A stretch of 64,000 nt of DNA from assembly GCA_021786945.1 (NCBI GenBank), contig JAJYMK010000003.1, positions 240,361 to 304,360 on the forward strand. Reading direction: 5' to 3'. Each line of letters begins with the position of its first letter. Within the stretch, counting starts at the first letter, position 1. Of this stretch, positions 1 through 64,000 are shown one piece after another. The DNA is from a bacterium (lineage in GTDB: Bacteria > Patescibacteriota > Minisyncoccia > UBA6257 > 02-FULL-45-10c). Under the pieces are notes generated by a model, which saw nothing but the letters and a program-made list of their open reading frames with translations, was not told the origin of the DNA and did no database searches. The translations under genes were made by a program, and so were the position numbers.

Positions 1-17
1 TGGAATCATAAAAATAA

Positions 18-1865
18 TTATTGATTGGTATTTTTACTTAATCTATTTAAATAATACCACTCCATAACATCTTTCGCGACCGGAACGGCATTCAGACTTC
101 CCTCTTTGGCATTTTCAATAAGCACTAAAACAGCTATCTCCGGTTTTTCCAAAGGCATATAGCCTACAAAAAAGGCGTTTGTTTTCGTATTATTGGAAAC
201 CTGAGAACTTCCGGTTTTTGCCCCGATACTTACGGGTATACTGCTGAGCATATTTGCCGTGCCATATGATTTCTCCACAGCATCATTCATACCTTTTTTA
301 ATTTCTTTTATATAATTCCCTAAATTACTAAAATCTATTAGGACCTCGCTATTTGATTCCTTCAATAAATGCGGCTTATAAAAATATCCTCCATTTCCTA
401 TTGCGGAAATCTGGGAAAGCAATTGAATTGGTGTAACCAAAAGATCGCCTTGGCCAATACTTACATTGTAAGTGTCACCTATTCTCCAAATATCGTTTTT
501 CTTTGCTTCTTTTTGGGCTGGATCTGGTAAAAATCCCTCAGCCTCATTTGGTAAATCAATGCCTGTTTTTTTACCCAATCCGAATTTCTGCCAATATTCT
601 TTTAACTTATCTATCCCTAAGCCTTTTATATCTTCAAATCCTCCGCCAACTTCATAAAAATAAATATTGCACGATTTAGCTATGGCAGAATAAAGATCAA
701 CCCAACCATTGGCTTTCCAGTCTACGAATCTGCTGGGATGCGCCGGATCGTAGGGATTGGGAATTTCAATGTATCCCGTAGAAAGTATTTGCTTGGTCGG
801 ATTTATTATGCCTTCGGCCAATGCCGCCAATCCAACCATTGGTTTTACCGTTGAAGCAGGAGTAAAAACTCCGGAAATAGCTTTATTGAAAAGCGGTTTA
901 TAAACTGAATTTAAGATTTTATTTTTTTCCGCATTATTTCCAGGTTTCGAAAAAACATTATTATCAAAACTTGGCAAACTTACCAAAGAAAGAACTTCCC
1001 CGTTTTGAGGATTAATAGCTAAACCAACAGCAGAGTTTCTTCCTAAGGTTATCAAGGCCTGATTTAGTCGTTCATAAAAATAATTTTGAAGATCGGCATC
1101 TATAGTAAGAGTCACATCTTTTCCGTTTTGCGGCTCATTAACTGCCTTTTTATCAAAAATATTGCCCCTAACATCCCTATAAGCGACCGTTATCCCGTCT
1201 TTTCCCTTTAAAATATCGTTATAATAAGCCTCTATGCCCGTTTTACCCACAATATCATTACTTGAATTATCCATACCCGTATAACCCAAAATATGCGAAA
1301 ATACAGGTCCATCAATATAATCCCTCCTATAGTCATCTATAATATCCACACCCTTAAGATTGAGTGCTTTTAATTTTATTATCTTTTCCGAATCTATATC
1401 CCTAGCCAAAATAAAAGATGCCGATTTTTCAATATCTTGAGCATAAATTTTTACATCAAGATCTGATTTGGAAATTTCCATTATTTCCAAAAAATTATTT
1501 ATATCATTTTCGCTATTTCCTAAAAAATCTTTTATCTTTAAAGACACTGCGAAGGCCGGTACATTTTCAACTAAAGGTTTTCCGTAACGATCATAAATAA
1601 TTCCCCTATTAGCAGGATTATAAATTTCCTTACCAACATTCGCCTCCGATCTTAAAGCATAAAAATTACCTTTAAATTCCGATAGATAAATAATCCTGGA
1701 AAAAATTAATATGCCAATTAAAGCAGTCATACCCATAACCAGCAAAAAAGCCTTTTTTGAGAGTGGTAATTCCAGATGATTGAGTTTTTTGTGCGAAGAA
1801 AAACTATCAAAAACAGACTCTTCAAAAAAAACTTCTTCTTTTGTTGAAAAATTATTTTTTTTCAT
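18..1865 (-). CDS. mrdA: Penicillin-binding protein 2 / peptidoglycan D,D-transpeptidase (elongasome PBP)
   Basis: 615 aa with an N-terminal TM anchor. It carries the transpeptidase motifs SxxK (ASTVKP), SxN (KSCN) and KTG (GAKTGS). It lies directly downstream of mreBCD, the classic mreBCD-mrdA arrangement. Confidence 0.8.
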   Translation of the reverse strand: MKKNNFSTKEEVFFEESVFDSFSSHKKLNHLELPLSKKAFLLVMGMTALIGILIFSRIIYLSEFKGNFYALRSEANVGKEIYNPANRGIIYDRYGKPLVENVPAFAVSLKIKDFLGNSENDINNFLEIMEISKSDLDVKIYAQDIEKSASFILARDIDSEKIIKLKALNLKGVDIIDDYRRDYIDGPVFSHILGYTGMDNSSNDIVGKTGIEAYYNDILKGKDGITVAYRDVRGNIFDKKAVNEPQNGKDVTLTIDADLQNYFYERLNQALITLGRNSAVGLAINPQNGEVLSLVSLPSFDNNVFSKPGNNAEKNKILNSVYKPLFNKAISGVFTPASTVKPMVGLAALAEGIINPTKQILSTGYIEIPNPYDPAHPSRFVDWKANGWVDLYSAIAKSCNIYFYEVGGGFEDIKGLGIDKLKEYWQKFGLGKKTGIDLPNEAEGFLPDPAQKEAKKNDIWRIGDTYNVSIGQGDLLVTPIQLLSQISAIGNGGYFYKPHLLKESNSEVLIDFSNLGNYIKEIKKGMNDAVEKSYGTANMLSSIPVSIGAKTGSSQVSNNTKTNAFFVGYMPLEKPEIAVLVLIENAKEGSLNAVPVAKDVMEWYYLNRLSKNTNQ

Positions 1866-1871
1866 ATGAAG

Positions 1872-2318
1872 CTAAAAAGGATTTTTTATTAAAAATGAGA
1901 AGATTAGACCGGCTATAAAATTAAAAATCAATTCTTTGATAAAAACATTAAAATTGTTGAATATAAATAATGGATCAATCAGTAAATAAAATACCGGGGT
2001 TAAAAAAAGTATTAATAATAAAATCGAGAAAAAGGCATGTTCGGAGAATAATATTTTAGAATAATAAGCCAGAATCATAATGGCGCCGAAGATTATCAAT
2101 TCTTTGGAAAAAATACTGAAATAATTCAAAAAAAATAAAGAAATTATTACGAGTACAATGTATTGCCAAAAATCTTTAACGGAAAAAATAGAAATGATTA
2201 AAAACACCAATATCAGGTTTGGTTTAATCCCGGCAAAAGATATAAGATTGAGGCTTTGCAACAAACTTATTGCCGCAATTAAAAATATATCTAATACAAA
2301 TCCAATTTTCTCAGACAT
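1872..2318 (-). CDS. mreD: Rod shape-determining protein MreD (polytopic membrane protein)
   Basis: 148 aa, almost entirely hydrophobic helices. The call rests on position, immediately after mreC and before PBP2; there is no strong sequence signature. Confidence 0.5.
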   Translation of the reverse strand: MSEKIGFVLDIFLIAAISLLQSLNLISFAGIKPNLILVFLIISIFSVKDFWQYIVLVIISLFFLNYFSIFSKELIIFGAIMILAYYSKILFSEHAFFSILLLILFLTPVFYLLIDPLFIFNNFNVFIKELIFNFIAGLIFSFLIKNPF

Positions 2319-2321
2319 AAT

Positions 2322-3002
2322 CTATTTATTTAAAACTTCAAAATTTTTTATAACAAATACATCTTCCAAGGAGCCGATGCTATAATCGGTTTTCAAAAAT
2401 GCTTTTTTAAAAGGCTCGGCGGCATTTTCGGAATTTATTATCTGGATTTCTCCCAATTTAAAACCATAGGGAAAATTCTGATCGGCGTTATAAACAATAT
2501 CGCCATTTTTAATATTTTTATTTTTCTCGATCATTTCAAGGGTCGGTGGCAATCCACCCCTCAAAAGAGCATTAACTTTATTATCGCCAATTTTAACCGC
2601 TATATTAAAATTATTGTCGAATATAGTTCTAACCAAGCTAGCGTTTTGATTAATCTTTATAATCTGACCTAATAGTATATTGGCAGCGGAAACCACAACT
2701 TGATTTACAGCTAGCCCATCATTTATTCCCGCATTAATAGCTATAAGACTCTGATTATTGAATGGGTAATTAGAAAAAACTTTTGTATTAAAATAATCCC
2801 AAGTATTTTCCCTAATTTCTTTTCCCGATAAATTTTCATTAATAAATATCTGAGCTTTTAAAGAATCGTTTTCTAATTCAAGCTTAGAAATTTCACTCTG
2901 AACATTGGCAGATGACAATATTTTTTCTTTAATAAAATTCAAATTTGAACCAAATAATGCGATTATCAGTATCACAAGTATTGCAATTCTAATTAAGTTC
3001 AT
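2322..3002 (-). CDS. mreC: Rod shape-determining protein MreC
   Basis: 226 aa with an N-terminal TM, a coiled-coil segment and a beta-rich C-terminal domain. It sits between mreB and mreD. Confidence 0.65.
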   Translation of the reverse strand: MNLIRIAILVILIIALFGSNLNFIKEKILSSANVQSEISKLELENDSLKAQIFINENLSGKEIRENTWDYFNTKVFSNYPFNNQSLIAINAGINDGLAVNQVVVSAANILLGQIIKINQNASLVRTIFDNNFNIAVKIGDNKVNALLRGGLPPTLEMIEKNKNIKNGDIVYNADQNFPYGFKLGEIQIINSENAAEPFKKAFLKTDYSIGSLEDVFVIKNFEVLNK

Positions 3003-3016
3003 AAATTAAGCCGGGA

Positions 3017-4063
3017 TTATATTTTAATCTCTTTTGGCCTTAAAGGATTATTTAAAAGATATGAATACTTATTTAAGTTTTCGGCAATCATTCCGGCGCC
3101 CCTGGCTACGCAAGTAAGCGGATCATCAACAATTGTAGTGGAAACAGTTATTTCTTTTTCTATTAATTTATCAATTCCTTTTAGGAGACTACCGCCGCCA
3201 CAAATATAGATGCCTCTTCTGAGAACATCACCAACTAATTCCGGTGGAGTAGTTTCTACAATTTCCTTTACTGAATCAACAATTGTTTTCAATGATTTAG
3301 AAATCGCAGCTCTTACATGAGTATCGCGCACAATAACTTCCCGCGGTAACCCGGTAGCCATATCCCTTCCCCTAATTGGTAAATCCATTTTTTGTTCTAG
3401 TGGCAAAGCTGAGCCTATATTTATTTTTAATTCTTCCGCGGTTGGTTCTCCAATAGCTAAATGGAACTCGTCTCTTATAAATCTCACAATATCATCGTTT
3501 AATTTATCTCCTGCAGTTTTTATACTTTTGGCATTCACGATTCCCCCCATTGAAATAACGGCTATTTCAGTTGTTCCTCCGCCTATATCTATAATTAAAT
3601 TAGAAGTAGGTTCATCAATTGGCATTTTCGCGCCCAAAGCAGCGGCCAAAGGCTCTTCAATAATATATGCCTTGCTGGCTCCGGCGCCTATTATGGCGTC
3701 TTCAACCGATTTTCTTTCAACTTCTGTAAGATTACTCGGAACTCCAATAACGGCTTTATTGTAATTAAAAAAATTAGAAGAGCCCAGTGTCTTTTTCAAT
3801 AAAAATCTCAGCATCTCTTGGGTCATTTCGAAATCAGAAATAACACCATTTATAAGGGGTCTTATGACAGTAATATGCAGAGGTGTTCTGCCAATCATTT
3901 TTTTAGCTTCTTCACCTATGGCTACAATTTGTCCGGTTTTATTATTTACTGCGGCGATTGACGGCTCGTTAATAACAATTCCTTTTCCGGCCAAATAAAT
4001 CAAAGAGTTGGCTGTGCCAAGATCTATGCCTATATTTCTTGAAAAATAATCGAATAGTTTCAT
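3017..4063 (-). CDS. mreB: Rod shape-determining protein MreB (actin homolog)
   Basis: 348 aa. It has the phosphate-1 motif IGIDLGTANSLIY and further actin-fold motifs (DIGGGTTEIAV, a GGGS-like segment). It is the first gene of mreBCD. Confidence 0.9.
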   Translation of the reverse strand: MKLFDYFSRNIGIDLGTANSLIYLAGKGIVINEPSIAAVNNKTGQIVAIGEEAKKMIGRTPLHITVIRPLINGVISDFEMTQEMLRFLLKKTLGSSNFFNYNKAVIGVPSNLTEVERKSVEDAIIGAGASKAYIIEEPLAAALGAKMPIDEPTSNLIIDIGGGTTEIAVISMGGIVNAKSIKTAGDKLNDDIVRFIRDEFHLAIGEPTAEELKINIGSALPLEQKMDLPIRGRDMATGLPREVIVRDTHVRAAISKSLKTIVDSVKEIVETTPPELVGDVLRRGIYICGGGSLLKGIDKLIEKEITVSTTIVDDPLTCVARGAGMIAENLNKYSYLLNNPLRPKEIKI

Positions 4064-4065
4064 TT

Positions 4066-5319
4066 TTATTTTTGTAGTAATTTAATTAATTGCTTTTCGG
4101 AAACCATACTGACTTTTTTTGAATTTCTGGGTTTTAGCTCCATTTTTTTCTGCGCTAAAGTTTTTTCACTAATAATTACCCTATTCGGAATTCCGATTAA
4201 GTCGGCATCGTTTAATTTTTCACCGACGGATAAATCCCTGTCGTCATAAAGCACATCTATGCCGGCTTTATTTAATTTTTCATATAAAGATTTACAGGCT
4301 TTTTGTACTTTAGAAGGATTTTTGCCTTTCAATTCAACCAAATGAACTTTAAAAGGCGCAATATTTTCCGGCCAAATAATGCCATATTCATCGCTAAATT
4401 CTTCAACTATAGTACCCATAACTCTTGTTGGTCCTATTCCGTAAGAACCCATGATAACCGGCTTCTTTTCACCTTTTTCGTTAAGAAAATTTAATCCAAA
4501 AGCCTCGGTAAATTTGGTTCCCAATTTAAAAACGTTGGCAACCTCAATGGATCTTCCCGATTCAATTTGTCCATCACAATCTTTATGAGCCTCCGGTTTA
4601 TAAATCTCTTGATTCTGGCTAAAGCCGCATTTTTGGCAATAAAAAACAGTATCTTCTCCGGCAGGATTCAAAACCTGAAATTCATGTGTATATTCTTTCG
4701 TGAAAGCTCCCCCGCTGGCTTCGGTAACCAAGAACTTAAGACCTAAGCGTTTAAATATTTTTTTATAGGCACCGATTACTTTTTCGTAATATTTATCCAA
4801 ATCTTCTTTTGATTCATGGAAACTATACAGATCTTTCATGGAAAATTCTCTTCCGCGCAAAAGACCGGCCTGAGCTCTGGCCTCAGCCCTGAATTTTGTC
4901 TGGATCTGATATACAGCCTTAGGTAAATCTTTATAGGAATTTATAAATCTTGTGGCTATTGCAGTAACAACTTCTTCATGAGTCCAGCCTAAACCATATT
5001 CGAAATCTTTCTTTTCGCTGTCTGCCGGATTGGTGGAAGTTTTATAGATAACATCAACGGCCCACCTGTTTGATTTTTCCCAATATTTTTTTTGAATTAA
5101 AGACGGCATAAAAAGCTCTTCGGCACCGATAGCATTCATCTCCTCTCTGATAATTGTGTTGATTTTATTTAGAACTTTTAAACCCAAGGGCAATAAAGAA
5201 TAAACTCCGGCTGACGATTTATCTATAAATCCGCCCTTAAGTAAAAATTGGGCATTTTTGGATGCCTCGCTTTCCGAAAGTTTTTTGGAAGTCTTTGAAA
5301 ATAATTGAGATTGTTTCAT
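4066..5319 (-). CDS. proS: Prolyl-tRNA synthetase (compact form lacking the bacterial INS editing insertion)
   Basis: The N-terminus MKQSQLF...LLKGGFIDKSSAGVYSLLPLGLKVLNKI matches the ProS N-terminus, and class II aaRS motifs are present. The start was moved to the internal ATG at 5317-5319 by homology, because the tracked ORF begins 17 codons upstream. 417 aa is shorter than canonical bacterial ProS. Confidence 0.8.
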   Translation of the reverse strand: MKQSQLFSKTSKKLSESEASKNAQFLLKGGFIDKSSAGVYSLLPLGLKVLNKINTIIREEMNAIGAEELFMPSLIQKKYWEKSNRWAVDVIYKTSTNPADSEKKDFEYGLGWTHEEVVTAIATRFINSYKDLPKAVYQIQTKFRAEARAQAGLLRGREFSMKDLYSFHESKEDLDKYYEKVIGAYKKIFKRLGLKFLVTEASGGAFTKEYTHEFQVLNPAGEDTVFYCQKCGFSQNQEIYKPEAHKDCDGQIESGRSIEVANVFKLGTKFTEAFGLNFLNEKGEKKPVIMGSYGIGPTRVMGTIVEEFSDEYGIIWPENIAPFKVHLVELKGKNPSKVQKACKSLYEKLNKAGIDVLYDDRDLSVGEKLNDADLIGIPNRVIISEKTLAQKKMELKPRNSKKVSMVSEKQLIKLLQK

Positions 5320-5376
5320 GTAAATGTCTATTAATATTTTAAGCGAAAAGGCATAATAAATCCAGGGCAAATTTTA

Positions 5377-6396
5377 TCAAAAAAGATTGATTAAATCTTT
5401 AATCGTAGTAGCCAATAGCAAAGAAAAAAGGATAAAAAATCCAAAACCATTCAATATCATTTCCAATTTCGGACTTACCGGTGATCCTTTTATTTTTTCT
5501 ATAAGAACTATCAAAAACCATCCCCCGTCCAGCATCGGAAATGGAAAGAAATTAAAAACAATCAAGTTTATGGAAAGATAAGCCAAGAGCTGCAAAAAGA
5601 AAACAAAGCCAGCTTTAGAAACCAAAGATCCCATAGCAAACAAACCCACGGGGCTCATCAAATTCTGAAATACGGAAATATCAGTAAATATTCTGGCAAA
5701 CAAAGATATATATCCCTTTAAATAACTCCAAACCAAAATACACGAATTCAGAAAGCCATCAGACAGACTTTTCCATATCCCGGTTTTTTCTACACCGGTT
5801 TCCGCATAATATATTCCCAAGATTTCTTTATTCTCTGATTTCTGAGAAGGAAGAACAACTTTTATTTGTTTTTGTGTTCCGTCTCTTTTTACATTAAATC
5901 CAATTTCTTTGCCTAAATTTTTTTGTAAATAAGCATTAAACTCATCGGAATTATTAAAGCCAGTAATCAAATCGCCTTTCTGGAAGCCGGATAAGGCCGC
6001 CAAGCTACCAGCTTTTATATCCGAAACAAAAATTCCCTTAGGAACTCCAATAAACATCACGAGGCTAAGCAAAAACCATCCAAGTAAAAAATTAACTAGG
6101 ATACCGCCGGCAATTATCAAGGCCTTTTTATAAAAACTTTGTCTTATAAAACTAGCAGAAGATGGCAAGTCTTTTCTTTCTATTTCCGGTCTTAGTCCAT
6201 TTATTTTCACAAAACCACCCCACAAAATCCAATTAAAACTATAAACTGTTTCTTTTATTTTTTTACTAAATATTTTTGGCGGAAATCCAATTCCAAATTC
6301 TTCAATAGCGACACCAAAAAATTTAGCCATTAAGAAATGACCCAATTCGTGCATGATAACAACCAGCGAAAGTCCCAAAAATACGAAAATTCCCAT
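5377..6396 (-). CDS. rseP: Site-2 protease RseP (M50 zinc metalloprotease with PDZ domain)
   Basis: The HExxH motif (HELGHF) sits in a TM helix. It is a polytopic membrane protein with a central PDZ-like segment. rseP-proS adjacency is conserved. Confidence 0.8.
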   Translation of the reverse strand: MGIFVFLGLSLVVIMHELGHFLMAKFFGVAIEEFGIGFPPKIFSKKIKETVYSFNWILWGGFVKINGLRPEIERKDLPSSASFIRQSFYKKALIIAGGILVNFLLGWFLLSLVMFIGVPKGIFVSDIKAGSLAALSGFQKGDLITGFNNSDEFNAYLQKNLGKEIGFNVKRDGTQKQIKVVLPSQKSENKEILGIYYAETGVEKTGIWKSLSDGFLNSCILVWSYLKGYISLFARIFTDISVFQNLMSPVGLFAMGSLVSKAGFVFFLQLLAYLSINLIVFNFFPFPMLDGGWFLIVLIEKIKGSPVSPKLEMILNGFGFFILFSLLLATTIKDLINLF

Positions 6397-6480
6397 ATCC
6401 CTTATATTTTAATTGATTTTTTGATTTGAAGGTAGTAGTATATTACACAGCTCGTTAATCTGTTTTGAAAGGAGAAAAAA

Positions 6481-6744
6481 ATGACTCCAATAAAAGACGG
6501 GAGGATGCAAAGATTCATAGGAATCGATATCACACTGCACTTCAAAAAAGGCACATCGGCAAAAATCGGTGACGGTTTAGTTATAACTGACGGAGAAAAA
6601 GTTCATATCTGGACCGGAAAACAAACTGATGGTAAAAACTTTCTTATACCGGCCGAACCGGTAAAAGAACTCGATGTTAAAAAACTCGAAAAAGCCACTT
6701 ATCGCAACAAAAACAATGGTAATTTCGAAACCTTCCGTTTCTAA
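6481..6744 (+). CDS. Hypothetical small protein (87 aa)
   Basis: A strong SD (aaaggag) lies 8 nt upstream of the ATG, and the gene is followed by a hairpin terminator. I recognise no domain. It is the only plus-strand gene within about 11 kb. Confidence 0.45.
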   Translation: MTPIKDGRMQRFIGIDITLHFKKGTSAKIGDGLVITDGEKVHIWTGKQTDGKNFLIPAEPVKELDVKKLEKATYRNKNNGNFETFRF

Positions 6745-6747
6745 ACA

Positions 6748-6783
6748 AAAACCCCTTGGTTAATTCCAAGGGGTTTTATTTTT
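6748..6783. terminator. Bidirectional rho-independent terminator
   Basis: A 9-bp perfect stem (accccttgg / ccaaggggt) with a 6-nt loop, an A-run before it and a T-run after. It lies between the convergent 87-aa gene and frr. Confidence 0.55.
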
Positions 6784-7330
6784 ACTCTAGTATTTCTTTT
6801 ATTTTTGAATCCATCATTTTTTCAACTTCCCCATTATACCTGTCGATGACTTTCTGGACATCCTCTTTTTTCTTAAAAGCTATATCTTCGGAAAAGGCAC
6901 CCTCTTCTTCGGTTCTTTTGATTACTTTATTGGATTCATCCCTGGCCCCCCTGATTCTGATTTTGGTATCCTCGGTTATTTTTTTGACTACCTTTTCAAG
7001 TTCTTTTTTGCGTTCTTCGGTTAAAGCCGGTAGATTTACCCTAATTAAACTCCCATCTATACTAGCTGAAATTTTCAAAGAAGATTCCTCTATTGCCTTG
7101 GCAACGGCAGTAGCCACTCCCCGGTCCCAAACCGAAATATCTATTTCGCGCGGCGGCACAATAGAAATAGAACCAAGAGCCTTAATCGGAGTCATTTGGC
7201 CATAATAATCAACTTTAATATCCTCCACCATTCTTGCGGAAGGCCTACTACTCCTGATAGTCTGAAATTCCACTCTTAACGATTCTAAGAGTCCTTTTAA
7301 TTTGTTTTCAAGATCTTTTATTATATCCAT
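6782..7330 (-). CDS. frr: Ribosome recycling factor
   Basis: 182 aa, colinear with RRF. The segments VDYYGQMTPIKALGSISI and LPALTEERKKELEKVVKKITE are conserved. Confidence 0.9.
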   Translation of the reverse strand: MDIIKDLENKLKGLLESLRVEFQTIRSSRPSARMVEDIKVDYYGQMTPIKALGSISIVPPREIDISVWDRGVATAVAKAIEESSLKISASIDGSLIRVNLPALTEERKKELEKVVKKITEDTKIRIRGARDESNKVIKRTEEEGAFSEDIAFKKKEDVQKVIDRYNGEVEKMMDSKIKEILE

Positions 7331-7429
7331 GGTTAAATATTACAAACTTGTGGCAAAAAATAAATTAAAACTGCCAAGAAAAACACAACAAGTAAAAAGA
7401 AAAATGCCTTATCCATTTTTTGTTATTTA

Positions 7430-8248
7430 TTAATTAGTTATAGCTTCTAACTGCAATCGTTTGTTAACATTATAGCTTTTTATCAAAAATAGTCTACTCA
7501 GAATGGATTTGATAAGCCTATTATTTTTAACCGGATCTTTTCTTAGTTTATAAATTAATAATTCAAAAAATTGATCCAAAATTTCCGGTTTTTCCTTCTG
7601 ATCTTCAATAAAGTTTTTAATAAACTGGGACTTGGCATAACCCGACAATTGAAGATAATTCTTAACCAATAATTCTATTTCCGAATAATCTTTTTCTGTC
7701 AGATCTATGGCCCTGCCGGGCCTACCTGAAGCCATCGCAACGATTTCTTCGGCCCTATCTTTTTTTAAACCTTTTTCTTTAATTAAAAATTCGGTTAATT
7801 CATTTTTAGAAATTGCAGAAAAATAAACTTTTTGCAGCCTGGATAATATCGGCGGTAAAATATTATCTAAATTATTAACTATTAAAACTATTAATGAATT
7901 TTCCGGCGGTTCCTCGGTAATTTTCAATATGGCATTTTGAGCTTCCGTAGTTAGCATTTCGGCTCTGTCTATAATAACCATTCTTTTTACGGAATTAACC
8001 GGTTTCTGCCACAAAAAATTCTTTATTTCCTTAACTGTATCAATGCCATTATCTTTTATAACCAAACATTCAGAAACGGCTGTTTTGGGAATTTCAAAAA
8101 CTTTATTCTCCAAAAAATTGGCTAAAGACATCGAAAAGGTAAACTTCCCTACTTGATTTTCTCCAAAAAAAATATACCCATGTGATAATTTTCCGGCTTC
8201 GGCTAATTTTTTAAAATCTTTTAATAAATGAGAGTTTCCTAAAAACAT
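7430..8248 (-). CDS. holB: DNA polymerase III delta-prime subunit-like AAA+ protein
   Basis: The P-loop is degenerate (GENQVGKFTF), as in delta-prime. Sensor and box motifs (IIDRAEML, SRLQKV) are present. Length is 272 aa. Confidence 0.65.
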   Translation of the reverse strand: MFLGNSHLLKDFKKLAEAGKLSHGYIFFGENQVGKFTFSMSLANFLENKVFEIPKTAVSECLVIKDNGIDTVKEIKNFLWQKPVNSVKRMVIIDRAEMLTTEAQNAILKITEEPPENSLIVLIVNNLDNILPPILSRLQKVYFSAISKNELTEFLIKEKGLKKDRAEEIVAMASGRPGRAIDLTEKDYSEIELLVKNYLQLSGYAKSQFIKNFIEDQKEKPEILDQFFELLIYKLRKDPVKNNRLIKSILSRLFLIKSYNVNKRLQLEAITN

Positions 8249-8252
8249 AAAA

Positions 8253-8987
8253 TTATTCCCCCCAAATTTCCTTTAAAGTTTTTTTGACTAATAGGTCAAC
8301 GTCCTTTCTGGCTAAATTAATTTTTTCCTGAATATCTTTTATTTCATCCTGTTCGGCGGATAAATCTTTGATAAATGGAATGGCATATGATTGCGCATGG
8401 GCATCTTTTACCACACCATTTAATTCCGGTTTATCATAAAAAGCAGGAGGAATGTCCTCGTAAGTATTATCCAAACTTAAGTCTCCATATAAAAATCTCG
8501 ATATTTCCGGAATTTTTATTTTTTCTTTATTAGAAATAAAAGCGGCAACATCAAAAGTCATACCAAGATTATTCAAAATTTCGGACATTCGTTCCATGCT
8601 TTTTCCGGAAGAAATATATTCGGTAACAACCAAGGCTTTTTTATTATTTTCTGATTTTATTTTTTTTAAGGCTTCTTCCATTTCTTTTCTGTTTTCAACT
8701 TGGCCTCCGGCTATAAATCTAGTCACAACCTCCGAGTCGGAATCTTTTAATTCTGGGTGTAATTTTCTGCTTCTAGCATTAAAAACCCCCCTTAAAATTA
8801 GGGTTGGTATACGACCGCTGGCATCGTCTCCAATCAGAACATCGTATTCTCCCTTGTCTATATTTTCCTTAAGTTTTGCAACTAAAGAAAAGGTTAATGG
8901 TTCCAACTCTTTAAAAACATCCGGTAAAAAATAATCAGATTCTTTTTCCGGTGATTTTAAATTATTATTTTTTTCAAATTTTTCCAT
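8253..8987 (-). CDS. Phosphoribosyltransferase-fold (PRTase type I-like) domain protein, function unknown
   Basis: An acidic-hydrophobic PRPP-loop-like motif (KALVVTEYISSGKSM) and an upstream DVLIGDDASGRIP segment are present. I cannot assign a specific family. Confidence 0.4.
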   Translation of the reverse strand: MEKFEKNNNLKSPEKESDYFLPDVFKELEPLTFSLVAKLKENIDKGEYDVLIGDDASGRIPTLILRGVFNARSRKLHPELKDSDSEVVTRFIAGGQVENRKEMEEALKKIKSENNKKALVVTEYISSGKSMERMSEILNNLGMTFDVAAFISNKEKIKIPEISRFLYGDLSLDNTYEDIPPAFYDKPELNGVVKDAHAQSYAIPFIKDLSAEQDEIKDIQEKINLARKDVDLLVKKTLKEIWGE

Positions 8988-9001
8988 CTCAAAATTTACA
9001 A

Positions 9002-10009
9002 TTACCTTTTATTCAGCAAGGTTCTCTTGTAAACATCCAAGTGTGTCAAAATTATTCCTGCACCCTTAGCAACGCAGAATAATGGTTCGTCAGCTATATA
9101 AGTAGGAACCCCTGTCATTCTTTTGAAAAATTCATCTATATTTCTAAGTAAAGCACCTCCACCGGAAACAATGATTCCTTTCTCCATAATATCGGCAACT
9201 AATTCCGGGGGTGTTTCATTAAAAACGTTCTGGACCGAAGCGGCTATTTCAATAAGCTGAGGAGTTAAAGCTTCGGCAATTTCATTTGAATTTACAAGAA
9301 TATCTTTTGGAAGGCCGGAAACCAAATCCCTACCTCTTAGCTGATATTCCAATTTTTCTTTTATAGGTAAGGCTGAGCCAATCTCCATTTTAACTATTTC
9401 GGCTGTCTGTTCGCCGATGGCTAGAGAATATTTTTTCTTGATATAATCCATAATCACCTGATCGAATTTATTTCCGGCAATTCGCAAACTTGACCAAGAT
9501 ACTATACCGCCCAAAGAAACAACTGCCACCTCAGAAGTCCCGCCACCGATATTGATAATCATATTTCCCGAATATGCGTTAATCGGAATTCCCGCACCTA
9601 AAGCCGCTAAAATCGGTTCTTTTACGATATATGCTTCCTTTGCGCCGGCTTCTCTAGCGGCATTCATAACCGCCCTTCTTTCAGTCGGAGTTATTCCGGC
9701 CGGTGAAGAAATAACCACGTCGGGTTTAAACATATTGAATCTGCCATTGGCTTTTGAAATAAAATATTTCAACATGGCTTTTGTAATATAATAATCGGCA
9801 ATAACACCTTCTTTTAAAGGTCTGTAAGCCACAATATCTTCCGGGGTTCTGCCTATCATTTCCTTTGCTTCTCTTCCCACAGCCAAAACAGTATTGTCCG
9901 GAACGCTTAAGGCAACGATCGTTGGTTCATTAATAATAAATCCTTTTCCGGGAACAAAAACAATTGTATTTGCGGTACCTAGATCTATTCCTATTTTTCT
10001 GTTTAACAT
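9002..10009 (-). CDS. MreB/Mbl-like actin homolog (second paralog)
   Basis: 335 aa with IGIDLGTANTIVF and INIGGGTSEVAV; it is colinear with the mreB at 3017-4063. Confidence 0.85.
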   Translation of the reverse strand: MLNRKIGIDLGTANTIVFVPGKGFIINEPTIVALSVPDNTVLAVGREAKEMIGRTPEDIVAYRPLKEGVIADYYITKAMLKYFISKANGRFNMFKPDVVISSPAGITPTERRAVMNAAREAGAKEAYIVKEPILAALGAGIPINAYSGNMIINIGGGTSEVAVVSLGGIVSWSSLRIAGNKFDQVIMDYIKKKYSLAIGEQTAEIVKMEIGSALPIKEKLEYQLRGRDLVSGLPKDILVNSNEIAEALTPQLIEIAASVQNVFNETPPELVADIMEKGIIVSGGGALLRNIDEFFKRMTGVPTYIADEPLFCVAKGAGIILTHLDVYKRTLLNKR

Positions 10010-10019
10010 TTTTTAAAAA

Positions 10020-11282
10020 TTAATTAATTCTTTTTATATCGGCACCGATTTTTGCCAGTCTTTCGTCTATTTTTTCATAGCCTCTATCGATCTGCTCAAT
10101 GTTTCCCAAAACACTCTTACCCTTTGCCAGTAATGCCGCTATCACTAAAGTGGCTCCGGCTCTCAAATCAAGACTTTCAATCTCCGCACCTTCTAAAACA
10201 GTTGGTCCGTTTATGATTGCTCTATGAGGATCAAGAATTACCGCATCTGCACCCATTTTTTTTAATTCATTTATATATTTTAATCTGCCTTCGTACATTA
10301 TGTCAAAAATCAAAGAACTGCCCTTTGCCTGAGTAGCCAAAACCCCAAAAGGAGCCTGTAAATCAGTCGGAAAGCCAGGATAAGGTAGGGTCTGAATCTT
10401 AGCAGATTTTAAAATTGAGGCCTTGCCGTTTACTTTTAATGAGTCATTTTTTATAGAAAAAGCCACACCGAAATCTTTAAGTTTCATAAGCGGCGCATCC
10501 AAAAAATTTGGATCGCAGCCTTTTATAATAAGATCGCTTTTCGTAGCGGCGGCCAAAACCGCAAACGTTCCGGCTTCAATAGGATCATTTATTATTTTAT
10601 GCGAAACTTTCTTTGATTCAACAGAATTTCTTTTTTTGATAGTCAAAAAATTTGTTCCTATTCCGCCAATTCCAATATCTAATTTTTCCAGAAACTTACA
10701 AAGATCTACAACGTGAGGTTCACTAGCGGCTAATCTTATTTCAAGGTTATTATCGGCTGCAAACATCAATAAGTTTTCGGTTGCGGTCACGCTTATTTCA
10801 CGTAAAATAATCATTTCTTCTTTAACTTTCTCCAAACTTAAATCATATAAACCGTTTTTTTCATCAAATTCTATTATCACTCCTAATTCTTTAAAGGCCT
10901 CTAAATGAGTATCGAGCGGCCTTGCGCCAATATGACAACCGCCCGGTGTAGAAAGTTTGAATTTTTTAAACCTAGCCAAAATAGGCCCAACCAAAAGAAC
11001 CGAGGATCTTATTTTTTTTACCAAAACTTGATCAATTTTTTCCGGGAAAAATTCAGAATTATCTATCTCAATCGAATCCTCGCTTAACCACTTCTGTCTC
11101 GAACCACAGCTTTTTAATATTTCGAGCATTGTCAAAACATCTCCAATTTTAGGTATATTTTCCAAAACTACTTTCCCTTTATTCAAAATAGTAGCCGCTA
11201 TAATGGGTGTTGCCGAATTTTTAAATCCTTTTACCGCGACTTCACCCTCCAAATGCTTGCCTCCATTGATAATAAACTTCAT
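10020..11282 (-). CDS. murA: UDP-N-acetylglucosamine 1-carboxyvinyltransferase
   Basis: 420 aa, colinear with MurA. The active-site cysteine loop is PGGCHIGARP, and the N-terminus is FIINGGKHLEGEVAVKGFKNSATP. Confidence 0.9.
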   Translation of the reverse strand: MKFIINGGKHLEGEVAVKGFKNSATPIIAATILNKGKVVLENIPKIGDVLTMLEILKSCGSRQKWLSEDSIEIDNSEFFPEKIDQVLVKKIRSSVLLVGPILARFKKFKLSTPGGCHIGARPLDTHLEAFKELGVIIEFDEKNGLYDLSLEKVKEEMIILREISVTATENLLMFAADNNLEIRLAASEPHVVDLCKFLEKLDIGIGGIGTNFLTIKKRNSVESKKVSHKIINDPIEAGTFAVLAAATKSDLIIKGCDPNFLDAPLMKLKDFGVAFSIKNDSLKVNGKASILKSAKIQTLPYPGFPTDLQAPFGVLATQAKGSSLIFDIMYEGRLKYINELKKMGADAVILDPHRAIINGPTVLEGAEIESLDLRAGATLVIAALLAKGKSVLGNIEQIDRGYEKIDERLAKIGADIKRIN

Positions 11283-11325
11283 AATATATATTAACGTTTA
11301 CAGTATATATAATAACTCAATTCTA

Positions 11326-12663
11326 ATGAATCTAAAAATAAGACGCACGATTTTTTATGCATTAATAGTAATTTTCTTTGTTTTTGCATTTTTTATTATT
11401 CCCTATTCCAATGGCTGGCGTTTCGATTTTACCACTTTCAGTTTCGTAAAATTGGGTGGTCTTTATATAGAAACCGACCCCGCAGAAACGCAAATTCAAA
11501 TAGACAAGCTTAATTTTCAGATAAAATCAGGCTTTATTAAAAGCGGTTTACTGGTGGCTAATCTGTTTCCAAAAACATACCACGTTTCCGCAAGTAAAGA
11601 CGGCTATCAATCATGGAACAAGAATGTTACGGTAAAACCCTCTCTCGTAACACAAATTCACCAAGTCATTCTTCTTCCCCAGGAATGGAGCAAGGAGCTT
11701 TTGGAAGAAAACGTAAAAAATTTTTATCCGGGATCCAACTATCTTGCTTGGCAAGATAATGTTGGTAAATTAAAAATAGAAAATAAAACAATAAAAGGTA
11801 CGGATTTTGTGGCCTGGATGTCCGGCGAAAAATCAGCCTTAATTTATGATAAAGCCACAAAATCATACTTTGTTATAAATCCGACTCAAAATAATACAGC
11901 GTCTAATATAAATTTAATTTTTAATAATGCAAAAGAACAAAAAGAAATAAACGATTCGGGTACGATAAAACAAATTCTTCCTCATCCGTCAGATAAAAAT
12001 AAATTAATTTTTACGACAAATGAGTTTGTTTATCTTTTAGACTTTAATAAACCATCATTGGATATTATTAAATCTGGACAATTTAATTTATTGAAAGCAT
12101 TTAAAAATGAAATTTTTATTTCAAATTCTTCGAACCTTTATTCATATAATTTAGATTCTAAAGAATTAACTACAATATATAAATCTCCAGAAGTATCTTC
12201 GGTGGAAATTTCCGATGATAATCATTATATAGCGATTAATGCATCAAAAAAACTTATTTTACTGGACAGGAGCCAAAAAGAAAATAATGTCCTGGAATTA
12301 TCCGAAAACCCAATCAATTTCGTTTTTTCTCCGGATAGTAAAAAGATAGTCGCTATAAATACGGCTGGAGACATTAAAATATTTTTTATAGGAGACGACT
12401 ATGAACTATACAATAAAAAACCATATTCTTATTCCTTATTCAAAATCAAAAATATAGATTTGACCTATAAACCTATTTGGCACCAAAACTCTTCTTATAT
12501 CTTTTTAAAAACCCAAGATGATTTTAGGCTGCTAGAAATAGATGATTCTGCACCGATAAACTTTAATGCGATCAATGTTTCTGCTGAAAAATATTATTAT
12601 AATCAAAAAATAAATCAAATTTATATAATTCAGAATCAAAAATTATATAAACTAACAAAGTAA
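11326..12663 (+). CDS. Hypothetical N-terminally membrane-anchored protein (beta-rich, possibly a propeller-like ectodomain)
   Basis: I placed the start at the internal ATG at 11326, because the tracked ORF start overlaps murA on the opposite strand. It has a single N-terminal TM helix followed by a ~400-aa beta-rich region. I recognise no family. Confidence 0.4.
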   Translation: MNLKIRRTIFYALIVIFFVFAFFIIPYSNGWRFDFTTFSFVKLGGLYIETDPAETQIQIDKLNFQIKSGFIKSGLLVANLFPKTYHVSASKDGYQSWNKNVTVKPSLVTQIHQVILLPQEWSKELLEENVKNFYPGSNYLAWQDNVGKLKIENKTIKGTDFVAWMSGEKSALIYDKATKSYFVINPTQNNTASNINLIFNNAKEQKEINDSGTIKQILPHPSDKNKLIFTTNEFVYLLDFNKPSLDIIKSGQFNLLKAFKNEIFISNSSNLYSYNLDSKELTTIYKSPEVSSVEISDDNHYIAINASKKLILLDRSQKENNVLELSENPINFVFSPDSKKIVAINTAGDIKIFFIGDDYELYNKKPYSYSLFKIKNIDLTYKPIWHQNSSYIFLKTQDDFRLLEIDDSAPINFNAINVSAEKYYYNQKINQIYIIQNQKLYKLTK

Positions 12664-12670
12664 ACAAAAC

Positions 12671-12702
12671 AAAAAAATACCTCCAAATTGGAGGTATTTT
12701 TT
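12671..12702. terminator. Bidirectional rho-independent terminator
   Basis: An 8-bp stem (tacctcca / tggaggta) with a 3-nt loop, flanked by an A-run and a T-run. It lies between the convergent hypothetical gene and rpsI. Confidence 0.5.
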
Positions 12703-12711
12703 AAATTATCT

Positions 12712-13194
12712 TTAACGTTTAGCCCATTGTGGAGCCCTTCTGGCTTTCTTAAGTCCATATTTCTTTCTCTCAACCATTCTTGGATCTCTTTTAAGAAAAC
12801 CAAATTTCTTAAGTCTCTTTCTAAATTCTGAATCCATTTTTACCAAGGCTCTAGAAATACCGTGTCTTACAGCCTCAGCCTGAGAAGCAATTCCTCCTCC
12901 AGTTACAATAACAGTAAAACCATTCTTTTTAAGTTCCAACACAGTTGTAGGAGCATTAACAAGTTCTTGAAGTTTTGGCATCTTAAAATACTCCTTATAA
13001 TCCTTTCCGTTTATTTTAATGCCGGAATCATTAGGATGAAGTCTTACTCTGGCTATAGAAGTTTTTCTCCTTCCAACCGCCTCAATGTATTTACCTTTGA
13101 CAGCCTTCTCTTCTTTTTTGGCAGCCTTCGGTACAGATACTTTCTTTACGGTTTCTTTTTTGGTTGTTTCTTTTTTAACTGTCTTTTTTATCAT
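12712..13194 (-). CDS. rpsI: 30S ribosomal protein S9 with Lys-rich N-terminal extension
   Basis: The C-terminal ~125 aa are colinear with S9 (GGGIASQAEAVRHGISRAL ... RRAPQWAKR). The first ~35 aa form a K/E/T-rich extension. Confidence 0.9.
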   Translation of the reverse strand: MIKKTVKKETTKKETVKKVSVPKAAKKEEKAVKGKYIEAVGRRKTSIARVRLHPNDSGIKINGKDYKEYFKMPKLQELVNAPTTVLELKKNGFTVIVTGGGIASQAEAVRHGISRALVKMDSEFRKRLKKFGFLKRDPRMVERKKYGLKKARRAPQWAKR

Positions 13195-13198
13195 ATAT

Positions 13199-13537
13199 TT
13201 ATTCGATAACTAAAAGTTTTAATCTCTTTGGTCTTAAAAAGTTCTTCGGAAGCATTCTTTCTACGGCTTTCCTCAAAACCTTAGCAGGAGATTCCGCATA
13301 AACTTCTCCCAATTTCTTCTTTTTCAAATGCCCCATGTATCCGGTATGACGATAGTAAACTTTTTGCGTCATTTTCTTTTGGGTAATATCCATTTTATCT
13401 ATATTTTTTACCCTGACTACATTGCCACCGGCCAATCTCGGTTCATAAAAAGCACTTTTCTTATTTTGTAAAATAAGAGATATGTCGGAAGCCAATCTGC
13501 CTAATTTTTTATTTTTTGCGTCAATAATATGTTCCAT
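13199..13537 (-). CDS. rplM: 50S ribosomal protein L13 (short form)
   Basis: 112 aa in the rplM-rpsI position, with a conserved basic C-terminus. Confidence 0.8.
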   Translation of the reverse strand: MEHIIDAKNKKLGRLASDISLILQNKKSAFYEPRLAGGNVVRVKNIDKMDITQKKMTQKVYYRHTGYMGHLKKKKLGEVYAESPAKVLRKAVERMLPKNFLRPKRLKLLVIE

Positions 13538-13539
13538 AA

Positions 13540-13872
13540 TTAAACAAATTCAATTAATGCTTTCGGAGCAGCGTCACGCTTTCTCTGTCCGCCAATTTTT
13601 AAAATTCTAAGATAACCGGAATTTCTGGATTTATATTTAGGGGCAATCTCATAATAAAGCTTATTAGCAGAATCCTTCGTAAATCTAGATAATAGCAATC
13701 TGAGGCTGGCCAAATTATTTTTCTTGGCCAAAGTAATACCCTTCTCAACTATAGGCCTGATTGATTTAGCCTTAGCTTCGGTTGTTTCTATCTTCTCCTT
13801 CATTATTAAATTGTGCGCCAAAGTCTTTAAAAAAAGTTTTCTTGGGCCCTTTTTCTTGTGAAACTTTCTCAT
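13540..13872 (-). CDS. rplQ: 50S ribosomal protein L17
   Basis: 110 aa, colinear with L17, directly downstream of rpoA. Confidence 0.85.
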   Translation of the reverse strand: MRKFHKKKGPRKLFLKTLAHNLIMKEKIETTEAKAKSIRPIVEKGITLAKKNNLASLRLLLSRFTKDSANKLYYEIAPKYKSRNSGYLRILKIGGQRKRDAAPKALIEFV

Positions 13873-13874
13873 AA

Positions 13875-14639
13875 TTATTTTGATTTCTTTTTAGAGGTTT
13901 TCTTTTCTTTTTTTTCTTTCTCCGGTTCGGCGGAAGTAATAGCCAAAACTTCGATTTTAGAAATTTTATCAAAATGATCCTTCAAAATATTACTGGCTTT
14001 ATGAACGGCGGACGAAGGCGTAATGCTACCATCGGTCACAACTTCCAATTTGAGCCTATTGTAATCCGTCCTGTCACCTACGCGCATATTTTCTACGGTA
14101 AAATTAACTTTAACTACCGGAGAAAAAAGAGAATCTAAAGCAATTGTGCCGATAGGTAATTTTTCAAACTTTCTGGCTTCAACTGGTACATATCCAAGTC
14201 CTTTTTCAACTTTCAATTCTATATCCAATTCAGCGGATTTTGCGGATAAAGTAGCGATATGAATATCTGGAGTAATAATTTCGATTTGGGATCCGGCTTC
14301 AATGTCGCTAGCAAGTACCTCTTTTTCTCCTTTAACTTTTAAAGTTAAGGTTTGAGCTTCGTCGGTAAGAAGTCTGAATCTCACTTTCTTAAGATTGAGA
14401 CAAATTTCAACAACGTCTTCTAAAATGTTAGGCAAGGTAGAAAATTCATGGTCAGCTCCCTTTATCTTAACTTGAGTTATAGCGGCGCCCGGTAAAGAAG
14501 AAAAAAGAGTTCTTCTTAAAGCATTTCCCAGGGTTAAGCCGTAACCATTATATAATCCTTCAATTTCAAAAACTCCATTAGTGATGGTTTCGGAAACTTT
14601 TTTAATACTTACGGACTCGCTTAAATATGTAAATTCCAT
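13875..14639 (-). CDS. rpoA: DNA-directed RNA polymerase alpha subunit, NTD only with Lys-rich tail (no recognisable alphaCTD)
   Basis: Residues 1-235 are colinear with the alphaNTD (dimerisation and beta/beta-prime contact regions). The protein ends at 254 aa with EKEKKEKKTSKKKSK where the ~80-aa alphaCTD would follow. Confidence 0.85.
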   Translation of the reverse strand: MEFTYLSESVSIKKVSETITNGVFEIEGLYNGYGLTLGNALRRTLFSSLPGAAITQVKIKGADHEFSTLPNILEDVVEICLNLKKVRFRLLTDEAQTLTLKVKGEKEVLASDIEAGSQIEIITPDIHIATLSAKSAELDIELKVEKGLGYVPVEARKFEKLPIGTIALDSLFSPVVKVNFTVENMRVGDRTDYNRLKLEVVTDGSITPSSAVHKASNILKDHFDKISKIEVLAITSAEPEKEKKEKKTSKKKSK

Positions 14640-14649
14640 ATTTGTTTAA

Positions 14650-15267
14650 TTATTGTTTTGAGTAAAAATCGACGACCATGTTGATATCAAAAGGAAATTC
14701 AGAATCTGAAGGAATGGAAACCATCTTACCCTCTAATTTTTCCGGATCTAAATTAAGCCAAACTGGGGCATTATATTTTTGTAAATTTGCCACTAAATCT
14801 TTAAACACCGGATGATCCTTGGATTGCGGCCTGATAGAAAACTTATCGCCTACCTTAGCCAAAAAAGAAGGAATAGTAACTTTTTTGCCGTTAACCAAAA
14901 TATGTCCGTGACCAATAAGCTGTCTGGCAACCGAACGGGAAGGAGCAAAGCCAAGTCTGAAAATTACATTGTCTAGTCTTGTTTCTAAAAGCTGAACAAC
15001 GGCATTGCCTGTAACCTCAGCTTTCTTTGAAGCTGTTTGAAAAACTTTTTTGATTTGAGCCTCTCTTAAACCGTAAGAAAACCTAATTTTCTGCTTTTCA
15101 TTCAATTGTTGCCCATATTCAGATTTAGCGCCTCTCCTACCGGCACCATGAACGCCCGGCTTAGCCTGCCTTCTAACGGTAGCACATTTAGCAGAATTAC
15201 AACGATGGGCTTTTAAGAAAAGTTTTGTACCTAATGATCTTTCTTTTTTTTCTCTAGTGTCAAACAT
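14650..15267 (-). CDS. rpsD: 30S ribosomal protein S4
   Basis: 205 aa. It has the S4 N-terminal Zn-ribbon-like region and the S4 RNA-binding domain, in the canonical S11-S4-rpoA position. Confidence 0.9.
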   Translation of the reverse strand: MFDTREKKERSLGTKLFLKAHRCNSAKCATVRRQAKPGVHGAGRRGAKSEYGQQLNEKQKIRFSYGLREAQIKKVFQTASKKAEVTGNAVVQLLETRLDNVIFRLGFAPSRSVARQLIGHGHILVNGKKVTIPSFLAKVGDKFSIRPQSKDHPVFKDLVANLQKYNAPVWLNLDPEKLEGKMVSIPSDSEFPFDINMVVDFYSKQ

Positions 15268-15277
15268 ATTTTATAAA

Positions 15278-15733
15278 TTAAATTCTTCTTGTTTTTACTG
15301 GCCTTGGACCGTTATGAGGAATAGGTGTAACATCTCTGACAGATAAAATATTGAATCCTTGGTTAGCAAATGATCTGACAGAAGAATCTCTTCCCCCGCC
15401 GATACCATTAACCATAACATGTAAATTAACCGGACCTGTCTTCTTTAACTTTTCTGCTAAAGCAGCAACAACTTTGGAAGCCGCAAACGGAGTAGCTTTT
15501 TTAGGTCCTGAAAAACCCAAAGCTCCGGCCGAAGACCAAGCAAGTAAATTACCCTTATCATCGGTAACAGAAATCAAGGTATTGTTGTAAGTAGCTTTAA
15601 TATAAGCATTGCCGGTATCTATCTTCTTTGAAGAAGATTTTGCTCCAGCCTTAACAATGGCGTTTTCCACTTTGTCTTTTTCAACTAAAGCCGCTTCTTT
15701 ATTTTCGTTTTTTGCTACCTTCTTTTTTCCCAT
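15278..15733 (-). CDS. rpsK: 30S ribosomal protein S11 with Lys-rich N-terminal extension
   Basis: The C-terminal 120 aa are colinear with S11 (GNAYIKATYNNTLISVTD ... PHNGPRPVKTRRI). Confidence 0.9.
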   Translation of the reverse strand: MGKKKVAKNENKEAALVEKDKVENAIVKAGAKSSSKKIDTGNAYIKATYNNTLISVTDDKGNLLAWSSAGALGFSGPKKATPFAASKVVAALAEKLKKTGPVNLHVMVNGIGGGRDSSVRSFANQGFNILSVRDVTPIPHNGPRPVKTRRI

Positions 15734-15751
15734 AATTAATAATTTTTGTGT

Positions 15752-16135
15752 TTACTTAAGTTCAATCTTTCTCTTACCGCTGCCGGCTGTCTTTCTGACG
15801 TTACCACGCACGGTTCGTGAATTGGTTTTTGTTCTCTGTCCCCTTACCGGCAATCTGCGCATATGTCTTGCGCCTCTATAGGTTTGCAAATCTTTCAACA
15901 TGCCAATATTTTGCTTAATGATCTGCTTCAATTCACCTTCAACCTTATAATTCTTTTCAATATACTCTTTTATTTTGTTTAATTCGTCAGCGGTTAGGTC
16001 TTTAGCGCGCTTATCCATATCGATTTTTGTATTTTTCAAAATATCACGCGACAAAGTACGCCCAACGCCATAAAGATAAGTTAAGGAAATCTCAACTCTT
16101 TTGTTATCCGGAATATTTATGCCTAATAATCTCAT
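15752..16135 (-). CDS. rpsM: 30S ribosomal protein S13
   Basis: 127 aa (MRLLGINIPDNKRVEISLTYLYGVG ...) with a basic C-terminal tail. Confidence 0.9.
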   Translation of the reverse strand: MRLLGINIPDNKRVEISLTYLYGVGRTLSRDILKNTKIDMDKRAKDLTADELNKIKEYIEKNYKVEGELKQIIKQNIGMLKDLQTYRGARHMRRLPVRGQRTKTNSRTVRGNVRKTAGSGKRKIELK

Positions 16136-16146
16136 AATAATATAAA

Positions 16147-16261
16147 ATTAACCTTGTCTTTGTTTATGTTTTGTTATTTTGCAAATAATGCAAACTCGGC
16201 CCTTTCTTCTGACGACCTTACAATTATTACAAACTTTTTTTACAGATGCTCTAACCTTCAT
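16147..16261 (-). pseudogene. rpmJ: 50S ribosomal protein L36 gene with an apparent 1-nt insertion in a C4/G4 homopolymer (frameshift)
   Basis: Not in the ORF track. The first 20 codons translate to [20 protein letters not shown]. After the GGGG run at 16199-16202 the frame switches, and the -1 frame gives [17 protein letters not shown]-stop. Together these make a perfect 37-aa L36 with the C-x2-C-x12-C-x4-H zinc ribbon. As written, the gene reads through to a stop after 32 aa. Confidence 0.6.
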
Positions 16262-16271
16262 ATAATAAAAA

Positions 16272-16484
16272 TTATAGTCTTCTTGTAATTCTTCCACGAG
16301 TTTCATCGTAAGAACTAACTTCAAGTAAAACTTTATCGCCTGGTAATATTTTAATATAATTCATGCGCATTTTACCAGAAAGATGCGCGAGAATTTTTTT
16401 ATCTCCGCTTTTAACCCTAAAATTAGTCCCGGGAAGGGCCTCTTCAACTATGCCTTCCAGTTTCTTTACTGAATCTTCGCTCAT
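16272..16484 (-). CDS. infA: Translation initiation factor IF-1
   Basis: The 70 aa from the internal Met ([24 protein letters not shown]...[24 protein letters not shown]) are colinear with IF-1. I judge the longer tracked ORF start an artefact, because it overlaps the upstream gene. Confidence 0.85.
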
Positions 16485-16524
16485 AATAAAAACGGTATGT
16501 AAAAATATAGCACATGGCCATATT

Positions 16525-18162
16525 TTAGTCAACCGTAATATTTATCTTATTTAATTTGTTCGGAACCTTTTTTACCCAAAATGGCCAAAGAGAAATATTT
16601 GCAGTATCTAAACCAGGCAAAGCGAATATAATTTTCTTCAATTCAACATCTGTTTTACCCATAATTTCAGATTTCAATTTATCGACGTCTATTTTATAGC
16701 TTAAAACCGCCTTGTAGTTAACCGGAAAACTAAGCCTTCCATTAGCTGAATCCATTCTTGCAATTCCGTAGTCCAATGTATAACTTTTTACACCATAAAT
16801 ATCATTATTTTCAGATTCCGCTTTTTGTTTTAATAAATCAATCAGATCGGCTTCTTTAAAGGCTATTATAGTAAGTTGTGCGTCGGCGAAAATAGAAAAA
16901 TTACCGTCTTTATCAACATCGGTATTGTTCGTCTGCTTAGTTATTGAAAAAGATGAAGCGCCGTCTAAAATTTTAAAGTCACTAGAAATCTGAGCATAAA
17001 TAGTTGTTTTTAAATTATTTTCTAATGTATCTTTTATTTTTTTGGTCGCATCGGAAATATCAGAAGCCGTAGGATACGCAACCTCTCCGACAAAACCTCC
17101 GGACATACTATTTTTGGATTCCCCATAAAAAGCCTGATATTTAGGTGTACCTTTAAAACCAGGAATAGAAAAAAGTTTAACCGGGCCCAAATTATAATCT
17201 TCGCCTGCTTTTTCAGCTACGACGCTAGCATCAATACTAGAAGGTAATATTTTTCCTTCAGATATCTTAGCTCCGGGAACTACAATTTTTTTTGTCAGCA
17301 AAAATATTTTTCCGTCAGGAGAAAGAAACCTGGTATTCTGAACCAAGGTCTGGGCATCAGAACTATAACTATTGTAAATGGTAATTGTTCCTGTAGCTTT
17401 ATTTGAAACTTGTTTTTTACCCGTTGCCGGAAAAAACATAGTTGTATTTTTTGTAGAAGTGAATTTCTGGTTGGGAATAGTTAACGTCTTTGGATCAATT
17501 TTCGCGGAAACCTGTGTAATAATAGAATCGTTGTAAGCCCAGTCTATTTTTTTAGTAACAATTTTTAAATCGGCTTTAGGTAAAAAAACTATCGCTCCAT
17601 AAACAATAAAAACTAAAACCAAAAAACCTAAAATAAATTTAAAGTTTATTTTATTTAGGAAAGATTCCTTTTCTTCATTTTCTTCCCAAGCCCCTTCAAT
17701 TTTATTTAATTCCGGTTCCGGCTCCATTTTAACCACCCTTGTTTTTTCTTCCCCATAAAAATTTTTCTTGGTTAAATCCCCTGCCTCAAGATTATTGGAA
17801 AGCCTTTCAATAAACTCCTCTTCTTTTCTCCATGCAGCTGTAGCTCGTGTTTTTTTGGGTGAAGCTTTTTCTTTTTTGGGAATGATATCAGAAAATTGCC
17901 TTTTATTTTTTATAAAAAAAGGATTAACCGCTTCTATGCCGGCGAGCTCAGCTAATTCTATAACCCTATTGTCTACTGATTCGATAAGAATTTTTTTATC
18001 TATCGCATCGGCCTCTCTTTTCAATAAATGAAAATTACCCAAAGACTCTGAGAGTTGGGAAAATCTCGGAATAATTAAAACAATTTCTCCTGCATCAGCT
18101 TCTATAATTTTTTCAACAATAAGAGCAGCTTCATCGCTCTTGTTTATGTTTATTTTTTTCAT
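16525..18162 (-). CDS. Hypothetical bitopic membrane protein (about 180 aa cytoplasmic, one TM, about 340 aa extracytoplasmic beta-rich domain)
   Basis: There is a single strong TM helix ([21 protein letters not shown]). It sits where secY-adk-map normally precedes infA. I recognise no family. Confidence 0.5.
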
Positions 18163-18166
18163 TAAT

Positions 18167-19375
18167 TTAAGACAGTAACCATCTTACCCTTCTATTTGCC
18201 AGATAACTTATTTTTTCATTTTTCGGCATTGACGAAAGCTCCAACAAAACAGAAGAAAGAGTCATCAAATTTTTTATTTTTTTCACTGACTTACTAAATT
18301 GTACCGTAAATCCAAAGTTTTTCATAATTAAATCGGTGGATAATAATTGCACTTTAAAATTTTTATTGAATTTTGACTCAAAACGGTCCGATATCAAACA
18401 AGCCGGTAAGCTAAAATAGGGATTTATGAATATCTTTCCGCTTTCCGGAGCCAAAGATTCGATCCCATTGGCCAATACCCTGCATTCTTCTATAAAAATA
18501 TTTTCTAATTTTTTAATCATATAAGGAGATGCGTGGTTTTTATTATAAAGATCAATAATATCCCTGGAAACAGTCTCATCCAATTTAAAGCTATTTTGTA
18601 AACTTTGAAGCAAAGAATTTTCACCCCAATCAAAACTGTCTATGTGGTAAAGATGCCCGGTCGAAGCATGAAAAACAGAAGTCTGATTCGGAAATAAATT
18701 CACTAAAAATAAAGACTTTAAATCATTAAAAGAATTAAGTAAAGAATGGGATAAAGTCGTTCCGGCTTCGCTCACAAAAATTATTTTGTTAGCGGGCATT
18801 ACTTCCCTGATACCTTTTATAAAATCCCTTACCCCAAAAGTTTCACTAAGATATATTTCTATAGATTTCGCCTTAAAACCAAGGGGATTTATAATTTTAT
18901 GGCCATCTACTTTTATCCCCCTTATACGAACATCACTCAAAAGCACATCAATTTCTTCTACACCCATTTTTTTCGCTGCCTTAGGACGTTGTTTGTCAAA
19001 AAATCTCCAAATCGATTGGGAAATTAAATTATCCAAATCCGCTTCATCAATAATTTCCTTTGGTTTCGAACGCACCAAAGAAACCGAAGAATAAATAGTG
19101 AGCGCTAATTTAGAATCCAGATTTAAAATAACATTATATTCCGAATGTTTCGGTATCTTTTTTATTATTTTTCTTATTTCTTTCAGTAAGTACAAGGCCT
19201 CTAAACTATTTATATCCCTTATCCAGTTTTTTGATATAAATATTTGTTTGCCTAAAAAATCCGCCTTCAAAAGCGTAATTTGCAGATAATGATTCACGAC
19301 CTCAATTACCAAAAAATTCGGGTTTTTATCCGTAAATCTATCCAATATTCCTTTTAAAAATTTGAGGTCTAACAC
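18167..19375 (-). CDS. Hypothetical protein, possibly a divergent FtsA/PilM-like actin-fold ATPase
   Basis: 402 aa. Blocks resembling actin-fold phosphate and adenosine motifs (LVIEVVNHYLQI, IIFVSEAGTT, VNLFPNQTSVF) are weak and unverified. It is translationally coupled to the downstream membrane protein (4-nt gap). Confidence 0.4.
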   Translation of the reverse strand: MLDLKFLKGILDRFTDKNPNFLVIEVVNHYLQITLLKADFLGKQIFISKNWIRDINSLEALYLLKEIRKIIKKIPKHSEYNVILNLDSKLALTIYSSVSLVRSKPKEIIDEADLDNLISQSIWRFFDKQRPKAAKKMGVEEIDVLLSDVRIRGIKVDGHKIINPLGFKAKSIEIYLSETFGVRDFIKGIREVMPANKIIFVSEAGTTLSHSLLNSFNDLKSLFLVNLFPNQTSVFHASTGHLYHIDSFDWGENSLLQSLQNSFKLDETVSRDIIDLYNKNHASPYMIKKLENIFIEECRVLANGIESLAPESGKIFINPYFSLPACLISDRFESKFNKNFKVQLLSTDLIMKNFGFTVQFSKSVKKIKNLMTLSSVLLELSSMPKNEKISYLANRRVRWLLS

Positions 19376-19451
19376 ATTTAATTATAACATCATATGCGAA
19401 AAAACAAGAAATGCCATAAAACAGTGCATAATTACCTAAATTTTTACCAAT

Positions 19452-19483
19452 AAAAAACCCGCAATTTTCATTGCGGGTTTATT
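19452..19483 (-). terminator. Rho-independent terminator downstream of the small Zn-ribbon gene
   Basis: A 10-bp perfect stem (aaacccgcaa / ttgcgggttt) with a 6-nt loop, followed on the minus strand by a T-run. Confidence 0.55.
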
Positions 19484-19484
19484 C

Positions 19485-19769
19485 TTATCCTCTTATCAAT
19501 CCTTCCGTTTTAGACTCGAGTTTTTCTTCGGTCTCGTGGCCGCAACTTATACATATTTTGCGGCTATATATGTATTTTGTAACCACGAAGCCACCAGCTG
19601 TATAAAATTGAGACTTATCTTGCCTCCTAGAAACAAAAGCCCTTAATTTTCCGCAATTCGGACACTTTCTGGGAAAACAAAAACATATAATTGCAGAAAC
19701 TGAAATGATAAGGAAGGCTATAAATCCCATAGTCAATAGAATTAACGGCACCCGAATATAATCAGGCAT
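19485..19769 (-). CDS. Small membrane protein with C-terminal CxxC...CxxC zinc-ribbon
   Basis: 94 aa with an N-terminal TM helix, then CPNCG ... CISCGH. It has its own terminator. Confidence 0.45.
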   Translation of the reverse strand: MPDYIRVPLILLTMGFIAFLIISVSAIICFCFPRKCPNCGKLRAFVSRRQDKSQFYTAGGFVVTKYIYSRKICISCGHETEEKLESKTEGLIRG

Positions 19770-19838
19770 ACTATCCCCCTTTATAATTTAAAATAAACTG
19801 ATTTAAATATAAGCCAAAGACTGTAAAAGTCAATTTGA

Positions 19839-21680
19839 TTACTTTATAAGGAATTTTATCCTTCTGGTTCCGGCACCAACCGACTCCTGCTTCTGAATTT
19901 TAAAACTACCCACCTGCAAAGTATGTTCAACATGTGGTCCACCGCAAAATTCAATGCTGTAAGCCTTTTCGTTACTTCCTCCTTTAGGCCCAACAAAATA
20001 AACCTTCACTATATTTGGATATTTCTCCTTGAAAAAGAACAAAGCTCCGGTTTTTTTGGCTTCTTCAATAGGCATTTCCTTAAAATAAACCGGCAAATCC
20101 CGATTGATAATATCGTTTACCTCGTTCTCAACTTTTTTGACTTCTTCTTCAGTAAGTTTTCTGGTAAAAGAAAAATCAAACCTGCCCCTTTCCGGATTGA
20201 TATCCGAACCCATTTGCTTTACCTCATCCCCAAGAGTATTTCTCAAAGCTTTTTGGAGTAAATGCGTTGCCGTGTGAAGCCTAATAACTTTTTCCATGTC
20301 TTCATTCGATCCAGCCTTCAATTCACCAGTATCCAATACCAAACCGTGACCGCCAAATTTTTTCTCAGCTCCGGCGCGAGAAGTTTCCTGGTGTTTCTTA
20401 TATTCTTCATCAAAACCAGCTTCATCAAAAATAATTTGCTTCTCCTTACAAAACTCCTGCATTAATTCTTTTGGAAAACCATAAGTTTCATAAAGTGAAA
20501 ATGCGTCATAACCAGAAAGAAAAACTTTTTTCTTAAGACCAACAAGTTCTCGTAAATTTTCAACAAAAGACTGGCTTTTCTTTTCCGAAATTAAATTATT
20601 AAAAATTTTTAAACCATCACTCAAAGCTTTAGCAAATTTACCTTTTTCTTCATAATAGACATTGAGAATCTCTTCTTTGTTTTTTACTTCCGGGTATATA
20701 TCGCCAAAAATTTCATTGACGTTCTCCAAAACCAAAGTAAAAAGATCGGCATGAATATCATATTTAGAGCTATAGGCCAAAACTCTTCTCAAAAGTCTTC
20801 GTAAAATATAACCTGCCTCCTTATTTGAAGGCCTGACACCGTCAGCTATCAAAAATATTGAAGCCCTCAAATGATCAGCTAAAATTCTTATAACCGAAGG
20901 CTCCAAATCATGACTTACTTCATGAATTTGCTTTATAATCGAAGCAAATAAATCGGTTTCAAAAACATTATCAACCCCTTGCATCATGGTAACCAAACGT
21001 TCCAATCCCATGCCGGTATCAACACCGGGAACAGCCAGTTTGTTAAAATTACCGTCCTTATCTTTAAAGTATTCGTTAAAAACAACATTCCAAATTTCAA
21101 CACCTATTCCGGCCTTAGCATCCTCGGGACTTTTAGCTACATAGATTTCTGTTGTCGGACCGCAGGGGCCTTCGTTGCCGGTAGGACCCCACCAATTATC
21201 GGCTCTGCCACTTCTTCTGATTTGTTCCTTAGGTAAACCTATTTCTTCATGCCAAATTTTATAAGATTCTTTATCTTCTGGAGTTGTTGGATCACCGGCG
21301 AAGACAGTCACATAAATCCTATCTCTTTCTATGCCCAATTCTTCAATTACAAATTCATAAGCATAACGAATAGCTTCTTTTTTCAAATAACCTCCAAAAG
21401 AAAAATTACCGAGCATTTCAAAAAAAGTAAGATGAGTATTATCACCAACTTCTTCAATATCGGAAGTCCTGAAACATTTCTGAACTGAAGTAGCATTTTT
21501 ACTTCCAAAATCCCTCACAGCATCGGCTTTGCCGACATAATAAGGCTTAAATTGCTGCATGCCAGCTGTAGTAAGCAAAACAGACGGGTCATCCGGTAAA
21601 AGCGAAGATGATTTTACAATTGCATGTCCCTTTTTCTTAAAAAATTCTAAAAACTTATTTCTAATTTCTTTTGAACTCAT
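19839..21680 (-). CDS. alaS: Alanyl-tRNA synthetase, C-terminally short form (no C-Ala/DHHA1-like domain)
   Basis: The N-terminus is MSSKEIRNKFLEFFKKKGH. The editing-domain motifs HTATHLL and CGGPHV are present. 613 aa against about 870 for full-length. Confidence 0.9.
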   Translation of the reverse strand: MSSKEIRNKFLEFFKKKGHAIVKSSSLLPDDPSVLLTTAGMQQFKPYYVGKADAVRDFGSKNATSVQKCFRTSDIEEVGDNTHLTFFEMLGNFSFGGYLKKEAIRYAYEFVIEELGIERDRIYVTVFAGDPTTPEDKESYKIWHEEIGLPKEQIRRSGRADNWWGPTGNEGPCGPTTEIYVAKSPEDAKAGIGVEIWNVVFNEYFKDKDGNFNKLAVPGVDTGMGLERLVTMMQGVDNVFETDLFASIIKQIHEVSHDLEPSVIRILADHLRASIFLIADGVRPSNKEAGYILRRLLRRVLAYSSKYDIHADLFTLVLENVNEIFGDIYPEVKNKEEILNVYYEEKGKFAKALSDGLKIFNNLISEKKSQSFVENLRELVGLKKKVFLSGYDAFSLYETYGFPKELMQEFCKEKQIIFDEAGFDEEYKKHQETSRAGAEKKFGGHGLVLDTGELKAGSNEDMEKVIRLHTATHLLQKALRNTLGDEVKQMGSDINPERGRFDFSFTRKLTEEEVKKVENEVNDIINRDLPVYFKEMPIEEAKKTGALFFFKEKYPNIVKVYFVGPKGGSNEKAYSIEFCGGPHVEHTLQVGSFKIQKQESVGAGTRRIKFLIK

Positions 21681-21705
21681 ATGAATAGTTATTTTTTGTA
21701 TTTAT

Positions 21706-22749
21706 TTATTCTTCTAAATTTTCAGGGAGCTGTAAAGTCTCCGATTCTATCCCTGAAGAAGCCCCGGTAATTTTCAAAACATCTTTATCTATCTTTGCCA
21801 ATTCTTTTGAAGCGCTATTGTACATATTTACGGTAGTTCCTAAATGCCCGCCAAGCTTTTTCATGAAAGTTTCATAGCTTCCGATATGTTTACCCAAATT
21901 CTCTACGCGCTTCCTTATTTCCTTGGCAGATTCTTCAATCTGAAGCATTTTCAATCCCTGCAAAACCGTCTGCAAATAAGCCAAAAAAGAAGTTGGAGAC
22001 ACTATGATTACTTTCTTTTCTTTAAAAGCATACTGGATCAGATCCTGAGTATTTGTTTTGATGGCGCCAACCTTATTTATCAACAAATCATAATAAATAC
22101 CTTCGGCAGGAATAAACATAAATGCAAATTCCATTGTTCCCTCTTCGGGTTTTATATATTTTGAAGTTTCATCAATTCTGTTTTTAAGATCCTGCTTAAA
22201 AACTTTTTCGAGTTCAGCATGCCTCACCGGATCATTTTCCTCAATAATCCTATTGTAATTTTCCAAGCTAAATTTTGAGTCTATAGGAATTATTTTATCT
22301 TTAACAAAAATAACAGCATCAACAATGGAACCATCTTTAAATTTATACTGCATCTGATATTGACCGGGGGGAATCACATTTTTCAGAAGCGAATCCAAAA
22401 AATATTCACCGAGCACACCTCGCTGTTTTGGATTTTTCAAAATATCCTGCAAATTTTTAAGCTGATCAGCCATACTAAAAACTTGCTTCTGCCCCTCGCC
22501 CACTTTCGTAAGTTCTTGAGTAATTTCCTTTATCAAACGATTACTTTCCGACATCTGCCTCTGCATTGTTTCGGACATTTCCCCCTTGCTTATATCCAGC
22601 CTTCTTGTTATTTCATGAAGCTGATTTTGCAATAATAAAAGCGAATCACTTTTTGGGGATTCTTTTTGTTTTTTTAAATAAACAAAAATAACCGAAAAGC
22701 CGATAATCAAAACAGCTAGCACTATAAATAATAAAATTTCTGAAGACAT
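21706..22749 (-). CDS. rmuC: DNA recombination protein RmuC
   Basis: An N-terminal TM helix, a long coiled coil, and a C-terminal nuclease-like domain with the FAFMFIPAEGIYY block typical of the RmuC family. Confidence 0.75.
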   Translation of the reverse strand: MSSEILLFIVLAVLIIGFSVIFVYLKKQKESPKSDSLLLLQNQLHEITRRLDISKGEMSETMQRQMSESNRLIKEITQELTKVGEGQKQVFSMADQLKNLQDILKNPKQRGVLGEYFLDSLLKNVIPPGQYQMQYKFKDGSIVDAVIFVKDKIIPIDSKFSLENYNRIIEENDPVRHAELEKVFKQDLKNRIDETSKYIKPEEGTMEFAFMFIPAEGIYYDLLINKVGAIKTNTQDLIQYAFKEKKVIIVSPTSFLAYLQTVLQGLKMLQIEESAKEIRKRVENLGKHIGSYETFMKKLGGHLGTTVNMYNSASKELAKIDKDVLKITGASSGIESETLQLPENLEE

Positions 22750-22840
22750 ACCGAGTCAGTATAAATTCGGCTATGAATTATAATTGCCGCCAGGCAAGGC
22801 CGAATTTTCACTGCCCGGCATAATAATTAATTATACATTA

Positions 22841-22878
22841 AAAAGCCCCGACTCGCTAAGAATCGGGGCTTATTTTTT
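22841..22878. terminator. Bidirectional hairpin terminator
   Basis: A 7-bp GC-rich stem (gccccga / tcggggc), flanked by A4 and T-run. It lies immediately after the stop of the 22877-23542 gene. Confidence 0.5.
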
Positions 22879-23542
22879 ATGCTCTTTTGATCGGAAAAAT
22901 GCTGGGATTTGGAATCTGACTAGGCCAGGCCCCAATCTTTATAGCGGTATCCACATCTTTCTGAAAACAAAGATGTGTTTTTCCGAACCTTCTTTCAACT
23001 TCTTCACGGCAAAGAATGCATATTTTTTCGATCAACATGCGACGTTTTCCGGCCAAATAGGTCAAAGCATAAACATACATAGCTTCGGCCAACTTGGGAT
23101 TTTCGTCGGGCCTCATCCCCATTTCTCTCATCATTAAACCATTAAAAGATAGACGCTTAGGCTCTTTTTTAACCAAGTAACGACCAGGTTTTATTATCTC
23201 TTTTTTTAATGAAATAATTTCCCGATCGCTAAGATTAAAAATAAAAAGCTTGGGCGCTACAGCGAAAATTTCCTCCACCGTCATCCTTACGGGAACAGTG
23301 AGAAGAATAAAATTTTCCGCCGCATATCTTTTTAATTCTTCCTCGTTTAAAGAAAAAGAAGCGAAACTATTAAGCTCTTTTTCTTTTAAGTTCCTTCCTA
23401 AAACAGCACAAGCTTCAAATAAGCCAATAAAATTTCCTCCGAAAATTATCTTGGCTTTTTCCTCTGCCTCCTTAACCTTTAATCTTGAATTCATTTTTTC
23501 CTCCAGAACACACAGAGCATCAAACTTAAAATTTTCAAACAA
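22877..23542 (-). CDS. Hypothetical protein (221 aa)
   Basis: A clean ORF between smc and rmuC. I recognise no domain. Confidence 0.4.
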   Translation of the reverse strand: MFENFKFDALCVLEEKMNSRLKVKEAEEKAKIIFGGNFIGLFEACAVLGRNLKEKELNSFASFSLNEEELKRYAAENFILLTVPVRMTVEEIFAVAPKLFIFNLSDREIISLKKEIIKPGRYLVKKEPKRLSFNGLMMREMGMRPDENPKLAEAMYVYALTYLAGKRRMLIEKICILCREEVERRFGKTHLCFQKDVDTAIKIGAWPSQIPNPSIFPIKRA

Positions 23543-23617
23543 CTGTAAATATATTATAAAATATTTTTACTAAAAAATCAAGTTTTTTATATTTTATTAA
23601 AATTAAAATAATAAAAT

Positions 23618-25783
23618 TTAATCCAATTTAATCGATAAAACTTTTGAAACGCCATCTTCCTCCATTGTTACACCATAAAGAACATCAGATGACTCCATAG
23701 TTGATCTATTATGAGTAACAATAATAAACTGGGATTTTTTAGAAAAATCTTTGATAAGTTCCGCGAATCTTCTGGTGTTTTTTTCATCCAATGCGGCATC
23801 AACTTCATCCAAAACCAAAAACGGCGGAGGGCTTACGGAAATCAAAGCAAATAGCACCGCAATTGAAACCAAACTCTTTTCTCCTCCGGAAAGCATTTCC
23901 AATCCTTTAATTTTTTTACGCGGAATAACCAATTCTAAATCAATACCGGCCGACAATTCGTCGTCTTCTTCATCGGCTTCCGGTTCTTTTACCGCCTGTT
24001 GAGCTTCGTCGGCCAAACCTTCATCGGGTAAAACCTGCTTCTTTGGTTCTGGTTTTTCCAAATAAAGTTTTCCTTTGCCGCCGCCAAACATAAGTTGGAA
24101 AAATTTATTAAACTCTTCATTTATCTTACCCAAAGAAGAAGAAAAATCATTGTGAATTTTTATATCCAGGTCTTTAATTAAAGTGCTCAAATCGTTTGAG
24201 GCCTTCTCTAAATCAGCCAACTGGGTAGATAAGAAATTAAATCTGGTTTCGGTTTCTTTGGCTTCATTAAGCAGCGCCTGATCAATTTCGCCTACACTGG
24301 CCACCTCCGCCCGTAATTTAAATATTCTTCTTTCGGCTTCGAATATATTTACAGCTTCTATGTTTTCCAACCCAGCTTTCAATTCATTTATATTTTTACC
24401 CGCCTGAGAAATCTGAGTTTCAAGATCCTGCATTCTTAGATTAAACCTCTCTGTATCGAAATGAATCCTATTTTTCTCCGATTCCAGCCCGGCTATTTCA
24501 TCTTTTTTGGCTTCAACTAATTGAAAAGATTTTCTGAATTCAGAATTAAAACTTTCCAAATCAGCCGAAAAACCAAATTCCATTTTCTTCAAATTTTCCA
24601 ATTCTTTTATAATCTCGGAAAGCTGAGAAGAAAGCTTATCTTTGCTGGCTTTGAATTCGGCCAATTCTTTAGATACGCCAGCCTCGTTTCCAAACTGCAA
24701 AAAATTATCTATTTTTGAAAAGATTTCGTTTAAAACTGTTTTTATTTTTATTAAATCGCTTTCTTCAGAAAGATTTTTTATAACAGACTTTAAATCATTC
24801 AAAACTACAATAGCTTTTTTTGGATCAACTTCAGTATTAGATGAAAATTCTATTTTCACTTCCAATCTTCCCAATTCTTTTTCTAAAACTGATTTTTTAT
24901 TTAAAAGCTCCTCTCTCTTTAATTGAAGACTATCCAATTGAGCTTTGTTGCTCGGCCTGCTATTTTCTACCTTACTTAACTGTTCATGTAAAACTTTAAG
25001 TTCGGAATTTTTATGAACTAATGCAGTATCTATTTCTTTAAGTCTGGGAGAAAATTTTTCCAAACCAACAAAAATTTCCTTCAATTTATTTTTAAAATAA
25101 ACAGATTCGAGGTCGTTTAATTCTTTTTCGGTTTCACCAAGCTTTTCCCATTTAGCGGTTTGTTTTTTTAAAAATCTCAGATGCGGGCCAATTTCATCCA
25201 GCATTACGCGAACCTTATCTATATTTATTCCAGTATTTTTCAGTTTTCTTTGCGCTTCCTGTTTCTTAATCTGATACTGCCTAAGACCCAAAATCTCCTC
25301 AATCATTTCTCTTCTTTCTTTCGGAGTTGATTTAACAAAAAGATCACTTTCACCCTGATTTATAACGGTTAATCCGTGCGTACCAAGCCTGGCTTTAGCA
25401 AAAAAATCAATTATATCTTTAAGTCTGACCTCGGCTTTATTCAAAAAATATTGGGAAATTCCGTCCCTGTCTATTCTTCGCACGATGGAAACTTCGGAAA
25501 AATCTACCGGAAAAAAGCCGGAACTGTTATCGAAAATCAAAGAAACCTGAGCCATGCCCATTCTGGGCCTCTTTTGTGTTCCTGCAAAAATCAAATCTTC
25601 GGCTTTATCGCCTCGCAAATTCTTGGCTTCACGCTCACCTAAAATCCAACGCACCGCATCAAGCACATTGCTCTTACCGCTGCCGTTCGGACCGACAATG
25701 CCGGCAATACCTCCGGGAAATTCCAAAATAGTTTTGTCCGCAAAAGATTTAAAACCTACCAATTCTAAACGTTTAAGTAACAT
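23618..25783 (-). CDS. smc: SMC-like chromosome segregation ATPase, short (hinge not evident)
   Basis: The N-terminal head MLLKRLELVGFKSFADKTILEFPGGIAGIVGPNGSGKSN is near-colinear with bacterial SMC. The C-terminal head has the signature LSGGEKSL and the Walker B FLVLDEVDAALD. The ~390-aa middle is coiled coil with no Gly-rich hinge. 721 aa against about 1180. Confidence 0.75.
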   Translation of the reverse strand: MLLKRLELVGFKSFADKTILEFPGGIAGIVGPNGSGKSNVLDAVRWILGEREAKNLRGDKAEDLIFAGTQKRPRMGMAQVSLIFDNSSGFFPVDFSEVSIVRRIDRDGISQYFLNKAEVRLKDIIDFFAKARLGTHGLTVINQGESDLFVKSTPKERREMIEEILGLRQYQIKKQEAQRKLKNTGINIDKVRVMLDEIGPHLRFLKKQTAKWEKLGETEKELNDLESVYFKNKLKEIFVGLEKFSPRLKEIDTALVHKNSELKVLHEQLSKVENSRPSNKAQLDSLQLKREELLNKKSVLEKELGRLEVKIEFSSNTEVDPKKAIVVLNDLKSVIKNLSEESDLIKIKTVLNEIFSKIDNFLQFGNEAGVSKELAEFKASKDKLSSQLSEIIKELENLKKMEFGFSADLESFNSEFRKSFQLVEAKKDEIAGLESEKNRIHFDTERFNLRMQDLETQISQAGKNINELKAGLENIEAVNIFEAERRIFKLRAEVASVGEIDQALLNEAKETETRFNFLSTQLADLEKASNDLSTLIKDLDIKIHNDFSSSLGKINEEFNKFFQLMFGGGKGKLYLEKPEPKKQVLPDEGLADEAQQAVKEPEADEEDDELSAGIDLELVIPRKKIKGLEMLSGGEKSLVSIAVLFALISVSPPPFLVLDEVDAALDEKNTRRFAELIKDFSKKSQFIIVTHNRSTMESSDVLYGVTMEEDGVSKVLSIKLD

Positions 25784-25795
25784 ATTATATAAATA

Positions 25796-26377
25796 TTATA
25801 CCCCAAATTGAACTAATTTTATCAATTCCTCTGTTAATTTCTTTGGTAAACCCATAACACTTTCAAATTCGCCGTCAATCCTATTGATGTACGGCGTCAA
25901 TAGAGAATGTTCTACAGCCAAACCCCCAGCAACATAAAATGGGTCTCCAGTTGCTATATATTTGTCTACAACTTCTTCCGGGATAGGATCTATCCAAGTT
26001 TTGGTAATATCCGTACCTTCAACTTTTTTATTCAAAGCTGTATTTACAACAACCACAGACGTAACAGTCTCGGCCGGATATTTTCTGTATATACTTACAA
26101 ATTCCCTGACTTGTTTTTCATCAACCGGTTTCTCCACTATTTTTCCGTTACAAACCACAACTTGATCGGAAGTAATCAAAATACACTCTTCTTTTTCTTT
26201 AAGTTTTTTTAAAATTGCATCTGCCTTTGCGTTTGCCAAAGCTATTGTAAGTTTTACAGGGTCGTCAAAACGGATCTGCTTCTCGTCTATATCCGCAGTC
26301 ACTACATCAAATTTATACCCCATCTGCTGCAGAACTTTTTTTCTACTGGCAGACTGGGATCCCAAAATTATTTTCAT
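25796..26377 (-). CDS. maf: Maf-like nucleoside triphosphate pyrophosphatase
   Basis: 193 aa (MKIILGSQSASRKKVLQQMGYKFDVVTADIDE ...), colinear with Maf. Confidence 0.85.
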   Translation of the reverse strand: MKIILGSQSASRKKVLQQMGYKFDVVTADIDEKQIRFDDPVKLTIALANAKADAILKKLKEKEECILITSDQVVVCNGKIVEKPVDEKQVREFVSIYRKYPAETVTSVVVVNTALNKKVEGTDITKTWIDPIPEEVVDKYIATGDPFYVAGGLAVEHSLLTPYINRIDGEFESVMGLPKKLTEELIKLVQFGV

Positions 26378-27057
26378 TATATTTCTTGTAATGCTTTTTT
26401 GGCCGCTTCTACCTCTGCGTCTTGCTTAGACATCCCCTGTCCTGAAGCGATCAATTTATCGGACAAATATACGCCAACAGTAAAAACTTTTTTATGGTCC
26501 GGGCCCTCTTCGCTAATTACCTTATATATAGGAGTAATTTTTTGACTGGCTTGAGTTTTTTCTTGTAATAAACTCTTGGCGTCTTTATACAAACCTTTTT
26601 CAACAACTTCTTCCAATTTAGCCATAACAAATTTTTCTATAAAACTCTTTGCACCGTCATATCCACCATCCAAATAAATAGCGCCTATTAAAGCCTCGAT
26701 AGCGTTAGCCAAAATCACATCTCTGGCCCTACCCATATCTTTCGCTTCTCCCTTGGAAAGCAACAATGAATTTTCCAGCTCTATTACTTTAGAAACCTCG
26801 GCAAGCATCTGATAATTCACCAGAGCCGCCCTGAAAGACGTAAGCTGGCCTTCCGCTGAATTGGGATATTTTTTGAATAATATTTCCGTAACCACCAATT
26901 CCAATACAGCGTCACCTAAAAATTCCAGTCTTTCGTTATGAGACACTTTCCAGCTTGGATTTTCATTTAAATACGAACGGTGCGTTAAAGCTTCTTTTAA
27001 AAATTCCTGATTTTTAAAACTATAAAAAATAGACTTTTCAAGTTTTTCTAATTCCAT
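26377..27057 (-). CDS. rnc: Ribonuclease III
   Basis: The RNase III signature ERLEFLGDAVLELVV is present, with a C-terminal dsRBD. 226 aa. Confidence 0.9.
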   Translation of the reverse strand: MELEKLEKSIFYSFKNQEFLKEALTHRSYLNENPSWKVSHNERLEFLGDAVLELVVTEILFKKYPNSAEGQLTSFRAALVNYQMLAEVSKVIELENSLLLSKGEAKDMGRARDVILANAIEALIGAIYLDGGYDGAKSFIEKFVMAKLEEVVEKGLYKDAKSLLQEKTQASQKITPIYKVISEEGPDHKKVFTVGVYLSDKLIASGQGMSKQDAEVEAAKKALQEI

Positions 27058-27147
27058 ATTTTTATTTGATTACTAAACTTTAGGCATTAAACACTAGAAT
27101 ATTTCTCGTATCTAATGCCTAGGTTCTAGCTTGATTGATATTAATTT

Positions 27148-27642
27148 TTATTTTTCGACTTTCTTTTCTTCTTTTTTAACTTCCGGCTCGGTTTTTGCCT
27201 CGGGCTTTTTGTCGTCTTTTCCGGGCTCGCCAAGCTCTCTATATACGGTACCCAAAACTCCGTTTATGAATTTACCGGAATTCGGACCGCCATAATTTTT
27301 TGCAATCTCAATAGCTTCGTTTATAGCCACTTTTGGAGGAACTTCTTTCCTGTCCGCATACAAAAGTTCGTAAAGCCCTATTCTTAAGACATTTCTGTCG
27401 ACAATAGAAATTTGCTCAATCGGCCATTCCGGAGCTGCTTTAGTAATAATATTATCTATCTCTTTTTTGTGGGAGATAATATTTTTCATAAGATTCCAGA
27501 CAAATTCCGGCTCATCGATGCCGGGGCCAAATTCAACCATATTTCTTTCCAAGATTTTGGTCAGATCCTCTTTCTGATTATAAAAATCCCACTCGTAAAG
27601 AGATTGTAAAATTATAGATCTGGCTAAATGCCTGGTTGCCAT
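27148..27642 (-). CDS. nusB: Transcription antitermination factor NusB
   Basis: 164 aa, colinear with NusB ([14 protein letters not shown] ..., RIGLYELLY), with an acidic/lysine C-terminal tail. Confidence 0.85.
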
Positions 27643-27659
27643 TAAATTATTTAATTAAT

Positions 27660-27821
27660 TTATTGCTTTCCGTATTCTTTGCAATTCGGGCAAACTCTGT
27701 GAGACAAAACCGGAGACTTGCAATTTTTGCAGACAGAAACATTAACTTTTTTCAAAGCCTGATGAGCTCTGTGCATGCCAACTCTTGATTTTGATTTGTG
27801 TTTTACTGGTACGCCACCCAT
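27660..27821 (-). CDS. rpmF: 50S ribosomal protein L32
   Basis: Not in the ORF track (53 aa). The translation is MGGVPVKHKSKSRVGMHRAHQALKKVNVSVCKNCKSPVLSHRVCPNCKEYGKQ, with the L32 N-terminal basic motif and a C4 zinc ribbon. Confidence 0.8.
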   Translation of the reverse strand: MGGVPVKHKSKSRVGMHRAHQALKKVNVSVCKNCKSPVLSHRVCPNCKEYGKQ

Positions 27822-27885
27822 AGTTTTATTTTATATTTTTATTACTTATACCTATTAAAAATATCATAAAATTTTAAATAAGTAA

Positions 27886-27921
27886 ATAAAAACCCCGGCA
27901 TTTTTGCCGGGGTTATTTTTG
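27886..27921. terminator. Bidirectional rho-independent terminator
   Basis: An 8-bp stem (ccccggca / tgccgggg) with a 4-nt loop, between an A-run and a T-run. It separates rpmF from the GC-rich islet. Confidence 0.55.
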
Positions 27922-27923
27922 GC

Positions 27924-28385
27924 TTAAGGAAAATGTGTGTATTTATTGGGATTATCCACGCTCTGTCCGTCTTTAATAATAACAGCATCCATCCTTTTGA
28001 AAACCTTGGGCGGTACATTCGTAAACTTGCGGGCTATAAGTCCGCCGTCTTGCCTGCGGAGTATTGCTACCCGCACACAGTCGGGAGTAGAAGTGGCGGT
28101 CACCACTTCGTATATTCCGTTTTCTTCCAGAGAATTCATTCCCTCGTCTCCGGGAAAAGCCGCACCGCAGCCCAACAGAAAAAACCTGCCACAGGCCGTT
28201 ATCAGTAAGATTACGCCTGCAAGCAAAGTAATAGGACTAGGCTCACCTTCAGCCTTTTCGACGTTAGTTTTTTTATGCTCTACGGATTTAGTGTGATAGC
28301 CGCATTTGTAACCGTAAAGCATTAAAAATAAAACTGCTACGACAAGAAAGAAACAAGCTAAGAACATATTTTCCTCCCAAACCAA
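27924..28385 (-). CDS. Hypothetical membrane protein (2 TM plus C-terminal soluble domain), in the GC-rich islet
   Basis: 153 aa. Its codon usage is visibly more GC-rich than neighbouring genes. I recognise no domain. Confidence 0.45.
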   Translation of the reverse strand: MVWEENMFLACFFLVVAVLFLMLYGYKCGYHTKSVEHKKTNVEKAEGEPSPITLLAGVILLITACGRFFLLGCGAAFPGDEGMNSLEENGIYEVVTATSTPDCVRVAILRRQDGGLIARKFTNVPPKVFKRMDAVIIKDGQSVDNPNKYTHFP

Positions 28386-28496
28386 GATTTAAAGAAACTG
28401 ACTTGATTAAAAACTAAATTAATCACGATGTCAATAAAAATAAAAAGCGGCGAGCCCCATTCCTCCATGAAAGAATTGGATTCGCCGCTCTTGTTT

Positions 28497-28919
28497 TTAG
28501 CGCACCTCCTTGCGCACTTCCTTACGCACCTTGAGCTTGCCCCGCCACATTGGGATGAGCTCGAACTCTTCCTCCTCCCAAGGAGAAAGACGTTCGGGGT
28601 ACTTCGACAGCTCCACCAGGCCAGCCTTCGCCGCTAACCTGCGCAAGCGCAGAAGTCCCCGCTCTTCGATCTGGCGGACACGTTCCCGGGAAAGCTTCAT
28701 CCGCTTCGCTATCTCACTGAGAATTAAGGGCCTTTTAATCCCCAACCCCCAATGCAGACGGATGATCTTCGCCTCCCTTTCGCCGATCTTATCGAGAAGC
28801 AGGTTAAGTTCCAAGGGTACTTGTTTCTTTTCGAATAGCACGGCGGGATCTTCCTGGTGTTTGTTGCCAAGCACCACTACTTCAACTTCATCCTGCCCGA
28901 TTGTGATTCTGAGATGCAT
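28497..28919 (-). CDS. Sigma-70 region 4 (HTH) domain protein, stand-alone or truncated sigma-factor fragment
   Basis: Residues ~45-105 (EREAKIIRLHWGLGIKRPLILSEIAKRMKLSRERVRQIEERGLLRLRR) match the sigma-70 region 3.2/4 consensus (L..RE..vl.lRfGl ... tLeEvg..f.vtRERiRQIE.kAlrKLR). There is no region 2 or 3. The C-terminus carries RKEVRKEVR, encoded by a ~12-bp tandem repeat. Local GC is roughly 55-60% against about 33% in the flanks. Confidence 0.6.
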   Translation of the reverse strand: MHLRITIGQDEVEVVVLGNKHQEDPAVLFEKKQVPLELNLLLDKIGEREAKIIRLHWGLGIKRPLILSEIAKRMKLSRERVRQIEERGLLRLRRLAAKAGLVELSKYPERLSPWEEEEFELIPMWRGKLKVRKEVRKEVR

Positions 28920-29021
28920 TTCTTTTTCTCCTTTACCAAATTTTTAACGGGCTCTTGCGAGCCGTTACTGGTATATATAATAACACATTTATATCTATTT
29001 TGTCAATGAACATTAATAAGT

Positions 29022-29050
29022 TTGACAATAGCCATATTTCATGTTTAAAT
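29022..29050 (+). promoter_or_regulatory. Putative sigma-70-type promoter for the secreted-protein gene
   Basis: TTGACA (29022-29027), a 17-nt spacer, then TTAAAT (29045-29050). An SD (aaaggag) lies at 29096-29102, 7 nt before the ATG at 29110. Confidence 0.35.
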
Positions 29051-29109
29051 ATCCCCAGTTCTCAAAATCAGGGTTAGCATTCCCTACAAAAATGTAAAGG
29101 AGAAGTATC

Positions 29110-29643
29110 ATGTACAAACACATGATTTCCGTGATGGTCGCAGCACTGTTCCTCGGGGTAATGAACTGCTTCGGGCAGAACATCAATCCCACCGTCCCTA
29201 AAAACGACGACAAAACCGTAAACGACCTCGTCAAAACCGTGGAAGTCCAGGTGAAAAACCTGGTAACTACGCAAAACGAGGAAGACGGAGAAAAGGCTTT
29301 CTCGAAAGCCGCAAGCATCATCGATGAAAAGACGATGGCCGCGGCCAAGGGCGACCTCAAGCAGTACGGCCAACTCCTCAACAAAACATGGCTAGTCTTC
29401 AACGACAGAACCAAGAAATTGGTTCCCGAGCTTATGAAAATGAAAGAGCTCAAGTCCGACAACGACTACGAAAAGGTTCTCCGGTACATGGATGCCGCTA
29501 CAGCTAAAGAGCTGCTGCGGCTAACAACGGCCGAAAGGATCATGAAAATTCTTCCCTCAAAAGAAGAGTTTGAAGCCACGACAAAGCGAGATCGGGCGAT
29601 CGACATACTCCTCAAAGGTCAGCCGTCAACCCAGAAAAAATGA
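29110..29643 (+). CDS. Hypothetical secreted protein (signal peptide plus alpha-helical domain), in the GC-rich islet
   Basis: An N-terminal signal-like hydrophobic segment (MISVMVAALFLGVMNCFGQ). It has a good SD and its own terminator, and its composition is GC-elevated. Confidence 0.5.
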   Translation: MYKHMISVMVAALFLGVMNCFGQNINPTVPKNDDKTVNDLVKTVEVQVKNLVTTQNEEDGEKAFSKAASIIDEKTMAAAKGDLKQYGQLLNKTWLVFNDRTKKLVPELMKMKELKSDNDYEKVLRYMDAATAKELLRLTTAERIMKILPSKEEFEATTKRDRAIDILLKGQPSTQKK

Positions 29644-29650
29644 CGGAAAA

Positions 29651-29686
29651 CAAGGCGCCGGCCAAAACCGGCGCCTTTTTCTTTCC
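29651..29686 (+). terminator. Rho-independent terminator
   Basis: A 9-bp GC stem (aggcgccgg / ccggcgcct), a 6-nt loop and a T-run. Confidence 0.6.
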
Positions 29687-29749
29687 AAAAAATTTTAAAA
29701 AAATGTTTTTTTAAGTTATTATATCTGTATACTTTTATTTTAAATTTTC

Positions 29750-32700
29750 ATGCCTCGCTTCACCCACTTACACGTTCACTCCCACTACTCACTTTTGGAT
29801 GGTTTGGCCAAAATAGACGATCTCGTAAACAGAACGAAAGAGCTCGGAATGGATTCTTTGGCAATTACCGATCATGGCAATCTTTACGGCGCAATTGAAT
29901 TTTACAAAAAAGCAAAAAAAGCCGGGATTAAACCGATTCTAGGAGTTGAAGCATATATGGCACCGAATGGCCGACATAGCAAAGTAAACCGCGTCGACGA
30001 CAGATATTACCATCTCGTTTTACTCGCCGAAAATACAACCGGCTGGAAAAATCTTATTCAACTTGTTACCAAAGCGAATCTTGAAGGTTTTTATTACAAA
30101 CCTAGAATAGATAAAGAAATTCTGCTCCAACACCATGAGGGTATTATCGGACTTTCCGCCTGCCCCGCCGGTGAAATAGGACAAGCTTTAATAAATAATA
30201 AATATATCAGAGCAAAAGAAATTGCCCTGGAATATCAGGAAATTTTCGGAAAAGGAAATTTCTTTTTGGAGATAGGCCATCACCCCGGCATCGAGGATGT
30301 ACAAAAAGTAAATGACGGCGTCAGAAAACTTTCAAAAGAACTTGGTATCGATATCGTTGCCACACAAGACACGCATTATTTAAAATCCGAAGACGCAAAA
30401 TATCACGATATTCTTTTGGCCGTACAAACAGGAAACACGGTAGACGATCCAGATAGACTCACGCTTAAAGACGACGATTTTTCATTACGCTCTCCCGAAC
30501 AGATGCTTGAACTTTTTAGCGATATACCTGAAGTACTCGAAAATACAGCAAAAATAGCAGATAGATGCAACGTGGAAATTCAGCTCGGAAAAATTATCTT
30601 GCCTAAATTTAATTTGCCCGAAAATGAAAACTCGATAGATTTTTTGGAAAAACTGGTGCAGGAAAAACTTCCAAAAAGATACCCGAATCTGGATGAGACT
30701 ACCAAAAAACGTCTAGACTACGAAATGAGTATTATTAAAAAAACTGGTTTCGTGGACTATTTCCTCATTGTTCAAGACTTCGTAAACTGGGCCAAAGAAA
30801 GAGGTATAGCCGTAGGTCCGGGAAGAGGCTCGGCTGCGGGCAGCATTGTTTCATATATTCTCGGGATTACCGACTTGGACCCGCTTCAATACGACTTGAT
30901 GTTCGAGAGATTTTTGAATCCGGAACGTATTTCAATGCCTGATATAGATTTGGATTTCACCGATACCCGCCGGGATGAAGTTTTTGGATATCTGCAGGAA
31001 AAATACGGCACTGATCACGTTGCCCATATTATTACATTCGGAACAATGGCCGCACGCGCTGCAATCAGAGACTGCGGAAGAGCCTTGGGCGTTCCTCTTT
31101 CACTTTGTGATACAGTGGCAAAATTAATTCCTTTTAATCCAACTCAGGGGATGAAAGAAGGCTGGATAGACGAAACACTTAAAAAAGTGGTTGAGTTCAA
31201 AACTATTTACGATACCAACGAACAGGCCAAAAAGGTTATAGACGCCGCCAAACATCTTGAAGGCGTAAACAGACACGCCTCCGTGCATGCTTGCGGCACG
31301 GTTATTTCCAAGGAACCACTCACGGAATATATGCCAATTCAATTTGCGCCTCAAGATAAAGATACAATCGTTACGCAATTTGAAATGCACAGCGTTGAAG
31401 ACCTTGGTCTTTTGAAAATCGATCTTCTCGGACTTAAAAACCTCACCATTATTGAAAACACCCTTAGACTGATAAAAGAAAATTACAATACCGATCTGGA
31501 TATAGGAAAAATTCCGTTGGACGATAAAAAAACATTTGAAATTTTGCAGGCTGCCGACACAACCGGAGTTTTCCAGCTGGAATCCAGCGGCATGCGAAGA
31601 TACCTCAAAGAACTCAAGCCTAACCAAATTGAGGATATTATCGCTATGGTTGCCTTGTACCGTCCCGGTCCGATGGAATTTATTCCTCAATACATCAACA
31701 GAAAATTCAAAAGAGAAAGAATTGTTTATCTGCATCCGAAGTTGGAACCGGCTCTCAAAAAAACATACGGTGTTATGATTTACCAAGAACAACTTATGAG
31801 AGTCGCCCAGGAACTGGCCGGATTCTCTCTTTCCGAAGCGGATACACTCAGAAAAGCTGTCGGTAAAAAAATAAAATCACTGCTCGACGAACAATCCCAG
31901 AAAATGATAGACGGCATGGTAAAAAATGGCATAGAAAAAAGAGTTGCTGAACAAATATGGCAATGGTTTGAACCATTTGCCAGATACGGATTCAACAGAA
32001 GCCACGCTGCATGCTATGCCCTAATCGGATACCGAACGGCTTATTTACGCGCTCACTACCCCGTTGAGTTCTATACCAGTCTTTTAAATTCCGATTCCGG
32101 CGATGTGGAAAGAGTAGCTTTCCTAATCGGTGAGGCCAAAAAAGTGGGAATTGAAGTGCTGGCTCCGGATATCAATAAAAGTTTTACCAGTTTCGTGCCT
32201 GAGGAAAAAAATATCCGTTTCGGTTTATTAGCTATTAAAAATATCGGGCAAAATATAGTGGATGCCATAATGGCAGAAAGGCAGAAAAATGGCCCATATA
32301 AAACATTAGTAGATTTACTGGAAAGAGTTGAACACAAAGATTTAAATAAAAAATCGCTTGAAAGCCTTATTAAATCAGGAGCTCTGGACTGTCTCGGAAT
32401 CGAAAGAAATCAGGCGCTAACTAATATAGAAGAGATTGTTAAATTTGCTTCCAATATTAGAAAATCAAAAACAGTAGCTCAAAATAGTCTTTTTGGAGGA
32501 TCTAAAGCTTCTGCAGGAGCTCTTAAAATGAAGCCTTGTACTCCGGCTACTTCTCTAGAAAGAATTGGATGGGAAAAAGAATTACTCGGTCTTTTTATTT
32601 CCGATCATCCCCTTAATGCCTATAAAGAAAAAATAAAAGCTCTTGGACTTACCGATATCAAAACAGCCATGGTCCGCGGAGATAATGACGAATGGATGAG

Positions 32701-32950
32701 GCCAAAAACAGTTAAAGTGGTCGGATTTATATCAAAAATTCAATCCATCACAACCAAACTGGGACAGCCAATGCTCTTTGTGGTTATTCAGGACTTTGAT
32801 GCCAGCGTGGAAATACTGGTCTTCTCCGATGTATTGGAAAAAACAAAAAATATCTGGAAAGAAGGCAATGTCGTTGTAGTTTCCGGTAAAATTTCTTTAC
32901 GCGACGAAGAATCAAAAATTATCTGCAATACCGCAAAAGAAATAAAATAG
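29750..32950 (+). CDS. dnaE: DNA polymerase III alpha subunit
   Basis: 1066 aa. The N-terminal PHP domain is HLHVHSHYSLLDGLAKIDDLV...ITDHGNLYG; the polymerase core is colinear with DnaE. A C-terminal OB fold is present. Confidence 0.95.
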   Translation: MPRFTHLHVHSHYSLLDGLAKIDDLVNRTKELGMDSLAITDHGNLYGAIEFYKKAKKAGIKPILGVEAYMAPNGRHSKVNRVDDRYYHLVLLAENTTGWKNLIQLVTKANLEGFYYKPRIDKEILLQHHEGIIGLSACPAGEIGQALINNKYIRAKEIALEYQEIFGKGNFFLEIGHHPGIEDVQKVNDGVRKLSKELGIDIVATQDTHYLKSEDAKYHDILLAVQTGNTVDDPDRLTLKDDDFSLRSPEQMLELFSDIPEVLENTAKIADRCNVEIQLGKIILPKFNLPENENSIDFLEKLVQEKLPKRYPNLDETTKKRLDYEMSIIKKTGFVDYFLIVQDFVNWAKERGIAVGPGRGSAAGSIVSYILGITDLDPLQYDLMFERFLNPERISMPDIDLDFTDTRRDEVFGYLQEKYGTDHVAHIITFGTMAARAAIRDCGRALGVPLSLCDTVAKLIPFNPTQGMKEGWIDETLKKVVEFKTIYDTNEQAKKVIDAAKHLEGVNRHASVHACGTVISKEPLTEYMPIQFAPQDKDTIVTQFEMHSVEDLGLLKIDLLGLKNLTIIENTLRLIKENYNTDLDIGKIPLDDKKTFEILQAADTTGVFQLESSGMRRYLKELKPNQIEDIIAMVALYRPGPMEFIPQYINRKFKRERIVYLHPKLEPALKKTYGVMIYQEQLMRVAQELAGFSLSEADTLRKAVGKKIKSLLDEQSQKMIDGMVKNGIEKRVAEQIWQWFEPFARYGFNRSHAACYALIGYRTAYLRAHYPVEFYTSLLNSDSGDVERVAFLIGEAKKVGIEVLAPDINKSFTSFVPEEKNIRFGLLAIKNIGQNIVDAIMAERQKNGPYKTLVDLLERVEHKDLNKKSLESLIKSGALDCLGIERNQALTNIEEIVKFASNIRKSKTVAQNSLFGGSKASAGALKMKPCTPATSLERIGWEKELLGLFISDHPLNAYKEKIKALGLTDIKTAMVRGDNDEWMRPKTVKVVGFISKIQSITTKLGQPMLFVVIQDFDASVEILVFSDVLEKTKNIWKEGNVVVVSGKISLRDEESKIICNTAKEIK

Positions 32951-32993
32951 GACCCTTTAACGAGTCCTATTATTTAGGCTTTTTAGCCTTTAT

Positions 32994-33359
32994 TTATGGA
33001 ATAATGCCGTGCCCAGCTTTTATGCAGTTGAACACCGCGTTCATAACCAGAAAAAGCCGGTTTGGTGGAAAACTGCGAAGACCCTCTATGGGTTTAGGTA
33101 AATAAATATTGCCGTTTTTAATCCATTTCTTCGCAAACTCATCGCCATTTTCTTCAGCAAGAAGACAAAATGCGCAATAGCCGTACTGAATACGCATAAT
33201 TATTTCCGCCGGAAGATTTGCGCCACTTTCGACTTTCTTAAGTCCCGTCATTGCGAAAGTCAGCTCTTTTCCTGCTTTCTTTTTTAACAAACTAAAAAGA
33301 TCTCTTGGGTCTTTTTCAAAAGCCTCCATCAAAATCCACATCATTTTTTCTTTTGTCAT
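32994..33359 (-). CDS. Hypothetical protein (122 aa)
   Basis: An SD (aaggggg) lies 5 nt upstream of the ATG at 33359. I recognise no domain. Confidence 0.4.
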   Translation of the reverse strand: MTKEKMMWILMEAFEKDPRDLFSLLKKKAGKELTFAMTGLKKVESGANLPAEIIMRIQYGYCAFCLLAEENGDEFAKKWIKNGNIYLPKPIEGLRSFPPNRLFLVMNAVFNCIKAGHGIIP

Positions 33360-33369
33360 AAACACCCCC

Positions 33370-33531
33370 TTATCGGCGCTTCTTTTTCTTTTTGTTCATC
33401 TTCGCGTGTAATTTACGGATAAATTTAAGATGTTTTTTAGCGGCAGAACTTTGAAGTATCGAGGATATATCGTAAATTATTACTCCGTTATATCTCACTT
33501 TTTCAATTTTTACCCCATCTCCATCTTCCAT
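33370..33531 (-). CDS. Hypothetical small basic protein (53 aa), not in the ORF track
   Basis: A perfect SD (aaggagg) lies 7 nt upstream of the ATG at 33529-33531. It has a K/R-rich C-terminus and is coupled to the downstream 122-aa gene. Confidence 0.4.
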   Translation of the reverse strand: MEDGDGVKIEKVRYNGVIIYDISSILQSSAAKKHLKFIRKLHAKMNKKKKKRR

Positions 33532-33648
33532 AAGCACCTCCTTTTAAATTTTCAAGATACTTTTTTATATTAACGCCTATTTTTATATCATACAAACTAT
33601 ATTTTATGTATAATGATTTTTTTTAAAAATTAATCTATAATCATATCT

Positions 33649-35406
33649 ATGAGCAAACAAACAAACATTGATGAAGTAAGGCATTCCTTGTCGCACTTAC
33701 TGGCCGCAGCGGTATTAAAAAAATACCAAAAAACCAAACTCGGCATAGGCCCGGTTATAGAAAATGGTTTTTATTATGATTTTTTGTTACCAAAACCGAT
33801 TACCAACGAAGATTTGGCGGAATTGGAAAAAGAAATGCGCCACCTGATAGGCCAAAAACTTGATTTTAAGGCCGAAAAAATTACTGCATTAAAAGCCAAA
33901 AAACTCCTTGCAGGACAGAAGTTCAAACTAGAACTGATAAAAGAACTTCAAAAAGAAAAATCCCCTATTTCCGTATACCGAACTGGCGATGTTTTCCTGG
34001 ATCTCTGTAAGGGCCCTCACGTCAAAAATACTTCCGAAATAAACATGGAAGGTTTTAAGCTTACTCATATTGCCGGAGCTTATTGGAAAGGAAGCGAAAA
34101 AAATCCGATGCTTACCAGGATTTACGGCTTGGCTTTTAATTCCAAAAAAGAATTGGAAGATTACCTGAAAATGATGGAGGAAGCCAAAAAACGCGACCAT
34201 CGCGTACTCGGCGAAAAACTGAAACTTTTTACCTTTAGTGATTTTGTTGGCCCGGGACTTCCCCTTTGGCTTCCAAACGGCACGGTTATCGTAGAAGAGC
34301 TGGAAAAAATGGCTAAAGAAATGGAACGCAGAGCCGGATACAAACAGGTCAGAACTCCGCACGTTGCGAAAGAAAAAATGTATCTTACTTCCGGCCATCT
34401 TCCCTACTACGCCGAATCCAATTTCCCTCCAATGATCATGGAAGAAGACGGACAAAAAACAAAATATTATCTGAAATCCATGAATTGTCCGCACCACCAT
34501 CAAATTTTCGCCGCGGATCCAAAAAGTTACCGCGATCTTCCTTTAAGATTGGCTGAATACGGAACCGTATATCGTTATGAAAAAAGCGGAGAATTATTTG
34601 GCTTAATGCGCGTACGCATGCTCTCTATGAACGATGCGCATATATACTGCACAGAAGAACAATTTGCCGACGAATTTATGGCTGTAATAAAAATGTATTT
34701 GGAATACTTCAGAATTTTTGGAATTGAAAAATATGTAATGCGTTTTTCCAAACACAGTAAAGAAGGTTTGGGTAAAAAATACATAGACAATCCCAAGCTT
34801 TGGAAAAAAACCGAGGACATGGTACGCAACGTAATGCTTAAAGAAAAAATTCCTTTTGTTGAGGTGGAAAACGAAGCCGCATTCTATGGGCCAAAAATAG
34901 ATGTCCAAATTTGGAGCGCTATTGGCCGTGAATTTACACTAGCCACAAACCAAGTTGATTTTGCCGTACCCGGAAGATTTAATCTTGCATATAAAGACAA
35001 AGACGGCAAAGAAAAAACGCCAATATGCATACACAGAGCTCCTCTTGGAACCCACGAAAGAACAATAGGTTTTCTGATTGAACATTATGCCGGCGCCTTT
35101 CCGGCATGGCTAGCCCCTATTCAAGCAATAATTTTACCTATCAGCGAAAAACAAACAAAATACGCAAAAGAAGTTTCTGATAATCTTATTAAGAACGGAA
35201 TAAGAGTAAATATGGATGATTCTAGTGAAACCCTTGGAAAACGCATCCGCGAAGCAGAAATGCAAAAAATACCATATATTCTCGTAATTGGCGGACAAGA
35301 AGAAACTAACAAAACAGTAGCTGTGCGCCAACGCGAAAAAGGAAATATAGGCGCCATGACAGTGGAAGCCTTTTCGGAACTGATAAAAAAACAATTGCCG
35401 TATTAA
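33649..35406 (+). CDS. thrS: Threonyl-tRNA synthetase, N-terminally short (no TGS domain)
   Basis: It starts inside the second additional domain (RHSLSHLLAAAV). The class II catalytic core and the C-terminal anticodon-binding domain are colinear with ThrS. 585 aa. Confidence 0.9.
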   Translation: MSKQTNIDEVRHSLSHLLAAAVLKKYQKTKLGIGPVIENGFYYDFLLPKPITNEDLAELEKEMRHLIGQKLDFKAEKITALKAKKLLAGQKFKLELIKELQKEKSPISVYRTGDVFLDLCKGPHVKNTSEINMEGFKLTHIAGAYWKGSEKNPMLTRIYGLAFNSKKELEDYLKMMEEAKKRDHRVLGEKLKLFTFSDFVGPGLPLWLPNGTVIVEELEKMAKEMERRAGYKQVRTPHVAKEKMYLTSGHLPYYAESNFPPMIMEEDGQKTKYYLKSMNCPHHHQIFAADPKSYRDLPLRLAEYGTVYRYEKSGELFGLMRVRMLSMNDAHIYCTEEQFADEFMAVIKMYLEYFRIFGIEKYVMRFSKHSKEGLGKKYIDNPKLWKKTEDMVRNVMLKEKIPFVEVENEAAFYGPKIDVQIWSAIGREFTLATNQVDFAVPGRFNLAYKDKDGKEKTPICIHRAPLGTHERTIGFLIEHYAGAFPAWLAPIQAIILPISEKQTKYAKEVSDNLIKNGIRVNMDDSSETLGKRIREAEMQKIPYILVIGGQEETNKTVAVRQREKGNIGAMTVEAFSELIKKQLPY

Positions 35407-35409
35407 TAA

Positions 35410-35446
35410 AAAATCCCCGCTTTCTTGCGGGGATTTTGATTTATAT
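35410..35446. terminator. Bidirectional rho-independent terminator
   Basis: A 9-bp stem (aatccccgc / gcggggatt) with a 6-nt loop and flanking A and T runs. It lies between convergent thrS and the 73-aa gene. Confidence 0.6.
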
Positions 35447-35448
35447 TT

Positions 35449-35670
35449 TTATGCTCTATGTTCAAATTCTTTTTCTAGGTTTTTTCTGGCTTTTTCTACA
35501 CCCTCTTGAATTTCTATTTGTTTAGCCAGATCCTTTAATCCTTCAGCTGTTTGTTCTTTTAATTTTCTCTCTTCAATAGCCTTCTTGTTCTTTATAATTT
35601 CGGCATAATTTAACATAATTTCTTTATCCTGTTTTTTGGGTTCGGGGTTAAATTTAAATGATTCAAACAT
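35449..35670 (-). CDS. Hypothetical small coiled-coil protein (73 aa)
   Basis: A charged, helical ORF immediately downstream of gatB with a 1-nt gap. Confidence 0.35.
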   Translation of the reverse strand: MFESFKFNPEPKKQDKEIMLNYAEIIKNKKAIEERKLKEQTAEGLKDLAKQIEIQEGVEKARKNLEKEFEHRA

Positions 35671-35671
35671 A

Positions 35672-37144
35672 TTAAATATTTTCTTTAAATAATTTTTTTA
35701 AAACTTCGGGATTACCTCGGCCTTTTAAAGCTGCCATAGCTTTTCCTATTAAAAACATAACCGCCTGATCTTTTCCGCTCTTCAAATCACCGGCTGCTTT
35801 AGGATTTTCTTTTAGAATTTTCACTACCAATTCATGAAGCCCGGCTTCGTCAGAAATCTGTCCTAAACTTTCGGTTTTAACTATTTCCCTAGGATCTAGG
35901 CCTGTATCAATCATCCTAACTATCAAATCTTTAGCCACCCTGCTGGAAATCTCTTTTTTGGCTATCATATCGATAAGATCGGCAAAATTTTCAGGATCAA
36001 CTTTACTTTCTGAAAACCCTATTCCTTTGGCCATTAAAAGACCTCTCAAATCGGTAGATAGATAATTAAGAGTTAATTTTATTTTTTCCGAATTTATCTC
36101 TTCTTGTTCATCGCCTTCCAATTCCGACACCGCCTGCTCAAAATAATTGGACATTTCTCTGTCATCAATCAGCATTCCAAGCATGTCCTGAGAAATTTTA
36201 TATTGTTCGGCAAATCTTTTTCTTTTTGCTTCTGGCAATTCAGGAATTTCCAATTTTAATTTTTCGATATCAAATCCACTCTTTGTAAACGGAGGCAGAT
36301 CGGGCTCGGGAAAATATCTGTAATCATGGGCTTGTTCCTTCGAACGCTGGGCAATCGTTTTTTGTTTTATATCGTCCCACCCTCTGGTTTCCTGGTTAAC
36401 TTTGCCGCCTTCTTCCAATATTTCAGTCTGACGTTTTATTTCATAATTTATAGCACTCTCAAGAGCGCTAAAAGAATTAAGATTTTTAATTTCCGCCCTA
36501 GTGCCCAGTTTTTCATCAGGACTAATTGAAATATTAGCGTCAAAACGCATTTGCCCTCTTTCTAAATCAGCTGTAGAAACACCGAGATAACGCAAAAGAA
36601 GCTGCAATTCCCTGCCATAAGCCACCGCTTCCTCGGCACTATGGATATCCGGCTCCGAAACCAATTCCATGAGCGGTACTCCACCACGATTAAAATCTAC
36701 AAAAGTAATCTCTTTACCGTTTTCGTCTTTACCATGAACCAATTTACCGGCATCTTCCTCAAGATGGACTCTGTTTATTTTGATTATTCTATTTTTTCGG
36801 ATTCTGCTGGAAATATCCAAACTTCCGCCCTTAACTATCGGCAAATCAAACTGTGAAATCTGATAACCCTTTGGAAGATCGGGGTAAAAATAATTTTTCC
36901 TGTCGAATTTAAAATTTTCGTTAATTTCTCCGCCTATAGCCAAACCAATCTTAATCATGAATTCAATGGCTTTTTTGTTCAAAACCGGTAAAACTCCGGG
37001 GTGGCCAAGACAGACCGGACAAACATTTGTGTTTGGCCTTTTTTCGTCGGGATTATTCGGACAATCACAAAAGACCTTAGTCTTCGTATGAAGCTCGGCG
37101 TGCACTTCCAAACCTATTGTCGGCAAATATTTATGCATATTCAA
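35672..37144 (-). CDS. gatB: Asp-tRNA(Asn)/Glu-tRNA(Gln) amidotransferase subunit B
   Basis: The N-terminus IGLEVHAELHTKTKVFCDCPN...VCPVCLGHPGVLP is colinear with GatB. A C-terminal GatB/YqeY-type domain is present. 490 aa. Confidence 0.9.
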   Translation of the reverse strand: MNMHKYLPTIGLEVHAELHTKTKVFCDCPNNPDEKRPNTNVCPVCLGHPGVLPVLNKKAIEFMIKIGLAIGGEINENFKFDRKNYFYPDLPKGYQISQFDLPIVKGGSLDISSRIRKNRIIKINRVHLEEDAGKLVHGKDENGKEITFVDFNRGGVPLMELVSEPDIHSAEEAVAYGRELQLLLRYLGVSTADLERGQMRFDANISISPDEKLGTRAEIKNLNSFSALESAINYEIKRQTEILEEGGKVNQETRGWDDIKQKTIAQRSKEQAHDYRYFPEPDLPPFTKSGFDIEKLKLEIPELPEAKRKRFAEQYKISQDMLGMLIDDREMSNYFEQAVSELEGDEQEEINSEKIKLTLNYLSTDLRGLLMAKGIGFSESKVDPENFADLIDMIAKKEISSRVAKDLIVRMIDTGLDPREIVKTESLGQISDEAGLHELVVKILKENPKAAGDLKSGKDQAVMFLIGKAMAALKGRGNPEVLKKLFKENI

Positions 37145-37179
37145 TAATGATTATTATATCAAAAATATAAACAATAAAA

Positions 37180-37212
37180 AACGCCCCTATAAATATAGGG
37201 GCGCCTTATTTT
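37180..37212 (-). terminator. Rho-independent terminator after tmk
   Basis: A 9-bp stem (cgcccctat / ataggggcg) with a 4-nt loop, and a T-run on the minus strand. Confidence 0.5.
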
Positions 37213-37828
37213 CCAGCATTTTATCTATTTCTTTTTTAACCTGTTCGAAAATAATATCCGAACTGTCACCTCTCAAGATAACGATATTTTCTTCCGGCAA
37301 TGCTTTTGCCAGATCGAGGTAATTATTTCTCAGGACTTCCTGAAAATTCCTGTCTTTCTCAAAAACTTCCTTAAAATCCCGCTTCTTGTCGGCGGCCGCT
37401 CTTTTGATGGCCTCCTCAACGGGAATATCAGGAATGATAATGAGATCCGGGACTAAAATGCCTTTATGCATTTTTATAAGCTTTTCCAGGGAAATTCCCT
37501 GGGTCTGCTGATAAGCAAGCGTAGAATATTTATATCTGTCGCTTACTACATGGTGCCCTGCCGCAAGTTCTTTTTCTATCCATTTGGCGTGAACCTTACG
37601 GTCTTTGACGAAAAGATCAGCGAATATCTCCGCGTTTTCATAGGGATCTATATTTTCTTTCATCATCCTTCTGATTTCATCGTGATACTTAGAAATATAG
37701 GGCTCCCTCGTCATTAAAACATGGTGAGTTTTTAACTTATTAAAAAGATAGGCAGCTATCTTTTTCATGATAGTTCCCTTTCCGCAACCATCAATTCCGT
37801 CCAAAGCAATGAATTTGCCTCTCAACAT
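37187..37828 (-). CDS. tmk: Thymidylate kinase
   Basis: A P-loop (ALDGIDGCGKGT) and LID-region motifs are present. 213 aa. Confidence 0.85.
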   Translation of the reverse strand: MLRGKFIALDGIDGCGKGTIMKKIAAYLFNKLKTHHVLMTREPYISKYHDEIRRMMKENIDPYENAEIFADLFVKDRKVHAKWIEKELAAGHHVVSDRYKYSTLAYQQTQGISLEKLIKMHKGILVPDLIIIPDIPVEEAIKRAAADKKRDFKEVFEKDRNFQEVLRNNYLDLAKALPEENIVILRGDSSDIIFEQVKKEIDKMLENKAPLYL

Positions 37829-37955
37829 ATTACCTCCATTATAACTCTTATTTAATATTCAAAAAACTGTATTCAATTATAATCTTTTAAAAGCTATTGG
37901 CAAATTTTTTAAATAGCGCTAGGTTAATAATAGATGCTTGAAAAGGAGAACTTCT

Positions 37956-38207
37956 ATGTCCGATGAAATAAAAAAGTACTCGGTGCAGGAATGTATACTG
38001 GCAATCAGAAGCGATCCCGACAGCCAATACGGATTCAAAGATGAACAAGTACTGAATATTTTCCTGGACACGGAAATAAAATCAGAAGAAGATATAAATA
38101 AACTGCTCAAAGAAATGATTTCTTTCAGAAAAAAACTGAAAGAGAAAATCTGCGAAGAACTATCCAAACGCAGAGATGTTCTCAAAAATAAAAAACCGCC
38201 TCTATAA
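37956..38207 (+). CDS. Hypothetical small protein (83 aa)
   Basis: An SD (aaggag) lies 7 nt upstream of the ATG at 37956. A terminator hairpin (aaccgcct / aggcggtt) overlaps the stop. Confidence 0.4.
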   Translation: MSDEIKKYSVQECILAIRSDPDSQYGFKDEQVLNIFLDTEIKSEEDINKLLKEMISFRKKLKEKICEELSKRRDVLKNKKPPL

Positions 38208-38261
38208 GGCGGTTTTTCTTTTATTATCAATCCGTATTAATAACTCCCCCAAAATATAAAA

Positions 38262-39491
38262 TTAATTTTTAAGACAACGGACAGAAAAACCATAATTTTT
38301 ATCATTATTAGTAACTCGAACAACCGAAGAAGAATTAGCGTATAAGTCGCGTTCCAGGGCGTTATTTCCCGATGCAACTGACGCCCACATATTTACAACA
38401 CTTGAACGATTATTAAATAAACCATTTGTACCACGCCACCCAGCAAGAATACCGGAAAAACCAGTCGAATTATCACCATTTAATGTATAAGAAGAGAGGT
38501 GGCTTCCGGCAGGACTACATTGCCAACCAGTACTTATTTCACAGCCAGGAGTTCCTGCCGCATACTCAACAAGAGTCTTCCATTCCGTATCTGTAGGAAT
38601 GTGCCAACCGTTAGGACAGATGCCTTGAGCTCCAATGGTAGTGGAATATTGCATAGCTTCATTCCATTGATAAAGACCGCCGTCGGTTAAACAGTTAGCA
38701 TCCAAATCTGAATAACAATATTTTTCTATCATACCGTTATCGGTTTGATTGGAAACTCCGGCAATTCTTGTCCCAATATTCATATTTTGTGTCATCCAGC
38801 ACTGCGTGCCGATTAACGCAGTTAGATAAGTCTTACCACCATAATTAACTGATGCTGGGCAAACACCTAAGTTTGTATTCAAAGTCAAATCATTCCCCGT
38901 TTCAAATCTGGTTGAAGATGAGCCTCCATCAGATGTAGCACTAGTAGCAAGATATTTGTCAGATTCCATGGTAGCTGAAAGAGCCCAGGAACCGTGAATA
39001 TAGGTATAGTAATAACCATTGGTAGCAGCTGTGGATAGATCGGATGCTTGAATTGGATCTATCGGAAGATTAGAAAAAAGAGTTCCGGCTTGGGATTGTA
39101 TTGAGGTAAGGTCTACGGGTATCCAGCCGGTGCCATCTACATTTCTGTAGCTGGCAGAAGTGGAACAATGATAATTCCAGCCAGTGGAGGTGGCTGTAAG
39201 TTTGCCGTAGTAGGAACCGCATTGAGGATCTGTATCTGGAAGAGAAATATAAATAATATTGCTATTGCCCATAGCATTGCTATTGCCTCCGAAAGCCTGG
39301 AACAACATCAAGGCTTTGTTTATCTGATTGAGTTCCGTGATTCTATTGGCATCTCTGGATTGTTTGACTAACTGAGCTGGGTTTATGACTAAGAGGACTG
39401 TTGTGGCTAGGACTGCTAATATACCTATGACTATGAGGAGTTCTATGAGGGTGAAGGCTTTTCGGGATTTGAATCTTGAATAATATTTCAT
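38262..39491 (-). CDS. Type IV pilin-like protein with C-terminal FISUMP-like (Fibrobacter succinogenes major paralogous) domain
   Basis: The N-terminal class III signal and pilin helix is RKAFTLIELLIVIGILAVLATTVLLVINP. The C-terminal ~190 aa match the FISUMP pattern (GKTY..IG.QCWM.QN ... GLYQWNEAM ... CPNGWHIPTDTEW..L ... NYGFSVRCL). 409 aa. Confidence 0.75.
   Translation of the reverse strand: MKYYSRFKSRKAFTLIELLIVIGILAVLATTVLLVINPAQLVKQSRDANRITELNQINKALMLFQAFGGNSNAMGNSNIIYISLPDTDPQCGSYYGKLTATSTGWNYHCSTSASYRNVDGTGWIPVDLTSIQSQAGTLFSNLPIDPIQASDLSTAATNGYYYTYIHGSWALSATMESDKYLATSATSDGGSSSTRFETGNDLTLNTNLGVCPASVNYGGKTYLTALIGTQCWMTQNMNIGTRIAGVSNQTDNGMIEKYCYSDLDANCLTDGGLYQWNEAMQYSTTIGAQGICPNGWHIPTDTEWKTLVEYAAGTPGCEISTGWQCSPAGSHLSSYTLNGDNSTGFSGILAGWRGTNGLFNNRSSVVNMWASVASGNNALERDLYANSSSVVRVTNNDKNYGFSVRCLKN
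38877..39491. repeat. Dispersed repeat copy A: conserved pilin N-terminal module (about 615 bp)
   Basis: It is about 88% identical at the DNA level to 53923-54537. A more diverged third copy lies at about 43960-44562. Confidence 0.8.
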
Positions 39492-39645
39492 AATAATTAA
39501 ATTAATTATAACAAAAATTCATAAGCAAATTTCAACAATATTAAAAATATTTTAAAAAATTAACTTTTATGGATAAGTTTGAGCAATAAAAAAGCCCTGC
39601 ATTTTAGCAGAGCTTAATTATTTAGTTTTGCGATATTTCCGAGGA

Positions 39646-40071
39646 TTACTTCTCTACCTCAATCCCCATATTACGGGCAGTTCCTTCAATAATCTTCATG
39701 GCAGCCTCAACATCATAAGCATTGAGATCAACCATCTTTCTTTCGGCTATTTTTCTGACATCTTCTTTGGTAACTTTACCAACTTTTTGAGTCAAAGGAT
39801 TGGCAGCGCCCTTCTCTATGCCAGCGGCTTTTTTAAGCAAAGCTGAGGCTGGAGGGGTTTTAAGCTTGAAATCAAAACTCCTATCTTCATAAATGGTGAT
39901 TTCGGCCGGAACAACATCTCCGATCATTTCCTTGGTGGCATCATTAAATTTCTTGCAGAAATCCTGAATATTCACACCGTGAGGACCAAGAGCGGTACCT
40001 ACCGGAGGAGCCGGATTTGCCTTTCCAGCTTCCAACTGTAATTTTAAAATTGTTTTAATTGGTTTAGCCAT
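39646..40071 (-). CDS. rplK: 50S ribosomal protein L11
   Basis: 141 aa, colinear with L11 ([26 protein letters not shown] ...). Confidence 0.9.
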
Positions 40072-40133
40072 AATTTTTTAATAATTTATTTTAAACATTC
40101 ATGCGGATAAGAGGTAATATCCGCCTGATCCGT

Positions 40134-40715
40134 TTACACTTTTTTAATCTGTAATGAATCCAGCTCGACAACAGTATCTCTTCCGAAAATTGGGACCAAT
40201 ACTTTTATCTTGCCCTTCTCTTCATCCACCTCGGAAACTTTAGCGTCGTAATCTTTAAAAGGTCCGTCGGTGATTTTAACTACGTCACCAACTCGGATAT
40301 CAACCTTAAACCTTGTTTCCTTATTGCCCATTCTGGCCATTAATACATCAATTTCTTCCTTGGAAAGCGGAACCGGAGTGGTTGAATCCGGGCCTACGAA
40401 ACCAGTAACTCTTGGGGTATTTCTTACAACATACCAGGAATCTTCGGTAAGAATCATGTCAACCAAAACATATCCGGGATAAATCTTTTCTTCAGCTACC
40501 CTTCTCTTACCATTTTTAATTTTAACCTTAGTCTCTTTTGGAACCAAAATATTGAAAATCTTGTCGTTCATAGCCAAAGAATCCACCCTCTGTTTCAGAT
40601 ATCGGGCTACAGCATCTTCATAACCAGAATAAGTATGCACTGCATACCAATGCCTCTCTTTTTTTTCTTCTATCATTTTTTCTTTTCCGGTTGCCGGATT
40701 TTTCTTAAGCTCCAT
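40134..40715 (-). CDS. nusG: Transcription termination/antitermination factor NusG
   Basis: An NGN domain (WYAVHTYSGYEDAV...PGYVLV) and a KOW domain (VGDVVKITDGPFKDYDAKV). 193 aa. Confidence 0.9.
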   Translation of the reverse strand: MELKKNPATGKEKMIEEKKERHWYAVHTYSGYEDAVARYLKQRVDSLAMNDKIFNILVPKETKVKIKNGKRRVAEEKIYPGYVLVDMILTEDSWYVVRNTPRVTGFVGPDSTTPVPLSKEEIDVLMARMGNKETRFKVDIRVGDVVKITDGPFKDYDAKVSEVDEEKGKIKVLVPIFGRDTVVELDSLQIKKV

Positions 40716-40720
40716 ATCTT

Positions 40721-40903
40721 TTAAATAAATAATCCCAATAATTTAGTAAAAGCGTAGTCTAAAGCCCCTAAATAAATAGCAGCTGCCAAAGAAATAAAAA
40801 CGACAATAAGCGTCATTCTAATTGTTTCGGCTTTAGTTGGCCACTCCACCCTTTTAAGCTCTTGCTTGGATTCTTGTACAAAAGCAATAAATTTAGAAAA
40901 CAT
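40721..40903 (-). CDS. secE: Preprotein translocase subunit SecE
   Basis: 60 aa with a single C-terminal TM. The KRVEWPTKAET motif is present. It occupies the canonical secE-nusG-rplK position. Confidence 0.75.
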   Translation of the reverse strand: MFSKFIAFVQESKQELKRVEWPTKAETIRMTLIVVFISLAAAIYLGALDYAFTKLLGLFI

Positions 40904-40964
40904 CTGTTTTGATTTAAATTTAATTATAAAAATTTACCACAAAAAACCAAAAATGTCCAGGAGA

Positions 40965-42938
<1,974 letters not shown>

Positions 42939-43103
42939 TTAAAAAAAGCTATAATCGCCTTTTTTTTATTACAAATTTAAACCTTTTTATATGTAAATTA
43001 TAGCATAAACACACTTAATTAACCAGTAATTTTATGATGATTTTTGTTGACAATTTTTAATATAAAAATTAATCTTCTGGGTAGAACATTAAAGGGGGTC
43101 AAA

Positions 43104-43310
43104 ATGGAAAATAAAGAAGAAAATAATTTCGATATACCTCAGGATTCGAGCTCAAATTCTCCTGTTTCTCACGGGCACAAAGAAAAAGACTGCTGGTGTA
43201 AACAAAACGCCAATAATCCCCTCTGTATCCCCAAAGAAACGCCCAGCGGAACACACTGGATCCGCAGACATATGGATATGAGCGAAATAGCTGATATTCT
43301 CGGTCTTTAA
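43104..43310 (+). CDS. Hypothetical small Cys/His-containing protein (68 aa)
   Basis: An SD (aaggggg) lies 5 nt upstream of the ATG at 43104. An upstream TTGACA ... TATAAA promoter-like pair is present. A terminator hairpin sits at 43320-43346. Confidence 0.35.
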   Translation: MENKEENNFDIPQDSSSNSPVSHGHKEKDCWCKQNANNPLCIPKETPSGTHWIRRHMDMSEIADILGL

Positions 43311-43311
43311 A

Positions 43312-43347
43312 AAAAATAAAACCGCTCATAATGAGCGGTTTTTTTGC
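43312..43347. terminator. Bidirectional rho-independent terminator
   Basis: A 10-bp stem (aaccgctcat / atgagcggtt) with a 1-2 nt loop, between an A8 run and a T7 run. Confidence 0.6.
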
Positions 43348-43350
43348 TGA

Positions 43351-44562
43351 TTAATACGAACAAGCACAACTTGTCTGCCTGTTGCAATTGTAATAACAAA
43401 CAGAAGGAAAACTGCCATAGCTATACCAGCTTGAATACCAATATTTACCGCCGCAATAAACAGACGTACCGCTTATCCAAGAATTACTCGGACAAATTTT
43501 TGAGCAACCATTGAATCCAGAAATAATAGAGCAAACAGTTGTATTAGATTGACAACCCAAAGCAGAAGATGAACCAGCGGAAGCATTATCACTAGCATTA
43601 AAATATTTATATGTTCCTCCCGCAACCCATTGGCAAGAACTATTATATCCATAAGTTGTAGATGTGTAGCCTGGCGAACAAATAGCCGTACCGATACCGC
43701 TTTTATTTCCAATACCATTAGCATTTTTTGCTGCAATCTCATAAAAATAACTCGTGGCTGGATTAATTGTTGTGTCTGAATAAGTTAAAACATCGCCAAC
43801 TTCAATCAAAAAAGTTTCAGGATCGGATAAACTTCCCCTATAAATTTCATAATTAGTTATTGTTGACCCGCCATCATTCAGGGGCGCTACCCAGGTCAAT
43901 ACAACTTGAGAGCTATCTGCCGTTGCCACAACTGTTTGCGGAACAGAAGGCAAAGAAGATCCTCCACCACCACTAGCTAAATTAATATCAAGGGCTAAAT
44001 TATTTCCCAACTCGAACCTTGTATCAGAAACTCCTCCATCGTTAATAGCGGTTGAAGAAAGATATTTATCAGATTCAAGAGTAGCAGAAAGAGCCCAGGA
44101 ACCAGGGATATAGGTGTAGTAGTAGCCGTTGGCTACGGTATTGACTGGATCTATAGGAAGACTGGAGAAAAGAGTTCCGGCAGAAGATTGGACTGAAGAT
44201 AGATTGACTGGTATCCATCCATTGCCGTCAATATTGCGATAATGTTCAAAATCCGAACAATGATACTGACCGCTACTTAAAACCGGGAGACCAAGGTCGG
44301 AACAATCAGCTTGGGCGCTGGGTAAAGATACGTAGACATCTCCATGAGTACCCATACTGGTACTACCTCCGAAGGATTGATACAAAAGTAAGGCGCCATT
44401 TAATTGATTAATTTCTGCTATTCTATTCCCATCCCTGGATTGTTTAACTAATTGAACTGGATTTATAACTAAGAGGGTTGCCGTAGCTAAAATGGACAAA
44501 ATACCAACTACAATCAAAAGCTCAATAAGAGTAAATCCCAAAAAATAATTTTTCTGAAACAT
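43351..44562 (-). CDS. Type IV pilin-like protein with fibronectin type III-like and Cys-rich C-terminal domains
   Basis: The N-terminus is GFTLIELLIVVGILSILATATLLVINP. About 60% aa identity to the other two pilins over the first ~200 aa. A FN3-like block (VVLTWVAPLNDGGSTITNYEIYRGS) precedes a C-terminal ~110 aa holding about 14 Cys. 403 aa. Confidence 0.7.
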   Translation of the reverse strand: MFQKNYFLGFTLIELLIVVGILSILATATLLVINPVQLVKQSRDGNRIAEINQLNGALLLYQSFGGSTSMGTHGDVYVSLPSAQADCSDLGLPVLSSGQYHCSDFEHYRNIDGNGWIPVNLSSVQSSAGTLFSSLPIDPVNTVANGYYYTYIPGSWALSATLESDKYLSSTAINDGGVSDTRFELGNNLALDINLASGGGGSSLPSVPQTVVATADSSQVVLTWVAPLNDGGSTITNYEIYRGSLSDPETFLIEVGDVLTYSDTTINPATSYFYEIAAKNANGIGNKSGIGTAICSPGYTSTTYGYNSSCQWVAGGTYKYFNASDNASAGSSSALGCQSNTTVCSIISGFNGCSKICPSNSWISGTSVYCGGKYWYSSWYSYGSFPSVCYYNCNRQTSCACSY

Positions 44563-44574
44563 TAAAATAAAAAG

Positions 44575-45315
44575 CTATTGATCTTTGTAGTGAACAAAAT
44601 CGAATTTTTCTATATCATAAACAATATTTTTTCGTTCAACCACAATTCTCCATCCGTGTTTTTTGGCATAATCAACTAAAACGCCATCTGGATTAAAAGC
44701 AATTGGTTTTCCGACTAATTCAAGCATGGAAATATCCGTAGCGCTATCACCTACGGCAACCGATTTTTTCCAATCCGGATCTATATTTAAATTTTCTACA
44801 ATCTTCATCAATAACTTACTTTTCTGATTATAGCTGTCTCTCTGTGTAAACTTGTTAGTAAACATTCCATCTTTGACTTCCAAATCACTGCCAAATGCCA
44901 TATCAAAACCCATTCTCTTGGCGAAGTCCTTAACCATAAACATTGGCGAACCTGAAATGGCAATTAAATAATAACCTTGCTTTTTAAGATCTTTAACCAA
45001 ATCTCTGGTGAAACGATAAACTTTTAATTTTTGCTTGGCCATAACCTTCTTTCCCACTTCCAAAACTTCCTTCTTTTTACAGCCCACAATATGCCTGAAA
45101 TAAACTTCAGCAACTTTATTTATATAAGAATCGTAATTTGCAATGCGATTCAGCCAGGCATGATAATCGTCTTCTATTTCATCTTCGGCTTTTTTCAAAA
45201 AAATTCTGTCTTTTACCAAACCATTCACAAGCTCAATAAGCAAAGACGATCTAAAAATTGTCCCATCTATATCAAAAACGGCAATTTTTAATTTTTTATT
45301 TTTTATTTTAGCCAT
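44575..45315 (-). CDS. HAD-superfamily hydrolase (phosphoserine phosphatase-like subfamily IB)
   Basis: Motif I is VFDIDGTI and motif IV is GDSATDISML. 246 aa. Confidence 0.65.
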   Translation of the reverse strand: MAKIKNKKLKIAVFDIDGTIFRSSLLIELVNGLVKDRIFLKKAEDEIEDDYHAWLNRIANYDSYINKVAEVYFRHIVGCKKKEVLEVGKKVMAKQKLKVYRFTRDLVKDLKKQGYYLIAISGSPMFMVKDFAKRMGFDMAFGSDLEVKDGMFTNKFTQRDSYNQKSKLLMKIVENLNIDPDWKKSVAVGDSATDISMLELVGKPIAFNPDGVLVDYAKKHGWRIVVERKNIVYDIEKFDFVHYKDQ

Positions 45316-45327
45316 ACTTATATCTTA

Positions 45328-46497
45328 TCAGATATTGTATTGTTTTTTAACCTCGTCAAAAGCGGATTTATCTTTATCGGCAATAGGTTTACCATCTGGA
45401 ACTTCGATCGTAAACGGATTTACGAATGTCCCAAATTTATGAATTTCATAATGTAAATGCGGACCCGTAGAATTACCGGTAGAACCAACGTAGCCAACCA
45501 CCTGCCCCTGTTTAACAGTAGTCCCTCTTTTTATTCCCTTAGCCAAACCCTCAAAATGCCCGTATACACTAGTATACATATCGTTATATCTGATAGTCAC
45601 GGAAATTCCGTATTGGCCATTCCACCCAGCTTGCGTAACGGTTCCGTCACCTATAGCAACAACTGGAGTGCCATAATTAGCCACCAAATCAACGGCTCTG
45701 TGGGCATGATAATAAGTTTCCGTTACCGGATCTAAACGCTTATAAGTAAAACCAGAACTTATATATTTATACTGTAACGGTGATTTTAAAAATACCTTCT
45801 GAAGAGACTTCCCGTTTTCATCATAATAACCATCTTTATCATCACTTGTTTTAAAATAATATCCGAGATATTGCTGCCCGGCATTATTGAATTTGGCCGC
45901 CAAAATTTTACCTGGCATTACATACCCTCCATTCAAATATCTTTTTTCATAAATAACTTTAAAGCTATCGCCTTTTTGAATATCGCCCACAAAATCTATT
46001 TGCCAAGCAAAAGCCTCGGCCAAAGCAATTGCTAATCTGTTATCGAGTCCCTGCCCAACAATTGTTTCATATAAAGAAGATTCTATTATTCCTTCAGCTG
46101 TAGATACTTCAACCTGATATTCTATCGGTTTTTTTTCAGCTAACCATTCCTCGGTTGAGGTGGATGTATTTTTGACAACAAGTTCTTCTTCGGTATTTAT
46201 ATCATAATCAAGCTCTTTTAAATCGTTTGTATTCTTATCAAAAACAAAAACCAACTCCTTACCCTCTCTTATGTTAGACAAATCATAAACGCCCTTACTA
46301 CTCGAAAAAATTGCCTCAGCTGTTCCGGTTGCAACACCGGCCTGACTGGCAATAATACTAAAAGTTGAACCTGACAAAATCTCTTTTTTTACAATAAAAT
46401 TAGGGTCTTCCTGAACGGTAACGCTGCTTTTCAAAAAAATAAAAACTGATCCAAGAACCACTCCTGTTGCGGCTAAAATTTTTCCTATTAAAGGCAT
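45328..46497 (-). CDS. M23 family metallopeptidase (peptidoglycan endopeptidase)
   Basis: An N-terminal TM helix. M23 motifs HRAVDL ... GSTGNSTGPHLHYEI are present. 389 aa. Confidence 0.8.
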   Translation of the reverse strand: MPLIGKILAATGVVLGSVFIFLKSSVTVQEDPNFIVKKEILSGSTFSIIASQAGVATGTAEAIFSSSKGVYDLSNIREGKELVFVFDKNTNDLKELDYDINTEEELVVKNTSTSTEEWLAEKKPIEYQVEVSTAEGIIESSLYETIVGQGLDNRLAIALAEAFAWQIDFVGDIQKGDSFKVIYEKRYLNGGYVMPGKILAAKFNNAGQQYLGYYFKTSDDKDGYYDENGKSLQKVFLKSPLQYKYISSGFTYKRLDPVTETYYHAHRAVDLVANYGTPVVAIGDGTVTQAGWNGQYGISVTIRYNDMYTSVYGHFEGLAKGIKRGTTVKQGQVVGYVGSTGNSTGPHLHYEIHKFGTFVNPFTIEVPDGKPIADKDKSAFDEVKKQYNI

Positions 46498-46534
46498 ATA
46501 TAAAAACTACTATAAAATACAATCTATGCCAAAT

Positions 46535-48121
46535 CTAGTAATTATAGATGCTTGTATTTGGCTCGATTTGAGGTGTAGAAATTGGGCTAATAGACGATGA
46601 GGACGTAGCTATAAGCGGAACAACAGGACTAACTGTTCCGGAATTAACCCGATTGTCAGTTGGGGTGTTTCCGGGCCCGCACTCTCCCCTAAAGTAAGCC
46701 CATTCCTCACACTTAGATCCATCCGGAAAAATACAAACTCCATATTGACTGCCGTCTATATTTGAAATTATCTGATTTTTATATCCCTGCCTTGCACAAT
46801 AGACTGAGGCCGGGTTGGCAATCCCCGTATTCGTTTCTACGTCTATAACACTTGGCAAAGGCGCTTCTCCGGTATTTTCAGGGTTAATACAAATACTGTA
46901 AGAAATATCAGACCTGTCCTCTTTTAATCCAAAGCAGCACGGCTTATTTACCGGCCCCAACAAAGGATCTCTATTAACTCTTTCCCCGGCCTTTCCGCAT
47001 TCAGGTTCCTTGAAAAGCACGGGAGAAGTTGAAGAAGCTAGAGGAACTTTAATCGCGCCTCCGTCACACTCACCTTTAAATTTAATTACGACTCCAATAT
47101 TTTTTGCCACACATTCGTTAGAATAAGTTTTTCCATCAGCTCCGCATACAGGATTATACTCCATCGTACAAAAACCTTGTTCTGCGGGCCTATTTGATAC
47201 AGCGTTCGTAGAGGATGATACAACTTGATTTTCTATTTTAGGAACAGGCATCATCGCACTCTCTTTTAAATCTTGAATAATGATATTTCTTTGTAAGACA
47301 TCATTTATCGGAACCGCTTGAATCAATTTTTGAACCGTTGAAGATCCGGAAATTTGGCTTTTTTCCGAAATAACCCGATTTAAATTGTCTTCAATTTTTA
47401 GACGCACCTGTTCCAATGCCAATTTAGCTTCTTCTGGAGCATGGGCCTCTATGCTATTTATAATTTCCAAAGATCGAAGATGTTTCAAATCACTTCCTTT
47501 AGAATCCATAAGGGCGGTATCCAAATTAGCCGCAAAACCGATTGGATTCTCTTTGGCTACAATCACAGCCGATTCGTCTATTTGTTTTTTTGCGGAACTT
47601 ACCGCCGCTTGCACATCCTTATTGTCACCGGCACCTAAAGCAATTTCATCCAATACTTTTTCATGTAAAACAACATTATTTGCAACTAAACCTACCAAAT
47701 TTCCAATATCTGGAGTAGAAGATGCAATATTCAAAGACTCAAGGGTATTTTTAAGCTCTTCCTGGGCAGTCTTAAAATTTTCAACTCCTTTTATAATAGC
47801 TAAATTATTGTTCGGAGTTGTCTCCTGAATTTTTTTTGCTTCCGCGGCTTTTTCGTTTACAATACCCAACTCAAGTTTAGCTTTTGACACGGGGTCAAAG
47901 GTTAAAGCCAGTTGAACTTTTCTTTTTAATTCTTTTAAAAAATAAAAAGGGTTGGTCGGTAAAATTCCTGGATCGGAAACACCCAAATCAGAAGCGGAAA
48001 TACTCTCTGCTTTTTGAATAGATTCTGGAGTAATCGCAACTGAATTTGTAGCTGTTTGAGCATGTATTTGGCCCGAAAAACAAAACACAAATAACGATAA
48101 TACTATTATTATTTTTTTCAT
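46535..48121 (-). CDS. Secreted protein with Kazal-type inhibitor-like domain and C-terminal DUF333-like domain
   Basis: A signal peptide (MKKIIIVLSLFVFCFSGQIHA). A Kazal-like segment (CTMEYNPVCGADGKTYSNECVAKNIGVVIKFKGEC). A DUF333-like segment (NPASVYCARQGY...GVCIFPDGSKCEEWAYFRGEC). 528 aa. Confidence 0.6.
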   Translation of the reverse strand: MKKIIIVLSLFVFCFSGQIHAQTATNSVAITPESIQKAESISASDLGVSDPGILPTNPFYFLKELKRKVQLALTFDPVSKAKLELGIVNEKAAEAKKIQETTPNNNLAIIKGVENFKTAQEELKNTLESLNIASSTPDIGNLVGLVANNVVLHEKVLDEIALGAGDNKDVQAAVSSAKKQIDESAVIVAKENPIGFAANLDTALMDSKGSDLKHLRSLEIINSIEAHAPEEAKLALEQVRLKIEDNLNRVISEKSQISGSSTVQKLIQAVPINDVLQRNIIIQDLKESAMMPVPKIENQVVSSSTNAVSNRPAEQGFCTMEYNPVCGADGKTYSNECVAKNIGVVIKFKGECDGGAIKVPLASSTSPVLFKEPECGKAGERVNRDPLLGPVNKPCCFGLKEDRSDISYSICINPENTGEAPLPSVIDVETNTGIANPASVYCARQGYKNQIISNIDGSQYGVCIFPDGSKCEEWAYFRGECGPGNTPTDNRVNSGTVSPVVPLIATSSSSISPISTPQIEPNTSIYNY

Positions 48122-48180
48122 ATATTTAACTAAAAATAGGCTTTAATGATCTACAATGTAATTATAGCAAAATAAGATTG

Positions 48181-49080
48181 CTAAATCCCGCTATTCAATA
48201 ATTCGGAAAAGGCCCCAACACAATCCTTTTTATCTAAAACAATACTCTTTAAAGCAGACAGAAACCAGAATTTTTTATATTTATTGCCAAGAAGACCTAC
48301 CAAGGAATAAATAGACTTATAACCCTCGCTTTCAAGGCAGCAAATGCCTGTTTTCGCCAATTTTTCTCCGACTTCTCTATTCCTAGAAAAACTGCTAAAA
48401 GCCGTAGCGATAAAATCTGACATGCCGGCGTCGTCAAAAACTGTTTTTTTATTTCCGCCCATCTCAACTACCATTTCCGACATTTCTTGGATAGCCAAGG
48501 AAGTAAGCACGCCCTTGGTATTGTTTCCTAAATTAAGCCCATCGCAAATACCCAGACCCAATGAATATATATTTTTTAAAACACCGCAAATAGCCACCCC
48601 TCTTAAATCGGAAGAATATTTTATATTTAAATCCGTGCCTTTAAAAATTTCAGAAATGAATTTAAAGTATTTTTTATTTTTACAGGCAAAAACGGCAAAA
48701 CCTTTTTTGCCGGATGATATTTCTTCGGCGAGCATAGGACCGCTGAGTAAACCAAAAGGCTGGTGCTTATTAAAGCTTTCCCCCAAAACCAAATCCATAG
48801 TTTTCATTTTTTCGGACTCTATCCCCTTGGATAAGGAAACAATCAAAGAATTTTTAGACAAATAACATTCGATATTTTTTGCGGCATCCCTTACGCACCA
48901 AGAAGGAACACATAAAAAAATTATTTCCGCGGAAGAAATAACCGTCTTCAATTTGTATATTTCATCTTTTTTATCCCAAACCCCAATAGACAAACCAGGC
49001 TTATTTTCCAATATTTTATGAATAGCCCTACCAAGCTCCCCGTAACCGATTATGGCTATTTTTTTATTTTTATTATCCAT
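48181..49080 (-). CDS. gpsA: NAD(P)H-dependent glycerol-3-phosphate dehydrogenase
   Basis: The N-terminal Rossmann motif is IAIIGYGELG. The blocks SKGIE, SGPMLAEEI, GVLKNIYSLGLG and SFSRNREVG align with GpsA. Confidence 0.7.
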   Translation of the reverse strand: MDNKNKKIAIIGYGELGRAIHKILENKPGLSIGVWDKKDEIYKLKTVISSAEIIFLCVPSWCVRDAAKNIECYLSKNSLIVSLSKGIESEKMKTMDLVLGESFNKHQPFGLLSGPMLAEEISSGKKGFAVFACKNKKYFKFISEIFKGTDLNIKYSSDLRGVAICGVLKNIYSLGLGICDGLNLGNNTKGVLTSLAIQEMSEMVVEMGGNKKTVFDDAGMSDFIATAFSSFSRNREVGEKLAKTGICCLESEGYKSIYSLVGLLGNKYKKFWFLSALKSIVLDKKDCVGAFSELLNSGI

Positions 49081-49092
49081 TTTTATTTAGAA

Positions 49093-49977
49093 CTAAGGCT
49101 GTAAAGCTGTTTCCGAATTACCGTCAACTGAAATAATTACGCTCCTAACGGTTTTATCGAATGCATAAATGGTTTTAATGATCTGAGCCCGAATAGCCCC
49201 AACTCTGCAAGAACCACCCAAATTATTTTCAATCTCTTTACCAAAATCAACTTTTACCGTAATACCTTCTTTTTCGATGTAATTAATCTTTGAATTTTCC
49301 GGAATACTGGTGTAATAACCAGAATCTCTGTCTTTTTCGCCAACTCCACCAAGAAGAGATTCTATTGCGCCCCTCATTGTTACCGGCTCATTCCCTGAAG
49401 ATTTTATTAACGGAAAAACTTTAATGCAGCTAATTTCCGGATCGAGTTTGTTGTTGGAATAATAAACCTCGTAATAATCTTTTAAATTTCTATCAAAATT
49501 AAGGGGTATTTTTACAACATCAATTTTGCTGCCGTCTTTTGCGGAATAGTCAAAAACTTGGGCCTCGATATTAGTTCCGGCTTCATCGGGAATAGCCGCA
49601 TTTATTTCGAATTGCCCAAAAAGACCCGCATCGGCAGAATTGGCATATGCGGTACCGCTAATAATTTCTTTTTTTGTATTAGCTTCTAAGATAGACCAAT
49701 TTAGCTGATTTTCAAAAACCCTTGCAATTCCCCGAATAACCAAATTCTTTCCCACTTTTTGTCCGGCTAAAGGCGAATTAACAACAATATTGGCTTCTAT
49801 TTTCTGTGCCTGGCCAGGACAATCTTCGGAAGGCTTAATGGAATCAGGATTTCCATGACTTACCCAGTCACCATCAACGCAAATCCAATAATTATCCTGA
49901 TTTAAAAAGCGGATCGCTCCAATAATCAAAACAATTATTAATAGAGACAAAATACCAATCAATATCTTTTTTGCCAT
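49093..49977 (-). CDS. Hypothetical membrane-anchored protein with GerMN/Gmad2-like domains
   Basis: An N-terminal TM, then two beta-rich regions resembling the Gmad2 and GerMN lipoprotein domains. This is a weak, pattern-based call. Confidence 0.4.
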   Translation of the reverse strand: MAKKILIGILSLLIIVLIIGAIRFLNQDNYWICVDGDWVSHGNPDSIKPSEDCPGQAQKIEANIVVNSPLAGQKVGKNLVIRGIARVFENQLNWSILEANTKKEIISGTAYANSADAGLFGQFEINAAIPDEAGTNIEAQVFDYSAKDGSKIDVVKIPLNFDRNLKDYYEVYYSNNKLDPEISCIKVFPLIKSSGNEPVTMRGAIESLLGGVGEKDRDSGYYTSIPENSKINYIEKEGITVKVDFGKEIENNLGGSCRVGAIRAQIIKTIYAFDKTVRSVIISVDGNSETALQP

Positions 49978-49982
49978 TTTTA

Positions 49983-51185
49983 TTAACTATAAAGCTTAAT
50001 AAGTTCATCGAACTTAACAATTCTTTCACGTACCGGGGCACCTATTTTTACCGCATCCACGTTTCCGGCCTTAGCTAAATGAATTATAAAAACATCCTCA
50101 GTTTCACCGGAACGATGAGAAACAATTGTTTTTAATCCGTTTTCTTGAGCAACTCTTATAGCCGAACAAGTTTCCGAAACAGTACCAATCTGATTGGGTT
50201 TTATGATAACAGCGCTGATCAATTTTTCTTTGGCAAATTTTTCAATAAATTCAGGATTAGTTACGGTAAGATCGTCTCCTACAATCCATTTGTCTGGGCA
50301 TTTAGCATTAAAATTCTTAAAACCAGACATATCCTCTTCATCAAAAGGATCTTCAATAGACATCAACAAACTGGAATTTACTAAATAATCCAGAAGAATT
50401 TGATTTAATTTCTGGGAAGAAATTTGATTTCCTCCAAAATTATATTTATCGTCTTTATAAAAATTTGAAGCCGCAACATCAAGGGCTAAAGAAAAAATAT
50501 CCTTGAATCCACCCGAAACTATCATGCTTTCCAATATTTTTACCGGCTCAAAATTATTTTCAAAATTTATTGCATATCCCCCCTCATCGCCAATAATCAA
50601 CTTATCCAATTTATATTTCGACTGTAAAAATTTACCCAATTCCTTATAAAAATCAATTAAAATCTTAATCGAAGCCGCATAATCCTGATCTTTTGAATCT
50701 ACTACAACCATATATTCCTGGATATCCAGATTATTTCCGGCATGAGCTCCGCCGTTTATGAGATTAGAAAAAATAAGCGGCCTCTTTTCAGAAATAAGAC
50801 CACCCCAAAATTCTTCCTTCAAAATTTGCCACAATTCTTTATTTTCTTTATGTGCTAAACCACGGGCAAAAGCTATAGAAACTCCCAGCATCAAATTGCC
50901 GCCTAGATTTTGTTTATTCAAGGTTCCATCCAAACGAATCAAAAAATTATCCAAATCCTTTATAGAGGAAAAATTCTTATGGATCAATTCTTTTTTCAGA
51001 ACCAGATCAACAACTTTTTTGGCTTCCGGAAAACTCAAAACAGTTGCTTCTTTTTTGCCCCGGCTTTTTCCCGATGGTATTTCTGCCGAAAAAGAATTTA
51101 ATTTTTCATCCAAAACTTCAACTTCTAAAGTTGACTCTCCCCTAGAATCAAATATTTCGTGGATTTTGATGTCTTCTAAAATCAT
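49983..51185 (-). CDS. eno: Enolase (phosphopyruvate hydratase), divergent
   Basis: SRGESTLEVEV sits near the N-terminus. The C-terminal block IKPNQIGTVSET ... SHRSGETED is colinear with enolase. 400 aa. Confidence 0.8.
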   Translation of the reverse strand: MILEDIKIHEIFDSRGESTLEVEVLDEKLNSFSAEIPSGKSRGKKEATVLSFPEAKKVVDLVLKKELIHKNFSSIKDLDNFLIRLDGTLNKQNLGGNLMLGVSIAFARGLAHKENKELWQILKEEFWGGLISEKRPLIFSNLINGGAHAGNNLDIQEYMVVVDSKDQDYAASIKILIDFYKELGKFLQSKYKLDKLIIGDEGGYAINFENNFEPVKILESMIVSGGFKDIFSLALDVAASNFYKDDKYNFGGNQISSQKLNQILLDYLVNSSLLMSIEDPFDEEDMSGFKNFNAKCPDKWIVGDDLTVTNPEFIEKFAKEKLISAVIIKPNQIGTVSETCSAIRVAQENGLKTIVSHRSGETEDVFIIHLAKAGNVDAVKIGAPVRERIVKFDELIKLYS

Positions 51186-51197
51186 AAATTTATAAAA

Positions 51198-52211
51198 TTA
51201 TTCAACTGCAATAAATTGTCCGCCGGATTCAAAACCTTTTATATTTTCCATAGTTGTATTTAAAATTCTTTGCAAAGCTTCTTCAGTATTGAAAGCATTG
51301 TGAGGGGTTAAAAGGACATTCGGCATTTCCATTAAAATATGGTCATAAAGCATATTTTTTACGACCTCTTCTTTTGGCCTTGTTTTCATAAGATAATTCA
51401 ATTCATCTTTCACTTCGCCTTCATCTTCCAGAACATCAGCTGCATATCCGCCCAAAATACCCTTCTTTAAAGCCACGATTAAAGCCTCGGTCTGAACTAT
51501 TGCCCCTCTGGCAGTATTCACCAAAAATGCACCTTTTTTAATAAACTGAAAGTTGTTTTCGTTTATAAGATGATGGGTGCTTGGGTTATAAACCGTATGA
51601 ATAGTAATCACATCGGAATTTTTCAATAAATCCTCTAAAGACACGTATTGGAAACCTAGCTCGGAAGCCGCCTTTACATCCTGATAAGCATCAAAGGCAA
51701 TTACATTCATCCCGAAACCTTTGGCTATTTTAATCGATTCTCTTCCTATTCTGCCCGTACCTATAACTCCCAAAGTTCTTCCTTTTATATCAATTCCCCT
51801 CATTCCCTCCAAAGAAAAACTTCCATTTTCTTTTATTTGATCAATGGACTGATAGAGTTTTCTGGTTAAATTCAAAATCAGACCAAAGGCATATTCAGCT
51901 ACGGTATTCATTCCGTAATTTGGCACATAGCCAATTTTTATTCCTCTTTCCTTGCAATATGCAATATCTATATGATCAAAACCAGTAGAACGCGTAGCGA
52001 TAAATTTTAAATCCGGAAATTGACTTAAAACTTCTTTATTTAAAATAGAGTTAACAAATACAGAAATAACTTCAAAATCTTTTTGAAGCGGAATATTTAA
52101 TGGCTCCAATTTGTCCTTACTGAAAAATAATTGATCTTTTATAAAATTATCCTGAAGAGTTTTATTTTCCCATCCCTCCAATTCAAAAAATCCTATTTTC
52201 ATCCCGCACAT
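51198..52211 (-). CDS. D-isomer-specific 2-hydroxyacid dehydrogenase (D-lactate dehydrogenase-like)
   Basis: The NAD-binding motif is GVIGTGRIGRESIKIAKGFGMNVIAFD. The catalytic R/E/H triad region is present. 337 aa. The start may instead be the second ATG at 52200-52202. Confidence 0.75.
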   Translation of the reverse strand: MCGMKIGFFELEGWENKTLQDNFIKDQLFFSKDKLEPLNIPLQKDFEVISVFVNSILNKEVLSQFPDLKFIATRSTGFDHIDIAYCKERGIKIGYVPNYGMNTVAEYAFGLILNLTRKLYQSIDQIKENGSFSLEGMRGIDIKGRTLGVIGTGRIGRESIKIAKGFGMNVIAFDAYQDVKAASELGFQYVSLEDLLKNSDVITIHTVYNPSTHHLINENNFQFIKKGAFLVNTARGAIVQTEALIVALKKGILGGYAADVLEDEGEVKDELNYLMKTRPKEEVVKNMLYDHILMEMPNVLLTPHNAFNTEEALQRILNTTMENIKGFESGGQFIAVE

Positions 52212-52332
52212 AACAAAGATTCGAAAGCAAAGCTTTCTTAGTCATTGTTTTTATTAATTATTATTTTAAACGACTTTATTTTTTATTTTGAATCTACACA
52301 TACAGATTAGTTATCTTTGTTATGTGCGGGAT
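52201..52332. repeat. 20-bp perfect inverted repeat pair flanking a 92-bp AT-rich spacer (MITE-like or regulatory hairpin)
   Basis: atcccgcacataacaaagat (52201-52220) is the exact reverse complement of atctttgttatgtgcgggat (52313-52332). The first arm overlaps the first ATG of the dehydrogenase gene. The spacer holds an internal 6-bp hairpin (gaaagc aaa gctttc). Confidence 0.6.
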
Positions 52333-52414
52333 TCATAAATTTATAATAAATTATTGCTAATATTTTTATTATAACAAAAATTCCCCCATTCTGTTATGAA
52401 TGAGGGAATTATTT

Positions 52415-52765
52415 TTATACCCATCCCAGCTTCCTACATCTCTTACAGGCATCTTTCTTTAATGATCTTTTTTTCGCCAGAGAAAAAAGAGTTTTTACGG
52501 AAATTTTTAGCTCTTTTTTCGCATCAAGATAGAGCCAATTACCCACTCCATCCACTATCGCGGCGCAAAGCACTTTTCTTTTTCCGCGGAAACCTATATA
52601 GGCTCCGCCGAATCTCCTGCCTATGCAAGGTTTGGAATGAGCCACCATGTAAGCATTTTTCAGGCGCTGCTCTTCCAGATGCTCATTCACATCCCCTTCT
52701 ACTTTATGCCAGACGAGCATACCGTCTTTTGTGAGTTTTATTACCCAATCAACGATTTCCTTCAT
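52415..52765 (-). CDS. Hypothetical protein (116 aa), GC-elevated
   Basis: A strong SD (ggaggtgag) directly precedes the ATG. It ends in a Cys-containing basic tail (CKRCRKLGW). I recognise no domain. Confidence 0.4.
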   Translation of the reverse strand: MKEIVDWVIKLTKDGMLVWHKVEGDVNEHLEEQRLKNAYMVAHSKPCIGRRFGGAYIGFRGKRKVLCAAIVDGVGNWLYLDAKKELKISVKTLFSLAKKRSLKKDACKRCRKLGWV

Positions 52766-52795
52766 CTCACCTCCTATTATCGAAATAATGCCGGA

Positions 52796-52948
52796 TTAGT
52801 AAAACTTCTTCGCCCTTGCTGCTTCCCGGCAAGCTTTAACGCCGAGCATGCTCAGCTGAATCCTGAGTCTTTCCAGCTCTTTATTTTGGCGCCGCAATTC
52901 TTCATCCTGCTTTTTTATTTTCCTCTCAAGCTCTTTTTTTGTAGCCAT
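52796..52948 (-). CDS. Hypothetical small coiled-coil protein (50 aa), not in the ORF track
   Basis: An SD (aaggag) lies 6 nt upstream of the ATG. The translation is MATKKELERKIKKQDEELRRQNKELERLRIQLSMLGVKACREAARAKKFY. It is co-oriented with and 30 nt upstream of the 116-aa gene. Confidence 0.4.
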   Translation of the reverse strand: MATKKELERKIKKQDEELRRQNKELERLRIQLSMLGVKACREAARAKKFY

Positions 52949-53043
52949 CTATTTCTCCTTTATTGATTACCGAAATTATTTAAATGTAAAAGAACACTTT
53001 TTTGATTTAAAAAGCTTATCAAGTTTGTATAAAAAACACAAGA

Positions 53044-54537
53044 TTATTTCTGACCGTTATAAATAGCCAACGCCTCATCAGCTGTAAGAGCGCGGTTATA
53101 AACAGCTACTTCGTCAATTTTTCCGCCATAAGGCTGATTTAATGCTCCGCCAATACTATCCCTTTTAGCTCCAACTTGCTGAGGGTAACTTCCAAGATTA
53201 GAACATAGTCCCGCTGTTCCAAAAGAACCGGTTTTATCTAATTGTCCATTGATATAAATATTTGCCACGCCAGTAGTTTTATCGTACGTAACTAAAATAT
53301 GAGTCCATGTATTTAAACTAATCGTTGTTACCGACCAAATATTTGGAGTATTTGAGCAGTCGGTAGAAACCATCCAATTTACTTCTGAAGTATAGGGAGA
53401 CATTACTTCTGGAGAAGCAAGAACTAACTGGTATTGTCTAGCAGTAATACCGCTCCAATACCACCTAGAAGCCAAGGCATCCCACCAACCATCCATAGGC
53501 AAAGTTGTTCTATATACCCACAAAGAAATTGAAATTGAAGATGCAGCTAAAGAAGGCAGGGGCTGATCAACTGCAGAAATAAGACTTGAATCAAAATTCA
53601 AAGCTCCATTTACTTTTCCTGAAGTCCAAGACGCGCCATTATATAAAGTTCCTGTATAGCCATTTCCGCTAGAATCAGATGCGGATGTTCCGCTGCCATC
53701 ATCAAACTTCCAATAACCGACAAGTCCGCTCGTCGGAATCTGATAAGTACAAGCACTGGTATTGAAGCTCAGACAATCGGCATTGCATGAAAGAGTTCCG
53801 GTGTATCCGACACCTAGCTGAGTGGCGCAGGTCTGGGAATTGAGGTCGGTACCGTCACAGGTTTCTCCGGTCTCTTTGAGGTTGTTGCCGCAAGTGGCTC
53901 CGGCTATACCTCCTCCAAGATTCGCATTCAACGTCAAATCATTTCCGAGTTCAAATCTAGTACTGGATTGTCCTCCATCGGATACGGCATTAGCGGCAAG
54001 GTATTTGTCGGATTCCATGGTAGCAGAAAGAGCCCAGGAACCGTGGATATAGGTATAGTAATAACCATTGGTAGCGGCAGCGGATAGATCGGATGCCTGA
54101 ATGGGATCTATGGGAAGATTTGAGAATAAAGTTCCGGCTTGTCCTTGTATAGAACTTAGATCTACAGGTATCCAGCCTGTACCGTCTATATTTCTGTAGT
54201 TGGCAGAGGTGGAGCAATGATAGTTCCAGCCTGTGGTGGTGGCTGTAAGTTGGCCGTAGTAGGAACCGCATTGGGAATCTGTATCCGGAAGAGAGATATA
54301 TATCGTATTACTATTACCCATAGCCGTGCTGGATCCTCCGAAAGACTGGAAGAACAACAAAGCTTGGTTTATCTGATTTATTTCTGTGATTCTATTGGCA
54401 TCTCTGGATTGCTTAACTAACTGAGCTGGGTTTATGACTAAGAGAACTGTTGTTGCTAAGACTGCTAATATACCTATGACTATCAGGAGTTCTATGAGGG
54501 TGAAGGCTTTTCTATTTTTATTCCAATTATTTAGCAT
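53044..54537 (-). CDS. Type IV pilin-like protein with C-terminal LamG/concanavalin A-like lectin domain
   Basis: The N-terminal 205 aa are about 90% identical to the pilin at 38262-39491. The C-terminal ~240 aa look like a LamG-like jelly-roll (LVGYWKFDDGSGTSASDSSGNGYTGTLYNGASWTSGKVNGALNFD ...). 497 aa. Confidence 0.75.
   Translation of the reverse strand: MLNNWNKNRKAFTLIELLIVIGILAVLATTVLLVINPAQLVKQSRDANRITEINQINQALLFFQSFGGSSTAMGNSNTIYISLPDTDSQCGSYYGQLTATTTGWNYHCSTSANYRNIDGTGWIPVDLSSIQGQAGTLFSNLPIDPIQASDLSAAATNGYYYTYIHGSWALSATMESDKYLAANAVSDGGQSSTRFELGNDLTLNANLGGGIAGATCGNNLKETGETCDGTDLNSQTCATQLGVGYTGTLSCNADCLSFNTSACTYQIPTSGLVGYWKFDDGSGTSASDSSGNGYTGTLYNGASWTSGKVNGALNFDSSLISAVDQPLPSLAASSISISLWVYRTTLPMDGWWDALASRWYWSGITARQYQLVLASPEVMSPYTSEVNWMVSTDCSNTPNIWSVTTISLNTWTHILVTYDKTTGVANIYINGQLDKTGSFGTAGLCSNLGSYPQQVGAKRDSIGGALNQPYGGKIDEVAVYNRALTADEALAIYNGQK
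53923..54537. repeat. Dispersed repeat copy B: conserved pilin N-terminal module
   Basis: About 88% DNA identity to 38877-39491, in the same orientation, 14.4 kb apart. Confidence 0.8.
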
Positions 54538-54556
54538 AGTGCAATCTAAAACAAAC

Positions 54557-56965
54557 TTATTTTTCTTTGTCTGCTATCTTTATAATATTTTTTATAACAG
54601 TATCGGGATTTAAAGAAATGCTTTCTATTCCTCTTTCCACTAAAAATTCGGCGAATTCAGGATAGTCGCTTGGTGCCTGTCCGCAAATTCCAATATATTT
54701 TCCCTTTGCGGTACACTTAGAAATAATTTCAGCAATCATTTTTTTAACCGCTTCATTATTTTCATTGGCTATATGCGTAACTATGCCGGAATCCCTATCC
54801 AAACCCAAAACTAATTGAGTTAAATCGTTTGAACCGATAGACATTCCATCGAAAATATTCAAAAATTCATCAGCCAAAAGCACATTGGAAGGAATTTCGC
54901 ACATCACATAAATTTTCAGATCTTTATCCTTTGCCCTATCCAAACCATTCTCTTTCATTACGGCCACGCATTGTTCGGCTTCATGCGGAGTTCTACAAAA
55001 CGGAATCATCGGAACAACATTGTTTAGGCCCATAGTTTCTCTGACTTTCTTTAATGCCTTACATTCCAATCCAAAAGCTTGTTTAAATTTAGGGTCATAA
55101 TATCTTGATGCTCCTCTCCAACCAATCATTGGATTTTCTTCATGCGGCTCATACAAATTACCACCAAGAAGCTTGCTATATTCATTGGTTTTAAAATCAG
55201 AAAATCTAATAATCACCTTATTCGGCCAAAAAGCGGCTCCAATTTTAGCAATACCCTCAGCCAATTCGTCTACATAAAATCCGGTTTTAGTTTCGTACCC
55301 AGCCGTTAATTTTTCGATTTCTTTAACAACTTTTTTTATCTCAGCGCGTTTATCGTTTTTGAGCTTTTCAAAATTAATTAAAGCATTCGGGTGTACTTTA
55401 ATATGTGAAGCAATTATAAATTCTAGTCTTCCCAAACCAACTCCGGAAACAGGAAGAAAGCTATTTTTAAAAGCTTCGTCCGGTGAACCAATATTTACCA
55501 TTACCTTGGTTTTTGTTTTTGGAATCTGATCAAGCTTGTGTTCTTCTATTTCAAAATTTATTTTCCCTTCATAAACTTTTCCAACCTCACTGGAAGCACA
55601 GTCAACCGTCACCTCCATTCCATTTTTTAAAACTTTAGTAGCCTTCTCCGATCCAACAATGCAAGGAATACCTAATTCACGTGAAACGATTGCGGCATGA
55701 CTCGTACGGCCACCTTCATCGGTAACAATAGCTGAAGCAATTTTCATGATTGGTTCCCAATCCGGATCCGTCATTTTAGTAACCAAAACTTCACCTTTGG
55801 CAAATTGAGTAATATTTTTTGCATCTTTAATAACTTTCACCTTTCCAAATCCAATTTTTTTACCAACAGCAATACCCGTCAATATAGTTTTTCCGGGTTT
55901 TTTTAATCTGAATTCCTGATAAATATTTTGGGGTTTTGAAGAATAAACAGTTTCTGGTCTGGCCTGAACTATAAACAATTCGTTGGTTAAGCCGTCTTTG
56001 GCCCACTCGATATCCATGGCCTGATACTTTCCCTTTTTCTCGGAAAAATGTTTTTCAATTTTTATAGCCCAATCGGCAAATTTCAAAACCTCTTCATTGG
56101 TCAAGGAAAATCTATTCATATCTTTTTTATCGACACCAACAACTCTAGTTCCTTTTTTGTCATAAATCATTTTCTTATCCTTCACACCAAGATTTTGCTC
56201 AATTATAGATTTAAATCCTTTTTCAAAAGTCGGTTTAAAAACTACAAATTCGTCAGGAATTACCCTTCCCTGTACAATCATTTCTCCCAAACCATAAATA
56301 CTGTTTATAACAACTACTTTATTGAATCCTGATTCGGTATCCAGTGTAAACATAACTCCGCTTGCAGCTTTATCGGAACGTACCATTTTCTGAACTCCGA
56401 CTGATAACGCCGTATCAAAATGAGAAAAACCTTTATCATGCCTATAAGAAATAGCCCTGTCAGTAAAAAGCGAGGCTATACATTTCTTGGCAGATTCCAA
56501 AAGCATTTTATCTCCCGAAACATTAAGATATGTTTCTTGCTGGCCAGCAAAAGAAGCATCGGGTAAGTCCTCCGCTGTAGCAGAAGAACGGACTGCTACA
56601 TCAACTCCTTTTCCGTACATTTTTTCCAATTTATGATAATTGGATACTATAATTTCACGTAAATCTTCCGGAAATTCTGCCGCAACAATAGCTTTTCTGC
56701 ACAAAGCACCTCTTTTTTGTAAATTTTTTATATTATGAGTATCAAGATCAGATAAAATTTCTCTGATTTTTTTGTCTAATCCGGTTTTTTCAAAAAAATA
56801 TCTGTAAGCTGCGGCAGTTAAAGCAAAACCATTTGGAATATTTATTCCTAATGAAGTTAGACTAGAAAACATTTCACCCAAAGCGGCATTTTTGCCACCA
56901 ACTAAAGAAACATCTTTTATTCCTACTTCTTTAAACCATAAAACCAATTCCTTACTTTTTTCCAT
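54557..56965 (-). CDS. ppsA: Phosphoenolpyruvate synthase (pyruvate, water dikinase)
   Basis: The N-terminus LVLWFKEVGIKDVSLVGGKNAALGEM is colinear with PpsA. A central phosphohistidine domain (GGRTSHAAIVSRELGIPCIVG) and a C-terminal PEP-utilising domain are present. 802 aa. Confidence 0.9.
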   Translation of the reverse strand: MEKSKELVLWFKEVGIKDVSLVGGKNAALGEMFSSLTSLGINIPNGFALTAAAYRYFFEKTGLDKKIREILSDLDTHNIKNLQKRGALCRKAIVAAEFPEDLREIIVSNYHKLEKMYGKGVDVAVRSSATAEDLPDASFAGQQETYLNVSGDKMLLESAKKCIASLFTDRAISYRHDKGFSHFDTALSVGVQKMVRSDKAASGVMFTLDTESGFNKVVVINSIYGLGEMIVQGRVIPDEFVVFKPTFEKGFKSIIEQNLGVKDKKMIYDKKGTRVVGVDKKDMNRFSLTNEEVLKFADWAIKIEKHFSEKKGKYQAMDIEWAKDGLTNELFIVQARPETVYSSKPQNIYQEFRLKKPGKTILTGIAVGKKIGFGKVKVIKDAKNITQFAKGEVLVTKMTDPDWEPIMKIASAIVTDEGGRTSHAAIVSRELGIPCIVGSEKATKVLKNGMEVTVDCASSEVGKVYEGKINFEIEEHKLDQIPKTKTKVMVNIGSPDEAFKNSFLPVSGVGLGRLEFIIASHIKVHPNALINFEKLKNDKRAEIKKVVKEIEKLTAGYETKTGFYVDELAEGIAKIGAAFWPNKVIIRFSDFKTNEYSKLLGGNLYEPHEENPMIGWRGASRYYDPKFKQAFGLECKALKKVRETMGLNNVVPMIPFCRTPHEAEQCVAVMKENGLDRAKDKDLKIYVMCEIPSNVLLADEFLNIFDGMSIGSNDLTQLVLGLDRDSGIVTHIANENNEAVKKMIAEIISKCTAKGKYIGICGQAPSDYPEFAEFLVERGIESISLNPDTVIKNIIKIADKEK

Positions 56966-56978
56966 AATATTTAAAAAA

Positions 56979-58262
56979 TTAATTATTAATTGCTATTACT
57001 ATATCCGCGACATTGGATCCGGTATCACCGGTTTTAATAAAATCACCCGTTTCCATAAAAAATTCAAAGGAATTATTGTCTTTAAGATATTTTTCTATAT
57101 CCAAATCTGATTTTTTTACCTTTTCTTTTGTAATTATATCACAGATACCACCCGCATTTTCTGAATTATCCCTGCCATCCGAGGCAACCGACGCAATAAT
57201 CTGATTATCTTTTATGTATCTAAGACCAGAAAGAGAAAGCTCCTGATTTCTTCCGCCCTTACCCCTACCCTTTATTTTTACGGTAGTTTCACCACCATAA
57301 AGAAGCACCGTTCCTTTTGATTCCAAAGATAATTCATCTATTATTTCTTTAGCGACAACTCGCGCCTCTCCTGATAAATTATTTTTGCAAATCCTTGGCG
57401 TATAATTTAATTCAAGGGCTTTCTCTGACATAGCATCCAGAGCAGTCTGGTTGGACACGAACAAAATATTTCTTACTCTTTCAAAATATTTATCGTCTTT
57501 TGGGGTCTCTATTAGGTTCAATGGCTTAGTTCCAAGTTTTTCATATATTTTATATTTTTCCAAAACTAATCTTGCCTCATCTAAAGTAGTGGTATCTTTT
57601 ACGGTTGGCCCAGAAGCTATAAATTCTAGATTATCACCAATAACATCGGAAAAAATTAAAGAAACGACTCTCGCCGGATATGCATATTTTGCCAAAAATC
57701 CGCCACGAGCCAAAGACAAATGCTTTCTAACCGTATTCATTTCATAAATGTTTGCTCCGGAATGAATTAACGCATCCACAACAGACGACTCTTCGAAACA
57801 AGTAAAACTTTTCGGCTGACAGAGAAGCGCCGAGCCGCCTCCGGAAATCACAAAAATAACCAAATCTTTTTCAGTAAGCCCAGAGAGCAATTCTATAATT
57901 TTTTTGGTAGCATCAACGTTTCTAGGAGACATCAAAGGATGGTCTCCGGTATATGTTTTTATTTTCTTAAGCTCCCCTTCATGGACGTCCAAAACAATTC
58001 CACCTGTTATTTTTTTTCCAAAAATTTTCTCCAATGCGGCGCCGGCTTCCAAAGAACACTTACCTATTCCGACGACTATAATTTTCTCAGCATTTTTCAA
58101 TGAAAATGAATGATTATAAATCAATAATTTTCCTTTTTCTATTTTTATTCCCCCGGAAATCGCTTTCTTGGTATCTATAGCTTCCAATCCGGCTTCAATT
58201 ATTTTAAGAAATTTTTCTCTTTCTTCTGAAGCCGCTATTTTTTTAAAATTCTTAATTTTCAT
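56979..58262 (-). CDS. Glycerate kinase, MOFRL family (glycerate 2-kinase-like)
   Basis: 427 aa with the DUF4147 plus MOFRL architecture pattern (GIGKCSLEAGAALE ... ISGGGSALL ... LLYGGETTVKIKGRGKGGRNQE). Confidence 0.7.
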   Translation of the reverse strand: MKIKNFKKIAASEEREKFLKIIEAGLEAIDTKKAISGGIKIEKGKLLIYNHSFSLKNAEKIIVVGIGKCSLEAGAALEKIFGKKITGGIVLDVHEGELKKIKTYTGDHPLMSPRNVDATKKIIELLSGLTEKDLVIFVISGGGSALLCQPKSFTCFEESSVVDALIHSGANIYEMNTVRKHLSLARGGFLAKYAYPARVVSLIFSDVIGDNLEFIASGPTVKDTTTLDEARLVLEKYKIYEKLGTKPLNLIETPKDDKYFERVRNILFVSNQTALDAMSEKALELNYTPRICKNNLSGEARVVAKEIIDELSLESKGTVLLYGGETTVKIKGRGKGGRNQELSLSGLRYIKDNQIIASVASDGRDNSENAGGICDIITKEKVKKSDLDIEKYLKDNNSFEFFMETGDFIKTGDTGSNVADIVIAINN

Positions 58263-58292
58263 TATCTAAATTATAACACGCAAATACCAAGT

Positions 58293-59531
58293 TTATTCAT
58301 ATCTAAGGGCCTCAATCGGACTCTTTTTGGCGGCCTGCCTAGCAGGATAAATTCCGAAAATTAAACCAACCATAGTAGAAACACCCAAACCCAGAACAAT
58401 GGCTAAAACCGGGAAAGAAAATGACCAGGCAAGATTAAAATAATTGGAAATTATCGTAGCAATAAGATAACCCAAAGATAATCCTGAAATGATACCAATA
58501 ACTCCTCCGACACTTGTTAAAATTGACGCTTCCAATAAAAAATGAATCAAAATATCCCTATCTGTTGCACCGAGGGCTTTCCTAAGACCAATCTCCCTTG
58601 TTCTTTCGGTTACAGACACCAACATAATATTCATAATTCCTATACCGCCAACCAATAAAGAAATTGCGGCAACAATAGTAATAAATAAAGTAAGAATAGT
58701 CATAACCGCTCCAACCTGCTGCATCGCCTGAGCCTGAGTGCCGGTACTAAAATCATCTTTTTCCGGATCGGTGATGCCGTGTAAATTTCTAAGGGTAATT
58801 TTTATATCGTTAACCGTTGAATCTACGTTTGCTTCGGAATCAGCCTCAACTAAAATGTGAATGAAATGTTTTATTCCGAAAACATATTGCTGTGCCGTAG
58901 TCCATGGAATCAAAGCTACATCGTCAAAATTAACAATTGAAACCTGTCCTTTTTTTGCCAATGTGCCGATTACTTTGAAATTTCTATTTTTAATCTTTAT
59001 TTTTTGACCAATGGCGTCTGATGCGCCAAAAAGCTGTTCTTTAACTTTAGAACCTATCACTACAACATCAGACTTGCTCTTTACATCTTCTTCGCTTATA
59101 CCCCGTCCCTTGTCGACATCAATATTATATAAACCGGTAAATCCTCCACCGATTCCATAAATAGTAACCGCATACGATTCACTTTCAAAAATAGCCTTAG
59201 CGCTTCCAAAAACCAATGGCTCAACCAATTGAGCATGCGGAAGATTCTCTTTATCCCTTAAAGCATTTAACTCTCTTTCTTTCAATGAATCACCAAGCAT
59301 TTGAAGAATGTCCGTGATACCCTTAGGCTCTCGTCCCGGCCGCACTTCAATAACTTTAGAACCCATTACCTGAATTTCACTTTTAATCAAATTTTGGGCA
59401 CCTTCACCCAAAGACATAACTAAAATAATGGCCGTGATTCCTATAACGATACCCAAAATTGTAAGAACAGAACGTGACTTATTGGTAAAAAGCGCCCGAG
59501 AGGCTGTTTTTAAAATATGGTTAAAGCGCAT
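58293..59531 (-). CDS. ABC transporter permease, MacB/FtsX type (paralog 2)
   Basis: N-terminal TM1, a ~220-aa extracytoplasmic domain, and a C-terminal FtsX 3-TM bundle. 412 aa. The last ~70 bp are near-identical to the upstream paralog. Confidence 0.8.
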   Translation of the reverse strand: MRFNHILKTASRALFTNKSRSVLTILGIVIGITAIILVMSLGEGAQNLIKSEIQVMGSKVIEVRPGREPKGITDILQMLGDSLKERELNALRDKENLPHAQLVEPLVFGSAKAIFESESYAVTIYGIGGGFTGLYNIDVDKGRGISEEDVKSKSDVVVIGSKVKEQLFGASDAIGQKIKIKNRNFKVIGTLAKKGQVSIVNFDDVALIPWTTAQQYVFGIKHFIHILVEADSEANVDSTVNDIKITLRNLHGITDPEKDDFSTGTQAQAMQQVGAVMTILTLFITIVAAISLLVGGIGIMNIMLVSVTERTREIGLRKALGATDRDILIHFLLEASILTSVGGVIGIISGLSLGYLIATIISNYFNLAWSFSFPVLAIVLGLGVSTMVGLIFGIYPARQAAKKSPIEALRYE

Positions 59532-59568
59532 TATTTTAATCTGATTTTATTAATTATAACATCCGGTT

Positions 59569-60807
59569 TTATTCATATCTAAGAGCCTCAATCGGACTCT
59601 TTTTGGCGGCCTGCCTAGCAGGATAAATTCCAAAAATTATACCGACAAGAGCCGATATTCCCAATCCAAGAATAATGGCCAATGTTGGCAAATAAAAAGT
59701 CCAGGAAAGATGCAGTGCAAAAGTTAAAATCAAAGAAACAAAAAAAGAAAAACTCAGACCCAAAGCCACGCCTATAATTCCGCCGAGCGTAGTTAAAATT
59801 GTAGCCTCAAAAAGAAAATGAAGGAGAATGTCTCTATCGGTTGCACCGAGAGATTTTCTAAGACCTATTTCCCTGGTTCTTTCGGTTACCGATACCAACA
59901 TAATATTCATAATTCCTACGCCACCAACTATCAAAGATATTGCGGCAACTAAAGCTAAAAATAAAGTAAAAATACTTGTTACTGCGCCAACCATGCTTGC
60001 GGCCTGGGCCTGAGTCTGTACCGTAAAATCATCTTTTTCCGGATCGGTAATATCATGATTATTTCTTAAAGTTCTTGTTATATCAGCAGCTGTTTCGCTG
60101 ATGTCGGCCTCCTTATCAGCTTCAACTATTATTCTATTGAAATATTTTATACCAAAAATATATTGCTGAGCGGTAGTAAAAGGTATAATTACGGCCTCGT
60201 CAAAATTAACAAAAGACGAACTGCCATTTTTTCCAAGAATACCAATAATCCTAAAATTTTTATTTCGAATCTTTACTTTTTCATTTAGACCGCCACCCCC
60301 GGGAAATAATTCGTCTCTCACGCTGGAACCTATTATTGCCACATCGGCATAGCTCGAAACCTCCTCATCGGTAAAAATTCTTCCCTCTGTCGGATAGATA
60401 TTAAAAATTTTTGCAAAAAAAGCAGAGGCTCCGAAAATAGTAGGTCTATATCCTTCGTTTTCATAAGAAACAGGCGCGGTTCCAAAAACAATAGGCATAA
60501 TAGTATCGGCGTAAGGAACATTGGATTTATTTTTTAAATCTTCATAATCTTTTATTTTTAAAGAATCAGACATTGAAGCCATCATGCCAGAAATACCGCC
60601 GGATAATTTACCGGGGATTACCGCTATTGTTTTTGAACCAACGCTCTGAACCTGGCTCAAAATAAGATTTTGAGCTCCTTCGCCTAAAGACATAATTAAA
60701 ATAATAGAGGCAATTCCAATTACGATTCCTAAAACAGTAAGTCCGGACCGGGATCTATTTGCCAAAAGACCATTCGAAGCGGTTTTCAAAAGATGAGTAA
60801 TTTTCAT
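59569..60807 (-). CDS. ABC transporter permease, MacB/FtsX type (paralog 1)
   Basis: Same architecture as paralog 2, about 60% aa identity, in tandem. Confidence 0.8.
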   Translation of the reverse strand: MKITHLLKTASNGLLANRSRSGLTVLGIVIGIASIILIMSLGEGAQNLILSQVQSVGSKTIAVIPGKLSGGISGMMASMSDSLKIKDYEDLKNKSNVPYADTIMPIVFGTAPVSYENEGYRPTIFGASAFFAKIFNIYPTEGRIFTDEEVSSYADVAIIGSSVRDELFPGGGGLNEKVKIRNKNFRIIGILGKNGSSSFVNFDEAVIIPFTTAQQYIFGIKYFNRIIVEADKEADISETAADITRTLRNNHDITDPEKDDFTVQTQAQAASMVGAVTSIFTLFLALVAAISLIVGGVGIMNIMLVSVTERTREIGLRKSLGATDRDILLHFLFEATILTTLGGIIGVALGLSFSFFVSLILTFALHLSWTFYLPTLAIILGLGISALVGIIFGIYPARQAAKKSPIEALRYE

Positions 60808-60812
60808 GCCTA

Positions 60813-61529
60813 TTATTTTTTAAAATCATCAAAGTGCCTGCGGTGCTCAACTTTAAAATCTGCCTCAATTTTTCCGTCTTTTACCCTTATTATTCTTTGG
60901 GCATGTTCAGCTGTATAAGTTTCATGAGTAACCAAAACAACGGTATGTCCTAATTCTTCATTTAACTTCCTAATTATTTCCATTACTATTTGTCCTGATT
61001 TAGAGTCTAAATTTCCGGTGGGTTCATCGGCAAAAATAACTTGAGGATTGAGGATTAAGGCTCTTGCTATGGCCACGCGCTGTTTTTCTCCTCCGGACAA
61101 TTGAGAAGAATCATGGTTTATACGATGTCCAAGTCCTACCGAATTTATAGCTTCAGTAGCTAATTTATCCCATTGAGATTCGTCTATATCAGAATATAAA
61201 AGCGGTAACTTAACATTCTCCAGGACGCTTGTTCTGGGCAAAAGATTAAATGCTTGAAAAATAAAGCCCATTTCTTTATTCCTTACTTTCGCAACCTCCT
61301 CTTTTGAATAGTCGCTTAAATACTTGCCATTAAATTTATACTCGCCCGAAGTTGGTAAATCCAAAAAACCAAGCACATGAAGAAGTGTTGATTTTCCGCT
61401 ACCCGAAGGACCCATTATGGCGACAAACTCCCCCTTATCTATACACAAAGAAACTTTATTTAAAGCTATTGTCGGCTCTCCTCCATCTTCATATTTTTTG
61501 ACTATATCTTTTAGCTCTATTAACGCCAT
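60813..61529 (-). CDS. ABC transporter ATP-binding protein (MacB/LolD/FtsE-like)
   Basis: Walker A is GPSGSGKST, the signature is LSGGEKQRVAIARAL, and Walker B is IFADEPTGNLD. 238 aa. Confidence 0.9.
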   Translation of the reverse strand: MALIELKDIVKKYEDGGEPTIALNKVSLCIDKGEFVAIMGPSGSGKSTLLHVLGFLDLPTSGEYKFNGKYLSDYSKEEVAKVRNKEMGFIFQAFNLLPRTSVLENVKLPLLYSDIDESQWDKLATEAINSVGLGHRINHDSSQLSGGEKQRVAIARALILNPQVIFADEPTGNLDSKSGQIVMEIIRKLNEELGHTVVLVTHETYTAEHAQRIIRVKDGKIEADFKVEHRRHFDDFKK

Positions 61530-61530
61530 A

Positions 61531-63081
61531 TTATAAACTTGGGGAATTTATTATTTTTTGGCCCTCATTAAGACCAGAAACTATTTCTATATTTCCGTCA
61601 GAACCCTTTAAGCCAGTCTCGATCCTAAGCTCTTCTGGGGTTTGTTTGCCGGTATCAATCAAAACAATTCTTTCTTCACCCCTGGATACAACAGCTCTTT
61701 GAGGAATGAATAATACATTCTCCTTTTTCTGCGCAAGAATATCTATATTTGCAGTCATACCCGGCTTAACCATATCTTCTTTTTTATCAAACTGTAATGT
61801 GGTTTTATAAGTTGCCACGCCTTCAATAACTGTTTCAGCGGGATCGATAGAAACCACGTGAGCACTAAAAATAACTCCGCTTCCATAAGCATCTAATGTA
61901 ATTGAGGCGGAATTTCCAATAGCTATCTTTGCAATGTCGGCCTCTGGAACATTAACTTCGATTTCATATTGACCACTACTTATAACCGACGCTATTACAG
62001 AGTTAGCCGCTACAATCTCGCCAATTTTTGCATCCTGCCTTGTAACAACACCGTCTATAGGAGAACGCAAAACAGTTTGTGCAATTTGAGCATTATATGT
62101 ATCAATGTCTGCTCGCATCTTTTCCACCTGAGCTTCTTGAGCCGTAATTTGCTCTGCTACAGTACCAGCTTTTTCTAAAACTAATTGATTTTCTTGAAGT
62201 TCTAAATTTGATTTAGCCGATCTATAACTTTCATACGCCGAAGACAACGAGGAGATAGCCAAACCAATGTTTGTCCTAGCAGAAGCGATATCTGTTTTAT
62301 ATCCAGTAATTGTTGTTTGGGATAAATTCGCCGTAGAAGTAAGGCTGTTTACGGCTAAAGAAACTTTATCCAAAAAATTTTTTACAGAATCCAAATTTTT
62401 ATTGGCAAGAGAATCAGCAGCATCTAAATCACTATTAACTGATAAAGAATTCAAAAAATTATTCCAATCAATTAAAATACCTTCGAGAATATACCTTCCC
62501 CACTCTATATCATTTTTTAACTGACCATCAGCCAGTGTGAAATTAAGCGTGGGATTTGTACTTTTTGGATTATTAACAAACTGATCAACTTTATTTCTTA
62601 TTGCATCATCAGACTTGGTAAAAGCGTCTGTCAAAGAATTTATCAATATTTTTTTTGTATCATCCAAAGCAGTTTTTGCGCTGGCAACATTTGTTTCTTG
62701 AATCTGTATTTCTTCCGGTCTGGTACCTTTTTTAAGCTCATCTAACTTTGCTTCCTGGATTCTTAGACCAGCCTGCGCACCAGCTAATTGAGCCGAGAGC
62801 TCTGAACTATCCAATCTTACCAAAATTCCATTTTTTGTAACCAAATCACCAACTTTAACATTTATTTGAGACACCTTCCCCGTTCTTTGAAAAGCCAAGT
62901 CCACATCATCTACGGGCTTTATTTTACCGGTAACGCTCACCTCCTGCATAACTTCACCGCGTTTAACCTCAACGTACTCATAGGAAGATTTTTTTGAACC
63001 GCCGAAAATCAAATATCCAAAAATTATTATTAAAATAATTCCGCCGATAATATAAATCTGTTTTTTTGTTAATTTCGTCAT
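61531..63081 (-). CDS. HlyD/MacA-family periplasmic adaptor (membrane fusion protein), long coiled-coil form
   Basis: An N-terminal TM anchor, biotin-lipoyl-like half-motifs, and a ~250-aa coiled-coil/helical hairpin. It is the first gene of the ABC efflux operon. 516 aa. Confidence 0.7.
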   Translation of the reverse strand: MTKLTKKQIYIIGGIILIIIFGYLIFGGSKKSSYEYVEVKRGEVMQEVSVTGKIKPVDDVDLAFQRTGKVSQINVKVGDLVTKNGILVRLDSSELSAQLAGAQAGLRIQEAKLDELKKGTRPEEIQIQETNVASAKTALDDTKKILINSLTDAFTKSDDAIRNKVDQFVNNPKSTNPTLNFTLADGQLKNDIEWGRYILEGILIDWNNFLNSLSVNSDLDAADSLANKNLDSVKNFLDKVSLAVNSLTSTANLSQTTITGYKTDIASARTNIGLAISSLSSAYESYRSAKSNLELQENQLVLEKAGTVAEQITAQEAQVEKMRADIDTYNAQIAQTVLRSPIDGVVTRQDAKIGEIVAANSVIASVISSGQYEIEVNVPEADIAKIAIGNSASITLDAYGSGVIFSAHVVSIDPAETVIEGVATYKTTLQFDKKEDMVKPGMTANIDILAQKKENVLFIPQRAVVSRGEERIVLIDTGKQTPEELRIETGLKGSDGNIEIVSGLNEGQKIINSPSL

Positions 63082-63152
63082 ATATATATTATAACAAAAT
63101 TATGTTTTTAAAATAAAAATCCCCTTATTCAAAAAGAATAAGGGGATACTAT

Positions 63153-64000
63153 TTAATGCCGGCAAAGTCCTTCGAGGAACTCGAAGTGCCATCTTGCCTT
63201 TCTTTTTTCTTCAGTTGTTCCGCATTTTTCCACTACCGCCAGCGCTTTTTTGGCACCAATAAGCATAAAATGCGGGTTCCAAAAACCTCTGCTTATCCAC
63301 CACCAATGGCAAGAATTCACCATCTTCAGGCACTGATGTATAGCTTCCGGCCTATCAGAATATTTCAAGGCCATATACACCAGGTCCCAGAAAATAAGAT
63401 GATTTCCGTTATATTTGGATTTCCACAAAGGAAAAGGATCATTATTGTAAAGATCTTCGTAGCTGGTTGACCAACTAGAATCCCTTATTTCACTATTTTC
63501 CCTATGCGGAAAAAGATCCGAAAGCTCTTCGAATCTGGTAACTACTTTCCCGCTCCCCCAATTTTGTATCAAGGGAAAAAGAAACGATTCGGAAAGTCCG
63601 GGAACGTGATGACCAAAAGTCTCGGCATCCATAGCTATTACCAGATAGCTGGCTGCGTCACCGGTCCATCCGGAAAACTCAGTTTTAAGCTTTTCAGAAA
63701 ATTCCCAGAAGTTCAGGTGATTATCCCAGACGTATTTACTCCAGTAGGAAGACCGCAGAAAGACCGAGTAACCCTGATAGCTAGTGATGTAATCAAAAGG
63801 AATTTTATCAGGCAATACCGCCACGTCTTCAATTACAGTCCACTTAAAACCCAGCCTGTTCATCAAATGCAGAGATTTCTTGCTGAAAGCCATTTCCGGG
63901 AAAAAGAAGCCTTTTGAATTAGCTGCAATTCCCAAAAATTTCTTTTTACAATAATCTTCGGCGATTTGAATTCCGGCGTGCTTTACAGGAATGAGCGGAA
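63153..64000 (-). CDS. Glycoside hydrolase family 57-like protein (alpha-glucan active), N-terminus beyond window edge
   Basis: The DAETFGHH block resembles the GH57 conserved region carrying the acid/base residue. The reading frame stays open to the window end, so the N-terminal catalytic region is not visible. The tracked ORF start is a TTG and is probably not the true start. Confidence 0.5.
   Translation of the reverse strand, partial: PLIPVKHAGIQIAEDYCKKKFLGIAANSKGFFFPEMAFSKKSLHLMNRLGFKWTVIEDVAVLPDKIPFDYITSYQGYSVFLRSSYWSKYVWDNHLNFWEFSEKLKTEFSGWTGDAASYLVIAMDAETFGHHVPGLSESFLFPLIQNWGSGKVVTRFEELSDLFPHRENSEIRDSSWSTSYEDLYNNDPFPLWKSKYNGNHLIFWDLVYMALKYSDRPEAIHQCLKMVNSCHWWWISRGFWNPHFMLIGAKKALAVVEKCGTTEEKRKARWHFEFLEGLCRH

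Follow-up and report, generated by a model that had tools for sequence, protein, structure and literature searches.

Directly upstream of infA, bacteria of the Paceibacteria branch of the Patescibacteria carry two adjacent genes whose products, p402 (402 aa) and p545 (545 aa), are on balance best explained as a conserved two-gene scaffold spanning the cytoplasmic membrane, of a new type similar to PilM-PilN or FtsA-FtsN. A large fraction of bacterial diversity belongs to the Patescibacteria, but almost nothing is known about the biology of their cells, and annotation is lacking for most of the conserved genes specific to their lineage. Literature searches found no paper on the p402-p545 pair. 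The combination suggested by the predicted structures, namely an FtsA/PilM-type platform devoid of ATP motifs together with an ectodomain that is anchored in the membrane and akin to the wedge proteins of phage baseplates, has not been described previously.

The p402-p545 pair precedes infA throughout a class-level lineage

The two minus-strand ORFs are separated by 4 nt in the 64-kb window, i.e., the whole stretch of DNA analyzed here, and are followed directly by the canonical infA-rpmJ-rpsM-rpsK-rpsD-rpoA-rplQ series, as the first-pass annotation had described, and then by rplM-rpsI:

18167-19375, minus strand: p402, GTG start; cytoplasmic protein with a predicted FtsA/PilM-type actin fold, apparently without canonical nucleotide-binding loops
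16525-18162, minus strand: p545, bitopic membrane protein
16272-16484, minus strand: infA (IF1, 70 aa), corrected ATG start; Pfam eIF-1a, 2.6e-21
12712-16484, minus strand: infA-rpmJ-rpsM-rpsK-rpsD-rpoA-rplQ-rplM-rpsI, with infA as gene one

Both p402 and p545 are real genes, because each has hundreds of full-length homologs and a high-confidence predicted fold. The overlap with infA that had been noted at first is a start-codon artifact. The 86-aa infA ORF beginning at TTG 16532 is an over-extension, an error shared by the public gene calls, and the start is placed at ATG 16484 because relatives align there and the product then has the normal length of IF1. With this correction, which the public gene sets need as well, the spacer between p545 and infA is 40 nt.

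The absence of secY, adk and map in front of infA was also pointed out in the first-pass annotation, and none of the three was found in the 64-kb window when all ORFs of suitable size were scanned. Upstream of p402 in two relatives with a long alaS-p402 gap (L005 and L007), only unrelated or unannotated ORFs were present in place of these genes. In E. coli, infA, adk and map sit apart from the ribosomal cluster, and a break between the end of the spc operon (secY-adk-map) and the start of the alpha operon (infA) is by itself not unusual.

We compared the locus among related Patescibacteria. The order alaS ... p402-p545-infA-rpmJ-rpsM-rpsK-rpsD-rpoA-rplQ-rplM-rpsI is kept over 35 related loci, down to 28% identity. 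The adjacency and orientation of p402 and p545, a pairing already recognized in the initial reading, are retained in every related locus not ended by a contig edge, and infA comes next after the pair in 30 of the 32 GTDB loci and in three further distant loci. The intergenic distance between p402 and p545 ranges from 0 to ~210 nt among the relatives, and the region 5′ of p402 is variable. The p402 family comprises ~930 clusters (50% identity) at E <= 1e-3 and 259 at E <= 1e-30, and the module is strongly conserved, with a mean column identity of 48%. Because the gene order is fixed across the 35 loci and p402 is represented by ~930 clusters, the pair is a lineage-wide feature at the class level, and the strain-specific insertion that had been set against the original interpretation is ruled out by its conserved position. 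In conservation and in constancy of position the pair equals the adjoining ribosomal genes, which points to a core function.

The GC content of the pair equals that of its surroundings. The module is neither phage-borne nor a known defense system: searches of PHROGs and PADLOC gave no match, no other phage genes lie nearby, and no relatives were found on IMG/VR viral contigs. The neighborhood in the window is of a housekeeping and morphogenetic kind, containing alaS, infA, ribosomal-protein genes, mreB and murA. Three large pilin-like proteins that carry N-terminal methylation motifs are also encoded in the window, by genes >19 kb from the pair.

The pair and infA have separate promoters

Three regulatory elements flank the pair:

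19455-19480, minus strand: intrinsic terminator with an 11-bp stem and then a T-run, behind a small 94-aa TM/zinc-ribbon ORF
19381-19389, minus strand: extended -10 promoter element TGTTATAAT, 5 nt before the p402 GTG start
16504-16532, minus strand: sigma-70-type promoter of the infA operon, TTGACT-N17-(TG)CTATATT

The terminator, located between the upstream alaS unit and the p402 promoter, closes that unit, and comparable elements consisting of a hairpin and a T-run occur 5′ of p402 in many relatives. In 24 of 28 loci the motif TGnTAnnnT precedes an in-frame p402 start by 5-8 nt (by 11 nt in one locus, where the start is an ATG); its background frequency is 0.23 per kb. Since the -10 element lies 5 nt from the GTG, the p402 mRNA is probably leaderless and GUG-initiated, and the conservation of the box at 5-8 nt suggests leaderless GUG initiation in the lineage.

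The -35 box of the infA promoter overlaps the last codons and the stop codon of p545 (GTT GAC TAA), and TTGAC-type -35 and -10 boxes are located immediately 5′ of infA in 24 of 27 loci. Thus, the supposed overlap, which had been taken as a sign of co-transcription with infA, gives way to a conserved promoter in the spacer, while the pair has its own promoter behind the terminator. p402 and p545 are not to be counted within the ribosomal-protein operon proper. Transcription read-through from the pair into infA is possible, because there is no terminator between p545 and infA in the window.

p402 is predicted to be an FtsA/PilM-type actin fold protein lacking the nucleotide-binding loops

The AlphaFold2 model of p402 has a pLDDT of 90.5 and a pTM of 0.88. 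In a Foldseek search against the PDB, ranks 1-29 were all PilM or FtsA (E 3.7e-16 to 1.9e-11). The top match was PilM (5eoy_A, 3.7e-16; also 5eox_B, 2.3e-15, and 2ych_A, 1.7e-13), FtsA entries spanned 1e-15 to 1e-11 (4a2a, 1.2e-15), and the best TM-scores were obtained with FtsA (7q6i_D, 0.58/0.63). ParM, EutJ and sugar kinases followed after rank 29 at 1e-8 or weaker, and the ParM-type actins, which have a 1B subdomain, matched far less well (1.9e-6). By this comparison the model has the actin fold of FtsA and PilM, with a 1C subdomain replacing 1B, which agrees with the fold proposed at first from the sequence. p402 has no hydrophobic segment, in agreement with its earlier description as soluble.

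At the sequence level, p402 is not a member of either family. The window protein matched no Pfam or NCBIfam family, with no match to the FtsA models at E <= 1, and none of 69 family members matched the Pfam models for FtsA, SHS2_FTSA (FtsA models at E <= 0.1) or PilM (PilM_2). A sequence-profile search of the PDB returned nothing significant and did not recover FtsA. Alignments of the p402 family by hhalign with E. coli FtsA (E 0.24) and E. coli HofM (E 0.047, 41 columns only) were not significant and were used solely to see which segments pair. Of the suggested identity as a divergent FtsA or PilM, the fold is thus upheld and family membership is not.

We next mapped the nucleotide-binding loops of the actin superfamily onto the predicted secondary structure of p402 by sequence alignment, not by structural superposition. 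The phosphate-1 hairpin reads IEIxNHY, retaining E25 but no glycine; the phosphate-2 hairpin reads NLFPNQT, as opposed to DIGGGT in FtsA; and the adenosine motif reads NPFFxLP, without GG. The best local alignment to E. coli FtsA in the non-significant hhalign comparison superposes exactly the NLFPNQT and DIGGGT segments. None of the three loop positions has a conserved glycine over alignments A1 and A3. The glycine-rich loops thus appear to have been replaced in p402, and a non-canonical nucleotide site may exist.

Two other parts of p402 are conspicuous in the alignments:

18830-19117, minus strand: 1C-type subdomain, residues 87-182, best-conserved part; edges approximate, from the secondary structure of the model
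18170-18217, minus strand: C-terminal tail, residues 387-402, motif (K/N)RRxRWL

The mean column conservation of 1C is 0.77 versus ~0.5 elsewhere in alignment A1, and 0.49 versus ~0.3 in the wide alignment A3. In the tail (conservation 0.76), alignment A1 shows no variation at R395, R396, W399 and L400, and the model ends in a terminal helix bearing RRxRWL. The hydrophobic moment of this tail, 0.58 (family median 0.66), is not distinctive, as internal controls have a median of 0.50 and a 95th percentile of 0.78, and E. coli FtsA has a value of 0.78.

p545 links a small cytoplasmic domain to a baseplate-like ectodomain in the predicted structure

p545 was divided as follows:

17884-18162, minus strand: residues 1-93, predicted cytoplasmic alpha/beta domain of four beta-alpha units; pLDDT 94-97, conservation 0.78
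17647-17883, minus strand: residues 94-172, K/E/S/P-rich linker predicted to be disordered; pLDDT <50, conservation 0.24
17578-17646, minus strand: residues 173-195, sole transmembrane helix (helix 174-193 in the model)
16528-17577, minus strand: residues 196-545, predicted ectodomain resembling baseplate-J wedge proteins
17119-17400, minus strand: residues 255-348, GlxA-type beta-barrel (Pfam PF21110 and Foldseek)

The Kyte-Doolittle maximum over 19 residues is 2.97 at residue 176, with ~173 residues before and ~350 after the helix. The single TM of the initial description is therefore retained, the ectodomain given there as 340 aa has ~350 aa, and the 180-aa cytoplasmic domain resolves into the 93-aa domain and a linker of ~80 aa, the length of which varies from 35 to 107 aa over the family. 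Because no signal peptide is present, the N-terminus is taken to be inside and the C-terminus outside the cell; charge differs only slightly between the two flanks of the helix (+1.9 on the N-terminal side, +1.3 on the C-terminal side). Conservation peaks in the cytoplasmic N-domain and in the barrel (0.79).

The N-domain had no significant sequence match in the PDB or Pfam, and the PDB sequence-profile search with full-length p545 was likewise without significant result. Weak TFIIH p8 and STAS matches in the PDB profile searches (E >= 0.04) were discarded as chance.

The ectodomain had been expected to be PilN/PilO- or FtsQ-like. Instead, Foldseek against the PDB matched the modeled ectodomain to 8kea_d (2e-7), GlxA (5lxz, 2.4e-7) and the Mu baseplate (9ki1_O, 6e-6), and a search of BFVD yielded many 'Baseplate J-like' matches. 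The baseplate matches in the PDB and BFVD have E values from 2e-7 to 1e-3 and a probability of ~1.0, over ~350 columns with a TM-score of ~0.17 and an rmsd >20 Å. No similarity to POTRA, FtsQ or SPOR domains was present among the top 50 structural matches. Pfam GlxA (PF21110) matched 52 of 62 members of the p545 family, the window protein scoring 25.8 against the gathering score of 27 bits, i.e., sub-threshold; neither Baseplate_J of Pfam nor PHROGs matched. By its model, the ectodomain thus seems similar to the baseplate-J wedge proteins of phages and to the beta-barrel of GlxA, a likeness that the sequence profile backs for the barrel and not for the rest.

A trans-membrane scaffold is proposed for p402 and p545

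Because the canonical ATP-binding loops are lost, p402 is most likely a nucleotide-independent adaptor in the cytoplasm. From the adjacency of the genes, which by itself is no proof of contact, together with the conservation, we infer that p402 docks via its 1C subdomain and/or the RRxRWL tail onto the 93-residue cytoplasmic domain of p545. The flexible linker would tie this domain to the TM helix and thereby to the ectodomain, rigid and highly conserved, on the external side of the cytoplasmic membrane. As its conservation equals that of a housekeeping protein, the ectodomain would more likely contact a conserved envelope component, or oligomerize in a wedge-like manner, than bind a variable host surface. 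By analogy with PilM-PilN, FtsA-FtsN and GspL, the bitopic partner would couple a cytoplasmic actin-like platform to an assembly outside the cytoplasm. The pair would probably serve the morphogenesis of the envelope, in division or elongation, or act as a platform for a surface appendage. If the trans-membrane complex forms, it would be a candidate for a role in division, shape or attachment in organisms with reduced canonical machinery.

A more far-reaching version of this scaffold, to which we give only low credence, is a lineage-wide Paceibacteria envelope machine, in which the nucleotide-free FtsA/PilM-like platform and the bitopic link carry a ring or hub outside the cell, made of a domesticated gpJ-like baseplate-wedge domain. 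If true, such a machine might replace or supplement the canonical divisome or pilus platform in ultra-small cells, and a baseplate module that, to our knowledge, has so far been found only in phage tails and in the cytoplasmic baseplate of the T6SS would be used at the cell surface.

Alternative explanations and comparison with known systems

The 1C subdomain of FtsA recruits downstream divisome proteins, and the conserved 1C of p402 corresponds to this surface. It is conceivable, though rather doubtful, that p402 is the true, highly diverged FtsA of the lineage, and it might be the only one, anchoring FtsZ at the membrane via its C-terminal tail, with p545 as a bitopic late-divisome partner in the role of FtsN or FtsQ/DivIB. 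FtsA structures (PDB 1e4f, 4a2a, 7q6i) match p402 as well as PilM does and give the best TM-scores (0.55-0.63), and a conserved basic/aromatic helix occupies the extreme C-terminus of p402, the position of the membrane-targeting helix of FtsA. The housekeeping and morphogenetic neighborhood and one database entry, in which a p402 homolog is labeled 'Actin-like ATPase involved in cell division-like protein', are also in line with such a role. However, no ftsZ, ftsQ or dcw cluster lies beside the pair in any of the 35 related loci, and the missing Pfam FtsA/SHS2_FTSA matches and the apparent loss of the ATP motifs set p402 apart from FtsA. The hydrophobic moment of the tail falls inside the range of the internal controls, and the tail is sequence-invariant, in contrast to generic amphipathic membrane-targeting helices. 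The p545 ectodomain is unlike POTRA or SPOR domains, and Patescibacteria in general have been reported to express annotated ftsA (PMC9938205).

PilM-PilN, the inner-membrane alignment subcomplex of type IVa pili (PDB 2ych, 5eou), resembles the pair in the actin-like fold, which includes a 1C-type subdomain (Foldseek E ~1e-16 to 1e-13), in the order of an actin-like gene and then the gene of a bitopic partner with its N-terminus in the cytoplasm, and presumably in the logic of a cytoplasmic platform that clamps the cytoplasmic end of its partner. Patescibacteria attach and take up DNA by means of a type IV pilus or a competence-like filament, and p402 and p545 could form the PilM-PilN-type inner-membrane platform of such a filament, for which PilM as the top PDB match of p402 and the pilin-like proteins encoded in the window would speak; we nevertheless regard this as unlikely. 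No pilO, pilB, pilC or pilT adjoins the pair in any locus, pilP and pilQ are likewise absent from its vicinity, and the pilin-like genes are distant. PilN, at ~200 aa, combines a short N-terminal peptide with a periplasmic domain that is ferredoxin-like, as in PilO, whereas p545 has 545 aa, a folded cytoplasmic domain, a long linker and a predicted baseplate-J-like ectodomain. PilM binds ATP, yet p402 seems to lack the ATP-binding loops, and it does not belong to the PilM family at the sequence level (0/69).

That p402 and p545 work independently, their adjacency being only an inherited gene order, is improbable. The variable intergenic distance shows that tight translational coupling is not universal, but the two genes retain their adjacency and orientation at identities as low as 28% while the region 5′ of p402 varies, and the two cytoplasmic parts that would be able to meet are precisely where conservation is highest.

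The most improbable explanation, a prophage or tailocin remnant whose baseplate gene was domesticated, or else an insertion confined to one strain and lacking a conserved function, draws on the baseplate wedge proteins as best structural matches of the ectodomain and is largely refuted by synteny, given the fixed housekeeping position across the lineage, the strong conservation and the unremarkable GC content, a prophage origin being rejected on the gene context and the absence of viral-contig relatives.

The baseplate wedge protein J family includes P2 gpJ, Mu gp47 and T4 gp6, and TssF of the T6SS is a cellular relative. Its likeness to the modeled p545 ectodomain extends over ~350 aligned columns (PDB 8kea, 9ki1, 9b45, and BFVD), including the beta-barrel. 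In contrast to these proteins, p545 is membrane-anchored and predicted to be extracytoplasmic, is not accompanied by tail, sheath or hub genes, and has neither PHROGs matches nor relatives on viral contigs; the low global TM-score indicates a different domain arrangement. The barrel of Streptomyces lividans GlxA (PF21110; PDB 4unm) is the only sequence-profile match of p545, at residues 255-348. GlxA is a copper radical oxidase, and p545 has nothing equivalent to its catalytic propeller domain.

For the proposed two-gene scaffold, the conceptual analog of p402 is the cytoplasmic domain of GspL/EpsL, a PilM-related actin-like domain of type II secretion that binds no nucleotide and serves purely as a membrane-tethered adaptor. 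GspL was absent among the top 50 structural matches of p402, and no secretion ATPase gene lies near the pair. GspL fuses the actin-like domain and the bitopic part in one polypeptide, whereas p402 and p545 are two proteins, and their complex, if it forms across the membrane, would be a new example of actin-fold adaptors coupling the cytoplasm to the envelope.

A conserved gene pair precedes infA in Patescibacteria

The two genes under study, p402 (encoding a 402-aa FtsA/PilM-shaped protein) and p545 (encoding a 545-aa bitopic membrane protein), are present in the sizes first described, separated by 4 nt. From the SMC-family gene through rpsI, every gene is encoded on the minus strand; the arrangement is as follows.

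Genes around the pair, in order of transcription
23618-25783, minus strand, SMC-family gene, followed by a 221-aa ORF
21706-22749, minus strand, rmuC
19839-21680, minus strand, alaS
19485-19769, minus strand, 94-aa transmembrane/zinc-ribbon ORF
18167-19375, minus strand, p402
16525-18162, minus strand, p545
16272-16484, minus strand, infA
16148-16261, minus strand, rpmJ, followed by rpsM, rpsK, rpsD, rpoA, rplQ and rplM
12712-13194, minus strand, rpsI, the last gene of the run from infA
10020-11282, minus strand, murA
9002-10009, minus strand, mreB paralogue
3017-4063, minus strand, mreB paralogue
2322-3002, minus strand, mreC
1872-2318, minus strand, possible mreD without Pfam match
18-1865, minus strand, PBP2-type transpeptidase gene

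A word-seeded search retrieved 126 homologues of p402, all unannotated except for a single one labelled "Actin-like ATPase involved in cell division-like protein". An exhaustive profile search matched 930 clusters (50% identity representatives) at E <= 1e-3 and 259 at E <= 1e-30, most of them full-length among the matches listed, and p545 has >500 homologues. The names attached to the homologues include Patescibacteria, Candidatus Harrisonbacteria, Wolfebacteria, Paceibacter and Paceibacterota, which assigns the window to the Paceibacteria (Parcubacteria) branch of the Candidate Phyla Radiation. Among 32 loci drawn from one-genome-per-species GTDB contigs, 30 carry both genes, and p402 precedes p545 in every locus that is not cut by a contig end. 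The following order, infA-rpmJ-rpsM-rpsK-rpsD-rpoA-rplQ-rplM-rpsI, is kept down to 28% p402 identity; three additional loci of a distant sub-branch (L035-L037, profile E ~1e-45) have the same order, and there, just like in the window, mreB and holB come next. The alaS-p402 interval differs between loci: it spans ~27 nt to 7 kb and is occupied by unrelated genes. The constant unit is p402-p545-infA, and the pair is a class-wide, uncharacterised module, on which our literature searches found no paper. The alpha operon is locally rearranged in two loci: in a Paceibacter (L007), an inserted gene for a PDZ-domain protein (11361-12440) separates p545 from infA, and in a Harrisonbacteria member (L009), rplQ (11223-11552) has moved to a place between infA and rpmJ.

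The first-pass annotation had drawn attention to this site as a synteny break, where secY-adk-map usually precede infA. Indeed, none of these three genes turned up in the 64-kb window or in the flanking regions at 35 related loci. The upstream order in distant relatives, rpsG-fusA-dnaG-rpoD-alaS-tsaC-p402, indicates that the ribosomal super-operon is fragmented across the whole lineage. The break itself is unremarkable. The interest of the locus lies in the uncharacterised module, not in the break.

The GC content is ~33-36% without a local anomaly at the pair. The 94-aa ORF, whose product has a CxxC...CxxC zinc ribbon and a single transmembrane helix, is shared with the closest relatives alone (L003 and L004, 41-42% identity) and is outside the conserved module. 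AlaRS is short (613 aa), its relatives matching only the catalytic and SAD domains, and so is the SMC-family protein (721 aa); typical bacterial AlaRS and SMC proteins are much longer. The rod-shape gene set (18-4063 and 9002-11282) is complete in the window of this ultra-small bacterium. A 486-aa ORF on the plus strand (11203-12663), without Pfam match, overlaps the murA start by 80 nt and converges with rpsI on a perfect bidirectional terminator hairpin (12672-12702). At ~27900-29700, adjoining the strand switch at dnaE, the GC content is 45% versus ~35% for the genome; this stretch has no Rfam match, carries a small ORF (28497-28919, minus strand) that resembles sigma-70 region 4 as well as overlapping ORFs on both strands, and may be foreign or mobile DNA. 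Three large proteins of 403-497 aa (38262-39491, 43351-44562 and 53044-54537, minus strand) have an N-terminal pilin methylation motif and look like type IV pilin-like adhesins, with different C-terminal modules (Fib_succ_major, fibronectin type III and Laminin_G/pentraxin-like).

The pair and infA have separate transcription signals

An overlap of a few nucleotides between the pair and infA had been proposed at first, and public gene calls likewise give infA as 86 aa from TTG 16532, overlapping p545. This ORF is a mechanical over-extension: the IF1 proteins of relatives align from ATG 16484, which yields a normal 70-aa IF1 (16272-16484) and a 40-nt spacer after p545. The extra 48 nt of the 86-aa call contain the infA promoter.

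Transcription signals around the pair
19455-19480, minus strand, strong intrinsic terminator 3′ of the 94-aa ORF
19381-19389, minus strand, extended -10 element TGTTATAAT, 5 nt before the p402 GTG start
40-nt spacer before infA, minus strand, infA promoter TTGACT-N17-TGCTATATT, its -35 overlapping the final GTT GAC TAA of p545

In 24 of 28 relatives (L001-L028), TGnTAnnnT precedes an in-frame GTG by 5-8 nt (in one locus, an ATG by 11 nt); the background rate is 0.23 per kb. This conserved position of the extended -10 element close to GTG suggests that the p402 mRNA is leaderless and GUG-initiated. The genes of this putative leaderless mRNA are those directly upstream of the IF1 gene. A TTGAC-type -35 with a -10 was located directly upstream of infA in 24/27 loci, wherever the spacer length puts them. 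The p545-infA interval in the window contains no terminator, although in the relative L010 a terminator seems to be present. Taken together, the terminator and promoter signals of the pair and the infA promoter indicate that the pair is a separate transcription unit before a separately promoted infA operon. Read-through from the pair into infA is possible, but infA expression does not require it.

p402 has the fold of FtsA and PilM with altered nucleotide-binding loops

p402 has no hydrophobic segment. None of 69 aligned family members matched the FtsA/PilM Pfam models even at E 0.1, profile searches of the PDB returned nothing significant, and hhalign comparisons of the family with E. coli FtsA and HofM were not significant. 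The AlphaFold2 model built on the 69-sequence alignment is confident (pLDDT 90.5, pTM 0.88), and its Foldseek search bore out the FtsA/PilM-type actin fold suggested in the first-pass annotation. PDB ranks 1-29 are only PilM (5eoy, 5eox, 5eou, 2ych, 3jc8) and FtsA (4a2a, 1e4f, 7q6i, 7q6d, 3wqt), with E from 3.7e-16 to 1.9e-11 and TM-scores up to 0.58/0.63, whereas other ASKHA proteins reach 1e-8 or weaker. The predicted fold therefore belongs to the FtsA/PilM branch of the actin superfamily, with a 1C subdomain, and places p402 equally with FtsA and PilM.

Mapping the family alignment to the strands of the model showed that all three canonical nucleotide-binding loops have been replaced. The beta1-beta2 hairpin reads IEIxNHY, keeping the acidic residue without the glycine, the hairpin at the position of DIGGGT in FtsA reads NLFPNQT, and the adenosine loop reads NPFFxLP. 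In the one local match that hhalign gave with E. coli FtsA, which is not significant, FLVNLFPNQT lies exactly opposite CVVDIGGGTM. Nucleotide-loop positions are variable in a wider 81-sequence alignment; conservation is highest in the 1C subdomain (residues ~87-182, 0.77) and in the C-terminal (K/N)RRxRWL (0.76), compared with ~0.5 elsewhere. We infer that protein-binding surfaces, not catalysis, are under selection, which makes p402 a probable pseudo-ATPase adaptor. The cytoplasmic domain of GspL is such an adaptor. The terminal helix of p402 is not clearly amphipathic, with a hydrophobic moment of 0.58, whereas the targeting helix of E. coli FtsA and the 95th percentile of the controls are both at 0.78; a membrane-targeting role for it is only a possibility.

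It is unlikely that p402 is a true but diverged FtsA. p402 shares its predicted fold with both FtsA and PilM and would work like them, but it departs from both families in sequence, motifs and gene context.

p545 carries a GlxA-type barrel

One strongly hydrophobic helix is present in p545, with ~173 residues before and ~350 after, in agreement with the single transmembrane segment first described. The model (pLDDT 85) predicts four parts.

Predicted parts of p545
Residues 1-80, minus strand, compact alpha/beta domain, pLDDT ~95
Residues 90-171, minus strand, disordered K/E/S/P-rich segment, 35-107 residues across the family
Residues 174-193, minus strand, single transmembrane helix
~350 residues past the helix, minus strand, well-predicted ectodomain, beta-rich and alpha/beta

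The best-conserved parts are the cytoplasmic N-domain (0.78), for which neither PDB nor Pfam gave a significant sequence match, and the barrel (0.79). The best PDB matches of the ectodomain are baseplate wedge proteins of cyanophage A-1(L) (8kea, 2e-7), phage Mu (9ki1, 6e-6) and Pa193 (9b45, 1.7e-4); the Streptomyces GlxA beta-barrel also matches (2.4e-7). The BFVD viral library gave a long run of "Baseplate J-like" matches (4.6e-7 to 1e-3), and the GlxA barrel Pfam model matches 52/62 family members. The barrel assignment is solid; since global TM-scores are low (~0.17), a whole wedge architecture shared with baseplate proteins is only suggestive.

The PilN/PilO/FtsQ-like ectodomain considered in the first-pass annotation was not recovered, as no PilN, PilO, FtsQ or POTRA structure is among the top p545 PDB matches. 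A pilus platform, to which the PilM-like model of p402 would lend itself, is unlikely, somewhat more so than a diverged FtsA.

The pair as a candidate trans-membrane scaffold

In the reading that we lean towards, if only slightly, the pair is a trans-membrane scaffold: p402, as an actin-like platform, would grip the cytoplasmic end of bitopic p545 and thereby position an extracytoplasmic assembly. A cytoplasmic FtsA/PilM-type protein, a bitopic protein encoded immediately downstream, and conservation centred on the two cytoplasmic parts and a rigid ectodomain together match an anatomy seen repeatedly, in PilM-PilN, FtsA-FtsN and GspL. The contact between p402 and p545 is one that we infer. Functional independence of the two proteins, which would dispense with this contact, is improbable for genes kept in one order. 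A phage remnant, despite the baseplate-like folds, is highly improbable and was rejected in favor of a cellular gene, because the pair has no PHROGs or PADLOC matches and no relatives on IMG/VR contigs. For the scaffold, the strongly conserved ectodomain and the housekeeping and morphogenetic neighbours (alaS, infA, mreB, murA, PBP2 and mreC) suggest a role in envelope morphogenesis more than in the recognition of variable hosts.

Compared with known systems, p545 is none of PilN/PilO or FtsQ/FtsN, and its ectodomain is linked to the baseplate-J and GlxA-barrel folds by fold, but not to phage families by sequence or context. With PilM-PilN, FtsA-FtsN and GspL the pair would share the design of an actin-like platform that anchors a bitopic partner from the cytoplasm, and we classify it with the systems composed of an actin-fold adaptor and a bitopic partner.

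What the first reader, a model, noticed from the sequence alone, without database searches (positions are those of the whole stretch)
27924..29700. GC-rich (about 50-60% against about 33%) 1.8-kb islet encoding a sigma-70 region-4-only protein, a small membrane protein and a secreted protein
Seen in sequence: composition changes abruptly after the terminator at 27886-27921 and returns to AT-rich at the dnaE promoter region. The 140-aa protein at 28497-28919 carries a clear sigma-70 region 3.2/4 HTH block (LSEIAKRMKLSRERVRQIEERGLLRLRR) but no region 2, so it cannot act as a sigma factor alone. Its C-terminus is RKEVRKEVR, encoded by a slippage-prone 12-bp tandem repeat (gcgcacctcctt / gcgcacttcctta / cgcacc...). 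Inference: the islet is horizontally acquired, possibly from a phage or a higher-GC bacterium. The protein could be a decoy or anti-sigma-like regulator that binds -35 elements, core RNAP or an anti-sigma partner. Alternatively it is a gene remnant. Why a reduced genome retains it is the interesting question.
Basis: partly seen in the sequence, partly recalled or inferred. Interest (0 to 1): 0.6.

Follow-up and report, generated by a model that had tools for sequence, protein, structure and literature searches.

The report
Borrowed half-sigma gene in a CPR bacterium
A tiny symbiotic-type (CPR) bacterium keeps a working gene for only the tail half of another phylum's main sigma factor, in a changeable spot between two housekeeping genes. 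The gene has stayed oddly GC-rich in every relative that carries it, so it looks like a long-kept accessory regulator, not fresh foreign DNA or a dead remnant.

Summary
Window 27924-29700 is the most GC-rich 1.8 kb of the window (46% against 36%). The 140-aa ORF (28497-28919, minus strand) is sigma region 3.2 plus region 4 with no region 2. The 12-bp repeat at its 3' end exists.

The "three-gene islet" does not hold. The membrane-protein gene is a native, lineage-conserved gene. The variable unit is a two-gene cassette of about 1.25 kb: secreted protein and r4, divergently transcribed.

The r4 gene is not a frameshifted sigma. It has an 11/12 consensus promoter and its own terminator, and dN/dS is about 0.14. 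Its small, rare family sits in the same dnaE-rpmF gap in at least seven related CPR lineages and in a pyrG-recR gap in a second CPR group. It is absent from that gap in some close relatives.

The family resembles Elusimicrobiota-type primary sigmas (98-108 bits) far more than the one CPR RpoD I could reach (31 bits).

Synonymous sites are saturated, yet r4 GC3 exceeds flank GC3 in 11 of 11 genes. The composition is therefore being maintained and is not a recent-transfer scar.

Function is inferred. I favour a stand-alone sigma-domain-4 regulator that competes at -35-like DNA and possibly at the RNAP flap.

The parts
27891..27914 (-). Backbone terminator upstream of the rpmF promoter. It ends the membrane-protein gene.
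   Evidence: Terminator scan. The same hairpin precedes rpmF in every related locus, whatever gene lies upstream.
27924..28367 (-). Native 147-aa protein with two TM helices. The ORF is listed to 28385 with a TTG start, but homologues start at the ATG at 28367.
   Evidence: Homologues are 74-80% identical. This is the sole gene in the dnaE-rpmF gap of L173-L177. dN/dS is 0.10-0.20. AF2 gives helices 2-29 and 45-68; the C-terminal domain was not modelled. GC3 is 0.44.
28406..28434 (-). Promoter of the membrane-protein gene (TTGACA-17-TTTAAT). It marks the right-hand edge of the inserted cassette.
   Evidence: Read from the sequence and aligned with the uninterrupted L173/L175 spacer.
28435..28490 (-). 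Terminator of the r4 gene: an AGCGGCGA/TCGCCGCT stem with a long loop, followed by a T-run.
   Evidence: Read from the sequence. An orthologous hairpin follows r4a in L001. The simple scan missed it because the loop is long.
28497..28919 (-). r4 gene, 140 aa. It comprises an N-terminal beta-hairpin aligned to the sigma finger (3.2), the family EDPA motif, sigma domain 4 (HTH, aa 41-93, nt 28641-28799) and a disordered basic/acidic tail.
   Evidence: Pfam, NCBIfam and PDB profile matches. AF2 model and Foldseek hits to sigmaA in holoenzyme structures. dN/dS is 0.14 against L001 r4a. GC is 54% and GC3 0.66.
28500..28531 (-). 12-bp tandem repeat encoding RKEVRKEVR.
   Evidence: TRF: period 12, 2.7 copies. 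The orthologue P0002 ends RKEAR, one unit shorter.
28928..28965 (-). 5' leader: GNRA-type hairpin (28947-28965), a UUAAAAAU tract and the SD AAGGAG (28928-28933).
   Evidence: Alignment of 8 leaders. The hairpin appears in the MFE fold of 6 of 8, and the window's leader has z = -3.7. Compensatory changes were read by eye.
28977..29006 (-). r4 promoter: TTGACA-18-TG-n-TATTAT.
   Evidence: 11/12 match with TG. Invariant TTGACA and TGn-TAT in 8 loci.
29022..29052 (+). Likely promoter of the 177-aa gene (TTGACA-17-TTAAAT). Its -35 lies back-to-back with the r4 -35, giving TTGTCAA-N15-TTGACAA.
   Evidence: Read from the sequence. The same inverted arrangement occurs in L166 (N15) and L181 (N14). 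The scan tool did not call it.
29110..29643 (+). 177-aa protein with an N-terminal signal-like segment. It evolves fast and is the divergent partner of r4.
   Evidence: Only itself was found among 5.8 billion proteins. It is homologous to the divergent partners in L166 and L181 (27-32% identity, E=1.6e-9 to 3e-14). GC3 is 0.65.
29652..29677 (.). Bidirectional terminator ending the 177-aa gene. It marks the left-hand edge of the cassette, next to the dnaE promoter.
   Evidence: Terminator scan. Junction comparison with L173.

Best explanation
Shown:
- The 140-aa gene is a domesticated C-terminal fragment of a foreign, Elusimicrobiota-type primary sigma factor. It carries the sigma finger (region 3.2), domain 4 and the lineage-specific tail.
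- It is a long-resident, fast-evolving accessory gene of a clade of CPR (Minisyncoccota) bacteria.
- It lies in a variable slot between dnaE and rpmF. In this genome it forms a self-contained, divergently transcribed two-gene cassette with a fast-evolving secreted-type protein. The cassette is inserted next to a native membrane-protein gene.

Inferred:
- The protein most likely works as a stand-alone sigma-domain-4 HTH regulator.
- In the window protein and most relatives it keeps the residues that read a -35 TTGACA element. It would bind -35-like DNA, including the back-to-back -35 boxes of its own and its partner's promoters.
- There it would compete with domain 4 of the housekeeping sigma, regulating itself, the partner gene and perhaps other -35-dependent promoters.
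- Contact with the RNAP beta-flap is possible but not required by this model.

The persistently high GC3 is a real property of the locus, maintained by selection or by GC-biased recombination. It is not a leftover of recent transfer.
For: Identity:
- Pfam r4 E=1.1e-12 with no r2 or r3 hit.
- The family profile aligns to B. subtilis SigA 266-359.
- The AF2 domain-4 core has pLDDT 84-92, and Foldseek aligns about 100 residues to sigmaA in holoenzyme structures.

Functional gene:
- dN/dS is 0.11-0.20 with dS saturated.
- The promoter matches consensus 11/12 with TG, and the leader and terminator are conserved.

Resident and accessory:
- The same dnaE-rpmF slot is used in the window, L001 (two tandem copies), L166, L170 and L182. 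L181 is bounded by dnaE, and L169 and L172 by rpmF/nusB.
- A pyrG-recR slot is used in L171 and L178.
- The gene is absent from the slot in L173-L177.

Foreign origin:
- Elusimicrobiota RpoDs score 98-108 bits against the family profile. The CPR RpoD in L178 scores 30.9 bits.
- P0018 keeps the full tail MGLVE..QPGW..KTDILGDAIP.KPY.
- Every family member's nearest non-family sequence is of the Elusimicrobiota type: 35-64% identity, against 14-32% to CPR RpoD.

DNA-binding reading:
- The equivalents of sigma70 R584, E585, R586, R588 and Q589 are kept in most members.
- One branch, P0027, adds a weak, below-cutoff Cro/C1-like HTH at the N-terminus.
- The gene is transcribed divergently from a homologous partner gene in 3 loci, with a conserved TTGTCAA-N14/15-TTGACAA arrangement.

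Not a substitute for a missing domain: the L178 genome has a full five-region RpoD.

GC is maintained: r4 GC3 exceeds flank GC3 in 11 of 11 genes (mean +0.26) and tracks flank GC3 (Spearman 0.79).
Against: - No binding or expression data exist. The mechanism is inferred from domain identity and gene arrangement.
- A subclade (P0005, P0033, L182) has replaced the -35-reading residues (SGCRVQQ, STCRVQQ). TTGACA recognition is therefore not universal in the family.
- Most r4 genes lack the secreted partner, so a purely local regulator does not explain retention.
- The N-terminal hairpin, aligned to the sigma finger, is unexplained by a pure DNA-binding model. It could be a dimerisation element or an RNAP contact.
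- Phylogenetic support is weak: 93-95 columns, with bootstrap support of 53/200 for family monophyly and 21/200 for family plus Elusimicrobiota-type.
- The host genome's own rpoD could not be retrieved. The CPR RpoD used for comparison comes from the second CPR group.
- The cause of the high GC3 is not established.
Confidence: 0.45

Rival explanations
1. RNAP-binding domain-4 mimic or decoy. The fragment occupies the beta-flap tip and RNA-exit channel in the way sigma 3.2-4 does. It would either damp -35-dependent transcription, sparing extended -10 promoters like its own, or soak up phage proteins that target sigma domain 4. In the second case it would be an anti-phage decoy under arms-race pressure.
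For: - The protein keeps region 3.2 as well as domain 4, and the hydrophobic 4.1/4.2 positions equivalent to sigma70 F563, I565 and L598.
- The model superposes on sigmaA over about 100 residues in holoenzyme structures.
- It evolves fast: dN is about twice that of its neighbours.
- It is patchy in presence and absence, and tandemly duplicated in L001, in a variable hotspot.
- Its own promoter has a TGn extended -10.
- Phage contigs independently encode stand-alone sigma 3.x-4 ORFs.
Against: - No defence-system or phage-family signal was found beyond generic r4 similarity.
- No neighbouring defence genes were seen.
- The flap-contact inference comes from memory of sigma70 genetics and was not tested here.
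- TGn is also present at the rpmF promoter, so it is not distinctive.
- dN/dS shows purifying selection overall, not positive selection.
Confidence: 0.25
2. One half of a split, two-subunit sigma factor. A separate region-2 protein encoded elsewhere in the genome would pair with this fragment.
For: The fragment begins exactly at the domain 3 / region 3.2 boundary. From background knowledge, not checked here, two-subunit or functionally split sigmas are known: B. subtilis SigO-RsoA and T4 gp55/gp33.
Against: - No region-2 ORF lies next to it in any of about 11 loci. The neighbours are membrane, secreted or unrelated proteins.
- No other sigma segment exists in the 64-kb window.
- A related CPR genome has a complete RpoD.
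- The gene is absent from the slot in close relatives.
Confidence: 0.05
3. One reading: a recently acquired foreign islet, from a phage or a GC-rich bacterium, whose composition has simply not yet ameliorated.
For: There is a compositional anomaly. The sigma fragment has a foreign affinity. Presence among relatives is patchy.
Against: - The slot and the truncation point are the same across lineages whose r4 proteins are only 35-71% identical.
- dS is 1.4 to above 4 between r4 orthologues, the same as in flanking genes, yet GC3 stays at 0.56-0.75 in all but one of the 11 genes (0.39 in L171, still above its flanks).
- r4 GC3 tracks host GC3.
- L166 and L181 group together by both dnaE sequence and shared derived r4 motifs.
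- There is no integrase, tRNA or target-site repeat.
- There are no close phage or plasmid matches.
- The membrane gene is native.
Confidence: 0.07
4. Decaying remnant of a sigma gene with no function.
For: It is N-terminally truncated relative to every sigma factor.
Against: dN/dS is 0.11-0.20. It has an intact consensus promoter, SD and terminator. All family members are truncated at the same point and share a derived EDPA motif.
Confidence: 0.02

Closest known systems
C-terminal part (region 3.2 plus domain 4) of group-1 sigma factors, specifically Elusimicrobiota-type RpoD
   Same: Sequence and predicted fold match. The protein also carries the post-domain-4 tail (RMGLIE..PGW..TDILG..K-rich) that is peculiar to these RpoDs.
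   Different: It lacks regions 1.1 to 3.1 entirely and has its own promoter and start codon. It carries a derived EDPA motif. It resides in CPR genomes, not Elusimicrobiota.
GerE/LuxR-type single-domain HTH regulators (for example B. subtilis GerE)
   Same: From background knowledge, these are small proteins made of little more than a sigma-domain-4-like HTH, acting alone as transcription regulators. This is the logic proposed here.
   Different: There is no Pfam GerE (PF00196) match at E<=1. This protein is a true sigma70 r4 plus 3.2 fragment, not a member of the LuxR lineage.
Phage T4 gp33, and the sigma-domain-4 binders AsiA and Rsd
   Same: From background knowledge, these are factors that act at the sigma4 / beta-flap interface and redirect or inhibit RNAP. 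They are the model for the rival reading.
   Different: There is no sequence or fold relationship. Here the actor would be a copy of domain 4 itself.
Two-subunit sigma SigO-RsoA (B. subtilis)
   Same: From background knowledge, sigma functions are divided between two polypeptides.
   Different: No region-2 partner is adjacent or detectable in the window.
GafA, activator of the Rhodobacter gene transfer agent
   Same: It is a regulator whose C-terminus resembles sigma factors but which is not a canonical sigma. In some Rhizobiales it is split into separate ORFs (PMC6363796).
   Different: GafA pairs a DnaA-like DNA-binding domain with an RpoE-like segment. It is not a group-1 3.2-4 fragment and no homology was shown here.
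MzaA, the sigma-like component of the MZA anti-phage system
   Same: Its last ~70-80 residues match the r4 domain (E=1.9e-13 NCBIfam, 9.3e-10 PADLOC).
   Different: Only the generic r4 domain matches, covering 73 of 726 profile positions. No other Mza genes are nearby.

Membership tests
Sigma-70 family sigma factor (functional) | Region 2 (core binding, -10 recognition and melting; PF04542) | tested here: not met
   No Pfam hit at E<=1. tblastn with a full RpoD finds only residues 211-323 in the window. The promoter lies directly upstream.
Sigma-70 family sigma factor (functional) | Region 4 HTH (PF04545) | tested here: met
   E=1.1e-12, above the gathering score. Confirmed by PDB profile and fold matches.
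Sigma-70 family sigma factor (functional) | Region 3.2 linker / sigma finger | tested here: met
   The family profile aligns from position 4-6 onward to SigA 262-359 and sigma70 505-600. The model has a beta-hairpin at aa 2-15 with low pLDDT of 52-53.
LuxR/GerE stand-alone HTH regulators | Match to PF00196 (GerE) | tested here: not met
   Not listed at E<=1.
Two-subunit sigma (SigO-RsoA type) | Co-encoded partner supplying region-2 function | tested here: not met
   None of about 11 loci has a sigma-like neighbour. The rest of the genome was not searchable.
Recently acquired genomic island | Composition deviating from the host | tested here: met
Recently acquired genomic island | Mobility hallmarks: integrase, a tRNA or direct-repeat boundary, or a near-identical copy in a donor or mobile element | tested here: not met
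   No such ORFs. No Rfam or tRNA-type hit. The junctions carry no evident repeat. No close phage or plasmid match.
Recently acquired genomic island | Recency: little divergence among carriers, with composition decaying toward the host | tested here: not met
   dS is 1.4 to above 4 among r4 orthologues, yet GC3 remains above flank GC3 in 11 of 11 genes.
Known anti-phage defence systems (PADLOC) | Match to a defence-specific protein model and co-located system partners | tested here: not met
   Only the r4 end of MzaA matches, and there are no partners.
The r4-only CPR family defined here | 100-185 aa; N-terminal beta segment; EDPA motif; sigma domain 4; RMGL[IV]E extension; GC-rich relative to flanks; own TTGACA/TGn promoter | tested here: met

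The most novel reading that the evidence does not exclude
A CPR lineage captured the domain-4 half of another phylum's housekeeping sigma factor. It keeps the fragment as a rapidly evolving molecular mimic at the sigma4 / beta-flap / -35 interface. The mimic would act either as a decoy against phage proteins that hijack sigma domain 4, or as a tool acting on an Elusimicrobiota-like partner's transcription machinery. Its GC-rich coding would be actively maintained, for example by GC-biased gene conversion at a recombination hotspot.
Probability: 0.12. Interest if true: 0.8.

Novelty: new variant of a known kind. Interest (0 to 1): 0.55.

Why it matters
Three things would matter if confirmed.

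- **A new way to make a regulator.** A fragment of a foreign housekeeping sigma, exapted in one of the most gene-poor bacterial groups, would be a clean natural example. These bacteria have very few transcription factors.
- **A testable case about base composition.** Here a compositional "island" is not a recent-transfer scar. GC3 stays about 0.26 above the flanks after synonymous saturation. This bears on how base composition is maintained in AT-rich reduced genomes, whether by selection or by biased gene conversion.
- **A natural in-trans domain-4 competitor.** The family offers such a competitor for studies of the RNAP flap and -35 recognition.

Tried and rejected
- **Frameshifted longer sigma.** Rejected by tblastn and by promoter position.
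- **Dual coding with the 145-aa antisense ORF (28510-28947).** Rejected. Antisense open frames are not frame-conserved among 10 homologues, so they are a by-product of GC-richness.
- **GC-richness caused by a structured RNA.** No Rfam family reached gathering score in the window or three sibling loci.
- **GC-richness caused by translational selection.** Ribosomal-protein and other housekeeping genes have GC3 of 0.24-0.40.
- **Phage origin.** IMG/VR hits are at most 46% identical and mostly full-length sigmas. PHROGs gives only generic sigma. INPHARED hits are about 36% identical.
- **Plasmid origin.** No match.
- **Defence-system membership.** No specific match.
- **Function of the 177-aa protein.** No homologues or domains were found.
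- **Fold of the membrane protein's C-terminal domain.** AF2 pLDDT was 34-41, so no fold search was attempted.
- **Robust phylogeny.** Only 93-95 alignable columns were available and bootstraps were weak.
- **Literature.** No paper describing stand-alone sigma 3.2-4 proteins in CPR was found.
- **The host's own rpoD.** It could not be retrieved, because tools reach only about 10 kb around listed proteins.
Full report
**1. What is in the sequence**

The window is 36.4% GC. The stretch 27924-29700 is 46.1% GC and is the highest-ranking 1776-bp window (mean 36.3%, sd 2.7). The single richest 200-bp window of the whole 64 kb (60.5%) lies inside the r4 gene.

Gene order here is as follows:

| Gene | Coordinates | Strand |
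|---|---|---|
| rnc | 26377-27057 | - |
| nusB | 27148-27642 | - |
| rpmF | 27660-27821 | - |
| membrane protein | 27924-28367 | - |
| r4 | 28497-28919 | - |
| 177-aa protein | 29110-29643 | + |
| dnaE | 29750-32950 | + |

Among 67 ORFs in the window, GC3 averages 0.335 (sd 0.075). The r4 gene (0.66) and the 177-aa gene (0.65) are far outside that range. The membrane gene (0.44) is only mildly raised. Ribosomal-protein genes are not raised, so translational selection is not the cause.

**2. The 140-aa protein**

Pfam gives Sigma70_r4 (E=1.1e-12, aa 41-93) and nothing for regions 2 or 3. NCBIfam RpoD/RpoS models and a PDB profile search align residues ~5-99 to the final ~95 residues of group-1 sigmas, for example B. 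subtilis SigA 266-359. That stretch is the region 3.2 finger plus domain 4.

An AlphaFold model built from a 17-sequence alignment gives:
- a beta-hairpin at aa 2-15;
- helices at 25-45, 47-57, 67-74 and 78-98, with pLDDT of 84-92 over aa 41-90;
- a disordered tail.

Foldseek's best hits are sigmaA and sigmaS chains inside holoenzyme structures, with about 85-109 aligned columns.

The gene is not the end of a longer sigma. A TTGACA-18-TGnTATTAT promoter (11/12 match) lies at 29006-28977. The divergent gene begins 190 bp upstream. tblastn with a full RpoD finds no other sigma segment anywhere in the window.

The 12-bp repeat at the 3' end is real. It accounts for a one-unit (KEVR) length difference from the closest orthologue.

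**3. The 'islet' is two things**

In relatives whose dnaE is 86-91% identical to the window's (L173-L177), the dnaE-rpmF gap contains only the 147-aa membrane-protein gene. That protein is 74-80% identical across them, with dN/dS of 0.10-0.20.

Aligning the spacers places the window's extra DNA precisely between the dnaE promoter region and the -35 box of the membrane gene's promoter. The insert runs from about 28435 to about 29685. It is a compact cassette: terminator, 177-aa gene, back-to-back promoters, r4 gene, terminator. I saw no integrase, tRNA or evident target repeat.

The membrane gene is therefore native. The anomalous unit is the two-gene cassette.

**4. The r4 gene is an old resident of this lineage**

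Exact-protein and profile searches recovered a small, rare family of 100-185-aa region-4-only proteins. Only 5 representatives scored below 1e-30 among 1.84 billion.

| Locus | Arrangement |
|---|---|
| L001 | dnaE / r4a / r4b / rpmF |
| L166, L167 | dnaE / sec145 / r4 / rpmF |
| L169 | r4 / rpmF |
| L170 | dnaE / r4 / rpmF |
| L172 | r4 / about 1 kb / rpmF |
| L181 | dnaE / sec175 / r4 / 177-aa cytoplasmic protein |
| L182 | dnaE / r4 / 181-aa protein / rpmF |
| L171, L178 (second CPR group) | r4 between pyrG and recR |

All members share the same truncation point and an invariant DP within a derived EDPA motif. All the dnaE-rpmF-type genes share three features: the TTGACA / TGn-extended -10 promoter, a 5' hairpin followed by UUAAAAAUCU, and an SD.

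The secreted-type partners in the window, L166 and L181 are homologous but very divergent (27-32% identity, E=1.6e-9 to 3e-14).

Between the window and L001, dnaE, nusB and rnc are 84-87% identical while r4 is 71% identical. For r4, dN/dS is 0.14, against 0.04-0.08 for the neighbours. The gene is functional and evolves about twice as fast as its neighbours.

**5. Origin**

Scans of GTDB genomes and JGI metagenomes returned almost only full-length (~350 aa) Elusimicrobiota-type RpoDs. Most come from 55-68% GC contigs and are 40-56% identical to r4 over aa 8-135. These scans are pattern-biased, so I checked the result in other ways:

- The exhaustive profile search puts Elusimicrobiota-type sequences (P0029, P0038, P0069) among the best-scoring sigmas longer than the family.
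- With the same profile, Elusimicrobiota RpoDs score 98-108 bits. The complete CPR RpoD found 6 kb from an r4 gene in L178 scores 30.9 bits.
- Over 95 aligned columns, every family member's nearest non-family sequence is of the Elusimicrobiota type. Identity is 35-64%, against 14-32% to the CPR RpoD.
- Family member P0018 retains the whole Elusimicrobiota-specific tail after domain 4.

The NJ tree shows the family (minus one rogue sequence) as sister to the Elusimicrobiota-type clade. Bootstraps are weak. I therefore rest the foreign-origin claim on profile scores and the shared tail, not on the tree. No phage or plasmid source emerged.

**6. The composition is maintained, not residual**

Synonymous differences between r4 orthologues are saturated (pS 0.63-0.75, dS 1.4 to above 4), exactly as in flanking genes. 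Nevertheless r4 GC3 exceeds flank GC3 in 11 of 11 genes from 10 loci, by 0.13 to 0.37 (mean 0.26). It also rises and falls with flank GC3 (Spearman 0.79, p=0.004, not phylogenetically corrected). The partner genes are also GC3-rich, at 0.55-0.69.

A fading transfer signature would not survive that much synonymous turnover. It would also not track the host. Some gene- or locus-specific GC-ward force is acting. The candidates are selection on the mRNA or DNA, and GC-biased gene conversion at a recombination hotspot. I could not discriminate between them.

Two alternatives are excluded:
- Antisense dual coding.
- A known (Rfam-curated) structured RNA.

**7. Mechanism (inferred)**

The host lineage has a complete RpoD. 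The gene is dispensable in close relatives. No region-2 partner is adjacent anywhere. An essential split sigma is therefore unlikely.

By alignment to sigma70, the window protein and most relatives keep R584, E585, R586, R588 and Q589, the -35-reading residues. That numbering comes from my own knowledge of sigma70.

One branch has added a weak, below-cutoff Cro/C1-like HTH. Three loci pair r4 divergently with a homologous gene, across a conserved TTGTCAA-N14/15-TTGACAA arrangement of back-to-back -35 boxes.

I therefore favour a stand-alone domain-4 HTH regulator that competes with sigmaA domain 4 at -35-like DNA. The main rival is a beta-flap / RNA-exit-channel mimic or decoy. It is suggested by the retained region 3.2, the fast evolution, the tandem duplication and the hotspot location. 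A subclade with altered recognition residues (SGCRVQQ) shows that TTGACA reading is not universal.

**8. Comparison and novelty**

The protein works like a GerE-type single-domain regulator, or alternatively like a flap-directed factor such as T4 gp33. It is a member of neither group. It is a true sigma70 3.2-4 fragment that fails the sigma-factor membership test, because it has no region 2.

I found no description of such a family in the literature searched. GafA is only a loose analogue.

I class it as a new variant of a known kind. The persistent GC3 offset and the cross-phylum origin are the genuinely unusual elements.

Noticed in passing
P0017 (938 aa), P0023, P0034, P0035, P0040, P0044, P0052, P0054, P0056, P0077: Metagenomic proteins made of 6-11 tandem copies of a sigma region-4-like unit. 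P0017 has 10 Pfam Sigma70_r4 stretches, with whole-protein E=1.1e-75. I am not aware of a described architecture like this.
   Followed up: partly
L090:5875-6291, L094:5812-6225, L097:5776-6207 (IMG/VR contigs): Phage contigs encode stand-alone 137-143-aa ORFs that consist of the end of sigma region 3 plus 3.2 plus region 4. In L090 no adjacent region-2 ORF is present. This looks like an independent parallel to the CPR family.
   Followed up: partly
L172:150-400 and L172:1230-1700: In one sibling locus the r4 gene is flanked by GC-rich (50-55%) stretches that have a consensus promoter and a terminator but no long ORF. They could be small RNAs, small proteins or decayed partner genes. No Rfam family matched.
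   Followed up: partly
window 28947-28965 and the equivalent positions in L001, L166, L169, L170, L172, L181: A conserved hairpin with a mostly GNRA-type loop sits a few nucleotides after the predicted transcription start of r4 genes, followed by UUAAAAAUCU. Compensatory changes are visible by eye (G-C to A-U). It may be an mRNA-stabilising or regulatory leader.
   Followed up: partly
window 29001-29027; L166 ~1240-1275; L181 ~1960-2000: The -35 boxes of the divergent r4 and partner promoters form an inverted repeat, TTGTCAA-N14/15-TTGACAA. The spacing is conserved in all three loci that have the pair. This is a candidate operator for a domain-4 protein.
   Followed up: no
L181:2816-3349 and L182:4481-5026: A third kind of accessory gene occupies the same dnaE-rpmF hotspot in two relatives. 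It encodes a 177-181-aa cytoplasmic-looking protein beginning MSDIRA.QIEHLKKLGY. No Pfam match was found.
   Followed up: partly
P0027 (L178:8001-8558): The pyrG-recR branch of the family has a 185-aa member with an added N-terminal segment. It weakly resembles a Cro/C1-type HTH (PF13443, E=0.0019, below the cutoff).
   Followed up: partly
window 52415-52948: Two small ORFs (116 and 50 aa) with somewhat raised GC3 (0.43 and 0.51) sit next to a 497-aa pilin-like gene (53044-54537, 43% GC). This is the second most GC-rich region of the window.
   Followed up: no
window 38262-39491, 43351-44562, 53044-54537: Three large proteins begin with a type-IV-pilin-like prepilin motif (KAFTLIELLIVIGILAVLA or GFTLIELLIVVGILSILA).
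   Followed up: no
downstream of rnc in L001, L173-L177 and L170, compared with window 26377: A small gene (DUF7768, or ASCH in L170) lies between rnc and maf in relatives. It is absent in the window, where rnc and maf abut. This is another small presence/absence difference in the neighbourhood.
   Followed up: no

Follow-up and report, generated by a model that had tools for sequence, protein, structure and literature searches.

Three genes in the window (the whole 64-kb stretch of DNA that was analyzed) probably encode modular type IV pilins, here called A, B and C, in which a common carrier module is combined with an effector domain of a ligand-binding type, variants arising by recombination at the module borders. 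All three genes are on the minus strand, dispersed among housekeeping genes, and their coordinates coincide exactly with those given in an earlier note on this DNA. The same note described a conserved pilin module with different putative adhesin domains behind it, and all three of its domain calls have proved correct; each protein is a full pilin module with a grafted domain of a binding type. The genes and their parts are as follows.

38262..39491, minus strand: pilin A (409 aa), an ORF comprising prepilin leader, pilin module and FISUMP domain (PF07963, PF09603, TIGR02145 above cut-offs)
38868..39461, minus strand: mature module of A, aa 11-208, one copy of the ~594-nt repeat (identity to the B module; repeat families D1-D3)
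38265..38837, minus strand: FISUMP domain of A, aa 219-409, 8 Cys, ending in NYGFSVRCLKN (TIGR02145, PF09603)
43351..44562, minus strand: pilin C (403 aa), an ORF comprising leader, diverged pilin module, FN3 and Cys-rich tail (PF07963, PF00041 above cut-offs)
43978..44541, minus strand: module of C, aa 8-195 (amino acid identity to A and B)
43693..43953, minus strand: fibronectin type III domain of C, aa ~204-290 (PF00041)
43354..43692, minus strand: 113-aa tail of C, 11 Cys, of no known family (no Pfam or PDB match)
53044..54537, minus strand: pilin B (497 aa), an ORF comprising leader, pilin module, 6-Cys mini-domain and Laminin_G_3 (Pfam)
53917..54510, minus strand: mature module of B, aa 10-207, second copy of the ~594-nt repeat
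53749..53892, minus strand: 6-Cys mini-domain of B, aa 216-263, CGNN..E.CDG..., with no Pfam family (recurrence in P0002, L010 and P0123)
53047..53730, minus strand: Laminin_G_3 domain of B with a predicted ConA-like lectin fold, aa 270-497 (PF13385; Foldseek)

Similarity of the modules

The similarity between the modules of A and B is far beyond chance. Over 207 aligned codons, the identity is 86.5% in protein and 83.4% in DNA, rising to 88.9% and 85.2%, respectively, if the leader peptide is removed, with dS of 0.61 and dN/dS of 0.16 for the module. The earlier estimate of ~90% is thus close for the protein, but that of ~88% for DNA was somewhat too high. The module of C, previously set at ~60%, shares 62.6-64.9% of amino acids and 62-63% of nucleotides with A and B, synonymous sites being saturated. 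These three are the only copies of the module in the window.

The homology between A and B starts at the (R)KAFTL codons, that is, at the prepilin cleavage site, and stops just past ...RFE(T/L)GNDLTLN(T/A)NLG. Upstream DNA, leader peptides and all downstream sequence are unrelated, in agreement with the divergence noticed before after the motif TRFE(T/L)GNDLTLN.

It is scarcely credible that the repeat in the window is an assembly artefact, whether collapse or chimera. It is true that breaks or mosaics occur within the module in other assemblies (L001, L013, L007-L010, L012), but the copies in the window differ at 15% (A-B) and 37% (C) of sites and form three intact ORFs with distinct flanks, and the exact proteins A, B, C and P0121 (a fourth paralog, see below) recur on three NCBI contigs, A being found on 8 contigs. 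Since the sites differ at 15%, the ORFs are intact and several independent assemblies agree, there is no assembly collapse in the window.

Prepilin signal, carrier module and the wider family

All three proteins have a class III signal peptide (KAFTLIELL in A and B, GFTLIELL in C), consisting of a short polar leader, a small residue in position -1 (Ala in A and B, Gly in C), Phe in position +1, Glu in position +5 and about 20 hydrophobic residues. In each of them it is recognized by PF07963 (28-31.6 bits, cut-off 21.2) and TIGR02532 (23-25 bits, cut-off 16.3). The carrier module of ~195 aa is formed by a long N-terminal alpha1 helix against a small head of antiparallel beta-sheet with an invariant Cys pair, resembling a lollipop. 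The mean pLDDT of the AF2 model of pilin B is 80.5, with low confidence in the linker (residues 211-223). Each protein thus consists of a pilin module, a short linker and a domain that is not specific for type IV pili.

Cleavage before Phe1 would be the task of a prepilin peptidase whose gene lies outside the window; by means of the alpha1 helix, the subunit would then enter a type IV filament, assembled by machinery that is likewise encoded elsewhere. The paralogs may keep the same module because all of them must fit the same filament and machinery. As the earlier note stated, no PilB, PilC, PilD or PilT is encoded in the 64-kb window (46 ORFs scanned, nearly all of at least 110 aa), and no plain major pilin is visible there. 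The ORFs at 56979-63081, considered by size as PilT/PilC/PilD/PilB, encode a DUF4147/MOFRL-family protein, two MacB-type permeases, an ABC ATPase and an HlyD-like protein. Rfam and tRNA searches gave no match in the window.

The source is a reduced-genome bacterium, as had been supposed, belonging to Patescibacteria/CPR, to which its named relatives are assigned. A, B and C lie on a contig of 696,638 bp, and the fourth paralog (P0121) is encoded elsewhere in the same ~0.7-Mb genome; B and P0121 are recorded on the same contig set as A and C. The GTDB scan yielded only relatives at 63-71% identity, the species itself being absent. With only the head domain as the query, 1,013 clusters were retrieved (E<=1e-10). 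Most of them are 390-450 aa in length, and the named members come from CPR bacteria. Among 257 retrieved family members, 109 carry LamG, seven FISUMP, seven Gly_rich_2 and six the Cys mini-domain, while about 19 of the 212 complete members are plain pilin-like proteins with no extension. In metagenomes, the module profile mainly picked up generic pilin N-termini, with only one true member among 80 loci, and was of no use for detecting contigs with several copies.

It is also conceivable that the proteins are not filament subunits, the class III signal and the module serving only to export surface lectins or to anchor them in the membrane, as in the "bindosome" of Archaea, where sugar-binding proteins carry pilin-type signal peptides. 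In favor of this possibility, the genes are scattered between housekeeping genes and distant from any pilus operon, and each copy in the window has a bulky domain. Still, we consider it improbable, as a mere anchor would need no full ~140-aa head with an invariant Cys pair, conserved over more than 1,000 clusters; moreover, the members with no extension look like plain pilins of the same family, and experimental precedents put such proteins in pili.

C-terminal domains

The FISUMP, FN3 and LamG-type C-termini, proposed earlier from the sequence, all exceed curated cut-offs of Pfam and NCBIfam profiles. In A, the FISUMP domain is matched by TIGR02145 (E 5.6e-33, 115.1 bits, cut-off 41.65, profile positions 8-176 of 176) and by PF09603 (E 1.8e-30, 107 bits, cut-off 33.9). 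A sequence search gave no PDB relative of this domain, and we know of no ligand for FISUMP.

In B, PF13385 (Laminin_G_3) is found with E 7.2e-22 and 78.6 bits (cut-off 27.6), and the modeled domain matches ConA-like jelly-rolls with Foldseek probability 1.00 and E ~1e-11, in particular clostridial neurotoxin Hc, the carbohydrate-binding domain of AbnA and lectin domains of trans-sialidases. According to the profile and the model, this is a ConA-like lectin fold with putative sugar binding. A TafC fimbrial protein (NF052521) was rejected for B, since the score of 37.6 bits covers only the LamG part and the equivalog requires at least 410 bits. Between the module and LamG there is a 6-Cys mini-domain of ~45 aa, not mentioned in the earlier note, with no Pfam match and low pLDDT in the AF2 model. 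The same 6-Cys unit recurs in P0002 and L010, and as five tandem copies in P0123.

In C, the fn3 match is marginal (PF00041, 28.6 bits, cut-off 25), and the domain is kept in the ortholog P0261, likewise annotated as PF00041. The Cys-rich tail contains 11 Cys, not 14 as counted before. It has no Pfam match and no PDB match by sequence search, and a single homolog, again P0261 (70% identity), was found among 5.8 billion proteins, so that the tail appears to be nearly an orphan.

The grafted domain would be exposed on the pilus, most likely on a subunit of low abundance situated at the tip or close to it, and its ligands may be glycans or proteins of a partner cell or of a surface. Alternatively, each paralog could, as the major subunit, build a separate type of filament, with binding domains along the whole shaft rather than at the tip. 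To our knowledge, CPR cells have no outer-membrane secretin that would exclude bulky subunits, and the linkers of A, B and C, Gly/Ser-rich and of low pLDDT, would also fit such a shaft. However, known major pilins are small, characterized modular pilins are minor subunits, and the module-only family members could provide the major pilin, which makes such filaments quite unlikely.

Evidence for past recombination at the module borders

New variants of these modular pilins may arise by recombination at two borders, the cleavage-site codons and the linker, either by gene conversion of the module or by replacement of the C-terminal domain. Such recombination would be expected to leave modules alike within a genome, with effector domains that differ. 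Several observations are of this kind. The modules of B and P0121 are 95-97% identical, compared to 34-35% for their LamG domains, and in other discordant pairs of the family the module identity is 81-89% vs. 22-32% for the C-terminus (the protein sets searched consist of cluster representatives and are enriched for discordant pairs, and hence give no frequency of discordance). In a related MAG, a protein with FN3 and NHL (L004) and one with FISUMP (L005) share ~580 nt at ~99.5% identity with coinciding borders, though in view of their unequal coverage (8.1x vs. 4.2x) the two contigs may belong to different genomes. Two distinct leaders continue into near-identical module DNA in FK5.bin19. Finally, modules group by genome in three lineages. 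As module identity follows the genome and not the C-terminal type, comparison of the sequences supports recombination at the module borders as history. Since the pilin loci of relatives are not syntenic with the present ones, positional orthology cannot serve to tell conversion of the module from replacement of the domain.

An alternative to border recombination is that A, B and C are old paralogs, produced by duplication of an ancestral modular pilin, with the module kept by purifying selection and the C-termini coming from rare ancient fusions, with no ongoing or concerted recombination. The A-B pair itself looks like this: dS of 0.61 with dN/dS of 0.16, evenly spread differences and a longest identical run of 29 nt, in addition to the saturated synonymous sites between A/B and C. 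On the other hand, purifying selection does not keep synonymous sites, as would be necessary for ~99.5% DNA identity of L004 and L005, and neither the 95-97% identical modules of B and P0121 beside LamG domains at ~35%, nor the grouping of modules by genome in three lineages, is what old paralogs would predict; hence, we regard this history as unlikely.

Recent exchange between A and B is not supported. No conversion tracts have been found between them (P about 0.5 for the longest identical run, 10,000 permutations), and given the lack of mosaic tracts, dS of 0.61 and at most 29 identical nucleotides in a row, A and B would be a poor substrate for recombination at present. The earlier suggestion that the module serves as a recombination substrate thus agrees with past events at the borders, where the module follows the genome, but not with recent A-B exchange.

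The B locus itself differs between assemblies. ENA contigs are identical to the window over 11 kb except for 35 sites and a 2-nt indel, all within the B module. In this mosaic module, present in two other assemblies of the organism, eight consecutive sites are A-type; the allele is frameshifted, and a part of it matches no known copy, so that a donor not seen here is possible. Short-read assembly could inflate or create both this mosaic allele and the near-identical repeats in the MAGs.

We tentatively suggest, with somewhat less than even confidence, that the mature CPR module, exactly from the cleavage site to the linker, is a unit of concerted evolution, homogenized within a genome, with binding domains exchanged behind it, giving a mix-and-match adhesin repertoire on one pilus. 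Under this reading, the mosaic frameshifted B allele would be a case of live exchange, possibly with an unseen or silent donor. A literature search retrieved no paper that describes pilin paralogs of CPR bacteria as undergoing gene conversion or evolving in concert.

In Neisseria, homologous recombination between pilin gene copies (pilE/pilS) changes the portion of the pilus subunit that is exposed. The donors there are silent partial cassettes, and the variable region belongs to the pilin itself, whereas A, B and C are complete genes in which the whole appended domain varies. Programmed antigenic or phase variation of this type, in which silent cassettes act as donors for a single expressed locus, could account for the frameshifted, partly A-type B allele of the two ENA assemblies and its possible unseen donor, but is highly improbable for the genes described here: all copies in the window have a start codon, a leader and a full module, the window contains no truncated promoterless cassettes or partial module copies, and what varies is an entire domain, not a hypervariable loop.

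Comparison with known modular pilins

In the accessions below, we take IPR011871 to be FISUMP and IPR003961 to be FN3. The design is not new, as exactly these three architectures have been tabulated, with 229 (IPR012902-PF13385), 40 (IPR012902-IPR011871) and 12 (IPR012902-IPR003961) proteins; they rank among the most frequent in that census, and many representatives are from CPR (Raynaud et al. 2021, PNAS, PMC8179133). Like A, B and C, the modular pilins of that census consist of an N-terminal pilin module, a short linker and a domain that is not pilus-specific (PMC8179133). The census deals with architecture only and does not cover a near-identical carrier module common to dispersed paralogs of one genome. 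Neither the additional Cys mini-domain of B nor the Cys-rich tail of C has a signature. Since the architecture has already been catalogued, the gain is incremental.

Tip location, adhesion and host interaction are suggested here by analogy with PilB and PilC of S. sanguinis and PilX2 of Saccharibacteria. PilC (a ConA-like lectin pilin, whose lectin module binds glycans) and PilB (a vWA pilin) are minor pilins modeled at the pilus tip, and they also combine a pilin module with a grafted binding module. PilC is absent from the PDB sequence matches of B, that is, no sequence relationship is detectable. Moreover, the S. sanguinis genes belong to a pil operon, unlike the dispersed A, B and C, and the pilin moiety of PilC is unusually short compared to the full ~195-aa module.

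The minor pilins PilX1 and PilX2 of TM7x carry C-terminal beta-jelly-roll-like and 7-bladed beta-propeller domains, respectively, and deletion of pilX2 lowers host binding (Grossman et al. 2025, PMC12206443). They resemble A, B and C by architecture, as Patescibacteria pilins with added C-terminal domains, but come from another class, have other domains and are encoded within T4P loci.

Patescibacteria live attached to other microbes, and their host recognition is little understood, type IV pili being the only attachment device with experimental support. Several lectin-like domains on one shared pilin scaffold are therefore concrete candidate host-recognition adhesins for binding tests. If recombination indeed keeps the scaffold uniform while binding domains are swapped, this would be a simple route to host-range change, and would explain why short-read assemblies break at pilin genes.

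Flanking signals of the pilin genes

The flanks of the three genes contain the following elements.

38190..38218, minus strand: terminator-like hairpin directly 3' of A (13-bp stem, then T-run)
43318..43342, minus strand: terminator-like hairpin directly 3' of C (11-bp stem, then T-run)
39492..39615, minus strand: upstream region of A, with the rplK terminator (39592-39615), then the extended -10-like motif TGTTATAAT

According to the ORF map, B starts 19 nt and C 12 nt past the stop of the upstream gene. A has its own upstream region, unlike B and C, both of which start close behind the preceding gene. The extended -10-like motif upstream of A is also found at 52343-52383.

Modular pilins of the window

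The three minus-strand ORFs of modular type IV pilins, designated A, B and C, lie exactly where the earlier note had placed them:

38262-39491, minus: pilin A, 409 aa
43351-44562, minus: pilin C, 403 aa
43354-43692, minus: tail of C (aa 291-403), Cys-rich and Tyr/Ser/Gly-rich, 11 Cys
53044-54537, minus: pilin B, 497 aa
53749-53892, minus: 6-Cys unit of B (aa 216-263), about 45 aa, between the module (the pilin part common to all three) and LamG

Each N-terminus consists of a short polar leader followed by (K/L)(A/G)-FTLIELLIV(I/V)GIL, and the prepilin methylation motif exceeds the curated cut-offs in A, B and C (PF07963 and TIGR02532). The C-terminal domains proposed previously, FISUMP, FN3 and LamG, also score above the curated profile cut-offs. 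These are FISUMP in A (TIGR02145, 115 bits at a cut-off of 41.65; PF09603, 1.8e-30), Laminin_G_3 in B (PF13385, 78.6 bits, cut-off 27.6) and fn3 in C (28.6 bits, cut-off 25). The AlphaFold2 model of B (mean pLDDT 80.5, 81-sequence alignment) is confident in the module and LamG parts and not in residues 211-265. Its C-terminal half is matched in Foldseek by ConA-like jelly-rolls with E about 1e-11, the matches including clostridial neurotoxin Hc domains, a GH43 carbohydrate-binding domain and trans-sialidase lectin domains.

The 6-Cys unit, which adds to the earlier description of B, has the pattern CGNN..E.CDG..L....C......Y.G.L.C...C..F....C and no family in Pfam. It recurs in other family members (P0002, L010 and P0123), the last being a 1443-aa pilin with five units in tandem plus Gly_rich_2 domains. 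The tail of C, previously credited with 14 Cys, contains 11 by our count and has no match in Pfam or PDB; its single homolog among 5.8 billion proteins is P0261 (70% identity), where some of these cysteines are not kept.

Modular pilins were defined by Raynaud et al. 2021 (PMC8179133), who distinguished 264 architectures across more than 1,200 proteins. By frequency IPR012902-PF13385 comes first, with 229 proteins; IPR012902-IPR011871 and IPR012902-IPR003961 are found in 40 and 12 proteins, respectively (Dataset S1), and several CPR proteins are among the representatives in Figure 8 of that study. PilC from S. sanguinis, a lectin pilin of the ConA-like type, binds sialylated glycans and has been modelled in a tip complex. 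PilX1 and PilX2 of the saccharibacterium TM7x bear C-terminal domains, and deletion of pilX2 reduces host binding (Grossman et al. 2025, PMC12206443). Given this census and the PilC and PilX precedents, both the architecture and the proposed role are already established, and A, B and C are new members of the known modular type IV pilin class, in a CPR genome. B is an analogue of PilC and not its sequence relative; by such analogy, A, B and C may be incorporated into the filament, occupy its tip and bind ligands.

The shared module

A and B align over 207 codons without large gaps, with 86.5% protein and 83.4% DNA identity, rising to 88.9% and 85.2% from the cleavage site on (594 nt, 88 differences); the DNA value of about 88% given in the earlier note was somewhat high. 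The module of C is 63-65% identical to those of A and B in protein (about 60% in the earlier note) and 62-63% in DNA. The A-B homology starts at the (R)KAFTL codons, the leaders and upstream DNA of the two genes being unrelated, and ends directly past RFE(T/L)GNDLTLN(T/A)NLG, beyond which the sequences are unrelated, in agreement with the complete divergence reported after TRFE(T/L)GNDLTLN. By the Nei-Gojobori method, dS between A and B is 0.61 and dN/dS is 0.16, and synonymous sites are saturated in comparisons of C with either. These borders and values show that the repeated unit is the mature pilin module, under purifying selection, and that the A-B split is not recent.

The module profile matches solved structures (Geobacter pilin, Thermus PilA4, GspG and S. 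sanguinis PilE1) through the alpha1 helix only. In a model of the module alone (pLDDT 86, pTM 0.80), residues 14-65 form a helix, after which come short strands and helices; Foldseek gives no structural neighbour for it. The family has two invariant cysteines, C90 and C108 in the numbering of B. We take the module to be a true pilin head that has diverged strongly.

Distribution of the family

The whole module as a query matches 967 proteins at E<=1e-5, with source names from Patescibacteria (Pacebacteria, Wolfebacteria, Colwellbacteria, Saccharimonadales), and a search of 1.84 billion representatives with the head domain minus alpha1 yields 1,013 clusters (E<=1e-10), mostly 390-450 aa long. 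LamG homologous to that of B is present in 109 of 257 retrieved members, FISUMP and Gly_rich_2 in 7 each, the Cys mini-domain in 6, and FN3/NHL in 2-3. Where the module is complete (212 members), the extension measures 200-250 aa in 85 proteins and is essentially absent from 19. No fourth module copy was found within the 64-kb window by a six-frame motif scan and repeat search. Cluster look-up assigns A, B, C and P0121, a fourth paralog outside the window, to one set of three NCBI contigs, of which the longest (696,638 bp) has a length that fits a CPR genome.

Probable recombination at the module borders

The proposal that the module is a substrate for swapping C-terminal domains is the part of the earlier interpretation that goes beyond catalogued architectures, and comparative data support recombination at the module borders as a probable part of its history. 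The modules of P0121 and B are 95-97% identical and their LamG domains 34-35%; P0121 lacks the Cys mini-domain. In the MAG FK_Sedi_B_Bin.438, an FN3+NHL pilin (L004) and a FISUMP pilin (L005) are about 99.5% identical over about 580 nt, with both borders placed as in the window, and a LamG pilin (L002) is 82% identical to both there; coverage of L004 and L005 differs two-fold, and the near-perfect MAG repeats may be inflated by graph collapse. In the MAG FK5.bin19, two contigs that differ in upstream DNA and leader both enter near-identical module DNA and stop inside it; two more begin within the module and lead into tails, one of FISUMP and one of B-like Cys+LamG type. The C-terminal types sharing a module vary by genome (FISUMP/LamG in the window genome, FISUMP/FN3 in FK_Sedi), and like-typed domains from different genomes are only 27-52% identical. 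Four more discordant pairs among the sampled proteins have 81-89% identity in the module and 22-32% in the C-terminus.

No conversion tracts were detected between A and B, the longest identical run being 29 nt (P about 0.5, permutation). At present these two genes make poor substrates for homologous recombination. Pilin loci of relatives are not syntenic with those of the window, and hence module conversion and replacement of the C-terminal domain are indistinguishable. Border recombination is thus supported as history, from the discordant paralogs, and recent exchange between A and B is not; overall, the initial observation holds with small numerical corrections and its interpretation in part. 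The evidence for concerted evolution of the carrier module among paralogs, with exchange of the binding domains, is suggestive and falls short of proof.

Contig ends in short-read assemblies of related organisms fall repeatedly within the module or at its edge, which would be the expected product of a multi-copy repeat in those genomes:

L007:3096-3387
L008:6001-6208
L009:1-153
L010:1-109
L012:1-20

The B locus also has a variant, seen in two ENA assemblies of the same organism. Contig k141_428511 (L001, 79.7 kb) shares more than 11 kb of 100% identical flank with the window, and within the B module (window 54499-54055; L001:72-560) it has 35 substitutions and a frame-breaking 2-nt insertion. 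Fifteen variant bases match A, eight of them at consecutive discriminating sites, and the rest match neither A nor B; the last 71 nt, at the 5' tip of L001, are the P0121 leader. A 734-bp contig from a second sample (L013) has the true upstream region and leader of B followed by the same variant module with the same frameshift. Two readings fit this variant: a real mosaic allele, or a de Bruijn-graph chimera among paralogs that arises reproducibly.

Genomic context

The 46 scanned ORFs, nearly all those of at least 110 aa in the window, are housekeeping genes. They encode PBP2, two copies of MreB, MreC, MurA, an M23 peptidase, RseP-like and ProRS-like proteins, ribosomal proteins, RpoA, AlaRS, RmuC, SMC, Maf, RNase III, NusB, DnaE, ThrS, GatB, Tmk, L11, NusG, GyrB, HAD, GpsA, enolase, 2-hydroxyacid dehydrogenase, PEP synthase and a MacAB-like transporter. 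None is PilB, PilC, PilD, PilT or PilM, as had been noted for the first, second, third and fourth of these.

A is preceded by rplK, a terminator-like hairpin and an extended -10-like TGTTATAAT. The motif GAATTTTTGTTATAA(T), resembling an extended -10 promoter, is found at 39480-39520 (upstream of A) and 52343-52383 (upstream of the 2-hydroxyacid dehydrogenase gene). B and C start 19 and 12 nt past the stops of their upstream genes, and strong terminator-like hairpins lie 3' of A and of C. From these hairpins and spacings, the pilin genes are single genes within housekeeping arrays. A relative, P0122, is likewise alone, with Mur ligase on one side and FBP aldolase on the other. A 116-aa ORF without a Pfam match between B and the next terminator (52415-52765, minus) may be co-transcribed with B.

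Other sizeable ORFs without Pfam matches are at 11203-12663 (plus), 18167-19375, 8253-8987 and 22877-23542 (all minus), the first (486 aa) overlapping the 5' end of the opposite-strand murA-like gene. In a 528-aa secreted-looking protein (46535-48121), DUF5667 and DUF333 occur together with a Kazal-type protease-inhibitor motif; a weak paralog of it, 31% identical, is found close to the L005 pilin. Tandem MacB-type permease paralogs (58293-59531 and 59569-60807; MacB_PCD + FtsX, blocks of 71-83% nt identity) adjoin an ABC ATPase and an HlyD-like adaptor (60813-61529, 61531-63081), an arrangement suggesting a MacAB-like exporter whose permease has been duplicated. Two full-length MreB paralogs are encoded at 3017-4063 and 9002-10009, the first adjoined by MreC (2322-3002) and PBP2 (18-1865). 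At 28000-36000 the G+C content is 0.41-0.46, compared with about 0.35 elsewhere, the GC skew flattens and the coding strand switches, with dnaE (29750-32950) and thrS (33649-35406) on the plus strand.
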